Program-made: the position numbers and the translations under genes
Notes under the pieces: model-generated
Seen by the model: the letters and a program-made list of their open reading frames with translations, nothing else
What the model was told of the DNA's origin: nothing
Databases searched by the model: none
NCBI GenBank assembly: GCA_026004395.1
Contig: BPJB01000001.1
Coordinates: forward strand, 263,343-327,342
Direction of reading: 5' to 3'
DNA: 64,000 nt
Source: Patescibacteria group bacterium
GTDB taxonomy: Bacteria; Patescibacteriota; Microgenomatia; Levybacterales; UBA12049
Part shown: piece by piece, positions 1 through 64,000 of the stretch
Layout of the letters: each line of letters begins with the position of its first letter
How positions within the stretch are numbered: position 1 is the stretch's first letter

Positions 1-72
1 GGCTGGATGACTGTTGGGATTATGTTTTGTGCATCATTAGGTCTTATTGTGAGTTTTTTAATATTCAAGTAG
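1..72 (+). CDS. 3' end of a membrane protein (partial, runs off window)
   Basis: Frame 1 reads GWMTVGIMFCASLGLIVSFLIFK then TAG at 70-72; hydrophobic helix. Confidence 0.55.
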   Translation, partial: GWMTVGIMFCASLGLIVSFLIFK

Positions 73-84
73 AATTTGGATGCT

Positions 85-1092
85 ATGGAAGATATAGTTG
101 AACGTGTAAACAAGCTTGGACTCAAAATTAATCTTAGTGAGAAGAAAAGAAGGATTGAGGAGCTCAAGAAAGAGAGTGAGCGTCCAGAGTTCTGGCAAGA
201 TCATCAAACAGCAGCACAGAAAATGAAAGAATTATCAGCTCTACAAAAAGAAGTGGAGGAATTCGAGCTTCTTCAATTATTGGTAGAAGAGGGAGATTTG
301 CAGGAAGCAGAGAGACTGTTGAAAAAACTGGAGACTATTTTGTATTTTACATCTCCTTATGATCAAGGAAATGCTATTGTAGCAATTCATGCAGGTCAAG
401 GTGGAACTGAAGCGATGGATTGGGCAGAGATGCTTTTTCGAATGTACACAAGATATTTTGACAAAAAAGGTTGGAGTTATGAAATCCTCGATCAAACACC
501 GGGAGAAGAAGCAGGAATTAAGAGTATTACTTTAGCGGTGAACGGAAGATATGCCTATGGATTGCTTAAACACGAAGCAGGAGTGCATCGGCTTGTAAGA
601 CAGTCTCCTTTTAATGCGGATAAGCTTCGTCAAACATCATTCGCCATGGTTGAGGTCCTTCCTCAAATCGAACAGGCAGGAGCAGTAGAAATAAAAGAAG
701 ACGATATTGAATTCGAGGCTTTCAGAAGCGGAGGTCATGGTGGTCAGAATGTCAATAAAGTTTCAACAGCTGTAAGACTCAGACATAAACCTACAGGAAT
801 TGTAGTGACAGCATCTACTGAACGCTATCAGATACAGAATAGGGAGTATGCGATGAAACTTCTGAGGGCAAAACTTTGGCAGCTTCAGGAAGAACAACGC
901 AAAAAAGAAGAACAACGGCTTAAAGGGGAGTATGTCACACCGGGTTGGGGTAATCAGATCAGGTCTTATGTACTTCATCCTTATAAAATGGTTAAGGATT
1001 TGCGAACAGGTGTTGAAACCGGTAATACAGATGCGGTTCTCAATGGAGAGCTTGACCAATTCATTGAGGAAGAGCTCAGACAGCTATCATGA
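85..1092 (+). CDS. prfB: Peptide chain release factor 2
   Basis: SPF recognition tripeptide (VRQSPF), GGQ motif ([10 protein letters not shown]), [13 protein letters not shown]; single continuous ORF. Confidence 0.97.
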
Positions 1093-1237
1093 TGATTTAA
1101 ATAATTACCAAATCAGAATATTTTTTCTTAATAAATATTGATCTTAATTATTGGGTTGTCAAAAGATGTAAAATATGGTTTACTAAAGAAGAATCAGTTG
1201 TACACATAGTGGTACCCTGAATAAAGGTGATATAAAA

Positions 1238-1684
1238 ATGGAGAAGATTGAAAAACCACAATCCTCATTAATACATGACTTTAATCAAAGCGAATCTAAG
1301 AATAGTACTTTAAAGATTATAATCTATTTTCTTGTTGTTGTTTCTTTAGGTGTTGGTAGTGGTTACTTTTTGGCGAGAAAAAATCCAAGTGTTGAAAATA
1401 AATCTTCTCCTACTTCTTCAATCAACAAGGGCCAAATTTTTGGCTCAGTTGATACAAAAGCGTTTCCCGATACAGCAGAAGGTATTTTAAGAGAGGGTGG
1501 TATAGATGGTGAAGGAGCTTTCCACTTAGAACGACCCGGAGGGGAAAGCCAATACGTTTATTTGACGTCCTCAGTTGTTGATCTATCAAAGATGGTGGGT
1601 AAAAAAATAAAAGTATGGGGTGCAACACAGAAGGCTCAAAAAGCAGGGTGGCTTATGGATGTTGGTCGTGTTCAAATTCTGTGA
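1238..1684 (+). CDS. Hypothetical single-pass membrane protein
   Basis: 148 aa ORF, one TM (IIIYFLVVVSLGVGSGYFLA), beta-rich C-terminus. Confidence 0.75.
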   Translation: MEKIEKPQSSLIHDFNQSESKNSTLKIIIYFLVVVSLGVGSGYFLARKNPSVENKSSPTSSINKGQIFGSVDTKAFPDTAEGILREGGIDGEGAFHLERPGGESQYVYLTSSVVDLSKMVGKKIKVWGATQKAQKAGWLMDVGRVQIL

Positions 1685-1717
1685 TATCATGCCACAGTAA
1701 ATTAGATAAACTGCCTT

Positions 1718-2494
1718 ATGATTCGTCTAGTTGAGGTCACTAAAACTTTTGGAAATGGTACATCTGCGCTTAGCGATGTTTCTCTTACTATTGACAAAGG
1801 AGAATTTGTGTTCCTTGTTGGACCATCAGGTTCGGGTAAAACAACACTTCTTAGACTTTTAATACGAGAGATGCTTCCTACTAAAGGTATTATTACTATA
1901 GGAGATTGGAATTTGGTGGAACTTCCCAATAATAAGGTCCCTCACCTGAGGAGACGAATAGGTTTTGTATTTCAAGACCTTAAAATATTAATGGATAGAA
2001 CAATTTATGAAAATATTATGCTTCCACTGGAAATGTCTGATGTTAATCAGAACGAAGCAAAACAAAAGGTTGAGCAGATTTTAGAGCAAGTCGGCCTTTT
2101 AGAGCATGCACACAAATTTCCGATTCAACTTTCGGGGGGAGAACTTCAGCGAGCAGCAATTGCCAGAGCTCTTGTTTTCTCACCCGAGATTTTACTAGCA
2201 GATGAACCAACGGGTAACCTTGACAACACAACTTCGTGGGAGATTGTAAAACTTCTTAATGATATCAACAAATCAGGTACAACAGTTATTATGGCAACGC
2301 ATAATCTTGAGGTAGTTTCAAGCCTTGGCAAACGGACGGTTACACTTGAAAAAGGAAAAGTTATCAAAGATCAAGGAAAAAATCTTCAACCAAAAGACCA
2401 GAAAGAGAAAGAAAGAGAAGGTAAAGATGCTCCTAAGAAAGAAGATGATGCAATAAAAAAATCAAAAGAAGGAGAGAAAGATGCGGACAATTAA
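1718..2494 (+). CDS. ftsE: Cell division ATP-binding protein FtsE
   Basis: Walker A GPSGSGKTT, LSGGE signature, LLADEPTGNLD; directly upstream of ftsX; extra charged C-terminal tail. Confidence 0.93.
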   Translation: MIRLVEVTKTFGNGTSALSDVSLTIDKGEFVFLVGPSGSGKTTLLRLLIREMLPTKGIITIGDWNLVELPNNKVPHLRRRIGFVFQDLKILMDRTIYENIMLPLEMSDVNQNEAKQKVEQILEQVGLLEHAHKFPIQLSGGELQRAAIARALVFSPEILLADEPTGNLDNTTSWEIVKLLNDINKSGTTVIMATHNLEVVSSLGKRTVTLEKGKVIKDQGKNLQPKDQKEKEREGKDAPKKEDDAIKKSKEGEKDADN

Positions 2495-3347
2495 AACAGC
2501 ATGGAAACATATCAGACGATCTCCATATCAAGCTATGGCAGCAATTCTTATTATGATGCTTACTTTTCTTGTGATCTCTATCTTTTCACTAATTATCATC
2601 AGCTCTTCACAGATTATCAATTATTTTGAACGGTCTCCGAAAGTCACTGCATTTTTTAAAGATGAAGCTAAAAAAGAAAATATTGATGCACTTGCTTCTG
2701 CTTTGAAAGCAACCGGCAAAGTCTCTGAGGTAACATACGTATCAAAAGAAGAAGCATTTAGAAGATACAGTAATTGGAATAAAGATAATCCTTTATTGTT
2801 AGATCTTGTTACCGCAGATGTCCTTCCAGCATCGCTTGAGATCTCAACATACAACATTGAAGATCTTGATGATGTAGCTAAAATTCTCAAAGAATCATCT
2901 TATGTCTCAGAAGTTGTTTACCTTAAGGATGTTGTTTCGACCCTAATAACTTGGACAAGCGCAATTCGCAAAATTGGATTTGCTCTGATTGTCATATTAG
3001 CCATTGTATCTGTTTTTGTGATGACAACTATCATTGGGTTTAAGATTTCCCAAAAGCGAGAAGAAATAGAAATAATGCGTCTTCTAAGTGCTACCAACTG
3101 GTATATTCGTTGGCCATTTCTTTTTGAAGGAATATTCTATGGTATTACAGGAGCATTTTTAGGATGGTTGATTGCATTTGGTATGACACTTTATGCTCGA
3201 CCATATCTTATCTCCTTCCTCAGGGACATTCCTATTGTGACTTTAACCCCAACATTCCTTATTGCACTCCTTAGTATAGAGATAGGTTTGGCTGTTCTTT
3301 TGGGGGCATTTGCCAGCTTCATGGCTGTTCTTCGCTATCTTAAATAA
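2481..3347 (+). CDS. ftsX: Cell division permease FtsX
   Basis: 4-TM layout, large loop with YVSKEEA...LPASLEI, REEIEIMRLL.ATNWYIRWPFLFEG. Confidence 0.93.
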   Translation: MRTIKTAWKHIRRSPYQAMAAILIMMLTFLVISIFSLIIISSSQIINYFERSPKVTAFFKDEAKKENIDALASALKATGKVSEVTYVSKEEAFRRYSNWNKDNPLLLDLVTADVLPASLEISTYNIEDLDDVAKILKESSYVSEVVYLKDVVSTLITWTSAIRKIGFALIVILAIVSVFVMTTIIGFKISQKREEIEIMRLLSATNWYIRWPFLFEGIFYGITGAFLGWLIAFGMTLYARPYLISFLRDIPIVTLTPTFLIALLSIEIGLAVLLGAFASFMAVLRYLK

Positions 3348-3355
3348 AAGTAGTT

Positions 3356-4612
3356 ATGAGATCATTTATTCGCATTCTATTAGTTGGTGGTTTTCTTCCT
3401 CTTATTGTTGCATTGTATTTTACAAAAATAATTTATGCTCAGGAAGTAACTCCGACATATACACCGACTCCTACACTTACACTCACTCCTACTCCTACTG
3501 AAGACAAATCTAAAAAACTTTCAGATCTTCAAAATCAAATCGCTGAGCTTGAGAAAAAAGTGTCAGAGCTTCAGTCACAAGGGAAAACTCTCAGTTCTCA
3601 GATAGCGGTCATGGATAATCAAATTAAATTAACTGAATACCGCATCAGTGCTACCAGACAAATGATCAGTGATCTTACAGAGGATATCACTGCAGCTGAG
3701 AAAAAAATTGTAACTCTTGAGAAGTCAGTACAAGAAATAACGAAGATACTACTTAGAAGAATTAATGAAACTTATCGACTGAGTAACATCCAACCCTTGC
3801 AGCTTCTTTTATCTTCTAATAGTTTTACTGATTTTATTGCCAGGAAAAATTATATACGTATTGTGCAGGCTAATGATAAGAAAATGATTTATAACACAGT
3901 TCAAGCACGCAATGATTATGAAAATCAAAAAGAAATATTTGAAGGAAAGAAACAGAAGATTCTTGCTCTACAGACTCAACTTGAGGAATATACTCAGCAA
4001 CTAGATAACGATAAAAAAGCAAAAGAAGCACTTTTAAAAGCAACACAAAACGATGAAAAGAAATATCAAGAGTTATTGGCGCAAGCACGTGCTGAATATT
4101 TGGCAATTCAAGGAATAGTTGCAGGAAATGGTACAGAAACTGAAGTAGGAAGAGTTTCTGAAGGGCAACGTATTGCATCGGTTATTTCGGGTGCATCCTG
4201 TAATTCCAGTGGTGGACATTTACACTTTATTGTCAGCATTAATGGATCAACTCAAAATCCTTTTAATTATCTTAAAAGTATAGATTACAAAAACTGTTCT
4301 GGATCAAGCTGTGACAGTGGTGATGGTGATCCTTTCGATCCCTCCGGCAGCTGGGATTGGCCATTAAATGGTCCTATTACATTCTATCAGGGTTATGGAG
4401 AAACATGGGCGGTAAGAAATACTTGGGTAGGACACGTATATAGATTCCATAATGGTATTGATATTACTGGATCATCATATGATGTGAAGGCTGTAAGATC
4501 AGGAATACTCTACAGAGGTAGTTATACAGGAACAGGAGGATGTCGTCTGCCTTATGTAAGAGTGCGTCATGATGATGGTTTAGACACTTTTTATCTTCAT
4601 GTTTACTATTAA
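3356..4612 (+). CDS. FtsEX-associated coiled-coil peptidoglycan hydrolase (EnvC/PcsB-like) with circularly permuted M23 domain
   Basis: Signal/TM, PT repeat, long coiled coil with LLLSSNSFTDFI, then M23 motifs HLHF, WPL, HNGID, YLH. Confidence 0.85.
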   Translation: MRSFIRILLVGGFLPLIVALYFTKIIYAQEVTPTYTPTPTLTLTPTPTEDKSKKLSDLQNQIAELEKKVSELQSQGKTLSSQIAVMDNQIKLTEYRISATRQMISDLTEDITAAEKKIVTLEKSVQEITKILLRRINETYRLSNIQPLQLLLSSNSFTDFIARKNYIRIVQANDKKMIYNTVQARNDYENQKEIFEGKKQKILALQTQLEEYTQQLDNDKKAKEALLKATQNDEKKYQELLAQARAEYLAIQGIVAGNGTETEVGRVSEGQRIASVISGASCNSSGGHLHFIVSINGSTQNPFNYLKSIDYKNCSGSSCDSGDGDPFDPSGSWDWPLNGPITFYQGYGETWAVRNTWVGHVYRFHNGIDITGSSYDVKAVRSGILYRGSYTGTGGCRLPYVRVRHDDGLDTFYLHVYY

Positions 4613-4656
4613 ATAAAATCTCTTGCAGTTTATCAAAGCTCTGCTATTCTGAAGAT

Positions 4657-5499
4657 GTGCGCTATTTTAAATACTGTTTTTCCTTAGTGATTTATTTACT
4701 CATATTTGGCTACTCTGGGGCAAATCAATCATTTGCAGCATTCTCGTTTCATATTGAAAGTATTGATCCTGAAAGCGTATCCAGCAATGACCAAGAGATA
4801 ACAGTAAGACTTACTCTTGTTGATTTACCTAGCGAATCATATTTTCGCATTGGGTGGCAGGAAGCATCAGGTAAACCCTATTTTGGTTATGTGAAGAATA
4901 ACACTGGAGAATGGGTCAAAGTAGATGCAAGTCAAGATTGCAAAAATTATTACCATGTATCAGACCTGTCTACTCAATCGCTTGTTTTGGTAACAAAAGT
5001 CGGGCAAGAGAATGCTGTCGATAATGGAGAATATCTGCTGAAGGCGAGGCGATATACAGCTTCTTGTTCATCTTATACCGATAGTGAGCCTATTACAGTT
5101 CAGGTAAATCTGCCAACACCTACATCAACACCTACCCCAACTTCTCCTCCTGAGCCAACATCTACTCCAACGCGAATACCAACACCTACACCCACTTCGA
5201 CCAAGACTCCTACTCCTTCTCCACTAAAGATGGCGCTAAGTCCTACTACAATAACAACAAATGTTGTTTCATCTCTAAGACAACAAAAAGATGAGGAAGA
5301 TAAGAAGATGATTGTTGCTGAAGAAAAAAAGTTTTCCTATCCTACATCCATTCTTGGTATTAAGGATAAAAAAGATGACTCTCAAAAAAATAATAATTCT
5401 TCTAAGAAAGAATCTACATTTTTCCCAGTGAATTTAATTTTTATCTTAGCAGGAATAATTTTTCTTGTTATTTGTGCTATACTCATCTGTTCTAAATAA
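4657..5499 (+). CDS. Secreted surface protein with Pro/Thr-rich linker and C-terminal TM anchor
   Basis: Signal peptide, beta-rich domain, PTPTSTPTPT repeats, C-terminal hydrophobic helix. Confidence 0.75.
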   Translation: MRYFKYCFSLVIYLLIFGYSGANQSFAAFSFHIESIDPESVSSNDQEITVRLTLVDLPSESYFRIGWQEASGKPYFGYVKNNTGEWVKVDASQDCKNYYHVSDLSTQSLVLVTKVGQENAVDNGEYLLKARRYTASCSSYTDSEPITVQVNLPTPTSTPTPTSPPEPTSTPTRIPTPTPTSTKTPTPSPLKMALSPTTITTNVVSSLRQQKDEEDKKMIVAEEKKFSYPTSILGIKDKKDDSQKNNNSSKKESTFFPVNLIFILAGIIFLVICAILICSK

Positions 5500-5522
5500 G
5501 ATGAGGATCAATAGAGGTGATT

Positions 5523-5979
5523 ATGAAGCAAGAAGTGAATGAAATTATCAGTAAAAATCCACAGGAGACTCAAGAGATTGCAAGAAGGATTTTATCCCAT
5601 CTAAAGAAAGGTGGGGTGGTTGCACTACAAGGAGAGCTTGGTAGCGGTAAAACAACATTTGCTCAGGGTATAGCGAGAGCGTTGGGTATTACTCAAAGAG
5701 TTGTTTCACCGACATTTCTTATTCGTAAGGAGTATTCTATCCCCGCTAAAAACAATATCCGCAAGTTGTATCATTTAGATCTTTATAGATTGCAACTCTC
5801 CAAAAGAAGTTGATGCAATTGGAATACGTGAGATAATCAATGAGCAGAATGCGCTTGTTCTTATTGAGTGGCCTGAAAAGATAATCGAGTCTTTACCGAA
5901 TTCAACAATACATATAATATTTGAGTATATTGACGATACGACAAGAAAAGTTACTATAAGGATGAAAAATGGAAAATAA
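5523..5979 (+). CDS. tsaE: tRNA threonylcarbamoyladenosine ATPase TsaE (frameshift near 5795, probably assembly error)
   Basis: GELGSGKTTF, VSPTF, YHLDLYRL; continues in another frame as SPKEVDAIGIREI...LVLIEWPEK to TAA at 5977-5979. Confidence 0.85.
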
Positions 5980-6556
5980 TATTTTTGAGGCTATACGCAT
6001 CTTAAAAGAAGGAGGCATAGTAATTTTCCCAACAGATACTGCTTTTGGTATTGGATGTAGAGTTGATAGAGAGGATTCTATCGAGAGATTGTTTCGTTTG
6101 AGAAAGCGTCCTACTACTCAACCAACACCTGTTTTGTGCAGTTCTCTTGCAATGGTTCAAGAGTATGTTACTGCTATCCCTGATGATGTGAGAGAAAAAC
6201 TTATTAAACCTTATTGGCCTGGTGCTTTAACTATCGTGCTTCCTGCTAAGACTGAGAAAGTCCCCTCACTAGTAAGGGGTGGAGGATTAACAGTTGGAGT
6301 TCGTATACCAGATCACGCAATAACTCAAAAATTAATCGAAGGTGTAGGTGTACCGATTCTTGGTCCTTCTGCAAATTTTCATGGAGAACCCACTCCTTTT
6401 ACGCTTTCCGCGATTAATCCTAAACTTTATTCTCTTGTAGATTATATTGTTCCGGGAATTTGTAAAAAGAATGAGGCATCAACAGTAATTGATTGTTCTG
6501 TATCTCCATGGAAAATTCTTAGAGAAGGAGCAGTGAAATTAAATATTGATAGATGA
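5969..6556 (+). CDS. tsaC: L-threonylcarbamoyladenylate synthase (YrdC/Sua5 family, single domain)
   Basis: FPTDTAFGIG, KRP, WPGALTIVL, GVRIPDH, PSANFHG, STVID, LREGA. Confidence 0.92.
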   Translation: MENNIFEAIRILKEGGIVIFPTDTAFGIGCRVDREDSIERLFRLRKRPTTQPTPVLCSSLAMVQEYVTAIPDDVREKLIKPYWPGALTIVLPAKTEKVPSLVRGGGLTVGVRIPDHAITQKLIEGVGVPILGPSANFHGEPTPFTLSAINPKLYSLVDYIVPGICKKNEASTVIDCSVSPWKILREGAVKLNIDR

Positions 6557-6873
6557 AAAGACGTATTTTGATCATTGATACATCCGATAATACTAAAATT
6601 AAAGTTGGACTTAGTATTAATAATCAATTTTATGAAGATGTAGAAGAAGGTGAAGGGAGCAGTTCACAAAGACTTTTGCCTCTTATAGTCAAGATATTGT
6701 CCAAGCATAATCTTTCTTTTCAAGACTTAACAGGAATCGAAGTCAATCTAGGACCTGGATCATTCACTGGTCTTCGTGTTGGCGTTGCTGTTGCCAATGC
6801 TCTGGGAACACTTCTTCGCATTCCCATCAATGGCAAACCAGTAGGAGAACTAGTTGATCCTCATTATGAGTAG
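6553..6873 (+). CDS. tsaB: Miniature TsaB (N-terminal lobe only)
   Basis: LIIDTS, LLPLI, GPGSFTGLRVG; ends in P-x-Y; in tsaE-tsaC operon. Confidence 0.85.
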   Translation: MKRRILIIDTSDNTKIKVGLSINNQFYEDVEEGEGSSSQRLLPLIVKILSKHNLSFQDLTGIEVNLGPGSFTGLRVGVAVANALGTLLRIPINGKPVGELVDPHYE

Positions 6874-6894
6874 GATATACAATAGATAAAGAAG

Positions 6895-7863
6895 ATGAGA
6901 CATTTTTTACGACATTTTTTTATTCCTCATAGCTCAAATAAATACAGAGCAAAACTTCTTCATCACTCGATATTTTTCTTGATTATTGTAGCTTTTCTGG
7001 TTGGAAGTATTACTATCAATCTTGTAGAGAAGGATAGGTCTGTACTTGGTATTGAATATCATATTACAGCTGAAGAACTTCTTCTGCTTACAAACTTAAA
7101 AAGACAAGAAAGAGGACTCCCGCCACTTATTATGAATTCTCAGTTAACTCAGGCAGCATATCAGAAAGCGAAAGATATGTTCTCTAAAAATTACTGGGCA
7201 CATGTTGCCCCTGATGGTACAACTCCCTGGGTCTTTATCAGAGGATCTGGTTACGAGTATGTATATGCAGGAGAAAATCTGGCAAGGGGATTTACGACAT
7301 CTAACGATGTCGTTGAAGCATGGATGAATAGTCAAAGTCATAGGGAAAATATGCTTTCTCCCCATTATCAGGAAATAGGATTTGCTATTGTGGAAGGAAC
7401 ACTAACCGGTGATGAAACTGTATTGGTGGTTGAGATGTTAGGAAGTCGCTCAAGAGCTATACCTGATAGTCAAATTACAGCTTCCTTTGATAGTAGTCCA
7501 GCAATATCTACAACTAATCAACCCATTCTATCGCCTACTCCCTACGAAAAACAAATTGTCATCAATAACATTTCACCAATACCCACACCAACCCCGACTC
7601 CTTTAGTATCCTCAAGTCCTACCCCGACGTCATTTATTAGAGTCGCAGCTGTTCAAAATGAGCCACTTATAGATAAAAACAATCTACAAAAAAATATTGC
7701 TTTGAGTGTACTTTTTGTTATTTCTCTTGCGCTTATTCTTGACTGGATTGTCGCAGGAAGACAAAATTTAGTAAGATTACTCTCCCATAATATGGATCAT
7801 TTGATATTTGTTGGAGCTATTTTAGCAGTAGTATTGATTATTTCAGGAGGTATAATTTTATGA
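6895..7863 (+). CDS. CAP/SCP-domain membrane-anchored protein
   Basis: LTNLKR..GLPPL, DMFSKNYWAH, AGENLA, AWMNSQSHRENML; PT linker; C-terminal TMs. Confidence 0.88.
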   Translation: MRHFLRHFFIPHSSNKYRAKLLHHSIFFLIIVAFLVGSITINLVEKDRSVLGIEYHITAEELLLLTNLKRQERGLPPLIMNSQLTQAAYQKAKDMFSKNYWAHVAPDGTTPWVFIRGSGYEYVYAGENLARGFTTSNDVVEAWMNSQSHRENMLSPHYQEIGFAIVEGTLTGDETVLVVEMLGSRSRAIPDSQITASFDSSPAISTTNQPILSPTPYEKQIVINNISPIPTPTPTPLVSSSPTPTSFIRVAAVQNEPLIDKNNLQKNIALSVLFVISLALILDWIVAGRQNLVRLLSHNMDHLIFVGAILAVVLIISGGIIL

Positions 7864-8119
7864 GAAGCTACTCTGAGAAAACATCTTTGGTATTATGGTG
7901 TTGGAGCAATTTTTCAGGGTTTAGGACTTCTTTTGATTATCTTATCGTCCGGATTTCCCTCAGATCCAAATGACCTATGTGGTATTGATGGCTTTTTTCT
8001 ATGTTTTATGGGGTATTCTTCATCATATGTTTCACCATGATCTTCATACCAAGATAGTTTTGGAATATGTTTTATTTGCCTCTCTGGGTATTACAGTTAT
8101 TTATTTTTTGCTTCAATAA
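7860..8119 (+). CDS. Small 3-TM membrane protein, frameshifted (missed by ORF track)
   Basis: Pieces RKHLWYYGVGAIFQGLGLLLIIL and YVLWGILHHMFHHDLHTKIVLEYVLFASLGITVIYFLLQ* lie in different frames; ATG overlaps the upstream stop. Confidence 0.55.
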
Positions 8120-8163
8120 CTAAATTGCAAAATATAATGCAGAGCAAGTCTGAAGGAGAAAAT

Positions 8164-9108
8164 TTAAGCGGAGGATGCGTATTTTTTGAGGTTTTTTCTT
8201 CGCATGTTTTCAATTTGCCACATGATTAGTCGTGTCAACCAGCGAGGATATTTATCCATATAATGTTTTTGATAAAAGATTTTCATAGAATCGAAGCGAG
8301 CGTTTTGGGACTCAATTTTATCTGCTATTTGAGCTGGTGTTATGTCTTGGGATTCCTTCCTTATACCCATAGTTGTTCCTTTAAGATGGAGTATTGAGAC
8401 TTCAGGGACATAATAGATTTTCATGCCTTTTTGTTTGATGCGATAACAAAAATCAATATCCTCCCCATACAGGAAAAAATCTTCGTCCCACCAACCAACC
8501 TTTTCGCCTGTTGTTCTAGGCATTATCATAAAAGCACCAGCTAAAGCGTCAATCTCGTGTGTTTTATTCATATCTTTAACATAAGTCATGTTGTATCCTC
8601 CAAAAAGTCTTGTTTTTGGAAAGAGTTTTGCAAGTCCTGAGAAATGACAAAAAGCATTCCATGGAGTTGGAAAACCGCGATGACAAGCATCATCTATATT
8701 GCCATTTCTAAGTAGGACTTTGCATGTAGCTGCTCCAGCGTCAGGGTGATTTTTTAGAAAGGAAATCATATATGGTAGTACTTTATCATTTACTAGCGTG
8801 TCATTATTAAGAAAAAGTACATATTCACCGTCAGTTTTTTTGAGTCCTATATTGTTTCCTCGAGAAAACCCAAGACCAACTGGATTTAATGTGAGATGGA
8901 ATTTCTTTATCGTCGTTTTTTTTGCATACTCTTTTAGTATTTGAGGTGAGTTATCGCGTGATCCATTGTCAACAAGCGATACTTCATAAATGCCACTTTT
9001 TACTTCTTTCGGATAGCTTTTTTCAATAGATTCTAGAGCATCAAGTGTAACTTTTGGAGTATTGCGATTGATCATTATAATGGATAGAAGCGATCTTTTA
9101 GTATTCAT
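8164..9108 (-). CDS. GT2 glycosyltransferase (WbbL/rhamnosyltransferase-like)
   Basis: VDNGSRD, GFSRGNN, FLNNDT, AGAFM, DEDFFLYGEDIDFC. Confidence 0.9.
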   Translation of the reverse strand: MNTKRSLLSIIMINRNTPKVTLDALESIEKSYPKEVKSGIYEVSLVDNGSRDNSPQILKEYAKKTTIKKFHLTLNPVGLGFSRGNNIGLKKTDGEYVLFLNNDTLVNDKVLPYMISFLKNHPDAGAATCKVLLRNGNIDDACHRGFPTPWNAFCHFSGLAKLFPKTRLFGGYNMTYVKDMNKTHEIDALAGAFMIMPRTTGEKVGWWDEDFFLYGEDIDFCYRIKQKGMKIYYVPEVSILHLKGTTMGIRKESQDITPAQIADKIESQNARFDSMKIFYQKHYMDKYPRWLTRLIMWQIENMRRKNLKKYASSA

Positions 9109-9112
9109 ATCT

Positions 9113-9992
9113 TTATTTTACATTATTGTATGCTTGTGTATATGTTTCCGTCAGATACTTGTTTCTTAATAACTTTCCAATAAAAATAAGAATGATTGCT
9201 TTTGTGCGCAAGAGAAATTTTACATATTCGTACTCAAGACGTGATTTATGTTTTTTATAAAAATAAGGAAGATTTTTATAGATATTAACAATAGCAAATG
9301 ATCTGTTAGTGCTTCCCTGATGTTTGTGTTTGATGCTAATATCGGGGAAAAAGACACAGCGAAGTCCTAATTTTTTTATTCTATAACATAACTCCATATC
9401 CTCAGTGTACATCCAAATCTTCTCATCAAACTTCCCTACTTTCTCAAAAATATCTTTTTTGATCATAAAAAGCGCGCCTTTGATCCAATCGACATCTTTG
9501 ATTGTTTGTGGACTTTTATCGACTAATCCAAAGCGTTGAAGTCCGAGAATGAAAAGTGTAAAAGTAAACAGAGAATAAAATTTACCAGTTGAAGGCTGTA
9601 TGCTCCCATCTAAATTAAAAATTCTTCCTCCAAGTACACCAATCTCTGGATGAGATTTGAGATACTCTAACATTTTTGCAATACCTCTGTCTTCAACTGT
9701 GGTGTCATCATTAAGAAAAAGTAGGTACTGCCCGCGTGCATGCTTAGCGCCCAAATTGTTTCCCGCTCCAAATCCTGCATCGCTGTCGTTGGCAATAACA
9801 AAGAAGTTTTTATATTTTTTCACTTCTTGTTTAAGAATCTCCACTGAGTTATCTTCTGAAAAATTGTCTACGATTAGATATTCAAATTTTCCTTCATTGA
9901 ATTCCGTTTGATAATACTTCCACAAGAGATGCCATACAGTTTACAGCTTGGTGAGGTTTTTTGTGATTTATAGAGATGATCGAGAGTTCCAT
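9113..9992 (-). CDS. GT2 glycosyltransferase; true start at 9992 with frameshift near 9925
   Basis: MELSIISINHKK at 9992 in another frame; VDNFSED, GFGAGNN, FLNDDT, DEKIWMYTEDMELC. Confidence 0.85.
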
Positions 9993-10080
9993 AAAAAATT
10001 TTTAGGGACATACAGATTATACGAAATATTCAATGATAAAGTCGAGTTGTAGACTTTTAGATGTTTTGTATTCTATCAAT

Positions 10081-10108
10081 TTGATTTTTTTTCAATTTCT
10101 AATATAAT
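10081..10108 (+). promoter_or_regulatory. Putative sigma70 promoter for the HD-domain orphan
   Basis: TTGATT-N16-TATAAT upstream of ATG 10124. Confidence 0.45.
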
Positions 10109-10123
10109 ACAGTTGCCAGTAAT

Positions 10124-11683
10124 ATGACTAATTCAGAAAAAATTAGACCCGGATCCAAAGAACACTCATCTTCAAACACTCTGCCACAAACCATTGAGAG
10201 GATAGCAAATCTTATCAATGGCAAGGTAGCAGAGGGTGAGGATCCTCGTACTCTTTGGGTAGAGGGAAAGACAAAAGGAGAATCGTTTCGTAAGCAATAC
10301 GAGGAAGCAGCTCTTGCTAAATCAGAGTTAGAGAGAATATATACAATTAAAAGATTAGGTGAGTGGATAAAAGAAGATGAAAAATCCTCAAATCCTTTAT
10401 TGTCTCAAGTGGCAGATGCGTGTATAAAATTGTGGGACAGTGTAAAATCTCCTGGTCATCCCGGACATGACAAAAGACATGTTATGGAGGATCTTAAAGC
10501 AGGGATAAGTTTAAGACGAGATCTTGTTGATTCGGGAAGTACAATAGTAGGAGCTTATCAGAAGATATCTTTGATTAGTTCGATGATGCATGATTTTGGA
10601 AGACTGGCTGAAGTACAAGCAACAGGGAAAGTAGCAGGAGCAGATGAAGGAAGAGAACATCCTAAAGCATCCTACTATATTTTGGATTCTATTCTTCAAC
10701 ATTTCCCACAAATTCCTCAACAAATTCGTGATGATCTTTGTTATGCAGTCATTGTCCATCAGGACTGGCTTAGTGACAAGAATGCTCCTAATTACAATTT
10801 GATAATGAATGGTCTACTTGAAAGATCGACTGCCAGCGCTGATAGGCAGCAGTTATTAGGACCTGAGGGGATAACCCGTTTTTTCCAGTATGATGTGGGC
10901 ATGAGTGATCGTGAGATTGCTGCAGCAGCTGATGAGAGTCGTAAAATCAAGTTAGATCCAAGACAGAAACCACCTCTTGCTCTACCTCACCATGTTGAGT
11001 ACTATATGCGAACGCATAGACCTACATATCTACCACTTCTGCCTTTAAAAGAGGAGTGGCCGGAAGATTTAAAGAGATGGATAAAAGAAGAGAATATTGC
11101 TATTGAACGCACGAATGAGCGGATAAATATGAGAACTAGATGGCTTGAGTCAGTATCAGGAGTTTTTCTCTATCTTGGATGGCCGCATCTTCGAGAAGAA
11201 ATTTTTGCACCCGAGTTAGAAATTGAGAGAAGAGAATCTCAAAATTCCGGCAGTGGACAGCAGTGGAGAAAAGAAAATGAGGAAGTTTATGCCAAAAATG
11301 AAAAGAACTTTTTGCATCCAGATACCTGGTCTATGATTAAACAACAGCTTCAGGATATCTCAAAAGATGGAACAGAACTTAACAAAAAAGTTAAAGCTCG
11401 AAAAGCGAATAAATCATTGGAACAGTTAGTAAAAGATTTAGTGAGCGCTCCCCATGCAGCTGTACAGAATGATGAGCTAGCCAATATTATGAAAAAACTC
11501 TCACAAGTTACAACTCCTGCTAACAGAGAAGGGTTAACTACGGCTATTGCTTATGCATTAGTCATGAGAGATGATTTGTCAGGATATCATAACTCAGTAG
11601 TACGCAGTATAAAAGGGAATACAGAGTTATATCCTTCTAAAAGTCTTGAGCGCAAAATTGCAGATTTCGTCAGTAGGCCTTAA
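10124..11683 (+). CDS. HD-superfamily phosphohydrolase-like orphan
   Basis: GHDKRH...MMHDFGR...H...VIVHQ...ADRQQLLGPEGITRF matches the H..HD..H..D layout; long unassigned extensions. Confidence 0.65.
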   Translation: MTNSEKIRPGSKEHSSSNTLPQTIERIANLINGKVAEGEDPRTLWVEGKTKGESFRKQYEEAALAKSELERIYTIKRLGEWIKEDEKSSNPLLSQVADACIKLWDSVKSPGHPGHDKRHVMEDLKAGISLRRDLVDSGSTIVGAYQKISLISSMMHDFGRLAEVQATGKVAGADEGREHPKASYYILDSILQHFPQIPQQIRDDLCYAVIVHQDWLSDKNAPNYNLIMNGLLERSTASADRQQLLGPEGITRFFQYDVGMSDREIAAAADESRKIKLDPRQKPPLALPHHVEYYMRTHRPTYLPLLPLKEEWPEDLKRWIKEENIAIERTNERINMRTRWLESVSGVFLYLGWPHLREEIFAPELEIERRESQNSGSGQQWRKENEEVYAKNEKNFLHPDTWSMIKQQLQDISKDGTELNKKVKARKANKSLEQLVKDLVSAPHAAVQNDELANIMKKLSQVTTPANREGLTTAIAYALVMRDDLSGYHNSVVRSIKGNTELYPSKSLERKIADFVSRP

Positions 11684-11697
11684 AAAGTAAAGAAATT

Positions 11698-12651
11698 TTA
11701 GACTTCATCTTTAAATCTGTTAAGAATTTCCTTATCTGAGATAACAAATTTTGTTTTTAATATTTTTCTTTGAGATAGGATCTTGTTCAACTTCAGAAGT
11801 GCTTGAAAAAAACCCTTTACAAATAACCAATTTTTATTTTTCAATGCAACACCCAGATGATATGGTAAATAGAGTAAGTGGTTGAGAATCAATTCTTTAT
11901 CTGTAATGTTAAGCCATACAAAGAAAAATTGGTTGCGATATGTTGTCTGTATTACAAAGTCTGATTTTTTCATTTTTTTAATAGATCCTTTTTTGTGTTC
12001 GTGTATGACGCGTGATTTTTTTTCAACTTTTACCATGTATCCCATTTTTTGTGCTCTATAAGAGAGGTCAACGTCTTCCCAGTAAAATGGACTATAAAGC
12101 TCCTGCAATCCTCCCATCTCATCCCAAATTGCTTTCCTAAATGCTGCGCTTCCACAGTCTACCCATAGAGTATCATCTTTATTAAACTCACCATACTGAT
12201 GAAGAAGAAATCCCTTTTCCCATTTGCCAACACCTCTTCCACGCAAAATGTCAGATCCCTCGTCTTCGTCGCTATGATTAGCACATCCAACACCAAAGAT
12301 CTTAGGATTACTGAAATGGCTCAATAAAGGTTTGATGAATTCTTTCTCTGGTCGCACATCACTTCCTAGTAAAATAACGATCTCACCTTTTGCTGCTCTG
12401 ACACCTCGGTTGGCATTTACAGCAAATCCACCATTGAACGAGTTTTCTATGATAACAAATGGGATAGAGATTTTCTCCTGTAATGATTTTAGATATGCGA
12501 TGGTGTTGTCAGATGAGTGGTTATCCGTGACGATTAGTTCAACATTTTTTTTGGTTTTATCGTAATATTCAAGCGCTTCTACGACGTATGGCAGATTTTG
12601 TTGCAGTAACTCAACGACATTATATGTTGGGATAACAACACTAACAGTCAT
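11698..12651 (-). CDS. GT2 glycosyltransferase
   Basis: SVVIPTYN, TDNHSSD, NGGFAVNANRG, PFYWEDVDLSYRA. Confidence 0.9.
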   Translation of the reverse strand: MTVSVVIPTYNVVELLQQNLPYVVEALEYYDKTKKNVELIVTDNHSSDNTIAYLKSLQEKISIPFVIIENSFNGGFAVNANRGVRAAKGEIVILLGSDVRPEKEFIKPLLSHFSNPKIFGVGCANHSDEDEGSDILRGRGVGKWEKGFLLHQYGEFNKDDTLWVDCGSAAFRKAIWDEMGGLQELYSPFYWEDVDLSYRAQKMGYMVKVEKKSRVIHEHKKGSIKKMKKSDFVIQTTYRNQFFFVWLNITDKELILNHLLYLPYHLGVALKNKNWLFVKGFFQALLKLNKILSQRKILKTKFVISDKEILNRFKDEV

Positions 12652-12692
12652 AAAATATATTATACTCTTTTTTAATCATCTCATGATAGGTC

Positions 12693-13217
12693 TTACAAAA
12701 GTGGCCATGAAGTATCTTTGGGAGAGAGAATAGGATTTTTTATTGGCCACTGGATCGCAAGAGCAGGATCATCCCATCTGACTCCTCTTTCAAACTGCGG
12801 CGCATAATACTCAGAGACAAAATACTCAACAAGACAGTTGTCAGTTAAAGTCTGATATCCATGTGCAAAACCTTTTGGGATATATACTAGAGTATTATTA
12901 TCTTCCGTTAACTCTATACCCAACCACTTGCGATATGTAGGTGAGTCTTCTCTCATATCAACAGCTACATCATACACTCTTCCTTTTAAACATTGAAAAA
13001 TTTTTGCCTCTTCCTTAGGTGCAATTTGGAAATGAAGTCCGCGAATCGTTCCTTTTTTGTAAGTAAAACCTTGATTAATATGAACAATATTAAAATCTAT
13101 ACCATGCTTAGCAAGCTCTTCTTTTGCAAAAGTTCTTGCAAATGATCCTCTCTCATCGTTTCTTGGCTCGCGGGTGATAATATAAAGATCTTTTATTTCT
13201 GTTGGACGAATTATCAT
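12693..13217 (-). CDS. rfbC: NDP-4-keto-6-deoxyglucose 3,5-epimerase (RmlC/RfbC family)
   Basis: DERGSF, GTIRGLHFQ, DVAVDMREDSPT, YIPKGFAHGY, WDDP. Confidence 0.92.
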   Translation of the reverse strand: MIIRPTEIKDLYIITREPRNDERGSFARTFAKEELAKHGIDFNIVHINQGFTYKKGTIRGLHFQIAPKEEAKIFQCLKGRVYDVAVDMREDSPTYRKWLGIELTEDNNTLVYIPKGFAHGYQTLTDNCLVEYFVSEYYAPQFERGVRWDDPALAIQWPIKNPILSPKDTSWPLL

Positions 13218-13221
13218 TTGA

Positions 13222-14328
13222 TTAGCTGGCCCATGCAAGTTTTTTTTCTTTTGCTAGATTTGCATATTCTTCAATTTGGCTTATGGTATAGGAATAAATA
13301 TCGCTTTTTTTATTGTAAAACGTGTTATACCACTCACCAGTTAATCGTGCTGTTTCTTCAAAGTTGAGTGTTGGTTTCCACTGAAGGTAAAAAAGTGCTT
13401 TATCGTAGTTAAGTTTTAGAAGTCCTGCCTCATGAAATGTGGATTCTTGCTCAATAACAAATTTTTCTTCATGGTTATCTGCAAAACTCCAATATTGGCT
13501 GATTGCCTGTAATAGCTCCAATACAGTATGATTTTGATCAGAGTTCGGTCCAAAGTTAAAAGGCTCACCATGTATAGTATCTGGATTTTCTGTTAATATC
13601 TGTGCAGCCCTCAGGTATCCACTTAATGGTTCGAGTACATGCAACCAGGGTCTTGTAGAGTTGGGGTTGCGAACTTTAACTTTTTCACCTTGAGACCATG
13701 CTCTTACACAATCTGGGACGATTCTGCTTACAGCCCAGTCTCCTCCGCCTACAACATTACCAGCGCGTGTAGATACGAGTTTAATTTTGGATTTGGGATC
13801 TTTAAAGTAAGAATGATAATATGCTTTTATAACAAGTTCAGCTGCTCCTTTGGAGGCACTATAAGGATCTTTACCTCCTAAAGCATCAGTCTCGCGGTAG
13901 CCCCACACCCATTCAACATTATCGTATGATTTGTCACTTGTAATAATGACAGCTTTACATGGGTGATTTAGAGATCGCAGTGCTTCAAGAATATGAGCAG
14001 TTCCCATGATATTTGTCTTAAAAGTAGTAAGTGGATCAGCATAAGATACAGAGACTATTGGTTGTGCAGCTAAATGAAATACAAAGTCTGGTTGGACTTC
14101 CTTAAAGATCTGTTTTATTTTCTCAACATCACAGATATCTGCAAAATGATGATCAATTTTATCTGCAAGATGCAGCTCTTCAAAAAGTGACGGAGAAGTA
14201 GGAATATCTTTTGCTATTCCGACTATTTTTGCTCCAAGATAATGCAACCAAATGGTAAGCCATGCCCCTTTGAAGCCTGTATCACCTGTTATGATTACTT
14301 TTTTATCTCTAAAGACGTCATTGAACAT
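13222..14328 (-). CDS. rfbG: CDP-glucose 4,6-dehydratase
   Basis: ITGDTGFKGAWL, HLAAQPIV, TSDKSY, DPYSASKG, RAGNVVGGGDW, RPWLHVLEPLSGY. Confidence 0.93.
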   Translation of the reverse strand: MFNDVFRDKKVIITGDTGFKGAWLTIWLHYLGAKIVGIAKDIPTSPSLFEELHLADKIDHHFADICDVEKIKQIFKEVQPDFVFHLAAQPIVSVSYADPLTTFKTNIMGTAHILEALRSLNHPCKAVIITSDKSYDNVEWVWGYRETDALGGKDPYSASKGAAELVIKAYYHSYFKDPKSKIKLVSTRAGNVVGGGDWAVSRIVPDCVRAWSQGEKVKVRNPNSTRPWLHVLEPLSGYLRAAQILTENPDTIHGEPFNFGPNSDQNHTVLELLQAISQYWSFADNHEEKFVIEQESTFHEAGLLKLNYDKALFYLQWKPTLNFEETARLTGEWYNTFYNKKSDIYSYTISQIEEYANLAKEKKLAWAS

Positions 14329-14410
14329 ATATTAGTTTTTAAAAATAAATCAGAATCTACGAATGGAATTAATTTTCATGTTAGTTTTATTGAGAGTTTG
14401 ACGTCACTTT

Positions 14411-15190
14411 TTATTTCCAGACTTTCCAGGGGATTACTCCAGATTCCCACATGCTATTTAAGTCTTCAAGTTCTTTATGGGTATCAACTGATGCCCAGAA
14501 GCCTTCATGTTTGTAGAGTGATAATTGTTTTTCTGCAGCCAGTCTTTTTAATGCAGGATGTTCCATCTCACCGGGTCTGAGATAATTAAAAAATTCTCTC
14601 TTATAAACGCCAAATCCTCCATTGATCCAGTCAGACAACACAGGTTTCTCCTCAAAAGATTCGATTTTGTTATCTTCAACCAATTTGATTATGCCATACT
14701 TTGATCGAGGGTGAACACCAGTTATTGTTCCGATGGTATTTTGTTTTTTATGAAATGCTACCAGTGTATTAATATCAAGATCAGTTACTCCATCTCCATA
14801 TGTCCACATAAAATATTCATCTTTTTCTGGAATATACTTTGCACAACGTAAAATTCTTTCTCCAATTAGAGTCTCAAGTCCAGTATCAACAAATGTAATA
14901 TTGAAATCATCAATTTCTGATCTACTTTCTAAATAATATTTTATTTTATGAGTTTTGGTATTCAATTTGAAATCTGAGGTATAGGCTTTCTGATTAAGAA
15001 AATACTGTTTAATATATTCTGCTTTATATCCTAAGGCAAGAATAAAATCGTTGTATCCATAGTGGGCATATATTTTCATAATATGCCAGAGGATAGGTTT
15101 GCCTCCGATATTGACCATGGGTTTGGGTTTGAACTCTGTTTCTTCTTTTAATCTAGTTCCTCGACCACCGCAGAGAATAATTACTTTCAT
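14411..15190 (-). CDS. rfbF: Glucose-1-phosphate cytidylyltransferase
   Basis: ILCGGRGTRLKEETEFKPKPMV, PILWHIMKIY, VDTG, TYGDG, WINGGF, HEGFW..DT. Confidence 0.92.
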   Translation of the reverse strand: MKVIILCGGRGTRLKEETEFKPKPMVNIGGKPILWHIMKIYAHYGYNDFILALGYKAEYIKQYFLNQKAYTSDFKLNTKTHKIKYYLESRSEIDDFNITFVDTGLETLIGERILRCAKYIPEKDEYFMWTYGDGVTDLDINTLVAFHKKQNTIGTITGVHPRSKYGIIKLVEDNKIESFEEKPVLSDWINGGFGVYKREFFNYLRPGEMEHPALKRLAAEKQLSLYKHEGFWASVDTHKELEDLNSMWESGVIPWKVWK

Positions 15191-15321
15191 AATGAAATTT
15201 TTTTCATTACCTATTAATACTTTGGTAATAGTATAGCCAAATTTTATCAAAAAATAAAGAAGAGGTACTTCTTTTATCACTGATCATAAGTCTTTTGTAG
15301 AGTCATGTCAATAATAAAACT

Positions 15322-15876
15322 CTACTTAGTGTAATGATTAATAAAGTAGTTAGCAGCTATTTTAATTGGAATGATCTGATGGTTGATAAAATTTCTCATC
15401 TTGGGAAGATCATCAATGGCTGCCCATATTGCACCACTTGGAAGTTTAGCGTTTTTTGCAATTGCTCCAAGATAGATGTGTACAGCTTCAGGTCCCCTTT
15501 GAGTCATATATTGTGCGACACCTACAAACTCCGGTGTTCTTAAGTAGGATGTTTGTATCTCATATTTTTGAATTCGTTCCAAAGGACCATTCATAGGTGT
15601 ATTATCATCTCGAAAATAGTCCATACGGCGAAGTGTTTGACCAGGTAGATGAAGAAATCCAGGCCAAACTATGTCATCTGGAGGTCGGGGAATAAGAAGT
15701 ACCTCAAGAGTTTTGTCTCTTTTGCGAATTATGACCATTTCAACGGTCGGCTGAGGAAGCATCCAAGCTAATCTCGTAAAAAGCGCGTCTGAGAGTGTCC
15801 CACCCTTCCATTTTTTGAGAAGAGCAATAACTTTCTCATCATCTCCTGGATCGAAGCCATCAGTCTGTCTGTTCAT
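15322..15876 (-). CDS. Degenerate Nudix-fold protein (GDP-mannose hydrolase-like)
   Basis: PTVEMVII..EVLLIPR..WPG.LHLPG....LERI...EI resembles a Nudix fold with an eroded Nudix box; in NDP-sugar cluster. Confidence 0.5.
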   Translation of the reverse strand: MNRQTDGFDPGDDEKVIALLKKWKGGTLSDALFTRLAWMLPQPTVEMVIIRKRDKTLEVLLIPRPPDDIVWPGFLHLPGQTLRRMDYFRDDNTPMNGPLERIQKYEIQTSYLRTPEFVGVAQYMTQRGPEAVHIYLGAIAKNAKLPSGAIWAAIDDLPKMRNFINHQIIPIKIAANYFINHYTK

Positions 15877-15879
15877 AAT

Positions 15880-16749
15880 TTATGCTAATAATTCTTGTGG
15901 TATTTCATCTAGAGCTTCCTCAAGAGTATGTAATTTAATACCCAGTTGATTAAGAGTGTCGTTGAATAGCGCTGTATTTTTAGCACGGGGGGCACGATCC
16001 TTGAAAAACTCAGCACGTGTTGTAGGACTTACTAAATTTTTATCAAAACCTAGCTTATCAGCAATTTTTTGTGCAATTTCAAATCCACTGAGTTTTTCTC
16101 CGCTTGTTCCGTGAATAACTCCTGTGAGATTTCTCTCAATGATCACATTTATAACAGTAGCAATATCATCAATATATGTTGGGGTATAGTAACAGTCAGC
16201 AACAGATGAAAAAGGTTTTCCCTCTTTCAGAAGTCGTATAAATAATCTTACATAATCACCCTTTTCAGCATTAAAAGTATAGGGATAGGCAATACGAAGA
16301 ATTGTTGCATCCGATATAATATTTTTTATTAGTTTTTCTCCTTCTAACTTTGTCTCTCCATAAAAATTAACAGGCGATGGATTGTCTTTTTCATGATAAA
16401 AATCTTGTTCATTCTTCCCAAAGACCATATCAGTGGAGATATAAATCAATTTTTTGTCAAATTTTTTGGCAGCCTGAGCAATATTTGCTGATCCTTGAAC
16501 ATTTGTCTTCCAAACCTCACTATCTTGCCCATATATTTTTTGTTTTTCAGCTTCATCAACATTAGTATAGGCTGCAAGATGTAGTATAATCTCACAATTA
16601 ATTTGAGAAATGCTATCCATTACTACATCTTGATTTGTAATATCAAAACCTTCTTCTCTTAAAAGAGGAATAATTTTGTGTTTTCTCTGGAGTAAAGGAG
16701 TAATCTTCCCTCCAATAAATCCATTACTTCCCGAAACCGCAATTGTCAT
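15880..16749 (-). CDS. rfbD: NDP-4-dehydrorhamnose reductase (RmlD/RfbD family)
   Basis: GSNGFIG, HLAAYTNVDEAE, YISTDMVF, PVNFYGETKLEGE, TPTY. Confidence 0.88.
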   Translation of the reverse strand: MTIAVSGSNGFIGGKITPLLQRKHKIIPLLREEGFDITNQDVVMDSISQINCEIILHLAAYTNVDEAEKQKIYGQDSEVWKTNVQGSANIAQAAKKFDKKLIYISTDMVFGKNEQDFYHEKDNPSPVNFYGETKLEGEKLIKNIISDATILRIAYPYTFNAEKGDYVRLFIRLLKEGKPFSSVADCYYTPTYIDDIATVINVIIERNLTGVIHGTSGEKLSGFEIAQKIADKLGFDKNLVSPTTRAEFFKDRAPRAKNTALFNDTLNQLGIKLHTLEEALDEIPQELLA

Positions 16750-16881
16750 AGATGGATGCACCTTATTTTTTCACAATAGTAAACTAATGTCAATTTGATA
16801 TTTATTGCTAAATCAATATTAAATCCTAGTTCTTATCTTTTGTTACTGAGAAAAAAATGCTATGATAATAAAGAATATAAT

Positions 16882-18177
16882 ATGACAATTACATTTATTG
16901 GACATGGTTATGTGGGGTTGGTAACCGCTGCTGTCTTTGCAGACTTAGGTAACAAAGTCTGGGTCATTGGTCATACACCAGAGAAAATTCATAATCTTCA
17001 AAAGGGAATAATTCCAATTTATGAACCGGGTCTTGAAGAGCTTGTAAAGCGTAATCTTGATGCAGAAAGATTACTTTTTACTCTTGATTATACTCCGGCA
17101 ATTCCTGAATCAGATGTGGTGTTTATTGCTGTAGGTACACCGCCGAAACCAACAGGTGAAGCAGATTTGTCTGTAGTTTTCGATGTTGCTAAAAAAATAG
17201 GAGAAAACATGGATGGCTATACTGTTGTTATTACCAAAAGCACAGTGCCTGTAGGAACTAATAGAAAAGTACAGAAAATTATTGCAGAGGTCAAACCTGA
17301 GAAAGCAATATTTGATATTGCCTCAGTGCCTGAATTTTTACGTGAAGGGCAAGCGATATCAGACACTCTTCATCCTGACAGAATTGTCATCGGCACTGAT
17401 TCTCCCAAAGCTAAAGAGCTTCTTGTAAGGTTACATTCACCTATTGATGGGCAGTTAGTACTAACTAATGTTGAGACAGCAGAAATGATCAAATACGCTG
17501 CCAATGCCTTCCTTGCTACAAAAATATCATTTGCCAATGCAATTGCTTATCTTTCAGAACAGGTGGGAGCAGAAGGACCAAAAGTTCTTGAGGCAGTAGG
17601 ATTAGATAATAGAATTGGCAAGGCATTTTTAAATGCTGGAGTTGGGTATGGTGGAAGCTGTTTTCCGAAAGATGTTAAGGCTTTGATTGCTATTGCGAAG
17701 GAATATGGTTATGATTTTGGACTTCTTAAGGAGGTAGAGGAGATTAATAAACAAGCGATGACAAGGACAGTAATCAAAGCTAAGAAGCTATTGGGAGATC
17801 TTAAGGGAAAGACTATTGCTATTCTTGGTCTTTCTTTTAAGCCTGATACTGATGATATGCGAGATGCTCCATCTATTGTTATCATCAATCATCTTCTTGA
17901 AAGTGGAGCAGTGATTAGAGCTTATGATCCAATAGCCATGGAGAATGCAAAACAGTTATTGGATAACAGCAAAATTACCTTTACTACGGATGCCTATCAT
18001 GCTGTTACAGGTGCTGATCTGTTAATTGTTGTCACTGAATGGAATGAGTTTAGGCAGCTTGACCTTAGTAGAGTAAAAAAGTTGATGAAACAGCCCAATA
18101 TAATTGATGGGAGAAATATTTATCTTCCTGAGATTGCGCGATCCCTTGGATTTAACTACTTGGGAGTTGGCAGATGA
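16882..18177 (+). CDS. ugd: UDP-glucose 6-dehydrogenase
   Basis: GHGYVG, AVGTP, KSTVPVGT, PEFLREG, GYGGSCFPKD, GLSFKPDTDDMRDAP. Confidence 0.95.
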   Translation: MTITFIGHGYVGLVTAAVFADLGNKVWVIGHTPEKIHNLQKGIIPIYEPGLEELVKRNLDAERLLFTLDYTPAIPESDVVFIAVGTPPKPTGEADLSVVFDVAKKIGENMDGYTVVITKSTVPVGTNRKVQKIIAEVKPEKAIFDIASVPEFLREGQAISDTLHPDRIVIGTDSPKAKELLVRLHSPIDGQLVLTNVETAEMIKYAANAFLATKISFANAIAYLSEQVGAEGPKVLEAVGLDNRIGKAFLNAGVGYGGSCFPKDVKALIAIAKEYGYDFGLLKEVEEINKQAMTRTVIKAKKLLGDLKGKTIAILGLSFKPDTDDMRDAPSIVIINHLLESGAVIRAYDPIAMENAKQLLDNSKITFTTDAYHAVTGADLLIVVTEWNEFRQLDLSRVKKLMKQPNIIDGRNIYLPEIARSLGFNYLGVGR

Positions 18178-19133
18178 AAAAGGTTTTGATCACCGGTGTT
18201 ACGGGTTTTGCTGGTTACCATCTTGCTAAATACCTAACCGATACAACAAAACATACAATTATTGGTACATATCATTCAGATTCAAGTCTGAGTCAATTAG
18301 CAGAGTTAAGAGATAGATTGCAATTTTATCGTATAGATCTTACTGATAAATCTTCTGTTTTTGATCTTATTGAGGAAATTAGACCAGATGAAATATATCA
18401 TCTTGCTGCTCAAACATCCACAACGGATAGTTTTAAAGATCCAGAGAAAACTTTACTGACGAACATCTTTCCAGAAGTATATATTTTTGAAGCTGTAAAG
18501 AAAGTTGGACTTTTTAATACTAGGATTCTTATAGTCTCAACATCTGAAGTTTACGGTCTGATAACACCTCATGATTTGCCAATTGATGAGGAGACGCCTT
18601 TTCGCCCACTGAACCCCTATGCAGTCTCCAAAGTAGCTCAAGACCTTCTTGGTTTGCAATATTTTTATGTAGATCAGCTGCAGATAGTAAGGGCACGTCC
18701 TTTTAATCATATAGGGCCTCGTCAGAAACCTAAATTTGTTCTCCCCATGTTTGCGAAGCAGATAGTTGAGATCGAGAAGGGTCAGAAAGAGCCTGTGTTA
18801 ATGGTTGGAAATCTCAAAGTAAAAAGAGATTTTACTGATGTAAGAGATATAGTAAGAGCATATGTTCTTTTGATGGAAAAGGGAGTTGCGGGTGATGTAT
18901 ATAATGTCGGCTCGGGAAAATCAATTGAGATTCAGGAGATTTTGGATATTCTTCTCTCCTTAACGAATAAAATTATAAAGGTAAAAGAGGATCCTCAGTT
19001 ATTTAGAAATATAGATATCATGGATATTGTCTGTGATAATTCTAAATTAATACAAATTACTGGATGGAAGCCGCAAATTTCTCTAAAAAGAACAATTTCA
19101 GATACACTAGACTATTTTCGTCAAGTCGTATAA
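18174..19133 (+). CDS. rmd: GDP-4-keto-6-deoxy-D-mannose reductase (Rmd-like SDR)
   Basis: ITGVTGFAG, PLNPYAVSK, RPFNHIGPRQ, GNL...RDFTDVRDIV; next to gmd. Confidence 0.8.
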   Translation: MKKVLITGVTGFAGYHLAKYLTDTTKHTIIGTYHSDSSLSQLAELRDRLQFYRIDLTDKSSVFDLIEEIRPDEIYHLAAQTSTTDSFKDPEKTLLTNIFPEVYIFEAVKKVGLFNTRILIVSTSEVYGLITPHDLPIDEETPFRPLNPYAVSKVAQDLLGLQYFYVDQLQIVRARPFNHIGPRQKPKFVLPMFAKQIVEIEKGQKEPVLMVGNLKVKRDFTDVRDIVRAYVLLMEKGVAGDVYNVGSGKSIEIQEILDILLSLTNKIIKVKEDPQLFRNIDIMDIVCDNSKLIQITGWKPQISLKRTISDTLDYFRQVV

Positions 19134-19138
19134 AATAA

Positions 19139-20134
<996 letters not shown>

Positions 20135-20184
20135 TTCTTCAACTCTACCTAGTCTATCTCGTAGATTCTTGATACAATATTTCT

Positions 20185-21141
20185 ATGATGAAAAAAGTAA
20201 TTGTTACTGGAGGTGCCGGCTTTATTGGTTCTCATCTCTGTGAACGCTTAATTCAGGATGGATATGAAGTAGTCTGTATTGACAATCTGCTAACAGGATC
20301 ACAAGAAAATATTAGCAGTCTACGCGACAACACACGATTCTCATTTTTTCATTATGATGTTAGCCGTCCTTTGCCTGATATTTCTTCAGTTGATGCTATT
20401 TTCCATCTTGCGTCTCCAGCATCCCCAAATAAACATAGCTCGCTTAGTTATCTTGCTCATCCATTAGAGACGATGCACGTTAATACACAGGGAACATTGT
20501 ATTTACTAGAGCTTGCTGAGAAGCACAAAGCTAAATTTTTATTTGCATCAACATCTGAAGTATATGGAGATCCTCTTGTTCATCCTCAAACAGAAGAATA
20601 TAGAGGTAATGTTTCAACAATTGGACCTCGCTCAGTTTATGATGAGTCAAAACGATTTGGAGAGACAATAACTGCTTATTTTTGGAGAGAGAGAGATGTT
20701 GATGCACGAATTGTTCGCATTTTTAACACATATGGTCCCAGAATGGCTAAAAAGGATATGAGAATGATATCCATGTTTGTTCTTCAAGCTCTTGAAGGCA
20801 AACCAATTACAATTTATGGAGATGGAACACAGACTAGATCTCTTTGTTTTATATCGGATCTTGTGGATGGACTTATGAGGTTGATGTTTTATCCTGATAC
20901 AAAAGGAGAGGTTGTGAATCTAGGATCAGAAGATGAGCATACAGTTCTTGAGTATGCTACTTTGGTTAAAGAACTTACTAATTCTTCAAGCGAAATTGTT
21001 TTCAGTGAAAAACTACCGACTGACGATCCAATGAAGAGGCGTCCAGATATCTCAAAAGCAAAAAAACTTTTGAATTGGGAGCCCAAAGTATCTCTTCGTG
21101 AAGGTCTTATGCACTTAATAAATTACTATAAACAACAATGA
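20185..21141 (+). CDS. UDP-glucuronate decarboxylase (UDP-xylose synthase)-like SDR
   Basis: HLASPASP, STSEVYGDP..HPQ.E.Y.GNV, GPRSVYDESKR, RIFNTYGPRM, DDP..RRPDI. Confidence 0.87.
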   Translation: MMKKVIVTGGAGFIGSHLCERLIQDGYEVVCIDNLLTGSQENISSLRDNTRFSFFHYDVSRPLPDISSVDAIFHLASPASPNKHSSLSYLAHPLETMHVNTQGTLYLLELAEKHKAKFLFASTSEVYGDPLVHPQTEEYRGNVSTIGPRSVYDESKRFGETITAYFWRERDVDARIVRIFNTYGPRMAKKDMRMISMFVLQALEGKPITIYGDGTQTRSLCFISDLVDGLMRLMFYPDTKGEVVNLGSEDEHTVLEYATLVKELTNSSSEIVFSEKLPTDDPMKRRPDISKAKKLLNWEPKVSLREGLMHLINYYKQQ

Positions 21142-22259
21142 AGATAGTTGTAATTATCCCAACGTATAATGAGAGAGAGAACATTGAAAAAATGATTCCT
21201 CTTCTTGAGAATAATATTTTCCCTCAGATCAAGCATCATGAGATGTACATCTTGGTTGCAGATGATGAATCTCCAGATAAAACAGCTGATGTAGTAAAAG
21301 AATATATGAAAAAATGGCACAACGTAGATCTTTTAATCGGTACTAAAGAAGGTTTAGGTGCAGCCTATGTTAGAGCTATGCGCTACGCAATGAATAAGAT
21401 GAAAGCAGATGCTGTTGTAGAATTTGATGCGGATTTTCAGCATGATCCAAAAGGAATTATAGATTTAGTACGCGCGATGGATGAAGGGTATGATTATGTT
21501 ATTGGAAGTAGATATATTAAAGGGGGAGAGATTCCTAAAGAGTGGGGATTACACAGAAAATTGATGAGTTTTTTTGGAAGTCTTTTTGCAAGAATTGTTT
21601 TATTTATTCCACAGATTCACGATATGACCTCAGGATTTAAACTGACAAAATCTGAATATCTGAGCAGAGTAGACCTTGAGCATCTGTATTCCAAATATTA
21701 CGCATACAAAATTCAAATTCTTTTCGAAGTGGTAAAACTAGGAGCAAAAGTAAAAGAAATCCCCATTATTTTTTATGAAAGAACTGCTGGATCTAGCAAA
21801 ATAAGTAGAAAGGATCTGTTTGATTCATTTTATGTGGTATTACGACTTAGATTACGAGAGTCGAAAAAGTTTATCAAATTTTTAATAGTTGGGGGATTTG
21901 GATTTATAGTCAATGCAACTGTTCTTCGTATTTTGGTTGAAAGTTTTCAATGGCATCCAGCTCAAGCAAATCTCGTAGGAGCTGCACTTGCTATTTTTTC
22001 CAATTATAATTTTAATAATGCCTGGACATTTAAAGAACGAAGGGTCAGGACTATTCCCATGTATTTTTTTAAGATGTTGCAGTTTTATGCTACTTCTTCT
22101 TTTGGAGTTGTCTTTATTCAAACAGGTACTATTTTTTTAGGAACGCATTTTCTCAGTAGACGCTATTATTTTATTTATTTTCTTGTTGGGACATTTTTTT
22201 TGTTGATTTGGAACTTTACAATTTATAGTAAATTCATTTGGCGAAAGATTAAACACTAA
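21138..22259 (+). CDS. Polyprenol-phosphate glycosyltransferase (DPM1-like GT2) fused to GtrA-like domain
   Basis: PTYNE.EN, DDESPDKT, DADFQHDP, GSRY..GG; C-terminal KFLIVG...NY.FN..WTF GtrA pattern. Confidence 0.88.
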   Translation: MKIVVIIPTYNERENIEKMIPLLENNIFPQIKHHEMYILVADDESPDKTADVVKEYMKKWHNVDLLIGTKEGLGAAYVRAMRYAMNKMKADAVVEFDADFQHDPKGIIDLVRAMDEGYDYVIGSRYIKGGEIPKEWGLHRKLMSFFGSLFARIVLFIPQIHDMTSGFKLTKSEYLSRVDLEHLYSKYYAYKIQILFEVVKLGAKVKEIPIIFYERTAGSSKISRKDLFDSFYVVLRLRLRESKKFIKFLIVGGFGFIVNATVLRILVESFQWHPAQANLVGAALAIFSNYNFNNAWTFKERRVRTIPMYFFKMLQFYATSSFGVVFIQTGTIFLGTHFLSRRYYFIYFLVGTFFLLIWNFTIYSKFIWRKIKH

Positions 22260-22284
22260 TTACTATCTCCGATTAAAAATTTCT

Positions 22285-23850
22285 ATGATAAACGTACTGC
22301 GTTCTATTTTTATAAAACGAGAAAATATTTTTTTACTTTTAATTCTTACTCTTGCTTCATTTTTAAGGCTATTTCGGCTTTCTGACTATATGACATTTCT
22401 TGGAGATGAAGGAAGAGACGTACTTATAGTCAAACATATCCTTGAGGGAGATTTTACCCTTCTTGGTCCTAGATCATCAGCCGCAGATTTTTATTACGGA
22501 CCAATATATTACTATCTTATAACTCCTTTTTTATGGATTTTTCGCTTTGATCCTGTAGGACCTGCAGTCTTTATTGCATTAGTGGGTATAGCAACTGTTT
22601 ATCTTGTTTACCATGTTGGAAGAGAGTGGTTTGGAGTACGCGGAGGATTGGTAGCTTCAGCTTTATATGCAGTTTCTCCTCTTGTTCTTACCTATTCTCG
22701 TTCTTCCTGGAATCCTAATCCTCTTCCTTTTGTCACATTGCTTGCATTTTTTCTACTGTATAAAGGAGTACGTAAAGATAAATGGTGGAGATTTTTTCTT
22801 GTTGGTTTGCTATTAGGAATTGGCTTACAATTGCAATATCTAGCGCTATTTGTTGGAGTTATCATTTTTATTTATACATTAGTTGGAACACTTTTTTTCC
22901 AACATACCCGGAAGCTGTATTTTCTTATAAAGCGCTATTTTTGGGAAGGTAGTGGATTTCTTGTTGGATTTTCTCCTTTTCTAGCTTTTGAGATACTCCA
23001 TGGGTTTCCAAATTCCAGGACGATTTTCAACTACATTTTTGGAAAATATTCTCAGAATATTTCTGATTATAAGCCTTTTGGGTATCAGGTTGGATATGCA
23101 TTTTTAAAGCTTTTTGGTAGATTACTTACCCGTTTTCCCAATATTGATTTTGCTGCTATTCAAGATGATTTTTTACTTCAGATATGGTTTTTGGCAACAA
23201 TTACCTTAGGTATTCTACTTTATTTTTTTGTTATTAAGATAAAAGATAAAGATGTGAAAATCCTTCTAAGTATCTGGGGAATATTGGGAGTTGTGTTATT
23301 TGGTTTTTATCATAAAGAGATTTATGATTATTATCTGGGATTTCTTTTCCCTCTTCCTTTTCTCTTACTGGGTAATTTAGCCAGTATCTCATTTAATACA
23401 AAATCATTGTTTATTAAAGGCAGCGTAGGTTTTCTTTGTATTGTTTTATTTTTAGCTAATCTAGCAGGTATGCCTTTCACCAAAGAGCCGAATAAACAAA
23501 AGGAACAAGTAAAAAAGATTGTAGAATTTGTGATCTCCAAAACAGATAACAAGCCATTTAACTTTGCCCTGATTACACCAGGAAATTCAGATCATGCATA
23601 TCGTTACTATTTTGAAATTTTAGGAAGAAAGCCGGTTGAAATAGAAAATATGATCAAAGATCCACAGAGAAAAACAGTCACAGATCAGTTGATAGTTGTC
23701 TGTGAAGATGTCTCATGTAGTCCCTTAGGGCATCCGCTTTTTGAAGTTGCTGGCTTCGGAAGAGCTGAGATCGCAGGTGAATGGGATGTTTCTGTGGTAA
23801 AAGTCTTCAAACTAGTTCATTATCAAGACAATAATTCAAAGTCACGTTAA
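22285..23850 (+). CDS. GT-C family (ArnT/PMT-like) integral membrane glycosyltransferase
   Basis: FLGDEGRD after TM1, GPIYYY, SRSSWNPN, many TM helices. Confidence 0.85.
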   Translation: MINVLRSIFIKRENIFLLLILTLASFLRLFRLSDYMTFLGDEGRDVLIVKHILEGDFTLLGPRSSAADFYYGPIYYYLITPFLWIFRFDPVGPAVFIALVGIATVYLVYHVGREWFGVRGGLVASALYAVSPLVLTYSRSSWNPNPLPFVTLLAFFLLYKGVRKDKWWRFFLVGLLLGIGLQLQYLALFVGVIIFIYTLVGTLFFQHTRKLYFLIKRYFWEGSGFLVGFSPFLAFEILHGFPNSRTIFNYIFGKYSQNISDYKPFGYQVGYAFLKLFGRLLTRFPNIDFAAIQDDFLLQIWFLATITLGILLYFFVIKIKDKDVKILLSIWGILGVVLFGFYHKEIYDYYLGFLFPLPFLLLGNLASISFNTKSLFIKGSVGFLCIVLFLANLAGMPFTKEPNKQKEQVKKIVEFVISKTDNKPFNFALITPGNSDHAYRYYFEILGRKPVEIENMIKDPQRKTVTDQLIVVCEDVSCSPLGHPLFEVAGFGRAEIAGEWDVSVVKVFKLVHYQDNNSKSR

Positions 23851-23934
23851 TTTAGAAGAAGTAATAGGGAAAGATAAAAATATACTTAGCAAAAAGTTTA
23901 AAAATTAGAGAAATTATTAGGAATAGAAAAATAA

Positions 23935-25749
23935 CTAGAGATTTACTTGCTCATTTTCAGAAACGATTATTTGTTCTGCGGTTTTTTCTAGAGATAATCC
24001 TATTGCAACAAGTAAAGCCAATAAGATAGTTGCAGCAACGCCAGTTTTGTCTTGTTTTGCTTTTTCTTTAAGTGACTTTATAGATTCTAATCGTTTTTCC
24101 TCAGTCTCTGCATTGAGTGCTTTATTTATTTGATCAATTGCGCTATCTGGGACTTGTTCTAGCATTTGAGGTATTTGATCCGGTAGAAGATTGGTATTCT
24201 TAAGAAGATATACTTGTAATTCTGCTTTTTTAACTGCGTTTTTTGCTTCAATCAGTTCCTCTTTTGCAAGTTGTAGATTATTTTTTTCAGTCGTTAGAGT
24301 TGATCTAATATCATCAATTTCTTGACTTTTTAAAGAATCAGCAAGGTTTTGAAGTTGAACTGCCCTTTCTTCCAGTATTCTTGCTTTTTCTTGTAATGTG
24401 TTATTTTTTGGGTTTGCTTCTGCTTGTCTGCGAGCTTTTTCTGCTGCTGATTTGTGTTTTTCTAATTCCTTAGAAAGTTCATGTTCAGCATCTGCTGCTC
24501 TTTTTTGTAATTCTTGACTTGGTTGAGCGCTTTTTGCTAATTCTTCGTAGACCTCTTTTACTCTCAAAGAAAGCTCAACGATTCTTACGCGCTGTTCTGC
24601 TTCTTCTTTTACTCTTTCTTTTTCTGCCAATTCACTTTTCATTTCAGTCAGATTTACTTCTGCTTCTTGTGCTCTTACTTCTTTATCTGCTAAGGACATA
24701 AGATCTTTTTTAATCTGTTCTGTAATAATAACTCCTTTAGAAATTTCTTGATTAAGAAGAAGAGCATATGCACGTTGCCATTCAGGTTTTTGTCGGAGTA
24801 TCTGTGTTTCCTGTTCTAATTGTTTTTTCTTGGCTTCATTTTCTTGTTGTATAGTCTTTTTTATTTCTTCAACAGCTTTTTTTCTAGCTTGTGAGATTTG
24901 CTCCGGTGTAGCATCGACAATGTTTGTCTTTCCAAGGGCTTCTAAAAATTTTTGAGCAAATTCTGGATGATTTAATATCTGTTGCTCAGATATTTCTGAT
25001 AGTAGCTCTTCATTTCTAATCCTCTCAAGAGTTCTTTTAGAAAGATCATTGATAGTTTCCTCTTTTAATTTATTTATTTCCTTATCTGAAAGTGGCCGCT
25101 TTAATTTACTTTGTACTTCTGCAATTTTATCGACAATTAACTTTCTGGCAACAGGATTTTTTTCTATTTCTTGTCGGATCTTTTCTATCTGCATATTTTG
25201 AAATTCTAATGCGGCTGCAACATTTCTCACTGCCAATTCATTGAGCTCATTGATTTCAGCTGAAGTTAATGCGTCTCCTTTTTTCTTTACAGACTCAGCA
25301 ATAAGCCTTGCTTGTTCTTGATTGACTTCATTTGCATATTGATATTTAACTGACTCTAAATAATTTCGCGCTTTATTAATTTCTGTTCTTTCTTGTCTTT
25401 GATTTTTCCAATGATCCAGTACTGCACCCAATGATTCGGATGTACTTTTATTTTTCGCACGAGCTTCTTGGTATGATCGTAAATATCCAAATCTAGGTGG
25501 TTTGCGAGCAGCTTTTTTTCTCCATTCTTCAGCGCGTTGTACTGCTGCTTTCCAATCTTTACCAGTACGCAGACCTTCACCTTCGCCATAGGCAAGAACA
25601 CGAAGAGCACTGTCAGGATTTTCTTGCATTTCTGCAATTTTGGCAGCTCTTTCTCTTGCACGTTGCAAACGGGCGTGTCGTACTTCGTTTATTTTTTCAG
25701 TTGCAACGTTGGTGACTGTTTCTTTGACAACTTGTTGTTCGATAGGCAT
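23935..25749 (-). CDS. Large coiled-coil orphan with C-terminal hydrophobic segment
   Basis: 604 aa, E/K/Q/A-rich heptads, AATILLALLVAIGLSL near the C-terminus. Confidence 0.75.
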   Translation of the reverse strand: MPIEQQVVKETVTNVATEKINEVRHARLQRARERAAKIAEMQENPDSALRVLAYGEGEGLRTGKDWKAAVQRAEEWRKKAARKPPRFGYLRSYQEARAKNKSTSESLGAVLDHWKNQRQERTEINKARNYLESVKYQYANEVNQEQARLIAESVKKKGDALTSAEINELNELAVRNVAAALEFQNMQIEKIRQEIEKNPVARKLIVDKIAEVQSKLKRPLSDKEINKLKEETINDLSKRTLERIRNEELLSEISEQQILNHPEFAQKFLEALGKTNIVDATPEQISQARKKAVEEIKKTIQQENEAKKKQLEQETQILRQKPEWQRAYALLLNQEISKGVIITEQIKKDLMSLADKEVRAQEAEVNLTEMKSELAEKERVKEEAEQRVRIVELSLRVKEVYEELAKSAQPSQELQKRAADAEHELSKELEKHKSAAEKARRQAEANPKNNTLQEKARILEERAVQLQNLADSLKSQEIDDIRSTLTTEKNNLQLAKEELIEAKNAVKKAELQVYLLKNTNLLPDQIPQMLEQVPDSAIDQINKALNAETEEKRLESIKSLKEKAKQDKTGVAATILLALLVAIGLSLEKTAEQIIVSENEQVNL

Positions 25750-25752
25750 AGA

Positions 25753-26091
25753 TTATGTTGGCTGATTTTTTAAGGATTTCGCTAAAGTGATAGCATGTTC
25801 TATATTTCCTTCTCTAATTGAGTTGGATATTAGTTGTACTGTTTGTTGTTGTTTTTCATGAATGTTTTTTCCTAGCTCAAGATTATATATTTGTTGGGCA
25901 GCAGTATATTTATCACCTAGATTTTTTAATTTCATAAGTAAATCTTCCTGATTTTTAATAGGAAGCACAGCTAAGAAGTCTTTTGCGAGTCTGGAGGCAG
26001 TCGCAACGTCCATCTGATTATTTTTCAGGTTATTGATAATAACTGTTAGGAGTTCTTGTTCAACCTCCTGTTGTTTTTGTTGGATATCCAT
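25753..26091 (-). CDS. Hypothetical helical protein
   Basis: 112 aa ORF tightly packed (3-4 bp gaps) between neighbours. Confidence 0.7.
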   Translation of the reverse strand: MDIQQKQQEVEQELLTVIINNLKNNQMDVATASRLAKDFLAVLPIKNQEDLLMKLKNLGDKYTAAQQIYNLELGKNIHEKQQQTVQLISNSIREGNIEHAITLAKSLKNQPT

Positions 26092-26095
26092 ACCA

Positions 26096-26542
26096 CTAAA
26101 TAGAAGGCTCTTCTTGATTTAGAGAGGCATCTGCAATCGGAGACGCGATAAGAAAAGCTAAATCTTCTTCGGTTAGTTCTCCTGAGTCGATTTTATCCAG
26201 TAGACGATTGCAGATTGTTGTTACTTGTTCGATTGAGATTCTCATCTCTGTTGCAATTTTTTGTTTTCTGACATCACTGTTACTAATATCTGTAAGAAGA
26301 TCAATCATAGATTGTCCAACGTTGGTAATATAATCCTCTTCAGTTTGTGGATTGACTGATGTATTTTCTACTACTTGATCGTTTGTTTGAAAGGGTGGCA
26401 TGGATGATGCGATTTGAGAGTTAACTTGAGAGTTATCTATATTAACTGACTGCGGGTTTGAGTTTGAAGCATTGGAATTTGTAGATACTGTATCTGTAGT
26501 TGCTGGATTTGCTTGTGAATTTTGATTATCTGTTTGATCCAT
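26096..26542 (-). CDS. Hypothetical protein with N/Q/S/T-rich disordered N-terminus
   Basis: 148 aa, first gene of a 3-gene minus-strand unit; TTGACA upstream. Confidence 0.7.
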   Translation of the reverse strand: MDQTDNQNSQANPATTDTVSTNSNASNSNPQSVNIDNSQVNSQIASSMPPFQTNDQVVENTSVNPQTEEDYITNVGQSMIDLLTDISNSDVRKQKIATEMRISIEQVTTICNRLLDKIDSGELTEEDLAFLIASPIADASLNQEEPSI

Positions 26543-26756
26543 ACTTTTATTAATTCATAAATATAATGTTATGTCAAGGATTAGTGTTATATTTTATCCC
26601 TATTTTTTTGAAAAGTTTGCAATATTCTTATGAACTCACATTTGTATTTTGATGTTTTAAATATATTGAAAATTTCAAAGAGCTTAAATCAACAAAATAA
26701 AATTTTTAGGTTGCAAAATCAAATTGGAGAGTGTACACTGGATCATCAGTAATTAT

Positions 26757-27488
26757 ATGCTCGTTATTAAAGATCTTCATTCATCTGTTGATCGGAAAGA
26801 AATTCTTCATGGTATAAATTTGAAAATTGCACAGGGAGAAATTCATGCCATTATGGGACCAAACGGATCTGGTAAAACAACACTCACATTATCACTAATG
26901 GGACATCCTGCCTATGAGGTAAATTCTACACAATCAAAAATTATTTTAAATAAGAAGGATATCACTTCGCTTCAGCCAGAGGAGAGAGCTAAGAGGGGTC
27001 TTTTTGTCGCTTTTCAAAATCCATTAGAAGTCACAGGTGTTTCGCTGCTTGCTTTTTTAAGAACTGCCTATAATTCTCTTCATGGTAAGAAGATGCCTCT
27101 TTCACAATTTAAACAAGAAGTGAAAGAAGCTTTAAGATCAGTAAACCTTAGTGAGGATTTTTTACAGCGATCAGTTAATGAAGGATTTTCAGGCGGTGAG
27201 AAAAAGAGAGCTGAGATTGCCCAACTTCTCGTACTCAGACCCAAATATGCAATACTTGATGAGATTGATTCAGGTCTAGATATTGATAGTTTAAAAGTAA
27301 TTGCTCAGACTATTGCCCAATCTGCCAAAAAATTACAGATGGGTATTCTTATTATTACTCATTATCAGAGAATACTTCATTATCTAAGACCAGATAAGGT
27401 TCATATACTAATTGATGGCAGGATTAAAAAATCAGGTACACTTAACTTAGTTAGGAAAATAGAGAAAGAGGGATATGCAGCGATTTGA
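26757..27488 (+). CDS. sufC: Fe-S cluster assembly ATPase SufC
   Basis: [46 protein letters not shown]. Confidence 0.96.
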
Positions 27489-28863
27489 CATTACCTATAA
27501 GTATGGATTTCACGATAAGATAAAACCATTTTTTTCTACTCCAAAAGGTTTATCCAAAAAAGTCATTCAGGAGATCTCCTATCAAAAGAATGAACCGCAA
27601 TGGATGCTTGATAAAAGACTTAGGGCGCTGGATGTTTTTTACGCAAAACCGCTACCAGAATGGGGAGGAGATTTATCACAGCTTAGATTTGATGAAATAC
27701 GTTACTATGTAAAGCCGACAGAAAAACAAGTATACTCATGGGATGAGCTTCCCGAAGAGATTAAAAATACCTATGAAAAAATTGGAATTCCAGAGGCAGA
27801 GAGAAAATTTTTAGCTGGTGTAGGTGCACAATATGACTCTGAGGTTGTTTATCAAAGTATTTCTGAGTTACTTTCTAAAAAAGGAGTTATTTTTACAGAT
27901 ACGGACACTGCTGTTAAAAAATATCCAGAACTTGTTCAGGAGTATTTCGGCAAGATAGTTCCTGCGGGAGATAATAAATTTGCTGCTCTGAATACCGCTG
28001 TGTGGTCAGGAGGATCATTTATCTATGTTCCCAAAGGAGTGCATGTACAGTTGCCTTTACAGGCATATTTTCGCATTAATGCAATGAATATGGGACAGTT
28101 TGAAAGAACGCTTATTATTGCTGATGAGGGATCATATGTGCATTATGTTGAGGGATGTACTGCTCCAATTTTTACTACAGACTCTCTTCATGCAGCCGTC
28201 GTGGAAATAGTCGTAAAAAAAGGTGCAAGAGTACGCTATACCACTATTCAGAACTGGAGTAAAAATGTCTATAATCTCGTGACAAAGCGGATGTTTATCG
28301 AAGAAGAAGGCTTCGGTGAGTGGATTGATGGCAATTTAGGAAGCAAACTTACCATGAAATATCCCTCAGTGTATCTAAAAGGAAGAAAAGCACGAGGAGA
28401 GATTCTTTCTCTTGCTTTTGCAGGATCTGGACAACATCAAGACGCCGGAGGAAAAGCAATTCATCTAGCTTCTGAAACAAGTTCTGTTATTACGTCCAAA
28501 TCTGTGAGCAAAGACGGGGGAAGAACATCGTACAGGGGACTTTTACATGTTGTAAAGGGTGCGAAGGATAGTAAGTCAACAGTAAGATGTGATGCTCTTA
28601 TTCTTGATCCTTTGAGCCGTTCTGATACCTATCCGACGATGGATATTGAAGATGAACGTGTTATGATAGGTCATGAAGCATCAGTTTCGCGAATTGGTGA
28701 AGAGCAGCTTTTTTATTTTCAGAGTAGAGGCATTCCTCAGTCTCAGGCAGAAGTAATGATTGTCAATGGATTTGTTGAACCAATTGTTCGTGAGCTGCCA
28801 ATGGAGTATGCAGTAGAGTTAAATCGTCTCATACAACTTGAGATGACAGGAGCTGTTGGTTAG
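27475..28863 (+). CDS. sufB: Fe-S cluster scaffold SufB
   Basis: [54 protein letters not shown]. Confidence 0.97.
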
Positions 28864-28867
28864 AGAT

Positions 28868-29497
28868 ATGCAAGAAAATACAATTCTAGAGCTTGCAATC
28901 AAGGATAATGAAGAGCTTATTTATCCCTTTGTCTGGATTAATGGTAAAGAAAAAGAAATAACTATCAAGGTAAATCTGATAGGTGCAAACTCATCAGTTT
29001 TGCTTTATGGAATATTCTTGGGTGGTGGCAATAAACAGATAGTATTCAATACAGACGTCGTTCATAGTGGTAAAAATACAAAGAGCAGTATACATATCAG
29101 GGCAGTATTTTTTGATGAATCATCATTCAGTAATGATGGAATGATAAGAATTTTAAAAGGAGCAAAGAATGCTGATGGATTTTTCGCCTCTAAAGTGCTT
29201 TTATTTGGTTCTGCGAAAGGAAGAAGCGTTCCTTCTCTTGAAATAGATGAAAACGAGGTAAAAGCGGGACATGGGTCCACTATTGGCAGGCCTGATCCAC
29301 GACAACTTTTTTATATGCGCAGCCGCGGTCTTTCGGAAAAGGAAGCAGAATCTATTATTGTCGAAGGATTTTTTGACCCTGTAGTAAGACTGTTACCTGC
29401 AAAATTGCGCAGAGATACAAATATGCAAATAGCAAAATTTTTGAGGAACAAAACATTCTTTACAAATGAAAGATTTGCTGACTATGAAGGATTATAA
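28868..29497 (+). CDS. sufD: Short SufD (C-terminal beta-helix part)
   Basis: PSLEIDENEVKAGHGSTIG, QLFYMRSRGL; follows sufB. Confidence 0.85.
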   Translation: MQENTILELAIKDNEELIYPFVWINGKEKEITIKVNLIGANSSVLLYGIFLGGGNKQIVFNTDVVHSGKNTKSSIHIRAVFFDESSFSNDGMIRILKGAKNADGFFASKVLLFGSAKGRSVPSLEIDENEVKAGHGSTIGRPDPRQLFYMRSRGLSEKEAESIIVEGFFDPVVRLLPAKLRRDTNMQIAKFLRNKTFFTNERFADYEGL

Positions 29498-30683
29498 AAG
29501 CGAATTTCCTATTTTTAAAAATATTCCCAGTCTTATCTATCTTGACTCTGCTGCTACATCACAAAAACCGCAAGTGGTGATTGATTCGATTAAAGAATTC
29601 TATACTCATTATAACGCTAATGCATATAGAGGTCTTTATTCTTTAGCTGAAAAAACTACTGAAAAAGTAGAAGAGGTGCGAGAAAAAGTACGTGAATTTA
29701 TCAATGCAAGGTCATCTGATGAGATTATTTTTACCAAGAATACAACAGAGGGAATTAATCTTGTAGCTAAGAGTTGGGGTGAATTATTAAAAAGGGGTGA
29801 TTATGTTGTCACAACAGTTGCAGAACATCATGCAAATTTTGTTCCCTGGCAGCAAATATCCAAGACAAAAAATGCTGTTTTCTACGTATTGTCTATAGCT
29901 TCCGATGGAACGCTGATAGTTGAAGAAGATGTTATTAAAAATGCAAAAATTCTTTCATTAAGCTATACAAATCATGTCCTAGGAACTGTACAAGATGTAT
30001 CAAGGATTATCAACATTGCCAAAAGAAAGAATCCTTCACTTCGAGTTTTTGTTGATGCAGCACAGGCAGTGCCTCATAAACGAATTGATGTTCAGGCATT
30101 AAATTGTGATGCTTTAGCTTTTTCTGGACACAAGATGCTGGCTGAAACAGGTGTTGGAGTTTTGTATGTGAAGAAAGAGTTACATAATGAAATGATGCCC
30201 ATCAATTATGGTGGGCATATGATTAAAGAAGTTACGATAAAGAATACTACTTTCGCTGATTCACCTGCAAAATTAGAAGCAGGCACTTTACATATTGCAG
30301 GAATAGTTAGTCTTGGAACAGCGATTGATTATCTTAATAAGCTAGGATTAGATACAGTTGAAAAGCACAATCATCGATTAGTTGCCTATTGTTTGGATCG
30401 CATGAGAACTCTTGAGGGGGTAAGAATACTGGGTCCAACCGATGCTAAAAAAAGATCAAGTATTATTTCATTTGTTTTGGATGGCGTTCATCCACACGAT
30501 ATCGCACAGATCTTAGGATATAAAAATATTTGCATTAGGTCAGGTCATCATTGTGCTATGCCTTTACATAACCATTTAAGAGTATCTGCATCATGCAGGG
30601 TGAGTTTTTATATTTATAATACAGAAGAGGATATTGAACAATTAATAAGCGGCATAAAAAAAGTAAGGAAGGTATTTCTATGA
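29466..30683 (+). CDS. sufS: Cysteine desulfurase SufS
   Basis: YLDSAATSQKP, EHHANFVPW, DAAQAVPH, FSGHKM, RSGHHCA. Confidence 0.95.
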   Translation: MKDLLTMKDYKSEFPIFKNIPSLIYLDSAATSQKPQVVIDSIKEFYTHYNANAYRGLYSLAEKTTEKVEEVREKVREFINARSSDEIIFTKNTTEGINLVAKSWGELLKRGDYVVTTVAEHHANFVPWQQISKTKNAVFYVLSIASDGTLIVEEDVIKNAKILSLSYTNHVLGTVQDVSRIINIAKRKNPSLRVFVDAAQAVPHKRIDVQALNCDALAFSGHKMLAETGVGVLYVKKELHNEMMPINYGGHMIKEVTIKNTTFADSPAKLEAGTLHIAGIVSLGTAIDYLNKLGLDTVEKHNHRLVAYCLDRMRTLEGVRILGPTDAKKRSSIISFVLDGVHPHDIAQILGYKNICIRSGHHCAMPLHNHLRVSASCRVSFYIYNTEEDIEQLISGIKKVRKVFL

Positions 30684-31323
30684 GAACTATATTTTCTATT
30701 GTGAGGCATGGACAGTCATATTCGAACGAATATGACTGCAAAAGAGAAAGGAAAGCTCATTAGGAGAGAAAGGGTCATTAACACCACTGGGAAGAAAGCA
30801 AGCGGAAGATCTAGCAAAAGAACTCAAGAGAATACATTTTGATGCGATTATTGCATCAGATATGACAAGGGCAAGGGATACAGCGATAATAATAGGGAAA
30901 GTATTACAGTTGTCAATCAGGCAGGATGCTCGGCTAAGAGAACGAGATCGAGGAAAACATCTCTTAGGTATGAATGAAAAAGAAGTAAGAAAATATCTTG
31001 GAGTAATTTACGAAGAGTATCTTTCATTTTCATCTGAACAACAATTTCATCATCATTTTTTTGATGATTATGAAACATATTACGAAACAGTGATCAGAAT
31101 GAGAAATTGCCTGCAAGATATCTCAAAAGAATACCCAAACAAAACGGTACTTTTGGTAACTCATGGTGCTATTACTAGAGCATTTCTTGCTTACATAGGA
31201 TTTGCTCCTTTTAGTGCACTTCCTTCTGGATCATTTCAAAACTGTGGGTATATTAATCTTATATACAATGGAGAACTTTTTCATGTTGAAAAAACAAAAG
31301 GTTTAAACGTGATCTATGAATGA
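30680..31323 (+). CDS. Histidine phosphatase family protein (frameshifted near 30730-30765)
   Basis: MRTIFSIVRHGQS at 30680; GSLTPLGRKQA..ASDMTRA..RLRERD..LLVTHG in another frame. Confidence 0.75.
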
Positions 31324-31687
31324 ATTCTACAAAGAAGAAATTTTAGAACATTATCGCAATCCTCAAAATTTTGGTAAATTATCTAATTTTTCTCACTCTT
31401 CAAAAATTGTCAATCCATTTTGTGGAGATAAAATTGAGATGTATATTTATCTTCAGGATGGTGTTATATCTGCAATTTCTTTTGTTGCAGAGGGTTGTGC
31501 TATAAGCATTGCAGCTGCATCTTTGCTTACAGAATATGTGGAGAAAAAACATCTAAAAGAATTGACAGTATTTTCCGAAAATACTATGCTGGATTTGCTT
31601 AATATAGAAATCTCTGAAACTCGGAAAAAGTGTGCTTTATTAGCTTATTCTGCTTTCAAAGATGCCTTATGGGGAAATATAAAGTAA
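31316..31687 (+). CDS. sufU: SufU/IscU-like sulfur-transfer scaffold
   Basis: ILEHYRNPQNFG, NPFCGD, GCAISIAAAS, RKKCALL. Confidence 0.92.
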   Translation: MNEFYKEEILEHYRNPQNFGKLSNFSHSSKIVNPFCGDKIEMYIYLQDGVISAISFVAEGCAISIAAASLLTEYVEKKHLKELTVFSENTMLDLLNIEISETRKKCALLAYSAFKDALWGNIK

Positions 31688-31965
31688 AAGTAGATAGATC
31701 ATTATGTATTGGTGCAGGATCATGCGAGGCAATTGCGCCACAAGCATTTAGACTTGATAACAATGGTAAAGTCATTTTGAGGAAGAAAGAAGGATTGCAG
31801 TTCACAGATACTTCTTACTTTGAAGAACTGGAAGAAACAGCGGAAAATATCTGGAATGCTGCTAAGGTTTGTCCCGTAAATGCAATTAAAATCATTGAAG
31901 TTGATGATAAAGGCAATGAAAGACAAATTTGGCCCTCAGAAGACAAAAGAAGAGGGAATTTATGA
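31669..31965 (+). CDS. Single-cluster ferredoxin (CxxAxxC...CP; 3Fe-4S type possible)
   Basis: VDRSLCIGAGSCEAIAP...AAKVCPVNAI. Confidence 0.88.
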   Translation: MGKYKVKVDRSLCIGAGSCEAIAPQAFRLDNNGKVILRKKEGLQFTDTSYFEELEETAENIWNAAKVCPVNAIKIIEVDDKGNERQIWPSEDKRRGNL

Positions 31966-32098
31966 ATATATAATAGGAAATGGGACAAATACTAAAGGAC
32001 AGCTGTGCCCGGTCTGTAAATATATAATAGGATTACTTCCCGGATCACCTGATGCGATATGCAAAAATTGCGGTTATAAAGATCCCTGTTGCGAATGA
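31916..32098 (+). CDS. Small Cys-rich (Zn-ribbon-like) protein
   Basis: CPVC...CKNCGYKDPCCE; stop overlaps yjjX start; start codon uncertain. Confidence 0.6.
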   Translation: MKDKFGPQKTKEEGIYEYIIGNGTNTKGQLCPVCKYIIGLLPGSPDAICKNCGYKDPCCE

Positions 32099-32631
32099 TA
32101 AAAGTAGCCATTGGTTCCAAAAATCCAGTAAAGATTGCAGCTGTAAAAGAGGCGTTTCTGCTTGTCTGGCCTGAAAAGAAATTTACTTTTGAAGCTGTTG
32201 AAGTACAATCTGGTGTCTCAGATCAGCCGATGAGCGATGAAGAGAGTATTATTGGAGCTCGTAATAGAGCAAAAAGATCTCGTGAAATCCTCTCTGCTGA
32301 ATATGGAATTGGTATTGAAGGAGGTATGCAGCATATTGGAAATAAGTGGTTCGACTGTGGTGTTATCGTGGTTCAGAGAAAAGATGGGAAAGAAGGCATT
32401 GCTTCATCAATTAGGATGGAAGTACCTCCAAAAATGCTAACTCTAATCATGCAAGGAATGGAACTCGGAGAAGCTTGTGACATTATCTTTAATAAGAAAA
32501 ATTCAAAACAAAATATGGGTCATTTTGGACTTATGACCAACGGAGTTATCTCTCGTCAACATGGATATAGGGATGGTGTTATAGCTGCTCTTGCGGTATT
32601 TCTTCATCCGGATTTATTTCAAGAAAAGTAA
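32095..32631 (+). CDS. yjjX: Inosine/xanthosine triphosphatase
   Basis: GSKNPVKI.AV, SGVSDQP, GARNRA, GIEGG, ELG, GLMT. Confidence 0.92.
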   Translation: MIKVAIGSKNPVKIAAVKEAFLLVWPEKKFTFEAVEVQSGVSDQPMSDEESIIGARNRAKRSREILSAEYGIGIEGGMQHIGNKWFDCGVIVVQRKDGKEGIASSIRMEVPPKMLTLIMQGMELGEACDIIFNKKNSKQNMGHFGLMTNGVISRQHGYRDGVIAALAVFLHPDLFQEK

Positions 32632-33252
32632 CTATACATAAAGATCTTGAAGAACATCATTTATTTCCTTTTTTCCTCTTGCTGGTGCGTACTCCCGTCC
32701 ATATAAAATAAGAAGGTGAGGAAATTCAATCCACCATTTTTTAGGAACTATCTTCATTAAGTCTTGCTCTATCTTTTCAGGGTCTTTTTGGTCAGTAAGT
32801 CCGAGTCTGCGTGCCAGTCGCATGACATGTGTATCCACAACAATTCCTTCAGATTTACCAAAAGCATTTCCTAAAACGACGTTTGCGGTTTTACGTGCGA
32901 CTCCAGGAAGTGCGTCAAGTTCTTCCATTGTATCTGGAACTCTGCCAGCATGTTTTTTGACAATCTGTTCTGCTGCAGATTTAATCGCTTTTGCTTTATT
33001 ATGATGAAAGTTTATTGTCTTAATCATTTGATCTATTTCTTCAACTGATGCATTGGCAAAATCTTCAGCAGTTTTGAATTTTTTAAAAAGAGCAGGTGTT
33101 ACTAAATTTACTTGCTTGTCTGTTGCTTGTGCCGAAAGAATAGTTGCGACGAGGAGTTCAAAAGGATTGGAGAAATGAAGAGCTGTTTTTGGCTTGGGAA
33201 AAATTTTTTTTAGCCGGGTATAGACCTCTATGACTTTTTCTTCTTTTGTCAT
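32632..33252 (-). CDS. nth: Endonuclease III lacking the Fe-S cluster motif
   Basis: FELLVATILSAQATD, HhH LPGVARKTANVVL, VDTHV; no cysteine anywhere. Confidence 0.9.
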   Translation of the reverse strand: MTKEEKVIEVYTRLKKIFPKPKTALHFSNPFELLVATILSAQATDKQVNLVTPALFKKFKTAEDFANASVEEIDQMIKTINFHHNKAKAIKSAAEQIVKKHAGRVPDTMEELDALPGVARKTANVVLGNAFGKSEGIVVDTHVMRLARRLGLTDQKDPEKIEQDLMKIVPKKWWIEFPHLLILYGREYAPARGKKEINDVLQDLYV

Positions 33253-33338
33253 GTATTTATTATAATCTAAAAGATAAGTTTTTTCACGCTTCAAAGATCC
33301 TCGTAGAAAGTTTGGGAGATCCTTGCTACTATGATTAT

Positions 33339-35075
33339 ATGATTGATATTCAATGGATGATAGGCGGTGAGGCAGGGTATGGGATCATGACAACAGGGGT
33401 CATGATGTCCAAAATTTTTACAAGATTAGGTTTGTCTGTATTTGATTATGTTGAATATCCATCCCTTATTCGTGGTGGACACAATGCATATTACGTTAGG
33501 GGGTCAGATGAGAAGGTATATTCTCAGAAAAAGACAGTTGACATCCTCGTGGCTCTTAATCACGAAACTATAGAAAAACATAAGGATGAGCTTGTACCTC
33601 AATCCGTGATACTTTATGACTCCAACTCTATAAAGCTAAAGAATGAGTTCTCCAAAGGTATTCTTACTATCCCCATTCCACTTTTAGACATGATGAATGA
33701 TCTTCAGATAGATCATCTCATGATCAATACTATAACAATTGGCGCTTCCCTTGCTCTTTTGTATGATGATTTTTCTTTACTTCAAAAAATTATGCAGGAT
33801 ACATTTATCAAAAAAGGTGAGGAAGTTGTTGCCATTAATACCAAAACGTCCAAAGCTGGATTTGATTTTATAAAAGAAAAATATAATGGCGTATTTAAAA
33901 AAAAGTTTAGCTTAAATCAACAAAGTTCTCTTTTGATGTCAGGAGCAGATGCTGTTGCGCTTGGTGCAATACGTGCAGGTCTTAAGTTTGCTGCTATCTA
34001 TCCTATGACACCTATTAACTCTATTCTCACAAAACTTACCCAACATGCTCTTTCCTATAACATTATTGTCAAGGAACCTGAAGATGAAATAGCAGGTATT
34101 AATATGGCAATTGGGGCATCTTTTGCAGGTGTTAGAAGTATGGTGGCAACCTCAGGCGGAGGATTTTCTCTTATGGTGGAGTCAGTAGGACTGGCTGCAC
34201 AGACAGAAACACCGCTTGTTATTGTCATGGGGATGAGGCCAGGTCCAGCAACAGGTATGCCAACATGGACAGAACAAGGAGATTTACGGTTTGTGATGCA
34301 TGCAGCCCAAGGAGATTTCCCTCGCATTATCCTAACGCCCGGTGATATTGATGAATGTTTTTCATTAACATTGAGAGCTTTTAATTTAGCAGAGAAGTAT
34401 CAGTTACCCGTAGTAGTACTTGTAGATAAATATCTGATGGAGGGTCATGCGACAGTTAAGATAGACAAACTTAGATTGGAAAATGCGTGGTATCGGATAG
34501 ATAGGGGTAAAATAGTGTCCAGTGCACAATTAAAAGGAATTAAAGATTTTAAAAGATACATTTTAACAAATGATGGTATATCTCCACGTTCGCTTCCCGG
34601 ACAAGAGGGTGGTATAAGCTTCTCAGGATCCGATGAACACGATGAAAGAGGACTTTATAACGAAGATGCAGATATGAGAGAAGCCATGATGGAAAAAAGG
34701 TTTAAAAAATTAAAAACTTTAGAAAAAGAAATACTCGTTCCTCAAGTTTATGGATCAAAAAATGCTGAAATAACATTGATTGAGTTTGGTTCAACTAAAC
34801 TTCCTTGTCTTGAAGCAATGAAATGTCTGCAAGATGAAGAAATAAACATAAATGTTATTCATTTTTCTTGGGTTCATCCATTTCCATCAAAACACTTTAT
34901 TCAGTTAGTAAAAAAGTCTAAAAAAACAATTGTTGTTGAAGGAAATTACTCAGGGCAATTTGAAGGAATTCTTAGAGAACGAACAGGTTTTGTACCTGAT
35001 GATCGGCTGCGAAAATACAATGGTCGTCCTTTTTATCCTGAAGAAATTATTGCAAAAATCAAGGAGATAATATGA
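33339..35075 (+). CDS. korA: 2-oxoacid:ferredoxin oxidoreductase alpha subunit (gamma-alpha fused)
   Basis: GGEAGYG, YPSLIRGGHN, YPMTP, EDEIA, TSGGGFSLM, RPGPATGMPT. Confidence 0.9.
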   Translation: MIDIQWMIGGEAGYGIMTTGVMMSKIFTRLGLSVFDYVEYPSLIRGGHNAYYVRGSDEKVYSQKKTVDILVALNHETIEKHKDELVPQSVILYDSNSIKLKNEFSKGILTIPIPLLDMMNDLQIDHLMINTITIGASLALLYDDFSLLQKIMQDTFIKKGEEVVAINTKTSKAGFDFIKEKYNGVFKKKFSLNQQSSLLMSGADAVALGAIRAGLKFAAIYPMTPINSILTKLTQHALSYNIIVKEPEDEIAGINMAIGASFAGVRSMVATSGGGFSLMVESVGLAAQTETPLVIVMGMRPGPATGMPTWTEQGDLRFVMHAAQGDFPRIILTPGDIDECFSLTLRAFNLAEKYQLPVVVLVDKYLMEGHATVKIDKLRLENAWYRIDRGKIVSSAQLKGIKDFKRYILTNDGISPRSLPGQEGGISFSGSDEHDERGLYNEDADMREAMMEKRFKKLKTLEKEILVPQVYGSKNAEITLIEFGSTKLPCLEAMKCLQDEEININVIHFSWVHPFPSKHFIQLVKKSKKTIVVEGNYSGQFEGILRERTGFVPDDRLRKYNGRPFYPEEIIAKIKEII

Positions 35076-35962
35076 CCACGTTAAAAGATTTGGAAATTAA
35101 TTACGACAGTCCTAATTGGTGTCCCGGATGCGGAGATTTTGGTATATGGTTATCTCTTAAAAAAGCAATCGTTGAATTAGATCTTAATCCGTCTAAGGTA
35201 GTACTTGTTTCAGGGATTGGATGTTCTGGGAAGCTACCTTACTGGGTAAAAACTTATGGTTTTAATGGATTACACGGTAGACCAATACCAGTCGCTGAGG
35301 GTATCAGACTTGCTAATCATGAACTAACAGTAATTGTTATTGGAGGAGATGGAGACCAGTATGCAGAGGGAGGAAATCATCTTCTTCACGCAATGCGTCG
35401 CAATGTCAATATTACTCTTCTGGTGCATAATAATCAAATTTATGGTTTGACTACTGGACAGTATTCACCTACCACTGACATTGGTGAAAAAAATAAAGCA
35501 ACTCCTATACCAACTGTTGAACCACCTCTTAATCCATTAAGTCTTGCGATCTCAGCTGGTGCGACTTTTGTTGCCAGAGGATTTGCAGGTGATACCATCC
35601 TTGAGACAAATCTTCTAAAGGAGGCAATCAAACACAAAGGTTTTGCAATTATTGATTCATTGCAACCTTGTGTGACATTCAATCAGAAGAACACATATTC
35701 GTGGTTTTATGAAAGGATCATTAATGTTAATGAAAAGGGCCATGATCCGACAGACAAAATGAAAGCGTTTGCTTTATCTGAACAGTGGCCACTCAAAAAA
35801 GCTTCGCAAGATGATGAAAAAGAACAAATACCAGTAGGAATTTTATATAAAGAGCAGAGATTATCATGGGAAGAAGGAATTCCTCAAATTGCCAAAATGC
35901 CTCTTGTAAAACAACTTCGTCAAGAGGTAGATATAAATTCTCTTCTTGATGAACTTCTTTAA
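35072..35962 (+). CDS. korB: 2-oxoacid:ferredoxin oxidoreductase beta subunit
   Basis: WCPGCGD, SGIGCS, HGR, TPP motif GDGD...NNQIYGLT.GQ, QPCVTFN. Confidence 0.9.
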   Translation: MTTLKDLEINYDSPNWCPGCGDFGIWLSLKKAIVELDLNPSKVVLVSGIGCSGKLPYWVKTYGFNGLHGRPIPVAEGIRLANHELTVIVIGGDGDQYAEGGNHLLHAMRRNVNITLLVHNNQIYGLTTGQYSPTTDIGEKNKATPIPTVEPPLNPLSLAISAGATFVARGFAGDTILETNLLKEAIKHKGFAIIDSLQPCVTFNQKNTYSWFYERIINVNEKGHDPTDKMKAFALSEQWPLKKASQDDEKEQIPVGILYKEQRLSWEEGIPQIAKMPLVKQLRQEVDINSLLDELL

Positions 35963-35984
35963 TATCTCTATTTCTCTATTATGC

Positions 35985-36012
35985 AAAACCCCGCTTGTTG
36001 AGGCGGGGTTTG
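35985..36012. terminator. Probable bidirectional intrinsic terminator
   Basis: AAACCCCGC-N8-GCGGGGTTT hairpin between convergent korB and the 48-aa Zn-ribbon gene. Confidence 0.75.
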
Positions 36013-36059
36013 TCATGTGTTTCTTGAGGTGTATTGTCCTCAAGAAAAAAATGAAAAGC

Positions 36060-36206
36060 TTATGCAGCTTTACCGATTTTGTACATCCCTGTACCACAAA
36101 CTGGACATTTACCCTTCATTGCAGGTTTGCCATTTTTCATAGTTACAGGTGTTGCATTCGGATCGTCACGCTTTGCTCGACATTTAACACAGTACATTTC
36201 TGCCAT
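36060..36206 (-). CDS. Small Zn-ribbon protein (DUF5679-like), missed by ORF track
   Basis: MAEMYCVKCRAKRDDPNATPVTMKNGKPAMKGKCPVCGTGMYKIGKAA*; GGAGGTGA Shine-Dalgarno upstream. Confidence 0.85.
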   Translation of the reverse strand: MAEMYCVKCRAKRDDPNATPVTMKNGKPAMKGKCPVCGTGMYKIGKAA

Positions 36207-36322
36207 CATTAGTCACCTCCTCTCAACCCATTAACAATATTAACTGGGATTCACGAGACACGTAGATATACTAGATATACGTTGCATAAGATGAGTTTGT
36301 CAAGATTTAGAATGTCAGCAGG

Positions 36323-36598
36323 TTACTTAAGAAAAAAGAATAATAAGAACTCTGCCAAAATAATAGCCAATGTTACAACTGTTGTTCGCACAAGATCCTG
36401 TCTGACAAAAGTATATTCTACGATATTTTTTGGAAGATTATTGTACGATACAGGAGATAAGGCAAAAGAGGGAGAAGACGATAAAATTGATGAGTTATTG
36501 TCTCTTAAATGACTGGTGTTTTCGATACTAATACTAATATTTTGACGTCGTTTGTCTGCTTTTATTTTTTGTAGACGAGTTTTTTTCTTTTTAGACAT
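36323..36598 (-). CDS. Small protein, basic N-terminus and C-terminal TM helix
   Basis: MSKKKKTRLQKIKADKRR...YTFVRQDLVRTTVVTLAIILAEFLLFFFLK. Confidence 0.65.
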   Translation of the reverse strand: MSKKKKTRLQKIKADKRRQNISISIENTSHLRDNNSSILSSSPSFALSPVSYNNLPKNIVEYTFVRQDLVRTTVVTLAIILAEFLLFFFLK

Positions 36599-36620
36599 AG
36601 TTGTAGCTTACGTTACACTA

Positions 36621-36650
36621 TTGACATTGAGGCTGTCAAGAGGCTAATAT
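36621..36650. promoter_or_regulatory. Back-to-back divergent sigma70 promoters
   Basis: TTGACA-N7-TGTCAA (a -35 on each strand); TAATAT at 36645-36650. Confidence 0.55.
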
Positions 36651-36658
36651 GAGCATAT

Positions 36659-37147
36659 ATGCCCTTGTTTATCCAAGTAATAGCTTTGGCTATTTTTTTT
36701 GTTTGGTTGCTCATTTTAACGTATCTTTTAGTGCAAATGAGTCAGCATTACAACATGCTTACAAAAGATATTTCTAAGAAAACTCTAACAGCATTTTTAG
36801 AACAGATCATCAAGGAATTAGAAATTAACAAAAAAAATATTGCAAGAATTTCAGAACAATGTGATAAAATAGAAAAAGACGGTCAATTGCACATTCAGAA
36901 AATTGGTTTATTGCGTTTTAACCCCTTTAAAGATACTGGTGGTGACCAAAGCTTTATCTTAGCGTTAGTTGATGCTCAAGATACAGGCGTTATTATTTCA
37001 GGTCTTTATTCTCGTTCGGGAACTCGATGGTATGCGAAGAAAGTAGTTAATGGCAAGGGTGTAGAATATGAACTTTCTGATGAAGAAAAAAAAGCGTTAA
37101 GCATTGCGCAAAAAGTAGAGAGTAGACCTCAGAAAATAAAAGTATGA
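36659..37147 (+). CDS. DUF4446-like membrane-anchored protein
   Basis: N-terminal TM; QKIGLLRFNPFKDTGGDQSF.LAL.D...G, YAK, LSDEEK. Confidence 0.8.
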   Translation: MPLFIQVIALAIFFVWLLILTYLLVQMSQHYNMLTKDISKKTLTAFLEQIIKELEINKKNIARISEQCDKIEKDGQLHIQKIGLLRFNPFKDTGGDQSFILALVDAQDTGVIISGLYSRSGTRWYAKKVVNGKGVEYELSDEEKKALSIAQKVESRPQKIKV

Positions 37148-38313
37148 AAAATCATAAACTTATAACCATACTTGGACTGATAGGTGTTTATTTGTTAGTA
37201 ACAGGCATTTCTTATACTGTTTTTTCTAAGAACACTACGACTGAGGAGAAGATTACTTCTCCAAAGGTAAGTAAAACAAATAATTATGAGGCACTTGAGT
37301 TTGATGATGACTCTCCCAAGACAGAAGAATGTCCACTTAACGGCGCAAGATACTCCAAGTCACAACGTAAATGGTGGGAAGGACATAGACCGCTGGGAAT
37401 AATGATTGAAAATCATGAGGAAGCACGTCCTCAGTCCGGATTATCGTTTGCGGATGTTATTTATGAAGCTGTTGCAGAGGGGGGAATAACGCGATTTCTT
37501 GCTATCTACTATTGCCAAGATGCTGGAATCGTTGGCCCAGTTAGATCAGCTCGCACTTACTTCCTTGATTGGATTTCAGAATATGGCGATTATCCTCTTT
37601 ATGCACATGTGGGAGGAGCAAATACACCCGGTCCTGCAGATGCTCTGGGACAGATTATTGACTATGGATGGAGTTCTTATAATGATCTCAACCAGTTTTC
37701 TATAGGTTTTCCTACATTTCGACGAGATGAAAGCAGACTTGGACATCCGGTAGCAACAGAACATACAATGTATTCGACAACATCTAAATTGTGGAAAGTA
37801 GCAGCCCAACGAGGTCTTACAGAAAAGGATAGAAAAGGAAATATTTGGAATGAAAATTTTGTTCAGTATTCTTTTAAAGATGATCCTAAAGAATCATCTC
37901 GAGGAGATTCACAGATAATTTCAGTTTCATTTTGGCCAAATCAACCCCAGTATGATGTACTCTGGAGATATGATAAATCCACAAATTCATATAAGAGAGA
38001 AAATGGAGGCAAACCTCATATTGATAACAATAACGATCTTCAGTTAAATGCAAAAAATGTTGTTATTTTATTCATGCAGCAAACGAATGCTAATGATGGT
38101 TATCCAGGAAATCTACACTTACTATATAAAAATAAAGGGAGAGGAAAAGCTTTAATTTTTCAAGATGGAAAGCAGATAACAGGAACGTGGAGGAAAGATA
38201 ATCGCGTTTCGAGAACTGAAATCATTGGACCTCAAGGTTCAGAAATAGAGTTTACGAGGGGAACTATATGGTTTCAAATCGTCCCCATCGGTGCTAAGAT
38301 CAATGTAGATTAA
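37144..38313 (+). CDS. DUF3048 (YerB-like) exported protein
   Basis: RPLGIMIENHEEARPQSGL..AD.IYEA.AEGGITRF, GPVRSAR. Confidence 0.85.
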   Translation: MKNHKLITILGLIGVYLLVTGISYTVFSKNTTTEEKITSPKVSKTNNYEALEFDDDSPKTEECPLNGARYSKSQRKWWEGHRPLGIMIENHEEARPQSGLSFADVIYEAVAEGGITRFLAIYYCQDAGIVGPVRSARTYFLDWISEYGDYPLYAHVGGANTPGPADALGQIIDYGWSSYNDLNQFSIGFPTFRRDESRLGHPVATEHTMYSTTSKLWKVAAQRGLTEKDRKGNIWNENFVQYSFKDDPKESSRGDSQIISVSFWPNQPQYDVLWRYDKSTNSYKRENGGKPHIDNNNDLQLNAKNVVILFMQQTNANDGYPGNLHLLYKNKGRGKALIFQDGKQITGTWRKDNRVSRTEIIGPQGSEIEFTRGTIWFQIVPIGAKINVD

Positions 38314-38401
38314 GAATAGTTCTTGTATTCAAAATCTTCTTTATTTATTGCAAAAGAAAGATTTTTTATATATAGTATAAGAACAGTTTACTTATACAAT
38401 T

Positions 38402-38977
38402 ATGTTATCTGACCTTATCACATCAAAGTCTCGTATTAACCTCCTTAATGTTTTTTTGTCAAATCCATATGAGATGTTTCATGTTAGAGAATGTGTGAGA
38501 AGAACAGGAGATGAAATTAACGCAGTACGGCGAGAATTACAGTTTCTTGAAAAACGTGGTATTTTGCAAAAAGAACAGCGAGCCAACAGACTTTATTATT
38601 TCCTTGATAAGGAGTATCCATTTTACTATGATCTTCTGGCATTAGGAGTAAAGACAATAGGACTAGGAGCAGAAGTCTTAGAGAACAAGGCTAAACTTGG
38701 AAAGATTAAATATGCTATGTTTTCAGGTCGTTTTGTGAGAAGGTATAAAAAAAATCCTGATGATGTTGATTTTATGGTCATTGGGACTATAGTTCTTCCG
38801 GAATTAGCTGTATTAATTAGAAAAGAAGAGCAACGTCTTGGTATAGAAATTAACTATACTGCAATGACAGAAGAAGAATTCAAATTCAGAAAAAAGCGTA
38901 ATGATCCATTTATTACTGGGATTCTCTCTCAAGTTAGGGTCATGCTCATAGGAGATGAGGAGGCAATGCTTGCATGA
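38402..38977 (+). CDS. Winged-HTH plus minimal nucleotidyltransferase-like domain protein
   Basis: N-terminal wHTH (FHVRECVRRT..EINAVRREL..L...GIL); C-terminal DVDFMVIG...EINYT.MT.EEF. Confidence 0.7.
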   Translation: MLSDLITSKSRINLLNVFLSNPYEMFHVRECVRRTGDEINAVRRELQFLEKRGILQKEQRANRLYYFLDKEYPFYYDLLALGVKTIGLGAEVLENKAKLGKIKYAMFSGRFVRRYKKNPDDVDFMVIGTIVLPELAVLIRKEEQRLGIEINYTAMTEEEFKFRKKRNDPFITGILSQVRVMLIGDEEAMLA

Positions 38978-40326
38978 GACAGCCATCTCCACTTCTTATT
39001 ATTTTCATTTCTTTGATAACGATATTGGCTGTTTTAATTAATTTACCAAATTCGATTAACCTACCGATAAAAATTTGGGGAGTAAATAATATTCGTCTTA
39101 TTAATCTAAATACATTTCTTGCTGCGTTTGATATTAAACGCGATTTTTCTTTAAAGAAAGGGTTGGATCTTGAAGGCGGGACAAGTATTACGCTTAAGGC
39201 TGATATGAGTGAGATTCCCTCAGCAGAAAGAAATAATGCTTTAGATTCTGCACGTGAGGTAATTGAGAGAAGAATAAATTTTTTTGGAGTTTCAGAGCCT
39301 ATTATTCAAACATCTAGATCTGGAAATGATTATCGAATCATTGTTGAAATTCCGGGTATAACTGATGTAAATCAGGCAGTTCAACTTATTGGTACAACAG
39401 CTCAACTTACATTTTGGGAAGAAGGTGCCAGTCCATCTGCAGAGTTAGCAACCGATTCAGCGGCATTGCTTCCGTTTGGAGTAGCGCAGATTCTAGGTCC
39501 TAATGCAAAGAAGACAGATTTGACTGGTAAAGATCTACAAAAAGCAGTTGTGACATTTAATCCTAATACAGGAGTACCACAGGTGCAGTTAACATTCACA
39601 CCTGAAGGATCTAAGAAGTTTGCCGAAATAACAAAAAGAAATGTTGGTAAGATTGTTGGTATTGTACTTGATAATCAGCTTATTCAAGCACCGCGTGTGA
39701 GTGAGCCTATTTTTGGAGGTCGAGCTGAGATTACAGGACAGTTCACTACAGAACAGGCAAAAAATCTTCAGATCCAACTCAACGCAGGTGCACTTCCTGT
39801 GCCGCTCTCTGTGCTGGAACAAAGATCTATAGGAGCTAGTTTGGGAAATGTTTCATTGCAGAAAAGCTTTATTGCCGGACTAATTGGTTTTTTGGTGATT
39901 GTTGTATTTATGATTGCTTTATATGGACAGTTGGGAGTGGTGGCAAGTATGGCACTTACAGTATATACGTTGATCACATTAGCGATTTTCAGACTTATAC
40001 CTGTGACGTTAACACTTGCCGGAATTGCAGGTTTTATTCTCTCTATTGGTATTGCTGTTGATGCTAATATATTGATTTTTGAAAGGATGAGAGAAGAGAT
40101 GCGAAAAGGCAAATCCAATTATGTTGCATTAGATCTAGGATTTTCCAGAGCTTGGGCATCAATACGAGATTCCAATATTGCAAGTCTTATCACTAGTGCG
40201 ATTCTTATGATTTTTGGTACCGGGATTGTTAGAGGATTTGCTTTGACGCTTGCTATTGGTGTTCTTGTTTCATTGTTTTCTGCAATTACATTGACTAGAA
40301 CACTTTTGAGAATTATTTTTAGATAA
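38974..40326 (+). CDS. secD: Protein translocase subunit SecD
   Basis: GLDLEGG, LNAGALPVP, TLAGIAGFILSIGIAVDANILIFER, DSN. Confidence 0.96.
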   Translation: MRQPSPLLIIFISLITILAVLINLPNSINLPIKIWGVNNIRLINLNTFLAAFDIKRDFSLKKGLDLEGGTSITLKADMSEIPSAERNNALDSAREVIERRINFFGVSEPIIQTSRSGNDYRIIVEIPGITDVNQAVQLIGTTAQLTFWEEGASPSAELATDSAALLPFGVAQILGPNAKKTDLTGKDLQKAVVTFNPNTGVPQVQLTFTPEGSKKFAEITKRNVGKIVGIVLDNQLIQAPRVSEPIFGGRAEITGQFTTEQAKNLQIQLNAGALPVPLSVLEQRSIGASLGNVSLQKSFIAGLIGFLVIVVFMIALYGQLGVVASMALTVYTLITLAIFRLIPVTLTLAGIAGFILSIGIAVDANILIFERMREEMRKGKSNYVALDLGFSRAWASIRDSNIASLITSAILMIFGTGIVRGFALTLAIGVLVSLFSAITLTRTLLRIIFR

Positions 40327-40345
40327 TAGGTATTTTTATTAAATT

Positions 40346-41263
40346 ATGTTAGACATCATTGGAAAACGAAATTGGTATTTTTTTGTTTCACTTCTTGTAA
40401 TTATACCTGGAGTGATCTCTCTATTTCTTTACGGATTAAAACTTTCGGTTGAGTTTACCGGCGGATCTCGTATGACACTTATTTTCCCCAAAGAAGTGAA
40501 TGAAAAAATTGTTTCTCAAGTTCGCAAAGCATTTGCAGAAGAGAAAGTAAATGTTTATACCATCCAACCAGCAAAAAATTCAGTCATAATTCGGACAGAA
40601 CCTCTGCAGAAACAAGAAGATATTAAAATTCTTTCCTCTCTTGAAAAAGAAGTTGGTAAATTTAAGCAGGAGTCATTTGAGACAATTGGTCCAACTATTG
40701 GCAAGGAGACCACACGTAAGGCATTTTACTCAGTGATGATTGCATCTGTGCTCATCGTTTTGTATATTGCATTATCATTTAGAAAAGTTCCTAAACCAGC
40801 GAGTAGTTGGAGATTTGGTATCACTGCAATTATTGCAGTTTTGCACGATGTGTTGCTTCTTGTTGGAATTTTTTCTCTTCTTGGACATTTTTATAATGTT
40901 GAGATTGATAGTCTTTTTATTACTGCTCTTCTTACTATTATCGGATTTTCTGTACATGATACGATCGTTGTTTTTGATAGAATACGGGAAAATTTACTCA
41001 GAGTAAGCGGTGTATCTTTTGAGAAAATTGTTAATGACTCAATTCTTCAGACCATAGTAAGATCTCTGAATACCTCCCTTACTGCTTTACTTGTTCTTTT
41101 TTCACTGCTTCTTTTTGGAGGTGAAAGTATAAGATGGTTTATTGTTGCACTTTTTATAGGCATATTAAGTGGAACATATTCATCAATCTTTAATGCAGCA
41201 CCACTTCTTGTTGTCTGGCACAATTGGGCTATGAAGAAAAGAGAAAAATCTAATACTCCATAA
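40346..41263 (+). CDS. secF: Protein translocase subunit SecF
   Basis: EFTGG, IGPTIGKE, LHDV, GFSVHDTIVVFDRIREN, GTYSSIF. Confidence 0.96.
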   Translation: MLDIIGKRNWYFFVSLLVIIPGVISLFLYGLKLSVEFTGGSRMTLIFPKEVNEKIVSQVRKAFAEEKVNVYTIQPAKNSVIIRTEPLQKQEDIKILSSLEKEVGKFKQESFETIGPTIGKETTRKAFYSVMIASVLIVLYIALSFRKVPKPASSWRFGITAIIAVLHDVLLLVGIFSLLGHFYNVEIDSLFITALLTIIGFSVHDTIVVFDRIRENLLRVSGVSFEKIVNDSILQTIVRSLNTSLTALLVLFSLLLFGGESIRWFIVALFIGILSGTYSSIFNAAPLLVVWHNWAMKKREKSNTP

Positions 41264-41281
41264 AAGAGATCATGATATTCT

Positions 41282-41728
41282 ATGCCAGATAAAAGTTCAA
41301 AACAAATTACTGTATTCGCAGGAGTGCTGATCAAAGATAATAAACTCCTTTTGATCCAGCGGTCAGAAGAAGAACTACCAGATGCGCATCTTAAATGGGA
41401 GTTTCCAGGAGGTAAATGTAATTTTGGAGAGACACCTCAAGAGGCAGTTAAAAGAGAATTTCTAGAAGAAACTGGAATTGAGGTTGATGTTAAGGAATTG
41501 CTTCCATTTATTTATACCAATTATTGGGAATACTCAGATCATAGTCAGCAAACTTTCTGCTTATTTTTTGTTTGTTCCTTTGTCAAGCAAGTTAATCTCC
41601 CAAATGACCATCATGTAAATACTATGAGGTGGTTTTCTAAAGATGAGGTAAAAAAACTGGATTCATTACCGGGGACAAGTGAAGTGCTACAGATTTTAGA
41701 AAGGGACTATCCTACGCTTCTTAATTGA
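41282..41728 (+). CDS. Nudix hydrolase (MutT-like)
   Basis: WEFPGGKCNFGETPQEAVKREFLEETG complete Nudix box. Confidence 0.88.
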   Translation: MPDKSSKQITVFAGVLIKDNKLLLIQRSEEELPDAHLKWEFPGGKCNFGETPQEAVKREFLEETGIEVDVKELLPFIYTNYWEYSDHSQQTFCLFFVCSFVKQVNLPNDHHVNTMRWFSKDEVKKLDSLPGTSEVLQILERDYPTLLN

Positions 41729-42174
41729 CTTAGTCTTTCTCGCACAATCTTACTCACTACTGCGCCATCAGCTTTACCTTTGATCTTTGGCATAACAATG
41801 CCCATAACTTTTCCTATATCTTGAGGTGATGTAGAGCCTGTTTGTCTAATTGCTTCATCAACAATTTCAGAAATCTCATCTTCATCTAATTGCTGAGGAA
41901 GGTATTTTTGTAGAATTTCTAATTCTTTTTGTTCTTTTTGTGCAAGATCTAACCTTCTCCCTGATATAAATTGTCCTATTGAGTCCTTACGTTGTTTTAC
42001 CTCCTTTTGGATTACTGAAATGACGTCTTCATCAGTTGCTTCATAGCCTGCTCCTCTTTTCTGAATTTCATAGTAATTTATAGCAGAGAGAAGCATACGC
42101 AGAGTTGATGTTTTTATCTCATCCCTTGCTAGCATTGATTGTTTTAGTTCCTCTTTTAATTTTTGTTTAAGCAT
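41707..42174 (-). CDS. GatB/YqeY domain protein
   Basis: KEVKQRKDSI, E.EIL.KYLPQQL, DIGKVMG..MPK.KGKADG. Confidence 0.9.
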   Translation of the reverse strand: MLKQKLKEELKQSMLARDEIKTSTLRMLLSAINYYEIQKRGAGYEATDEDVISVIQKEVKQRKDSIGQFISGRRLDLAQKEQKELEILQKYLPQQLDEDEISEIVDEAIRQTGSTSPQDIGKVMGIVMPKIKGKADGAVVSKIVRERLSQLRSVG

Positions 42175-42224
42175 AGAGGTATTATACAAAATCCATTGAT
42201 ATATGAGAATGCGAAATTTTGAGA

Positions 42225-43472
42225 TTAAGATGTTTTTACAGGAAGAAGTAGTGGCTCAGTTTCTACTTTGTATTGTTGGTATTCGCCGTAATTTGTGGAC
42301 TCATTATATGCTGTTTTTGAGAAAGCAGTTGATTGGAAAAAAACAATTTCGTCATCTTCAACATCTGCCAATACAAATGCGTGAGGTTTAAATTTGCCTG
42401 CTATCTTATATTCTGCTGCTTTTCTGAGAAGTGTTTGCTCTAATGTGTGAAGAATATTTCTAGCTCCATAATTATTGGTATCTGCTTGATTTAAGATCCA
42501 TTCTCTGAGGCGATTAGTAGTCAGTAACGTAATACAGTGCCTTGGATCATTTGCTGCTAGATCGTTGTTGGCTTGATTTAGGAACTTTTCGAATATTTTT
42601 GCATAGTGTTCAGGTTGTAGATCATTAAATCCTACCTTAGTCTCAATCCTTCCTAAAAATTCAGGATATGACCTAAATCTTCCAGTCAAAAGAGCATGTC
42701 TAGCAATTTCTTGATAATTGGGAATTGTACTTTCATGTTGATTTATCTTTCCTCTAAATCCTATTCCAAAATTTTTGCCTGATCTTGCTTGTTGCATTAT
42801 TTCAGCTCCTTCATTTGAAGTAAAAACAATCCATGATTTTTTAAAATCAAGTGTTGTTGGTTCAATAGCTCTCCCTCCTGACCCATTAGGTGACGGTTGA
42901 TCAGTAGGAAGAAACAGAGTTGTTTTGCCTTCATCTAAAATAGGCATTAACCATTTCCATACTTCAGGATGCGCTTTCTCTATCTCATCAAAAAGTACAA
43001 CAGCGCCGTACTCAAGGTGATAAGGCATGATGAGTACATCTCCTCCAAATCCAACATATTTGGGATCTGATCCTTTTAGTCTAGTCACCGATGATGGATC
43101 CTGTAAATCAGTACAGTCTATTTTTACAAAATGTTCCTCTGGATTTGTAGGAAAAAGATAGCGTGTCATTGCTCTTGCTAACTCGGTTTTACCCACTCCT
43201 GTAGGGCCAAGAAAAAGAAATGAACCTAGAGGTTTTCTGTTGCTTTTAAATCCAGCGAGAGATCGAACAATACTTTCAGCAACAGCATTGCATGCTTCTG
43301 ATTGTCCAAAAACACTTTTTTCAAGCTCTGATGCTATTGCTTGTGTTGGTGTGATTTCTGGAGGAGTTACTTTCTCAAATATCATGTGATTTTTAATTTC
43401 TTCACTAGCATTTGAGAGATTTTGAGCAATAAATATTTTTGTAGAATGGCTTTCAAACCTTGATTCTATCAT
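42225..43472 (-). CDS. Stand-alone ClpA/B D2-type AAA+ ATPase
   Basis: VFGQ.EA, FLFLGPTGVGKTELA, YVG pore loop, VVLFDEIEKAHP, FTSN, PEFLGRI, YGARNI; no D1 or N domain. Confidence 0.85.
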   Translation of the reverse strand: MIESRFESHSTKIFIAQNLSNASEEIKNHMIFEKVTPPEITPTQAIASELEKSVFGQSEACNAVAESIVRSLAGFKSNRKPLGSFLFLGPTGVGKTELARAMTRYLFPTNPEEHFVKIDCTDLQDPSSVTRLKGSDPKYVGFGGDVLIMPYHLEYGAVVLFDEIEKAHPEVWKWLMPILDEGKTTLFLPTDQPSPNGSGGRAIEPTTLDFKKSWIVFTSNEGAEIMQQARSGKNFGIGFRGKINQHESTIPNYQEIARHALLTGRFRSYPEFLGRIETKVGFNDLQPEHYAKIFEKFLNQANNDLAANDPRHCITLLTTNRLREWILNQADTNNYGARNILHTLEQTLLRKAAEYKIAGKFKPHAFVLADVEDDEIVFFQSTAFSKTAYNESTNYGEYQQYKVETEPLLLPVKTS

Positions 43473-43587
43473 AAAAGGAAAAATCCTCCTTTTTTGAAAA
43501 TGAGTATAATTAACACCCAATTTCCATCCTTTAAATATTTAAGAGGATTTTATATTCTTGAAAATATTCTGCAAATAGGTTGTGCTC

Positions 43588-43616
43588 ATTCTATGACGAA
43601 TAGTCACAGAATGCAA
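43588..43616 (-). promoter_or_regulatory. Putative sigma70 promoter upstream of the Clp-D2 gene leader
   Basis: TTGCAT-N17-TAGAAT on the minus strand. Confidence 0.5.
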
Positions 43617-43624
43617 TACTTTTT

Positions 43625-45022
43625 CTATAAATCACTTTTCCCTAATTCATGAATTCTTTGCAGTAGATATTCTCGATTATTTTTTGATAAATCTTCATCT
43701 ACTTCTTCGAATAACTTTTGAAGAATTTTTCCAACTTTTGGTCCAGGTTTGATATTAAGCTCTCTCATTACATCTTTTCCATTGACAGCAAGATCTCTAA
43801 GTGAAAATGGTGGAGGTGCTAGTTGTTCTTCAACCCTTTTCTTAAAAAGTTTCAGTCTCCAACTTTCTGCAGTTTGTGTACCTCCACCTAATCTATCTCC
43901 GATACGAAGATCCATCATATCTTTTACATTTTCTACACCAACGCGTCTAATAAATCTTCTTACTGCACTGTCAGTAATGTGTTCATCAACGGTAAACATA
44001 TGCCATCTTACAAGAGTAACAACTTTTTCTTTATCTTTGCGTGAAAATCTCAAACGATCACAAATTTCTGCAGCCATTTTTGCTCCAATTATTTCATGAT
44101 TATGAAAGATTATGTATCCTTGTTCATCTTTGCTGGCAACTCGTGGTTTGCCAATATCATGAATAAGCGTTGCAAAACGAACAATAGGATCTGAAGAAGG
44201 ACAAAATTTTAATGATGCAACATTATGTTCGAAGACATCTGTAGTGTGATGTCTCCCGGGACGAGCTTGTGAAACACCGATTCCCTCCAATAGTTCTGGA
44301 ATAATGTACTTAAGAAGACCAGTATTTTTTAATAAAAGAATTCCGTCATAAGGATAAGGGCTTGATATAATTTTCATAAATTCATCTCTGATTCTCTCCA
44401 TAGCAATTTCTTGGATAAGATGAGCATCTGAGATAATTGCTTGAAGAGTTTTTTCTTCTATAGAAAATCCGAGTTCTGTTGCAAATCTAATCGCTCTAAG
44501 CATTCGTAAGGCATCTTCCTTGAATCGCAGATTAGGATCTCCAACAGCCTTTATGATTTTGTGTTTTAAATCATGTTGTCCATTATAAGGATCTATTAGT
44601 TCTGTTTGTAAATTGTCATCAATAGCTATAGCCATTGCGTTGATTGTGAAATCTCTGCGGGCAAGATCTTCCTCAATAGTCTTACCCCATTCGATAATTT
44701 CTGGATGTCTGCGGTCTTTATATCCTCTCTCTGTCCTAAAAGTTGTTATTTCTACAACTTGTTTATTACCTGGTGTTATTTCAATAGGTATTCCTACTGT
44801 TCCAAAGATGTTATCATAAAAACCTTGTGGAAAAAGAGAAAGAATCTGCTCAGGTGTTGCATTGGTCGTAAAATCCCAGTCTTTAACTTCTTTTCCAAGC
44901 AGCATATTGCGAACACATCCTCCTACAAGATAGATCTCAAAACCAGCTTGTCTAAATTTATTATTGATCTGTATGATGGTCTCAGGAATTAGTTCTTTTA
45001 TTGACTTGTTCATATTATTCAC
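43625..45022 (-). CDS. cca: CCA-adding tRNA nucleotidyltransferase with HD domain
   Basis: YLVGGCVR, KDWDFTT, DLARRDFTINA, EDALRMLRAIRF, HDIGKP. Confidence 0.9.
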   Translation of the reverse strand: MNNMNKSIKELIPETIIQINNKFRQAGFEIYLVGGCVRNMLLGKEVKDWDFTTNATPEQILSLFPQGFYDNIFGTVGIPIEITPGNKQVVEITTFRTERGYKDRRHPEIIEWGKTIEEDLARRDFTINAMAIAIDDNLQTELIDPYNGQHDLKHKIIKAVGDPNLRFKEDALRMLRAIRFATELGFSIEEKTLQAIISDAHLIQEIAMERIRDEFMKIISSPYPYDGILLLKNTGLLKYIIPELLEGIGVSQARPGRHHTTDVFEHNVASLKFCPSSDPIVRFATLIHDIGKPRVASKDEQGYIIFHNHEIIGAKMAAEICDRLRFSRKDKEKVVTLVRWHMFTVDEHITDSAVRRFIRRVGVENVKDMMDLRIGDRLGGGTQTAESWRLKLFKKRVEEQLAPPPFSLRDLAVNGKDVMRELNIKPGPKVGKILQKLFEEVDEDLSKNNREYLLQRIHELGKSDL

Positions 45023-45056
45023 CTCTGGTATAGTATATCAGAAAGATTGACCATTC

Positions 45057-46730
45057 ATGAAAAAATGGAACATACTTGCATCAGTTAAAGATCTTCCATC
45101 TCTTACTATTGAGGATATTAGAGATATCCTTCTGCATAACAGAGGTATTATTTCCGACGAACAAAAGGATTCTTTCTTCAAGCCTCAGTTAGAGTCTATT
45201 AGTATTGATTCTGTGGGTTTGAATACAGATGAAATAAGAAAAGCTTTTCGGAGGATCAAGGATGCAATACAGAGGAAAGAACAAATCATAATTTATGGAG
45301 ATTATGATGTTGATGGTATTACTGGTACTGCGATATTGTGGGAGACACTTAAGAAATTAGGAGCAATAGTCATGCCGTATATTCCACATCGCGTTGAGGA
45401 AGGATATGGGCTTTCAGAAAAAGGGATTGAAAATATTCTTAAGCAATATCCGCAGACATCTCTGATTATAACCGTTGATAACGGTATAGTTGCTAATAAA
45501 GCAGTTGATTTTGCCTTTAATAAAAAGATCGATGTTATTATCACTGATCATCATGTATCCGATGAGGGACGCGAATTACCACAAAAAGCGTTTTCCATAT
45601 TGCATACTACCAAGCTTTGTGGTGCTGGAATAGCCTGGCTTATCTCCAATGAACTTTTTTCATTTTTTGGGAAAAAACAAGAAGATCAAACCTATTTAGG
45701 ATTTGCAGCCATAGCAACTATAGCAGATCTTGTTCCTCTACAAGGAGCAAATAGAGCAATTGTTTTCTATGGTCTCCAAGAAATCCATAAGACGCATCGT
45801 CCAGGACTGATTGCATTATTCGAGAAGTCGGGAATCAATCAAGAAGATATTGATGTCTATGAAATTGGTCATATTATTGCTCCTAGACTAAATGCTACAG
45901 GAAGATTAGAAAGTGCGATGGATAGTTTAAGACTTCTTTGTACACACGATAAAAAGAGAGCAGATGAGCTCGCAGTAAAGTTAAATGAGATTAATGCTAC
46001 TCGTCAGAAAATCATGATTGATTCTGTATTTCATGCAAAAGAAATAGTTGAGACACGTAGTGAACTAAAAAAAATGCTTATCGTCGCTCATGATTCATAT
46101 CCTGAAGGAATAATTGGACTTATTGCCAGTAAGTTGGTTGAGGAATATCATCGGCCAACAATAGTTATTGCTAAGGGAGAAAAAGTTAGTAAAGGGTCAG
46201 TAAGATCTATCCAAGGATTTAATATAATTCAATTTTTGAGACAAAATTCTCATTTTTTTGTGAACGTGGGTGGACACCCTATGGCTGCTGGGTTTACCAT
46301 TGCAACGGAAAAGATAGAACTTTTGCAAAAAACACTAGAGGATCTTGCTCATTTGAATGTCACAGATGATCTTCTAGTACATTCACTGAATATTGATTGT
46401 GAAATTCCTTTTGGTCTTATCTCAGCGAATTTATATGAAATGCTTAAGTCTTTCAAGCCTTATGGCATGAGCAATCCACAGCCTATTTTTCTAAGTAGAA
46501 ATGTGTATATAAGAGATCTAAAAATTATAGGAAAGGATGGAAAGCATCTTAGAATGCTCTTACAACAGGATAATAAATTAGTTGAAGCTGTAGCTTTTAA
46601 TATGGTAGATATGTTACCCAAGTTGCAAAGCAATAAGTATATAGATATTGTTTATTCAATAGATGAGAATACTTGGAATGGTACTCCAAGACTGCAATTA
46701 AAATTGAAAGACATCAAGACATCTTCTTAA
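45057..46730 (+). CDS. recJ: ssDNA exonuclease RecJ
   Basis: GDYDVDG, TVDNG, ITDHH, ATIADLVPL, PRLNATGR, GGHPMAAG. Confidence 0.95.
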   Translation: MKKWNILASVKDLPSLTIEDIRDILLHNRGIISDEQKDSFFKPQLESISIDSVGLNTDEIRKAFRRIKDAIQRKEQIIIYGDYDVDGITGTAILWETLKKLGAIVMPYIPHRVEEGYGLSEKGIENILKQYPQTSLIITVDNGIVANKAVDFAFNKKIDVIITDHHVSDEGRELPQKAFSILHTTKLCGAGIAWLISNELFSFFGKKQEDQTYLGFAAIATIADLVPLQGANRAIVFYGLQEIHKTHRPGLIALFEKSGINQEDIDVYEIGHIIAPRLNATGRLESAMDSLRLLCTHDKKRADELAVKLNEINATRQKIMIDSVFHAKEIVETRSELKKMLIVAHDSYPEGIIGLIASKLVEEYHRPTIVIAKGEKVSKGSVRSIQGFNIIQFLRQNSHFFVNVGGHPMAAGFTIATEKIELLQKTLEDLAHLNVTDDLLVHSLNIDCEIPFGLISANLYEMLKSFKPYGMSNPQPIFLSRNVYIRDLKIIGKDGKHLRMLLQQDNKLVEAVAFNMVDMLPKLQSNKYIDIVYSIDENTWNGTPRLQLKLKDIKTSS

Positions 46731-47167
46731 TGATTATCGTCAGAGTTAGTTGCAAAGATGACTCCACCGTTATGATCAAAACTTTGTTCTTGTCCATAAA
46801 GTCGATTACCATTTTCTGATGAGTGCGTGTTTTTTGATGATGTTTGTCTAAGACCTCTTTTGTTTAGTTCTGCAGCCTCCTGCATTCCAGAGAGAATAGT
46901 TTTCAATCTCTTCCTTGCAGAATTAATTCTATCTTTTTTTGATTGATGTGGTAGAATTGGCAGTTTAGGGTATCGAAGTTGTAACATGCATCTTCGAATT
47001 TCCCATTCTTGATTATTTCTATTTCTTTCAATACTTGTCTCATCAACACCTTGACTTCGCCAAAGTGGGACGATTGTACTCTCTTGTTGAGAACGAATTT
47101 GCTGTCTTCGATAAACTGGATCATGTGTACCTATATCAAATATTGGTGTTTTAATCCGTTCTGACAT
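46727..47167 (-). CDS. Orphan basic protein
   Basis: 146 aa ORF with GGGAGG SD and its own consensus promoter. Confidence 0.6.
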   Translation of the reverse strand: MSERIKTPIFDIGTHDPVYRRQQIRSQQESTIVPLWRSQGVDETSIERNRNNQEWEIRRCMLQLRYPKLPILPHQSKKDRINSARKRLKTILSGMQEAAELNKRGLRQTSSKNTHSSENGNRLYGQEQSFDHNGGVIFATNSDDNH

Positions 47168-47178
47168 ATTTCCCTCCC

Positions 47179-47217
47179 AAAAAAAATCTCCTTTTTATTT
47201 TTAATATTAAGGAGATT
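47179..47217 (-). terminator. Terminator-like hairpin in the 5' leader (possible attenuator)
   Basis: AATCTCCTT-N15-AAGGAGATT followed by a U-run immediately before the SD of 47167. Confidence 0.5.
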
Positions 47218-47308
47218 GCATTTATTTCACACAACCAATTTCCCGCTAGATGCGTCGGAAGGATTGGTAGAACATATTTCTAACAAGATAATTACTCATG
47301 AATAACGT

Positions 47309-47338
47309 ATTATAGTATTTATTTTTTCTGCTTGTCAA
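47309..47338 (-). promoter_or_regulatory. Consensus sigma70 promoter
   Basis: TTGACA-N18-TATAAT on the minus strand. Confidence 0.7.
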
Positions 47339-47406
47339 GAGAATAAATTCAATGTATCATTATGCATGAGAAATGCAAGGAATGATTCCTTGTTTTTTAT
47401 CATTCT

Positions 47407-48807
47407 ATGCAACGAACACTTATATCTGAAACAGTACATAAAGTAGGAGAGGAGGTGCTCCTTCAGGGATGGGTTGATACAAAACGAGACCACGGGAAAT
47501 TAACATTTGTAGATTTAAGAGATAGATCAGGTAAAGTACAATGTGTGGGTGTTCAGAAAATGGGAGAGTTGTCTATTGAATCGGTTGTGGAGATAGTGGG
47601 AGAAGTGAAGAAGAGACCAGAGAAGATGATTAATCCTCAGCTTTTTACAGGAAGTATTGAGATCGATGTTAAGGAGTACAAAGTATTAAATATCGCACAA
47701 GAATTACCTTTTCCGATAAACACAGATGGAAGAGAAATAAGTGAAGAAGTACGTTTGCGTTATAGGTATCTTGATTTAAGACGGGAGAGATTACAGAAAA
47801 ATATCAGACTTCGATCAGCATTTACACGTGCTATCTCAGAAGCTCTTTACAAAAGAGATTTTGTTGAGATAGAAACTCCATTATTAACAAAATCTACAAA
47901 AGAAGGCGCTAGAGACTTCGTCGTACCTTCGAGATTTCAACCAGGTAAATTTTATGCTCTTCCACAAAGCCCCCAACAATACAAGCAATTATTAATGACA
48001 GCTGGGTTTGAGCAGTATTTTCAAATTGCTAGATGTTTTAGAGATGAAGATTTGCGTGCTGATCGGGGTTTTGAATTAACGCAGGTAGATGTTGAGATGA
48101 GTTTTGTTCAGAGAGAAGATGTGATGAGAGTAATTGAAGAGGTAGTAAAAGAATCAGTAAAAGAAGTAGGAGGAAAATTAAAAGATGAGAGTTTTCCTGT
48201 CATAACTTACCAGGAAGCAATAGAGAAGTATGGAGCAGATAAATTTGATTTAAGGACGGAAAAAGATAAAAAAGAAGGTAAGTTAGCTTTTGCGTGGGTC
48301 ATTGATTTTCCCTTTTTTAAGAAAGTTGACAAAAAAGACGTTGCTGAAGTAAGAGATAGTAAATCAGGATGGACATTTACCCACAATCCTTTCAGTTCGC
48401 CAATTCCTGAACATAGAGAGTGGCATCTTCAGCAAAAAAACATTGATAAGATTATTTCGGCTCAATATGATTTGGTATGTAATGGTTATGAAGTAGGTGG
48501 GGGAAGTATTCGCGCGCACGAACCTGATGTACTTAAAGCTACATTTAAAATCATGGGATATACAGATGAGGAGATTGAATCAAGCATAGGACATATGCTT
48601 GAAGCATTTAAAATGGGAACACCACCTCATGGAGGAATTGCCTTAGGGCTAGACCGGCTTATTATGGTTCTGGCAGGAGAAACATCTATGAAAGAATGTG
48701 TAGCATTTCCTATGACTTCAACAGGAAGAACTGCTGTTATGGATGCTCCTTCAGAAATTAGTACTGAACAGCTAGAAGAACTTGGTTTAGCACTTATTAA
48801 AAAGTAA
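47407..48807 (+). CDS. aspS: Aspartyl-tRNA synthetase, bacterial type lacking GAD domain (likely non-discriminating)
   Basis: GWV..KRDHG, RYRYLDLRR, EGARDF, LPQSPQ, CFRDED, GGGSIR, PPHGGIALGLDR. Confidence 0.93.
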   Translation: MQRTLISETVHKVGEEVLLQGWVDTKRDHGKLTFVDLRDRSGKVQCVGVQKMGELSIESVVEIVGEVKKRPEKMINPQLFTGSIEIDVKEYKVLNIAQELPFPINTDGREISEEVRLRYRYLDLRRERLQKNIRLRSAFTRAISEALYKRDFVEIETPLLTKSTKEGARDFVVPSRFQPGKFYALPQSPQQYKQLLMTAGFEQYFQIARCFRDEDLRADRGFELTQVDVEMSFVQREDVMRVIEEVVKESVKEVGGKLKDESFPVITYQEAIEKYGADKFDLRTEKDKKEGKLAFAWVIDFPFFKKVDKKDVAEVRDSKSGWTFTHNPFSSPIPEHREWHLQQKNIDKIISAQYDLVCNGYEVGGGSIRAHEPDVLKATFKIMGYTDEEIESSIGHMLEAFKMGTPPHGGIALGLDRLIMVLAGETSMKECVAFPMTSTGRTAVMDAPSEISTEQLEELGLALIKK

Positions 48808-48854
48808 ACCTTTATCTTTCTCTCCTAATTTTGCTACTATATTTTTTAGCCTCT

Positions 48855-49834
48855 ATGAAACAAAAGAAGTCTTTCCAAAAGAAAAAAAATTGTCTATTTG
48901 TTTGAAAAATATCGATTTGATATTTTTCTTTTTTTAATACCAATTTTTTTTTGCTTTTATTTTTGGTGTATTAACTTTTATAGAGAGAACAGTTACCACA
49001 GATCTACAGAGATTCCAGCTGGTGATGAAACCCTATATAGTTAATGTAAGTGAGTATCCTTTCTTAAGTAAAAAATCAATACCTAATATTACTGCAGAAT
49101 CAGCGTTAATTATGGATGTTGATTCCAAGACTATTCTTTATGCCAAAAATCCCGATTTAAGATTCTCAATGGCTTCAACAACAAAGATAATGACTGCGCT
49201 TGTTGCTTTGGATTATTTCCATGAAAAAGATATTTTGAGAGTATTTACGAGTAATGTTGAGGGAGTAAATGTGGGTTTTGAAATAGGCGAGCGTATTTAT
49301 TTTGAAGATGCATTATATGCAATGTTACTGCCTTCAGGTAATGACGCAGCGTATCTTGTTGCACAGAATTATCCAGGAGGCATGGAAGCGTTCGTAGCAA
49401 AAATGAATGCTAAAGCACAGCAGCTTCGATTGCTGAATACGCATTATTCAGATCCAGCTGGACTGGATGATGATGGCAACTATACAACTGTTGTTGATTT
49501 AGCGCATCTTGCAGCTATAGCCTTAAAGAATAAAACTATTTCAGAAATATCAGCGACAAAAAGTAAAATTATAGCCAATGTTGATCGAACAAAAACTTAT
49601 CAATTAGAAAATCTTAATAAGCTCCTTGGTCAATATGGTGTTATGGGGTTAAAAACAGGATACACAGAAGGCGCAGGAGGTGTTCTTGTGACCTATACGG
49701 TAGCTCACGGTCGTACTTTTATTGTAGTGGTGATGCGCAGCGCTGATAGGTTTGCAGATACACAAGCATTACTTTCATATCTTCGTGACGATACCACAAT
49801 CTTTACTCCAAGGTTTGAGTCTTATCATCACTAA
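48855..49834 (+). CDS. D-alanyl-D-alanine carboxypeptidase (peptidase S11); N-terminal anchor frameshifted in homopolymer runs
   Basis: SxxK (ASTTKIMT), SGND, KTG (LKTGYTEGAG); ATG 48855 with basic then hydrophobic segment out of frame. Confidence 0.85.
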
Positions 49835-50867
49835 ACCATTCGTCTTCAATTGCTGAAACATATCCGTAGAATCCATCTTTACCTTCAAATATATATATTG
49901 GGATTAGATATTGCTGTTTTTCACTACCTAAATAGTATCCTAAAAAGACATTTTTGATAACTATTTCATTAGATGTACCATAATAAGCAGCAATTGATCC
50001 TTTACCCGATTGTAGTTCTTTGAAAGCCTGCTCTACTAATTTAAGAGGATAGGTTGCGCTTTGATTACTAATAGTTTGATGATAAAACTGTCCTTCTACT
50101 ATTTCACCTCTTGAATCTGTTCCACCAATTAGAAAGTACATGGTTGAGAAAGGAGGCTTAGGATAGAATATTGGCATTCGATCAATATTTTTTTGAAAAA
50201 AATCTACTCTGATTAATTGTGTAGTAGAAAGGCTGGTAGCAGGAAAAAGAGTTGAGTTTTGAAGTGTTAGAAGTTGAGTTGTTGTTTTGGAAAGATCAAT
50301 GTCTTCTGGTAAAAGATCCATTGATTTAAGTGTTGATTCCGCTAAGTTTATTGCTTCTTGTGGAGTAATCGTATTTCCTTTGAAAAGGAAAGGTGTTCGC
50401 AGATAATCAGAGGTAATTGAAAAATCGCTAGAAACAATATTAAAAGTAATTTTCCTTTTAAAGATAGAAGAATCTCTCCAAGAATAGACAGTATCAGAAA
50501 TTATTTTTTCATCTGCAGTGAAATTAATTTTTTGAGCACGTAATCTGGTAATTTCAAGATTAAGTAGGTTTGGTTGTTTGGGAATAATTGCATATACTTT
50601 CGCCATGTTCGGGAAATATCCGAGATTGCCGCTAACAGTATCAATAGTATAGGTGAATTTGTTTGATACAACACTTTTGGGGAGAGACACGCGAGGTAAT
50701 TTTCCAAAAGCAACATTTGGAGGTGTAGGCGGTTTTGGGAAAAATACTTTATAAAGCGATATTCCTCCACGGATTAAAAATAGAATGACAAGAATTCCTC
50801 CGATGAGTATAGCACTCCATTTAAAGGTATTTTTAACAAGTTGAGTAGCTTTATATAACGTGAGCAT
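49803..50867 (-). CDS. Hypothetical membrane-anchored exported protein
   Basis: TM then PPTPP.VAFGKLP; C-terminal YPLK..EQAF.EL..G, LGYY, YLIPIYIF.G. Confidence 0.75.
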   Translation of the reverse strand: MLTLYKATQLVKNTFKWSAILIGGILVILFLIRGGISLYKVFFPKPPTPPNVAFGKLPRVSLPKSVVSNKFTYTIDTVSGNLGYFPNMAKVYAIIPKQPNLLNLEITRLRAQKINFTADEKIISDTVYSWRDSSIFKRKITFNIVSSDFSITSDYLRTPFLFKGNTITPQEAINLAESTLKSMDLLPEDIDLSKTTTQLLTLQNSTLFPATSLSTTQLIRVDFFQKNIDRMPIFYPKPPFSTMYFLIGGTDSRGEIVEGQFYHQTISNQSATYPLKLVEQAFKELQSGKGSIAAYYGTSNEIVIKNVFLGYYLGSEKQQYLIPIYIFEGKDGFYGYVSAIEDEWFSDDKTQTLE

Positions 50868-50912
50868 ATATTGAGTATAAGTAACAGTTGATGTAGAATG
50901 CAAGGTAAGTAT

Positions 50913-52310
50913 ATGACTTTTGCAAATGCAAGAACACGTATAGCCCCCTCTCCTACTGGAGAAGATATTCATATAGGTAATCTTTATACAGCACTTATCA
51001 ATTTCGCTGTTGCTAAAAAATATAAAGGTTCATTTATTGTCAGAATTGAGGATACTGATAGAGAGAGATACAAGGAAGGAGCAGAGGGAAAAATACTCTC
51101 CTCGTTAAAAGCATATGGTCTTGACTATGATGAGGGTCCTGATAAAGGAGGTCCTTTTGGACCCTATCGTCAGTCAGAGCGTCTTAATCTTTACCAACAA
51201 TATGCCAAAGAGCTTGTACAAAAAGGAGCCGCCTATTACTGTTTTTGTTCGAAACAGCGACTTGAAGAATTAAGAAGAGAGCAGATAAAGAAGAAAGAGA
51301 TGCCACGATATGATAAATATTGTCTATATCATGTAAAGAATGCACAAAGTAGGATTGAAGCAGGAGAATCTTATGTGATACGGCTAAATGTGCAATCTGG
51401 AAGAACAATAAGTTTTAAAGATGTTATTCGTGGAGAAATAAAGATTGAATCTGAACAGATTGATGACCAGATCCTCTTAAAATCTGACGGTTTTCCTACA
51501 TATCATCTTGGGGTAGTTGTAGATGATCATCTTATGAAGATAAGCCATGTTATTCGCGCAGAGGAATGGATCTCCTCAACACCCAAACATATTCTTCTCT
51601 ATGAAGCTTTTGGATGGGAGATGCCTATTTTTGCGCATTTACCCATATTGAGAAATCCAGATAGAAGCAAACTTTCAAAAAGGAAAAATCCAGTGTGGGC
51701 ATCATGGTATTTAGAGCAAGGTTATCTTCCTGAGGCAGTATTAAATTTTCTTGCTTTGATGGGTTGGAGTCATCCAGAAGGTAAAGAGATATTTACGTTG
51801 AATGAATTTATCCAAACATTTGAGTTGGAGGATGTTAAGTCTGTTGGACCCATTTTTGATATTGTAAAACTCACTTGGATGAATCAACAGTATATACAAA
51901 ATTTGGGTGATGAAGAGTTAATCCAAAGGTTAAAAAAGTTTTTATCACAATCGAATATAAGCGATGCTTTACTGCGAAAGCTACTTCCTTTGACAAAAAC
52001 CCGCATGGAGACTCTTAGAGATTTTTATAAACTCACTTCTCATTTTTTTATTGAGCCAAATGTTAAAGCGCGCTCAGACAAAGAAAAAGTTATTGCTGAA
52101 GATCTCAAAGCTGCACTGACAAATGTTGATTTGTGGACAACAGACAATATACTCTTAGCTCTAAAAGAGATTCTTAAAAAGCACCAGATAAGAATGCCAA
52201 TCATCTATTATATTTTTACAGGAGAGGAGAAAGGACTTCCTCTTCCAGAATCACTTGAGATTCTTGGAAGAGAAAAAACCCTTCTACGGCTTGAGAGGTT
52301 TATAAAATGA
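50913..52310 (+). CDS. gltX: Glutamyl-tRNA synthetase
   Basis: RIAPSPTG..HIGN, RIEDTD, YRQSER, DGFPTYH, KLSKR. Confidence 0.96.
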   Translation: MTFANARTRIAPSPTGEDIHIGNLYTALINFAVAKKYKGSFIVRIEDTDRERYKEGAEGKILSSLKAYGLDYDEGPDKGGPFGPYRQSERLNLYQQYAKELVQKGAAYYCFCSKQRLEELRREQIKKKEMPRYDKYCLYHVKNAQSRIEAGESYVIRLNVQSGRTISFKDVIRGEIKIESEQIDDQILLKSDGFPTYHLGVVVDDHLMKISHVIRAEEWISSTPKHILLYEAFGWEMPIFAHLPILRNPDRSKLSKRKNPVWASWYLEQGYLPEAVLNFLALMGWSHPEGKEIFTLNEFIQTFELEDVKSVGPIFDIVKLTWMNQQYIQNLGDEELIQRLKKFLSQSNISDALLRKLLPLTKTRMETLRDFYKLTSHFFIEPNVKARSDKEKVIAEDLKAALTNVDLWTTDNILLALKEILKKHQIRMPIIYYIFTGEEKGLPLPESLEILGREKTLLRLERFIK

Positions 52311-52909
52311 TAGATTTTTTTGCTAAATTTATTTCATTCATTTTTAATCCTTATTTTCTTCTTCTTCCCATACCTTATCTTCTTGTAGTGAGAGAAACAG
52401 GTGATCCTATTTATGCGCTAAAATGGACTTTCCTTTCTCTTTTCTTTGTTTTTGTGGTTATACTTTTTGTACTCTACGCAATTCGTAAAGGATACTTTTC
52501 CGATCTTGATGTCTCAAAAAGAGAACAGAGATTTCTTTGGTTTCTTTTTGTTGGGATTGTTGGAGTATTTTATCTTTTATCATTAATTTTTTTTGAAGGT
52601 CCTGTTGTACTTTGGATAGTTGCAGCTGGTATTCTATTTAGTGTTGTTGTATTTTCTATACTTAATTTACGAATAAAGGCAAGTTTACATGTTGCAGCAA
52701 TTTCTTCTTTGATATTTGCGATGAGTATTCTTTATGGTGGAGTATTTTTGTTATTATTATTTTTGATTCCACTAATTGGTTGGTCTCGTATTAGAATCAA
52801 GCGACATACATTATATGAAACGATTGTCGGAGCTATAACAGGGATCGCAATTACTTTACTTTTTTACATAATTTTTAAAGTAATGATGGGAATATCGGTA
52901 TCTTTATGA
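52307..52909 (+). CDS. PAP2-like multi-TM membrane protein
   Basis: KASLH, WSRI.IKRHT..E...G motifs; next to dgkA. Confidence 0.7.
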   Translation: MIDFFAKFISFIFNPYFLLLPIPYLLVVRETGDPIYALKWTFLSLFFVFVVILFVLYAIRKGYFSDLDVSKREQRFLWFLFVGIVGVFYLLSLIFFEGPVVLWIVAAGILFSVVVFSILNLRIKASLHVAAISSLIFAMSILYGGVFLLLLFLIPLIGWSRIRIKRHTLYETIVGAITGIAITLLFYIIFKVMMGISVSL

Positions 52910-53277
52910 TTAAACACAGGACTCTTATCAATTCATTTCATTATGCAATTCAAGGAATAGGTTATGCATTAAAAGAAGATCAGAATTTGCGTATTCATTT
53001 CCTTGTTGCACTTTGTGTGATTGCTGCCAGTATCTATTTCAAAGTCAATGCATTTGAAATGGGAATCTTGGGAATTATGATTTTACTCGTCATTGCAACA
53101 GAAATGATTAACACAGCGATTGAAAATATGGTTGATCTAATTACAAAAGAATATCGAATGGAAGCAAAAATTGCAAAAGACGTAGCATCAGGAATGGTTT
53201 TAATCACATCTTTGGGGGCTGCAATAGTTGGATTGCTTATTTTCCTCCCTTATATCATTCGTTATTTCTTCAGTTAA
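52906..53277 (+). CDS. dgkA: Diacylglycerol/undecaprenol kinase
   Basis: SF.YA.QG, NLRIH, EMINTAIE..VD, AKIAKDVASG.V. Confidence 0.9.
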   Translation: MIKHRTLINSFHYAIQGIGYALKEDQNLRIHFLVALCVIAASIYFKVNAFEMGILGIMILLVIATEMINTAIENMVDLITKEYRMEAKIAKDVASGMVLITSLGAAIVGLLIFLPYIIRYFFS

Positions 53278-53327
53278 TGCACTAACTAGCAATTTCAGCC
53301 TGATTTCGATAAAATTAATAATACTTT

Positions 53328-53401
53328 TGCCGGATCGTCTAATGGTAGGACAACGGACTCTGAATCCGTTTATCTTGGTTCGAATCCAGGTCCGGCAGCC
53401 A
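53328..53401 (+). tRNA. tRNA-Gln (anticodon CTG), CCA encoded
   Basis: Acceptor TGCCGGA/TCCGGCA-G-CCA, D-loop TAATGGTA, anticodon arm ACGGA-CTCTGAA-TCCGT, T-loop GGTTCGAATCC. Confidence 0.95.
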
Positions 53402-54054
53402 AGTAGGTGATGATTTTTGCAAAAAGTGATAATTAACCTTAGTTATTTTATAAATTGAATGAGGGTGGTATTAAGGATTTTAAACGTGTATGATATATTT
53501 TTACGTTTATTGACGATTGGACAGAGTCCATCAAGACGTCATAACAACATTATTCAAAAATCAAAAATATTATTGTTCAGATTTTAGTCCATCTATTCCT
53601 ATGAATATTTTAAGATCAGCAAAGAACTAAGAGGTAGGATCATCGGATAGATCTTTTTTGGAAAAGAGGGCATTGTACGTGTTTCAGGTGTAGGAATTGT
53701 AAGTGAGGTTAGACGAGTAATTTCTGAGTATCCTTGGCAAGGTTTATAGCTCTTGCTGTTTCTAAGAGTAATCCAGTTTCTAAAAGAAATTCATGTCGAT
53801 TGTGTTTTTCTTTCATAATGGAAGTGGTTTCTCTACTTTGATTTAAAACAATTTAAATAGCAATCAATGTCAAAGTATTTTTATCAACAAATTTATTTTT
53901 TTGCAATAGCAGTAGATATTAGACGGAATAGATTTCTAGTTCATTAATTATCTAACAATCGAATATACAACATTTACTGTATTAAGATAAAAATTTAATT
54001 AAGAAAGAGAGTGATTTTATTAGTGTTACTCGAAGAAATAAGGAGGTCTAAGAA

Positions 54055-54921
54055 TTAATAGAGCTTGTTCATACCTGTAATATCACCGGTATTAAGATCG
54101 CGTTTTTTTGTTTCACCTTCTGTGGCATATCCATACATAGTCTCATCTGTGCAACTTGAGTTATAAAGATCAATTAGTCCTACGCTGTGTCCTAATTCAT
54201 GCGTTGCAATATTCTCAAAATCCATTTTCCCTGCTTCACCACTTGCAGACCATTGATATGCTGTATTATAGATTTGATCCCATTCAACGATTCTTCTTTT
54301 GGATACCAAACCACTAAAATATCCCCACACAATAGTTACTGCGATTGTATTGGGATCATCAATTGGTCCAAAGTATACCTCATTGAGACCATCAGGAGCA
54401 GTTGTATCAGCAACAAGGACATTGGTTGTTAAAGAACCATCTCCCAGCACATTCAAACCTCCGTTACCTAACACTCCATCAGTCGCATCCTCCCATTTGC
54501 TTATATCTTGTGAGAGATTAGACAATACAAAATTATCTAGCAATCCGCTACCTGTGGCATTTAGCAGCCATGGCTCAACATTTTTCCATTTAGCGCCTTT
54601 AGCAAAAAATCCATAACAAGAGGTTTTACTATTTGTTAGTTTTGATTTGTGCAAGAAAGCTTGTTTAAATTTTGCTTTTTTGTGAATTATCGCATATCCT
54701 TCAACATCAAGTCCGCTTACTGGATCTTTAGCCTTGGGGATTTTATAGAGATCATCAGCAATTTTGACTGCTGTATCTGGAAGCCTAAAGGTTTGCTGCC
54801 AGTTAGTTGGCGATAAGGATGGTAATGTAGTAACTTGAGAAAGTTTCACAAAAGCAAAACTTTTTCCTACGATTAAGAGAAGCAATACTATAGCTAAATA
54901 AAGATAGGCAGGAGAACGCAT
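54055..54921 (-). CDS. Secreted matrixin-like (metzincin) zinc metalloprotease
   Basis: Signal peptide; HELGHSVGLID zinc motif; Met-turn ETMYGY; DI.G...LY end. Confidence 0.8.
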   Translation of the reverse strand: MRSPAYLYLAIVLLLLIVGKSFAFVKLSQVTTLPSLSPTNWQQTFRLPDTAVKIADDLYKIPKAKDPVSGLDVEGYAIIHKKAKFKQAFLHKSKLTNSKTSCYGFFAKGAKWKNVEPWLLNATGSGLLDNFVLSNLSQDISKWEDATDGVLGNGGLNVLGDGSLTTNVLVADTTAPDGLNEVYFGPIDDPNTIAVTIVWGYFSGLVSKRRIVEWDQIYNTAYQWSASGEAGKMDFENIATHELGHSVGLIDLYNSSCTDETMYGYATEGETKKRDLNTGDITGMNKLY

Positions 54922-55013
54922 CAATAATAGTAAAGTAACAAAGAAAAAACTTAAAGTCAAGATCAGAGAATAGGCTTTGAAGGTTAGTATTTATTGCTAT
55001 AGATTTACCTCTG

Positions 55014-55580
55014 TTATTGAGTATCAAAAATATTTTTTTCTATTAGATGTTCTCGAACTATTTGTTTTCTTATCTCTGCTTTTGGTAAAAGATCTTCAAT
55101 GACTTTTGCATAACGAATGGGATTGTGTATTAAATATAACTCCTCATATTTATTTCCTTTTTCATCATAAAGACTAATCGTGCCAAAGTTAAATATTTTT
55201 CCAAGCAGAGATTGTTTCACTTCAACAAGTGCAATCTTTTCTAAAAGGTATTTTTCTTCAGTCTTAAAGATTAATCCTTTCCTGTGATAAATAATAGTTT
55301 TCGTAATCTCATAATATTCATTCAACCATTGTAAGATAATGATCACAGTCAGTAGAGTTTTCAGGATTACTAATATAAGAAAAAGCGGGATATTAAATAT
55401 CCTTATCCCCATTTCTGCTAGTCTAGTTTCATCAAATTCAGATAACAACGCATGGAAGATGATGATTAATATGGCTGCGATTATTTCAAGCAATATTAAT
55501 TTTAAGAGTAGTATTGAGATACTTAAGCGGATGTTAATGTGTGTAACTTGTATTGTTCCATTATTTCTTTTATTAGTCAT
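55014..55580 (-). CDS. Membrane protein with bacterial PH (bPH_2-like) domain
   Basis: Two TMs then W..EYYEIT...I.HRKGLI...V.VKQSLLGKIFNFGTI. Confidence 0.75.
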   Translation of the reverse strand: MTNKRNNGTIQVTHINIRLSISILLLKLILLEIIAAILIIIFHALLSEFDETRLAEMGIRIFNIPLFLILVILKTLLTVIIILQWLNEYYEITKTIIYHRKGLIFKTEEKYLLEKIALVEVKQSLLGKIFNFGTISLYDEKGNKYEELYLIHNPIRYAKVIEDLLPKAEIRKQIVREHLIEKNIFDTQ

Positions 55581-55964
55581 CAAGTACATTATACAACCTC
55601 TTTATAATTCGTAGCATATTAATGTATTATTTTGATCTACTTGACAAAGAATGACACTTGTTGTTATAAGTTCGCTAGACAAAAAAACAAATCCAGTCTA
55701 ATGGGTGAGTTGCAGGATTGCAATTGTATTTTTTAGTTATACAACAGTAAGTTTTATTCTCTGAAAGTATATAAAAATTTTCTTCTAAGCTTTTAAATTA
55801 AAACTTGGTGATAATCATTGAGTTATTAATACAATTACAACTTTTGTTAGAAGTATTATTTAGGTCATTAAATTTAACTATCTTTATGAGTATTTTGGAA
55901 GTAACTGATATTCTAAAAATTAACACTATCACTATTTAGAATAGTACTTTGGATTAAAATACCT

Positions 55965-56156
55965 ATGGGAACATTAAGATTGTCACTGATACGCAGAAGA
56001 AGAAAAAGAAAAGCAGAATTAGCGAAACTGCGTCGGCTTTTTCTAAAAGCTAAAACTCAGGAAGAGAAAGATAAAGTGTTTGAGAAAGTATTTAGAATAG
56101 CTCCTCATTTGAGCAAAGAAGATTTCTTGTTATCTGTTAAACAATCTCAAAAATAA
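55965..56156 (+). CDS. Small basic protein (DUF6800-like)
   Basis: IRRRRKRKAELAKLR....KAKT.EEKDK..EK..RIAP. Confidence 0.65.
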   Translation: MGTLRLSLIRRRRKRKAELAKLRRLFLKAKTQEEKDKVFEKVFRIAPHLSKEDFLLSVKQSQK

Positions 56157-56203
56157 AGCTACATTTTAAATTGTAATTTGTTAAATAAATTAAAATTCCT
56201 AGT

Positions 56204-57061
56204 CTATCTTCTTTTTTCTACTTTTTTGCTATCTTCAGGTTCTTTTTGGTAGGGAAAAGGTATATAGTGAACAGATGGGCGTCTCACAGCAGCTTGAGGA
56301 TATTCATCCATTAGATCATAAATTTCGCGGGGTAAACCTACTTCAACAGGTAATCCTAGTTTTTTTGCCTCTTCATATTCAATTGGATAATCATGTGTCC
56401 ATTGCCCTCTTGTTAATGCATTAGCTATCAATTTTGCTTTTTCTTTTAGTACTCCATTTTCCATTAAGATGGAGATTACTGTTTCTTTTACTTGTTTAAT
56501 AGCTTTTTCTGCAATATTTGCCAGTATTAAAGTTTTATCATCCAGATTTTTCGTGGGTTTTTTCTTAATAGTATCGAGTATAGAAGCGGCGGGATATTCA
56601 CCGAGCTGAGGATCAAGAGGACCCAAAACAGCATTTTCATCCATGACAATTCTATCTCCTGCAAGTGCAATTAATGTTCCTCCTGACATAGCATAATGAG
56701 GAATGAAAACTGTTACAGGAGCTTTGTGTCTGACTAAAGCTCGCGCAATTTGTTCTGCTGCCAATACCAAACCTCCCGGTGTATGAATTATAAAATCAAT
56801 GGGTACATTTTTGGGTGTAAGACGTATTGCTCGTAATACACTTTCAGAATCTTCAATATCAATGAAACGAGAGAAAGGGATTCCTAAGAAAGAAAATATT
56901 TCTTGTCTGTGAATTAAAGCAATGACTCTGCTTTTTCTTTTTCTTTGCAGAGTATCAATTATTTTGTCTCTTCGCGCCTCAAGCCATTTGCGCTGAAGAA
57001 TCGGACTAAGAGTTGCAAAAATAAATAACAACCACAAAATATCAAATACTGTAATTTGCAT
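56204..57061 (-). CDS. Membrane-anchored ClpP/crotonase-fold serine protease (SDH_sah / S49-like)
   Basis: IHRQE, IDIEDSE.VLRAI, HTPGG.V.AA, YAMSGGTLIAL, LGPLDPQ, WTHDYPI. Confidence 0.85.
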   Translation of the reverse strand: MQITVFDILWLLFIFATLSPILQRKWLEARRDKIIDTLQRKRKSRVIALIHRQEIFSFLGIPFSRFIDIEDSESVLRAIRLTPKNVPIDFIIHTPGGLVLAAEQIARALVRHKAPVTVFIPHYAMSGGTLIALAGDRIVMDENAVLGPLDPQLGEYPAASILDTIKKKPTKNLDDKTLILANIAEKAIKQVKETVISILMENGVLKEKAKLIANALTRGQWTHDYPIEYEEAKKLGLPVEVGLPREIYDLMDEYPQAAVRRPSVHYIPFPYQKEPEDSKKVEKRR

Positions 57062-57081
57062 AATATGATTATATACCTATT

Positions 57082-57097
57082 GGTGATGAACATCAAA
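57082..57097. promoter_or_regulatory. CRP/FNR-like box upstream of the SDH_sah protease
   Basis: Minus strand TTGAT-GTTC-ATCAC, just upstream of TATAAT (57068-57073). Confidence 0.5.
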
Positions 57098-57104
57098 AAT
57101 TATA

Positions 57105-57245
57105 TTATTTATTTTTCTTCTGTATCTGTTGCCAAAGCCAGATACCCAACAGTATTGCATCTATTAAAATAACTATCCAGAAAAGTGATACGAATATTCC
57201 AAATCCTCCCCAGTTCATCATACCACCATTCCAATATCCCATCAT
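57105..57245 (-). CDS. 46-aa single-TM protein (missed by ORF track)
   Basis: MMGYWNGGMMNWGGFGIFVSLFWIVILIDAILLGIWLWQQIQKKNK*; GGGAGGTGA SD; start abuts upstream stop. Confidence 0.75.
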   Translation of the reverse strand: MMGYWNGGMMNWGGFGIFVSLFWIVILIDAILLGIWLWQQIQKKNK

Positions 57246-58055
57246 TTAAGATTCACCTCCCTTCTTAATTTTTTCTTGCTCAATTTGCTCTGCAATTTTT
57301 TTGCTTTTCAAAAAAACTGTGTTAAGAGGTATATTGAGTTCAGTAGCAAATTGTCCAAGCACCATTTTTTGTAAATGGGTTGGTAAGTGAGATTTCATTT
57401 TCTGAAATATTTCTCTATGCCCTCCCAAGATAATAAAATGTATATTTTTGTCTTTTACAAAATCATCGATTACTTCAGCAATAAATTGAAGATGGCGATG
57501 AAGATGATCCTCGATATGACGAAAAATTTTATCACTTCTTCCATAGTAGTGTTCTTCATTTGCTCTTACTTTTTGCGGAACATTTCCATTAAATACGTCT
57601 TTATGTTCTTCTATCTCTCCCAAATGAACAGTAAAAATCCGTGCTTTTTTATGATCAACAAGGAGCACTAGATATTTTGTATATGTATCTAAAGCTTCGA
57701 GTATTGGTTTAAGATATGGAGCGTGTAAGATAACGCAAAGTGGCGGAAGATAAAACTCAAAATCAAGTACTTCGAATAACTTTTCTCCGGCTGAGAAAAA
57801 AACAATGCTTCTTTTGCCTCGACTGTCATATTGTTCTTTAAGAAAACTTATGATGCGATCAATATCTTTTTTAAATGCTTTTTGTTCATCTTTGGTAAGA
57901 GACTGGTGGATAAGAGAATGGAATTGGGAAACAACAACATTTGTATGAAATGTTTTCTTCTCAGCAGTGCCTAAATAAACTGAAAGAACTGGATAGGGTA
58001 AATTCATCAGTTTTTGTAATTGTTTAATTTTTACAGTTATGTTTGTCTTAGTCAT
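57246..58055 (-). CDS. Bacterial aeRF1/Pelota-family protein (baeRF, Balon-like) lacking GGQ
   Basis: PVLSVYL N-domain; APYLKP; LVLLVD.KKARIF...GEIEE M-domain; IILGG; loop has no GGQ. Confidence 0.75.
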   Translation of the reverse strand: MTKTNITVKIKQLQKLMNLPYPVLSVYLGTAEKKTFHTNVVVSQFHSLIHQSLTKDEQKAFKKDIDRIISFLKEQYDSRGKRSIVFFSAGEKLFEVLDFEFYLPPLCVILHAPYLKPILEALDTYTKYLVLLVDHKKARIFTVHLGEIEEHKDVFNGNVPQKVRANEEHYYGRSDKIFRHIEDHLHRHLQFIAEVIDDFVKDKNIHFIILGGHREIFQKMKSHLPTHLQKMVLGQFATELNIPLNTVFLKSKKIAEQIEQEKIKKGGES

Positions 58056-59134
58056 ATGACTCCATTCACGCTTTTTAGTTTTCTTGTCTCTATAATGGGA
58101 GTTATTTGTACAGACTTAAGTTTATGAAGATAAATTCTTCCATTTCTTTTTACTCCTGAGATAAGTTTTTGATCCCAAATATTCTTACCTAGTGGTACAA
58201 CAATTCTTCCTCCTTCCTTAAGTTGTTGAATCCAGGTTTGTGGAATATGGGGAACAGCCGCATCTACAACAATCGCATCAAAGGGTGCGAACTGCGTAAG
58301 TCCGTCAAGACCATTACCAGTAATTACATGCACATTTGTATAGCCTAATTTAGTTAGAGTATTTGTTGCCTTTTTAGCAAGTGCTGGGAGAATCTCTATT
58401 GTATAAACTTCCTTGGCAAGATGTGATAAAACAGCGCTCATGTATCCTGTTCCTGTTCCTATATCTAATACTTTTTCTGTTCCTTTTAGTTTTAGCGCTT
58501 GCACCATCAAACCGATAAGAGAGGGCTGGCTTATTACTTGACCAGCGCGTGTGGGTAGAGTGATATCCAGATACGCTTCATCTTTATATTTTGACGGTAC
58601 GAAAAGATGTCGTGGTACAGTCTCCAGAGCATGCAAAACTCTCTTATCCACTACACCTAAAGGTTTTATATACTCTTCAACTAAAATTTTTCGCAACTGT
58701 TCATCAAGTTTAGGTCGCTTTCTAATAGTCTTTTTTTTTGCTGATTCTTCAATCTTTCCCCATTTTTGAGGAGTAGTAAAGTAATCAGGATGAGTGCGTA
58801 TTGATGCGTGAGAATAGTATTCACTATCACTTTTGAGATGTTTGCCTCTATATTCTTCTAATTTTTTATCTATTCGATCAAAAACTTCTTCAATGAGAGC
58901 TTCAGGAGATTCCCATCCTTCACATCTAGCATATAGTGGTTTGTAAGGCAATCCCAGTAGGATATCACTATCATAAAATCCATTTCTTCTATGCATATTA
59001 ATATTAAATCGTAGCAAAACAGGATCTGTATTAGTAAAAGGAATGCGTTTTGCGATTTGTTTGACTCTTCTCTCGATAAGATGAAGCCATTTATCCGAGA
59101 GAGAACAATTTTTAGCAGTAATTGTGTAAATCAT
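58052..59134 (-). CDS. pcm: HPF/RaiA-like domain fused to protein-L-isoaspartate O-methyltransferase
   Basis: N-term MIYTITAKN.SLS....IERRV...LPYKPLYAR...ALIEEVFDRIDKKLEEYR; C-term VPRHLFVP, ISQP, VLDIGTGTGY, APFDAI, QLKEGGRIVVP. Confidence 0.8.
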   Translation of the reverse strand: MIYTITAKNCSLSDKWLHLIERRVKQIAKRIPFTNTDPVLLRFNINMHRRNGFYDSDILLGLPYKPLYARCEGWESPEALIEEVFDRIDKKLEEYRGKHLKSDSEYYSHASIRTHPDYFTTPQKWGKIEESAKKKTIRKRPKLDEQLRKILVEEYIKPLGVVDKRVLHALETVPRHLFVPSKYKDEAYLDITLPTRAGQVISQPSLIGLMVQALKLKGTEKVLDIGTGTGYMSAVLSHLAKEVYTIEILPALAKKATNTLTKLGYTNVHVITGNGLDGLTQFAPFDAIVVDAAVPHIPQTWIQQLKEGGRIVVPLGKNIWDQKLISGVKRNGRIYLHKLKSVQITPIIETRKLKSVNGVI

Positions 59135-59174
59135 AGATGACAAAAACAAAATACTTCAACTGAGATTTTCTTGC

Positions 59175-59213
59175 AAGGATGATAATCACTAAATTTTTGT
59201 GATAATAGTTACA
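59175..59213. promoter_or_regulatory. Tandem CRP-type boxes between HPF-pcm and the crp gene
   Basis: TGTGA-TAATAG-TTACA (59198-59213) in AT-rich flanks; weaker AGTGA-TTATCA-TCCTT on minus (59175-59190); TTGCAA-N17-TATTTT minus-strand promoter. Confidence 0.65.
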
Positions 59214-59254
59214 AATTTGAGCATTTGGACAGGAATAAATGTTAAAATACATCT

Positions 59255-59914
59255 ATGTCTTTTTCTTCTTCAACTTCTCTTAAAGTAGAGAGTTTTTTCA
59301 CACAGTATAAATTTATAAGATATAAAAAAGATGAGATCCTTTTTCGCGCAGAAGATACACCACCGGGAGTTTATTATTTAAAAAGTGGTTTTGTCAAGCA
59401 GTATATTGTTTCTAAAGAAGGTAGCGAGTTAATACTTCACATATATGGTCCAGGATCTTTTTTTCCAATGATGTGGGTAATTGGAGAGGTACCCAATGAA
59501 TATTTCTATACTGCAATGACAGCTTGCACAACATTTCGAGCGCCAACGGATAAAACAAGACAATTTTTGGTGGAGAATCCTGATGTGGTTTTTGATTTGA
59601 CAAAAAGATTGTATTTGGGAGTTGATGGATTGCTAAAGCGAATCGAAGATCTCTCTCTTGGAACTGCTTATACACAAGTAATCTCTGTACTGCTTTACCT
59701 GGCGCAACATTTTGGTAAGAGATGGGGGAAGAGCATAGTGATACCTTATAAATTCACCCATCAGGATATTTCAGCAATTATGGGAACTGTTCGTGAGACA
59801 GCTACCAGAGAATTAGATAAATTGGTGAGAGAAAAACTTATTCTTTACGAAAAACATTCTATCATTATTCCAGACATAGAGAGACTTCGAAAAAAGCACA
59901 CCTTTAGAAGATAA
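59255..59914 (+). CDS. Crp/Fnr family transcriptional regulator
   Basis: Beta-roll (YYLKSGFVKQY..SKEG.E) and HTH FTHQDISAIMGTVRETATRELDKL. Confidence 0.92.
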   Translation: MSFSSSTSLKVESFFTQYKFIRYKKDEILFRAEDTPPGVYYLKSGFVKQYIVSKEGSELILHIYGPGSFFPMMWVIGEVPNEYFYTAMTACTTFRAPTDKTRQFLVENPDVVFDLTKRLYLGVDGLLKRIEDLSLGTAYTQVISVLLYLAQHFGKRWGKSIVIPYKFTHQDISAIMGTVRETATRELDKLVREKLILYEKHSIIIPDIERLRKKHTFRR

Positions 59915-59925
59915 TTCTACTATTC

Positions 59926-59992
59926 TGTGATATCTGTTACATTTTTTCTGTGATAAATATCATTGTAATCTGTTCCTTTTTCCTTTTATAGT
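59926..59992 (+). promoter_or_regulatory. Tandem CRP-type boxes and -10 upstream of hsp20
   Basis: TGTGA-TATCTG-TTACA (59926-59941), TGTGA-TAAATA-TCATT (59949-59964), TATAGT (59987-59992). Confidence 0.7.
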
Positions 59993-60024
59993 GGTTTCGT
60001 GGTAGAAGAAAGGAGGTGAGAGGT

Positions 60025-60465
60025 ATGGCAGATAGTTTATTACCACGAAGGCTATGGAGTCTTCCAACAATTACTTTTCCCTCACTTCTTGAAGATGTGT
60101 TTGAAGAGGTAGAAGAGTTGGTTCCGGCAACCATCTGGCCTTCGACTACTTATCTACAAGGGTTAAGTATATCAGAAGATGATAAAAATGTATATGTAGA
60201 AGCAGCAGTTCCAGGTGTTGATCCCAAAGAAATTGAAGTAACATATGAAAATGGTGTCTTGACCATCCGTGGTGAAAAAAAGGAAGAAGAAAAAGGAAAG
60301 ACATTTAGAAGAAGAGCAACAAGATCTTTCTTCTATCGGATATCACCTGGAGACGTTGATCCTAATAAAGAGCCAGAGGCAGTATGCAAAAACGGTGTAA
60401 TGACTGTTACTTTTGCCAAAGTGCCAGAGGCCAAACCCAAAAAAATTGCAGTCAAAACTGCATAA
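60025..60465 (+). CDS. Hsp20/alpha-crystallin small heat shock protein
   Basis: SEDDKNVYVEAAVPGV....IEV...GVLTIRGE, A..KNGVMTVT.AK; AAGGAGGTGA SD. Confidence 0.92.
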   Translation: MADSLLPRRLWSLPTITFPSLLEDVFEEVEELVPATIWPSTTYLQGLSISEDDKNVYVEAAVPGVDPKEIEVTYENGVLTIRGEKKEEEKGKTFRRRATRSFFYRISPGDVDPNKEPEAVCKNGVMTVTFAKVPEAKPKKIAVKTA

Positions 60466-60472
60466 CTGAATA

Positions 60473-60526
60473 CATGCTGGCAGACAGAATATGTTTGCAA
60501 TGCAATCGAGGCAGTCTGCCAGCATG
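60473..60526. repeat. 13-bp perfect inverted repeat downstream of hsp20
   Basis: CATGCTGGCAGAC-N28-GTCTGCCAGCATG. Confidence 0.75.
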
Positions 60527-60567
60527 AAGAATTTATCTATAGCGATGTATTGTGTTAATAAAAGTAT

Positions 60568-60967
60568 ATGGAAAAGATATATATTCATACAACAAAAAAT
60601 AAAGAAGTTGTTGATGTTACGGATCATATTAATAAAATACTTGCTGGGAAAAAGAGAGAGGGCATCTGCCATTTATTTCTCCCACATTCAACTGCGGGAT
60701 TAACAACAGCAATCGATAATAATAACTATGAACTTGATCTTATAGATGCTTTTAATATAGCACTTCCGCATTTTAAAGAATTTGGACAAAGATATACACA
60801 GAGTCATATTTACAACCGTCTTCCTGATCATATAATCTCATCATTTCTAGGTACATCGTTATCAGTTCCAGTAATTGGTAAGAAAAGTGCATTGAGTGAA
60901 TTTCAGTGTTGTACTTGTTGAGTTGAATGGACCGCGTAAGCGTATGTTATGGATAGAATATGAGTAA
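60568..60967 (+). CDS. YjbQ/UPF0047 family protein (frameshift near 60905)
   Basis: EVVDVTD, GICHLFLPHSTAGLT, PDHI.SS.LG.S...PV; tail VVLVELNGPRKR in another frame to TAA 60965-60967. Confidence 0.75.
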
Positions 60968-60976
60968 GGAGAAAAT

Positions 60977-62620
60977 ATGTATTTCAAGAATCGCCAAGAA
61001 GCAGGAAAACTGCTGGCACAAAAGTTAAAAAAATATAAAGGAAAAAATGTCGTTGTTTATGCTCTTCCCCGAGGAGGAGTCGTAACGGCTGTGGAGATAG
61101 CAAAGTACCTTAATGCTCCACTAGATCTTATTATCACTAGGAAAATTGGACACCCCTACAATCCGGAGTATGCGATTGCTGCAGTAGCTGAAAATGGCGA
61201 CCTCATCGGTTCAGAAAGAGAGCTTGAGTTGGTTGATAAAGAATGGCTGAGAAAAGAGATTGAGCATCAAAGATTGGAAGTAAAACGCAGGAGAGAAAAA
61301 TATCTTGCAGGAAGAGAAGAGATAACTGCTGAGGGCAAAACTGCAATTCTTGTTGATGATGGAGTTGCAACAGGACTTACCCTGCGTGCAGGTATTAGGG
61401 AGCTTTTACAGCGACATCCACAAAAAATTGTTGTTGCTGTTCCTGTTATTCCTATTTCTACAGCAGAGATCATTAAAAAAGAAGCAGAAGAGCTAGTAGC
61501 TCTTACTATTCCATCAGATAATGAGTTCTTAGGTTCAGTCGGAGCATACTATGAGGACTTCTCACCAGTAGAAGATGAAGAGGTGATAAAAATACTCAAA
61601 GCATATGATAGACAAAGAAAGGAAAAAGCAAAACAGATTTCATCGCCAATAGTAGCTGAGCAGATTGATCCGATACTTTTTTCTTTTTCTACTCATAAAT
61701 ATATGGTTGAAAAATTAAAGGAAATACCTAATCTTAGTATTGGGAAATTTGATCTAGAACGTTTTCCCAATAGAGAACTACATCTTATACTACATACTCA
61801 TGTGGCAGAGAGAGAGTGTATAGTTCTTGGATCTATTGCACCAGCCGAGGAGAATCTTGTTTCTTTTCTTCTTTTATGTCATACACTAAAAAAAGAAGAT
61901 GCTCATAATATAACTGCAGTGCTTCCTTATCTTGCTTACTCACGTCAAGATAAGAAAGAATACCAACGAAGCTATGCTACAGCATTGATAGGTGACTTGC
62001 TTAAGGCTTCAGGAGTAGATCAAGTTATTACTGTTGATGTTCATAGTTTGCATATAAAACAACTTTATCCAATTCCTCTGATCTCACTCTCACCAGCCAA
62101 AATTTTGGCAGAAGAAGTGCGAAAACTGAACATCAAAGATATAACAATTGTTGCTCCCGATGAAGGTGCAATCAAGCGTGCAGAGGCAGTCAGGAGAGAG
62201 GCAGGGATTAAAAATGAACTTGCATATGTAATCAAAAAACGAACGGCAAATGGTCTAAAGCTGTTAGAACTTCATGGAAAACTCAGTAAGACTGTGGCCA
62301 TCGTTGATGATATTTTGGATACTGGGAAAACTCTTCTTGCCTGCTGTAAAAAACTCCAAGAAAAAGGAGTACAAAACATTTATATTATGGTAACTCATGG
62401 CCTTTTTAGTGGAAAAGAATGGGAAGAACTCTGGAATTATGGAGTAAAACGAATTTATTGTACAGATACACTTCCATTGCCACGACAGGTATCTTCAAAA
62501 AATATTACTGTTCTCTCGATTATCCCCCTTCTCGTTGAAGAATTAAAAGAGGAATATGCAGGAGTATTTACTATTGAAAAAAAAGATAGATATAGTTTTT
62601 TTGATTATGACGAACCATGA
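60977..62620 (+). CDS. Phosphoribosyltransferase fused to ribose-phosphate pyrophosphokinase
   Basis: N-term F.NR.EAG..LA, LPRGG, RKIG.P, VDDGVATG; C-term FPN.E, PYLAYSRQDK, DVHS, APDEGA, VDDILDTGKT, THGLFS, TDT. Confidence 0.85.
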   Translation: MYFKNRQEAGKLLAQKLKKYKGKNVVVYALPRGGVVTAVEIAKYLNAPLDLIITRKIGHPYNPEYAIAAVAENGDLIGSERELELVDKEWLRKEIEHQRLEVKRRREKYLAGREEITAEGKTAILVDDGVATGLTLRAGIRELLQRHPQKIVVAVPVIPISTAEIIKKEAEELVALTIPSDNEFLGSVGAYYEDFSPVEDEEVIKILKAYDRQRKEKAKQISSPIVAEQIDPILFSFSTHKYMVEKLKEIPNLSIGKFDLERFPNRELHLILHTHVAERECIVLGSIAPAEENLVSFLLLCHTLKKEDAHNITAVLPYLAYSRQDKKEYQRSYATALIGDLLKASGVDQVITVDVHSLHIKQLYPIPLISLSPAKILAEEVRKLNIKDITIVAPDEGAIKRAEAVRREAGIKNELAYVIKKRTANGLKLLELHGKLSKTVAIVDDILDTGKTLLACCKKLQEKGVQNIYIMVTHGLFSGKEWEELWNYGVKRIYCTDTLPLPRQVSSKNITVLSIIPLLVEELKEEYAGVFTIEKKDRYSFFDYDEP

Positions 62621-63252
62621 ATGAAATAAAAAAATTAATACAACTACCAGTCAACAATGAAACACTTGAAGGTATGCTAGTAATTCCGTCTCAGGCTAAA
62701 GGCATGGTGCTCTTTGCACATGGAAGCGGAAGCAGTAGATTATCACCACGTAATAATTTTGTTGCAGCAGTTTTACAGAGAGCAGGCATAGGAACATTAT
62801 TAATAGATTTACTCACAGAAGATGAAGACAAGGTTTATGAAACTCGCTTTGATATCGATCTTTTAACCAGGAGGCTGATTGATATTATTAATTGGCTTCA
62901 AAAACAACCAGAAACAAAAGACTTAACCATAGGTATCTTTGGTGCAAGTACAGGTGCTGCAGCTGCTCTTATGGCTGCCGCTCATTTAAAAAACAACATT
63001 CGTGCTCTTGTTTCACGAGGAGGAAGACCAGATTTAGCAATGGAAGTTCTTGAAAAAGTAGTATCTCCAACATTACTTATAGTAGGAGGAAATGATTATG
63101 GTGTTATCGAGCTTAATGAGCGTGCATATAAACGTCTTCAGTGTGAGAAAAAATTAGAGATAATACCAGGCGCAACACATCTTTTTGAAGAGAAAGGAGC
63201 ATTAGAAAAAGTCGCAAAACTTGCCGCTAAATGGTTTGGTAGGTATTTATGA
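62617..63252 (+). CDS. Alpha/beta hydrolase (dienelactone hydrolase-like)
   Basis: FAHGSGSSRLSPRN, GASTG nucleophile elbow, SRGGRPDLA, PGATHLFEE. Confidence 0.88.
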   Translation: MNEIKKLIQLPVNNETLEGMLVIPSQAKGMVLFAHGSGSSRLSPRNNFVAAVLQRAGIGTLLIDLLTEDEDKVYETRFDIDLLTRRLIDIINWLQKQPETKDLTIGIFGASTGAAAALMAAAHLKNNIRALVSRGGRPDLAMEVLEKVVSPTLLIVGGNDYGVIELNERAYKRLQCEKKLEIIPGATHLFEEKGALEKVAKLAAKWFGRYL

Positions 63253-64000
63253 CAGCCAAGAAATTAAAAATAGCTATGATTGCTCCAATTACAGAACGTG
63301 TCCCTCCAAAAAAATATGGAGGGATTGAGCGCGTAGTTCATGCCCTAACAGAAGAACTAGTTAGGAGAGGTCACTCTGTAACCCTTTTTGCAACGGGTGA
63401 TAGTATTACTTCAGCAAAACTTGAATATGTTTATCCTCGTGCTCTAAGGGAAGCAAAAATAAAAGAATTACATGGATTTCATGAATGGACTATTTATCAC
63501 ATCCTTTCAGCTTATATGCAACAGCAAAAGTTCGATATCATTCATGATCACAATAGTCTTTGGGGATTGCTTCCAGCACAGTTTGCAAAGACACCAACGG
63601 TGATAACACTTCATGGTCCGATTACTCCTAACAATCGCAGATTGTATGAGAAAGTTACTACTCCATATCTTGTAGCAATCTCTAAGTCCCAATCTCAACA
63701 CGTTCCAAGTATTAAAATTACAGATACCATATATAATGGGCTTCCTTTAGAGAACCATCCCTTTGGTAAAACACATAAAGGATATTTGCTTTTTGTAGGT
63801 AGAATATCTATGGAAAAGGGAACACATTATGCGATTGACGTAGCCTCCGATCTTCATCTTCCACTTATTATTGCAGCTAAGCTAGATGAAGTGGACAGAG
63901 AGTATTTTAAGGAATACATTGAGCCAAGAATTAATGGTGAGCAAATAAGATGGATTGGAGAGGTAGATGAGGTAGAGCGTAATAAATTGATGAGTGGTGC
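63249..64000 (+). CDS. GT4 family glycosyltransferase (partial, runs off window)
   Basis: MTAKKLKIAMIAP..ERVPPKKYGGIERVV..L.EELV.RGH.VTLFA.GDS...LLFVGRISMEKG; open to window end. Confidence 0.88.
   Translation, partial: MTAKKLKIAMIAPITERVPPKKYGGIERVVHALTEELVRRGHSVTLFATGDSITSAKLEYVYPRALREAKIKELHGFHEWTIYHILSAYMQQQKFDIIHDHNSLWGLLPAQFAKTPTVITLHGPITPNNRRLYEKVTTPYLVAISKSQSQHVPSIKITDTIYNGLPLENHPFGKTHKGYLLFVGRISMEKGTHYAIDVASDLHLPLIIAAKLDEVDREYFKEYIEPRINGEQIRWIGEVDEVERNKLMSG

Follow-up and report, generated by a model that had tools for sequence, protein, structure and literature searches.

At class II promoters, regulators of the CRP/FNR family occupy a box at -41.5, the textbook activator position, and the residues with which E. 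coli CRP contacts DNA provide a guide for reading the recognition helices of its relatives. In Mycobacterium tuberculosis, the DosR regulon includes Rv0079, Rv0569-Rv0574c, Rv2028c-Rv2032, and Rv2623-Rv2631, of which Rv0571c is a putative PRTase and Rv2631 is RtcB (PMC5309233); Rv2030c has a PRT domain and belongs to the erythromycin-esterase superfamily (PMC4410610). The preliminary description of the locus studied here had listed Rv0079, the Rv0571c PRTase, and the PRT domain of Rv2030c as DosR members, and both sources agree. Tandem regulator boxes are a hallmark of DevR promoters (PMC3177182), and in the TB complex a factor of the CRP/FNR family, Cmr (Rv1675c), has targets that overlap the DosR regulon (PMC4705688). 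As stated by Helena-Bueno et al. (Nature 2024, PMC10901736), the typical setting of Balon genes is a stress operon, mostly beside RaiA, with Hsp20 and RtcB as further neighbors; the passages concerned are silent on Patescibacteria and baeRF, and no Crp regulator or cis-element is named in them.

The locus described here resembles all of these systems in part. We consider it probable that it represents a conserved stress island around a Crp/Fnr regulator, which is predicted to activate the island genes from paired boxes at -41.5.

Gene content and recurrence of the island

The window, the whole stretch of 64,000 nucleotides that was analyzed, comes from a hot-spring Patescibacteria (CPR) bacterium with a tiny genome of 1.08 Mb. 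All ten genes named in the preliminary description were found in their places (Table 1). Nine have Pfam or NCBIfam matches; searches of both collections returned no family for the TM peptide. The start of the HPF-PIMT gene is a prediction read by eye. On the plus strand, the operon continues beyond the window into CapA-like, archease, and RtcB genes, with starts that overlap by 4 nt or gaps of at most 9 nt, and the hydrolase start likewise overlaps the PRT-PRS stop by 4 nt. Hsp20 is preceded by an AGGAGG ribosome-binding site and followed by a gap of 102 nt containing the hairpin, which lacks a clear T-run and is possibly an attenuator or stabilizer; a further gap of 55 nt precedes PRT-PRS. 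Because of the hairpin and the two gaps, co-transcription of Hsp20 with the downstream genes remains predicted in the host genome.

Table 1. Genes, Crp-type boxes, and hairpin of the island, in window coordinates
Feature	Position	Strand	Score or remark
SDH-type ClpP-fold serine protease, 285 aa	56204..57061	-	PF01972 400 bits; NF047768 413 bits (cut-off 250)
Single box at protease promoter	57082-57097		13.0 bits; genome rank 4
46-aa Gly/Met/Trp-rich single-TM peptide	57105..57245	-	
baeRF_family10, short Balon-like (aeRF1-fold), 269 aa	57246..58055	-	PF18854 82.9 bits (cut-off 27.1)
HPF(RaiA)+PIMT fusion, 360 aa from ATG at 59134	58052..59134	-	NF001453; PF02482
Tandem boxes between divergent HPF-PIMT and crp	59175-59190 and 59198-59213		7.2 and 12.8 bits; 23 bp center-to-center
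Crp/Fnr regulator, 219 aa	59255..59914	+	PF00027 57.5 bits; PF13545 51.1 bits
Tandem boxes upstream of Hsp20	59926-59941 and 59949-59964		12.9 and 13.3 bits
Hsp20/alpha-crystallin small heat-shock protein, 146 aa	60025..60465	+	PF00011 57.3 bits
Hairpin 3' of Hsp20, 13-bp stem	60473..60526	+	-32.7 kcal/mol; z -2.5
YjbQ/UPF0047, 117 aa	60568..60921	+	PF01894 49.6 bits
Type I PRTase + PRPP synthetase fusion (PRT-PRS), 547 aa	60977..62620	+	PF00156; PF13793; PF14572; TIGR01251 258 bits
DLH-type alpha/beta hydrolase, 211 aa	62617..63252	+	PF01738 32.9 bits
GT4 glycosyltransferase, 350 aa in genome	63249.., cut at 64000; ends at window-equivalent 64301	+	PF00534 100 bits
PGA_cap/CapA-like, archease, RtcB, and a 142-aa protein	past window end, after GT4	+	PF09587 252 bits; PF01951 90 bits; PF01139 564 bits; locus L032

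Other families of the class carry the same set of genes around baeRF and Crp, and it turns up again at Crp-anchored loci from across Patescibacteria. Homologs of baeRF are present in 5 of 40 relatives and in 18 of 400 genomes of the class. A check of gene neighborhoods, which the preliminary description had proposed, shows that the cluster is conserved: of 22 baeRF-anchored loci from other genomes, 10 have Crp no more than 10 kb away, 11 have HPF next to baeRF, and 7 have YjbQ in the cluster. The hydrolase (L013, L019, L023, and, in two copies, L015, with a fragment in L031), PRT/PRS, protease (in the cluster at L015 and L019), CapA-like, archease, RtcB, and Hsp20 genes also recur across these loci. 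Homologs of the TM peptide adjoin baeRF or Crp in L010, L020, and L022, and are found at 4 of 80 Crp-anchored loci. L015 has a near-complete gene set plus Usp, and in L060 a tandem box is followed by a single plus-strand run of PRT, hydrolase, archease, RtcB, HPF, baeRF, and TM peptide. Gene order varies between the baeRF-anchored loci, and in the Crp-anchored sample a minority of loci contain baeRF (12/80) or HPF (8/80). In other proteins, the fusion partner of the N-domain subfamily of the PRTase is DLH, erythromycin esterase, or PRS plus DLH, which bears out the proposed parallel with the mycobacterial PRTases.

The baeRF protein consists of N and M domains only, the C-terminal domain being missing, and a motif check of its sequence found neither GGQ nor NIKS. 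Its family profile matches Balon MSMEG_1130 (8v9j_z, E 3.9e-11) over residues 24-235 of 375. The best PDB matches of its AF2 model (pLDDT 85.5) are Balon chains, with 8v9j_z at the top (TM 0.72 by query length, 0.55 by target length), so that the suggested kinship with Rv2629 holds at family level, here in a short form; the protein falls far under the NCBIfam family cut-offs (37 bits versus 320). It is predicted to bind ribosomes. In the HPF-PIMT fusion, the PIMT part is clear of its cut-off (NF001453, 205 bits versus 188) and the HPF part is marginal (PF02482, 25.3 bits versus 23.7), with an HPF profile that matches E. coli HPF (6h4n_x, E 1.2e-5). This is the sole HPF-family match in the host genome, and full-length fusions occur in 5 clusters among the best 120 matches.

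The Crp regulator and its boxes

The window Crp has a recognition helix that, read against the DNA contacts of E. coli CRP, is R180-E181-x3-R185; across 12 sequences R180 and E181 never vary, and the window protein also has R185. Among solved structures, the family profile comes closest to NtcA (E 1e-31) and E. coli CRP (E 2e-29). The protein groups with the Hsp20-linked Crps of L015, L017, and L024 inside a box-associated clade (SH-aLRT 85); the host genome encodes a second Crp-family protein (G000:C1:346337-347029, minus strand), which lies outside this clade. We rejected an Fnr-type iron-sulfur oxygen sensor, since the window Crp has a single cysteine, at position 91, and no Fnr cluster. 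We also discounted cAMP: an alignment by eye places no cAMP-type phosphate-binding arginine in the protein, and a search of the host genome for PF00211 and CYTH cyclases found none. The effector is very probably not cAMP.

The preliminary description had placed CRP-type boxes at three promoters. All three have them, five boxes in total, at the divergent HPF-PIMT/crp, Hsp20, and protease promoter regions; the protease site, however, looks like an overlap with a core promoter. As that description had also proposed, the whole 1.08-Mb host genome was scanned, with a matrix trained on sites from relatives only. The four best intergenic matches genome-wide, at 59949, 57082, 59926, and 59198, are all in the island (overall ranks 2, 4, 6, and 7). 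Four of the five intergenic sites of at least 12.5 bits sit there (rough binomial P about 1e-10), and no 23-bp pair in the genome is stronger than the one at Hsp20. Counted with a loose pattern, the whole window shows no enrichment (30 matches versus 31.6 expected), yet the top-scoring intergenic sites are at the island, implying that the signal is one of site position and quality rather than number. Among other intergenic sites of at least 8.5 bits in the genome, none has a convincing class II layout, with one weak candidate at C1:162607.

Toward HPF-PIMT, TATTTT begins 21 nt past the box, so that the box would be centered at -41.5 and the leader would be about 6-7 nt long; this is the only exact 21-nt fit in the window. 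The crp side has ATAAAT instead of TAnnnT at the 21-nt offset, and on the Hsp20 side TATAGT begins 22 nt past the proximal box, 1 nt off. The protease box overlaps the -35 region of a TTGATG-17-TATAAT core promoter, the -10 beginning 8 nt after the box; lacking class II geometry, it would be either a repression site or a plain -35 element. The protease promoter is apparently leaderless.

The boxes are conserved in relatives. Sites matching TGTGA-N6-TCACA with at most one mismatch number 9 in the 5,563 nt of promoter DNA associated with the cluster and 1 in 19,368 nt of other promoters at the same loci (Fisher P 1e-5; 8e-5 without the host genome), figures that, like the geometry statistics below, are overstated because related genomes are not independent. 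In a further set of 75 Crp-anchored loci, totaling 1.02 Mb, sites of at least 10 bits crowd beside Crp: the interval -500..0 has 23 and +500..+2000 has 95, compared with about 4 in each 500-nt bin elsewhere. Read by eye, box pairs spaced by 7 nt occur in the host genome and 8 relatives, one of them weak; L015 is an exception, with two boxes 30 nt apart. In 26 cases with a leaderless neighboring gene, the distance between its start codon and the center of the proximal box is 41.5 nt in 10 and falls within 41.5-45.5 nt in 20.

This arrangement is mirrored on both sides of the pairs. The left sides have TAnnnT starting at offset 21 in 28 of 58 pairs, the right sides in 23. After de-duplication to 52 box-pair clusters (104 sides), a -10-like hexamer begins exactly 21 nt past the outer box edge on 45 sides and is absent from that offset on 59, with control offsets averaging 3.6 and reaching 12 at most. 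The fixed offset on both sides implies that each box is at -41.5 of one of two divergent promoters, a position deduced from the -10-like hexamers. By eye, no -35 hexamer is evident at the offset-21 promoters. The targets of box pairs, counted in loci, are an uncharacterized 117-aa protein (31), cupin (12), baeRF (8), Crp (7), bPH (7), HPF (5), PEP-utilising enzyme (5), PNPOx-like (5), Usp (4), and Hsp20 (3), and to judge from these families they are stress-type. In the Crp-anchored sample, the commonest Crp partner is an uncharacterized protein that is absent from the host genome.

A model for activation, and its alternatives

These data suggest a model in which a dimer of the local Crp would bind each box, replace the -35 element, and recruit RNA polymerase as in class II activation, so that one pair could fire two back-to-back promoters with starts about 106 bp apart. 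The pair at 59175..59213 would drive HPF-PIMT, baeRF, and the TM peptide leftwards and crp rightwards, and the pair at 59926..59964 would drive Hsp20 and then, by read-through, YjbQ to RtcB. The island is likely to be turned on as a whole. Its predicted functions are ribosome hibernation (HPF-PIMT and the Balon-like protein), chaperoning (Hsp20), proteolysis, nucleotide salvage, and RNA repair (archease-RtcB), a program that may park and repair ribosomes and proteins when growth stops.

The boxes might instead be operators, with Crp mainly a repressor and the island off during growth until released by loss or gain of an effector. The protease box, overlapping the -35 and spacer of a good sigma-70-type promoter, points this way, as do the crp-nearest boxes of L015, L017, and L021, which end 7-9 nt before a TATAAT-like -10 and thus occupy a repressor-like position. 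We nevertheless think general repression unlikely: the dominant geometry, with a -10 at 21 nt on both sides far above the control mean, the lack of an evident -35 at those promoters, and the textbook role of -41.5 all argue for activation. Both geometries would fit a mixed mode, in which Crp activates most promoters and represses its own at some loci.

It is very unlikely that the shared neighborhood merely reflects inheritance or transfer of a stress island that is no regulon, the boxes serving crp autoregulation alone. The gaps and hairpin behind Hsp20 and the fluid gene order could be read that way, and in the cited passages Balon-type genes of many phyla belong to stress operons of various kinds, irrespective of the regulator (PMC10901736); but in several families it is Hsp20, HPF/baeRF, and Usp operons, and not crp alone, that have a box pair immediately upstream, and the run downstream of one pair in L060 holds seven kit genes. 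The least probable of the readings weighed here is that the second Crp paralog, or both paralogs together, reads the boxes. Just upstream of the paralog gene is a near-palindrome of 9.3 bits whose half-sites are TTACA-type, and the strongest island boxes likewise carry one TTACA-type half. Against this, the boxes track orthologs of the local Crp over the 75 loci, that Crp falls inside the box-associated clade and the paralog outside it, and the paralog, aligned by eye, has leucine in place of the third DNA-contact arginine. Activation by the local Crp remains our preferred reading. The idea that a functional kit is clustered around a Crp/Fnr protein gains from the conserved boxes beside orthologous crp genes and their activator-like geometry; overall, the earlier observation is confirmed and its interpretation supported, with survival off the host or across redox shifts as a putative purpose.

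Comparison with described regulons

The likeness to the DosR regulon is one of protein families, the M. tuberculosis proteins being matched by family and not by sequence. We take Rv0574c to be a CapA/PGA_cap relative and Rv2630 to be, presumably, an archease. Going by the passages cited above, the families shared are Hsp20 (Rv2031c), HPF-type (Rv0079), Balon (Rv2629), RtcB (Rv2631), and PRTase (Rv0571c, Rv2030c); in relatives of the host genome, Usp is shared as well. The parallel is wider than first claimed, since it includes RtcB and probably the CapA-like protein. Tandem boxes, too, are common to the island and, as described, to DevR promoters (PMC3177182). The differences are equally clear. 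A one-component Crp/Fnr protein stands here in place of a NarL-type response regulator with heme kinases, the genes sit together in one island and not in nine blocks, and nothing points to hypoxia sensing; the island also has a two-domain, short Balon-like protein, HPF fused to PIMT, and PRTase fused to PRPP synthetase.

The clustering of Balon, RaiA, Hsp20, and RtcB is already published, and the locus shows exactly the neighborhood given in those passages (PMC10901736), with a protein of 269 aa against 360-375 aa for solved Balons. With class II CRP/FNR promoters it shares a two-domain Crp/Fnr protein with an R-E-x3-R recognition helix, a 16-bp TGTGA-N6-TCACA dyad, and a box center 29.5 nt before the -10. 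Compared with E. coli CRP and FNR, the island Crp has no Fnr cysteine cluster and, by eye, no cAMP-type arginine, in a genome where a search found no PF00211 or CYTH cyclase; its boxes form fixed 23-bp pairs, seemingly for two divergent and often leaderless promoters, and its regulon appears, from the distribution of sites, to be local rather than global. Cmr (PMC4705688), likewise of the Crp family, also has a link to dormancy genes; but whereas Cmr works alongside DosR in a large genome, the local Crp seems to be the sole dedicated regulator of its island.

Composition and recurrence of the island

The genome that carries the island is a single contig of 1,084,101 bases with 35.6% G+C, 99.95% complete by marker genes; the window is C1:263343-327342. 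Its DNA recurs in hot-spring, mat, subsurface and drinking-water metagenomes (none of the 15 runs listed is recorded as RNA), and the named relatives of its Crp gene belong to Levy-, Roizman- and Daviesbacteria, with more distant ones in Saccharibacteria. Pfam and NCBIfam profiles confirmed every gene that the preliminary description had named.

Genes of the island within the window
Gene product	Position	Strand	Identified by	Remark
SDH-type ClpP-fold protease	56204-57061	-	Pfam/NCBIfam	
46-aa membrane peptide	57105-57245	-		
baeRF_family10 protein	57246-58055	-	Pfam/NCBIfam	
HPF-PIMT fusion	58052-59134	-		start taken as ATG at 59134, from sequence
Crp/Fnr regulator	59255-59914	+	Pfam	
Hsp20	60025-60465	+	Pfam	
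YjbQ	60568-60921	+	Pfam	
PRTase-PRPP synthetase fusion	60977-62620	+	Pfam/NCBIfam	
DLH-type hydrolase	62617-63252	+	Pfam	
GT4 glycosyltransferase		+	Pfam	gene truncated by the window end

The plus-strand run does not stop at the GT4 gene. In the genome beyond the window (locus L032), GT4 is followed by a PGA_cap/CapA-like gene, archease, RtcB and an unknown 142-aa protein, joined by 4-nt start overlaps or gaps of at most 9 nt; the island is therefore larger than the preliminary description could see. RtcB (PF01139, 564 bits) and archease (PF01951, 90 bits) are adjacent genes just past the window end. Past the operon (L032:5096-9340, equivalent to window positions 67754-71998) come a MerR-PAS histidine kinase, an RRM-type RNA-binding protein, a LigD 3'-phosphoesterase-domain protein and MutL. 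This kinase, 3.8 kb past the window end, is the one nearest to the island, and no receiver gene was seen near it in L032. The island is also flanked by a bPH_2 membrane protein (55014-55589, minus strand) and a 63-aa DUF6800 protein (55965-56156, plus strand); for a bPH_2 paralog elsewhere on the contig (C1:769000-769518), a box of 10.2 bits lies some 260 nt upstream. A perfect 13-bp-stem hairpin lies 3' of the Hsp20 stop codon (60473-60526, plus strand; -32.7 kcal/mol, z -2.5), without a clear T-run.

The kit is not confined to this genome, its members recurring among 22 loci of other genomes that were collected through their baeRF genes. This goes against the refuting case named in the preliminary description, a cluster without conservation elsewhere. 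The baeRF homologues themselves are patchy: 5 of the 40 relatives have one, as do 18 of the 400 other genomes searched in the class. A Crp gene lies within 10 kb in 10 of the 22 loci and an HPF gene is adjacent in 11, and YjbQ, the hydrolase, PRT/PRS, the protease, the CapA-like protein, archease, RtcB and Hsp20 recur among them in varying order. One locus from another family, L015, holds nearly the whole kit together with a universal stress protein, a LigT-like phosphoesterase and a Gmad2/Germane protein. In a further relative (L060), a single run after a box pair comprises PRT, hydrolase, archease, RtcB, HPF, baeRF and the TM peptide.

Pairs of Crp-type boxes are present in 42 of 98 loci. 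The genes 3' of them encode an unknown 117-aa all-beta protein (31 loci), a cupin (12), baeRF (8), Crp and bPH_2 (7 each), HPF, a PEP-utilising enzyme, a PNPOx-like protein and bPH_3 (5 each), Usp and a short-chain dehydrogenase, SDR (4 each), and Hsp20 (3). The all-beta protein, of about 117 residues, is thus the commonest first gene after a pair. It is also the commonest Crp neighbour (50 of 80 Crp-anchored loci, with bPH_2 near Crp in 13, baeRF in 12 and HPF in 8), in a sample that was drawn with a narrow Crp alignment (A3) and is biased to the Crp subclade paired with this gene.

Examples of the family are L010:8037-8441 and L020:8155-8508, both on the minus strand, and 48 further Crp-anchored loci contain it; it is absent from the island's own genome. 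An AF2 model of the protein has a pLDDT of 88, and the family gave no Pfam match and no Foldseek match at E <= 0.001. The fold matches that were seen are weak, and we rejected them as assignments. VIA-wide comparison reached at best Z 5.9, with a LigD phosphoesterase domain, and Z 5.5, with a CYTH protein, which is below the level that would mean more than a common barrel, and a kinship with LigD_N received 1.7% probability when the family was aligned by hhalign with the LigD_N protein of the island's genome.

Box pairs and promoter geometry

Simple consensus searches of the DNA gave little. Over the whole window, GTGAT-N4-ATCAC with up to two mismatches matched 30 times against 31.6 expected, with no enrichment. 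The strict box consensus is nowhere matched perfectly in the genome; when up to one mismatch is allowed, there are 5 intergenic and 22 coding sites genome-wide, making them about 1.8-fold denser in intergenic DNA. A scan for consensus promoters and terminators was uninformative (31 promoters against 30.1 expected, 5 terminators against 4.3), with only the protease promoter proving useful.

The relatives gave a clearer signal. Across 23 loci, TGTGA-N6-TCACA with at most one mismatch occurs 9 times in 5,563 nt of promoter DNA beside cluster genes, as against once in the 19,368 nt of promoter DNA elsewhere in the same loci (Fisher P 1e-5; 8e-5 without the island's own genome). We then scanned the genome with a weight matrix made from relatives' sites only (30 sites picked by rule; consensus TGTGAT-N4-ATCACA). 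The window boxes at 59949, 57082, 59926 and 59198 took overall ranks 2, 4, 6 and 7 and are the four top intergenic sites of the genome, and four of the five intergenic sites of at least 12.5 bits lie at the island. Another 75 independent Crp-anchored loci (1.02 Mb) have their sites of at least 10 bits concentrated at Crp, with 23 within 500 nt upstream of the crp start and 95 at +500 to +2000, compared with about 4 per 500-nt bin elsewhere.

Within a pair, a 7-nt spacer places the two boxes 23 bp apart, centre to centre. By eye, such pairs occur in this genome and in eight relatives, one of them weak; L015 is an exception, its two boxes being 30 nt apart. The island has two pairs, at 59926 and 59949 (the strongest in the genome) and at 59175 and 59198. 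In the relatives, 10 of 26 flanking start codons are exactly 41.5 nt from the centre of the proximal box, and 20 of 26 are at 41.5-45.5 nt. These flanking genes have no evident Shine-Dalgarno sequence, which implies messages with little or no leader.

The spacing of a putative -10 element is fixed as well. TAnnnT begins exactly 21 nt past the outer box edge on 28 of 58 left sides and 23 of 58 right sides, over a background of about 2 per offset. After collapse to 52 clusters, the motif is found at this offset on 45 of 104 sides, and on both sides of 13 pairs; control offsets for the 104 sides average 3.6, with a maximum of 12. If the hexamer occupies -12 to -7, its distance of 21 nt from the box puts the box centre at -41.5, which is the class II activator position for CRP and FNR. 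We therefore read each box pair as two predicted class II promoters placed back to back, with one box each.

The preliminary description had put CRP-type boxes at three promoters of the island, and this geometry separates them. On the HPF-PIMT side the fit is exact: TATTTT stands at offset 21, and the leader is about 6-7 nt long. The Hsp20 side deviates by one base (TATAGT at offset 22), and on the crp side, offset 21 has only ATAAAT. The box at the protease does not have class II geometry: a -10 element begins 8 nt after it, and the box overlaps a TTGATG-17-TATAAT promoter. The crp promoters of three relatives (L015, L017 and L021) resemble it, with 7-9 nt from box to hexamer. This short spacing suggests repression or autoregulation at some of the sites.

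No other intergenic site of at least 8.5 bits in the genome has a convincing class II layout, and the predicted regulon appears to be local in this organism. Near-consensus sites at carbonic-anhydrase-like, FKBP, PaaX-like and bPH genes were rejected, since they too are without that layout.

Two relatives of one family share a conserved segment of about 150 nt that lies between the box pair and the start of baeRF (L024:~9250-9550 and L025:~9330-9630). It matches no Rfam family, and may be a structured leader RNA. An Rfam search covering 50000-64000 and the loci of eight relatives gave nothing but tRNAs and one SAM riboswitch located elsewhere.

The Crp/Fnr regulator and its possible effector

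The window Crp has both domains of the CRP/FNR family, an N-terminal beta-roll of cNMP-binding type (PF00027, 57.5 bits, cut-off 27.5) and a C-terminal Crp-type HTH (PF13545, 51.1 bits, cut-off 27). Among proteins of solved structure, its nearest relatives are NtcA (E 1e-31) and E. coli CRP (E 2e-29). E. coli CRP contacts DNA through R180, E181 and R185 of its recognition helix. The equivalents of R180 and E181 are invariant in 12 Crp sequences and that of R185 is present in the window Crp. A recognition helix of this kind goes with a TGTGA-type dyad, and the conserved dyad beside crp is the predicted target. In a quick tree, the protein clusters with the Crps of L015, L017 and L024, which are linked to Hsp20, inside a large clade of Crp orthologues that have boxes beside their genes.

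What the protein senses can be narrowed. It does not resemble a cAMP-CRP: by eye, the region of the phosphate-binding cassette, which has Arg-Ser/Thr in cAMP-CRP, reads FFP...PN-x-YFFEA in the alignment and contains no Arg, and the adenylate cyclase families PF00211 and PF01928 (CYTH) have no match in this nearly complete genome. Nor is it an Fnr-type sensor, in which a cysteine cluster ligates a [4Fe-4S] centre, because it has a single Cys (position 91) and its alignment (A1) has no conserved Cys column. c-di-GMP may be the effector; it stays a candidate because the genome encodes one GGDEF protein.

Some 19 kb beyond the window end, locus L041 contains a second Crp paralog (C1:346337-347029, minus strand), which the quick tree places outside the box-associated clade. 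Leu replaces the third DNA-contact Arg in this paralog, and immediately upstream of its gene, at C1:347050, is a near-palindrome of 9.3 bits whose halves are of TTACA type. In one relative, a Crp homologue adjoining Hsp20 (L021:3186-3824, plus strand) was matched by tblastn over residues 10-219 and does not form one open frame; it may be broken or mis-assembled. Many contigs among L044-L117 that have a Patescibacteria-type Crp locus are titled 'uncultured Gammaproteobacteria', names that look wrong.

Predicted ribosome hibernation and repair, and known systems

The baeRF protein belongs with Balon. A profile of 16 homologues matches Balon MSMEG_1130 (8v9j_z) at E 3.9e-11, and also P. urativorans Balon (8rd8_B) and archaeal aRF1, each at 2.7e-7. 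The best PDB match of its AlphaFold model (pLDDT 85.5) by Foldseek is again 8v9j_z (E 2e-13), with a TM-score of 0.72 by query length and 0.55 by target length; the values are 0.61 for Rv2629 (8v9k_z) and 0.60 for 8rd8_B, and lower for eRF1/aRF1 chains. It has the aeRF1-like N and M domains of Balon, and a sequence check found neither GGQ nor NIKS in its 269 residues, as is expected of that family. It does not have the three-domain Balon architecture. Because it is only 269 residues long, aligns to residues 24-235 of 375 in Balon, and scores far under the NCBIfam Balon cut-offs (NF052289, 37 against 320 bits; NF052288, 31 against 480; NF052287, 26 against 330), we conclude that it is a two-domain short form of Balon, with predicted binding to the ribosomal A site and inhibition of translation. 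Shorter forms of 135-177 aa and long forms of 427-429 aa also occur among its relatives.

The HPF-PIMT fusion carries the sole HPF-family match in the genome. The HPF domain is divergent, and its Ribosomal_S30AE score is marginal, 25.3 bits for a cut-off of 23.7, and 23.1 with a longer TTG start; a profile of nine homologues matches E. coli HPF (6h4n_x, E 1.2e-5) in two stretches with an insertion between them. The PIMT part scores as an equivalog (NF001453, 205.4 against 188 bits; TIGR00080, 186 against 159), and stands where a long HPF usually has its C-terminal domain. Few proteins have the full-length fusion: within the best 120 of 2,931 matches, 5 clusters cover at least 97% of the query, the others being plain PIMTs except for one of 386 aa at 83% coverage. 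These five clusters carry PIMT-only names in their sources.

The PRTase N-domain subfamily of the island is elsewhere fused to DLH hydrolases (about 420-450 aa) and to erythromycin esterases (655-897 aa). These fusions fit the earlier assignment of Rv0571c and Rv2030c to the same subfamily, an agreement at the level of architecture only. In one case, a 758-aa protein (P0123), PRTase, PRPP synthetase and DLH hydrolase form one chain, which ties the adjacent PRT-PRS and hydrolase genes of the island together functionally.

Overall, the comparative evidence supports the view, put forward in the preliminary description, that this is a Crp-controlled regulon of dormancy type. We think it probable that the local Crp, acting by class II activation from bidirectional box pairs, switches on a programme of ribosome hibernation and repair. 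A wider reading is rather unlikely to be right in full: the Crp clade would be a Patescibacteria-wide master switch of a resting programme, and the island its fullest known cargo, providing ribosome parking, in-place repair and RNA re-ligation. On this account, one metabolite would flip the bidirectional class II module, and the module would park ribosomes by means of the cell's only HPF and a minimal two-domain Balon. HPF-PIMT would keep a methyltransferase for protein repair attached to hibernating ribosomes, which would allow isoaspartyl damage to their proteins to be mended in place in a hot-spring organism, and RtcB-archease would re-ligate cleaved RNA on waking. Isoaspartate is said to occur in ribosomal protein S11 of E. 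coli.

To our knowledge, gene regulation in Patescibacteria is almost unstudied, and the survival of these host-dependent cells without growth is an open question. The main value of the system is as a handle on both. It supplies a testable set, consisting of a regulator, a DNA site, a promoter architecture and a short list of target families conserved from Microgenomates to Saccharibacteria, and it offers three unusual proteins for biochemistry: HPF-PIMT, the two-domain Balon and the PRTase-PRPP synthetase. A passage of a perspective article reports that RaiA was required in the one Tn-seq study of such an organism (PMC11665869). Our full-text searches on Crp regulons and on ribosome hibernation in Patescibacteria turned up no paper on such a system.

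The two ingredients of the system are each of a known kind: a predicted Crp/Fnr regulon of class II and a stress operon with Balon and HPF. According to passages of the Balon paper (PMC10901736), Balon genes typically lie in stress operons, where RaiA is the most frequent neighbour and Hsp20 and RtcB occur as well, so the Balon-RaiA-Hsp20-RtcB part of our finding is already published there; the passages searched have no occurrence of Patescibacteria and no Crp regulator. The preliminary description drew the parallel with the mycobacterial DosR gene set, for which passages of PMC5309233 give the regulon blocks and the annotations of Rv0079, Rv0571c and Rv2631, and a passage of PMC4410610 that of Rv2030c. 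The likeness does not extend to the regulator, which in the island is a Crp/Fnr protein, in contrast to the NarL-type response regulator DosR/DevR with its DosS/DosT kinases. The comparison shows that families best known from the mycobacterial DosR regulon have been assembled independently under a different type of regulator, and we therefore argue that the kit is a functional unit.
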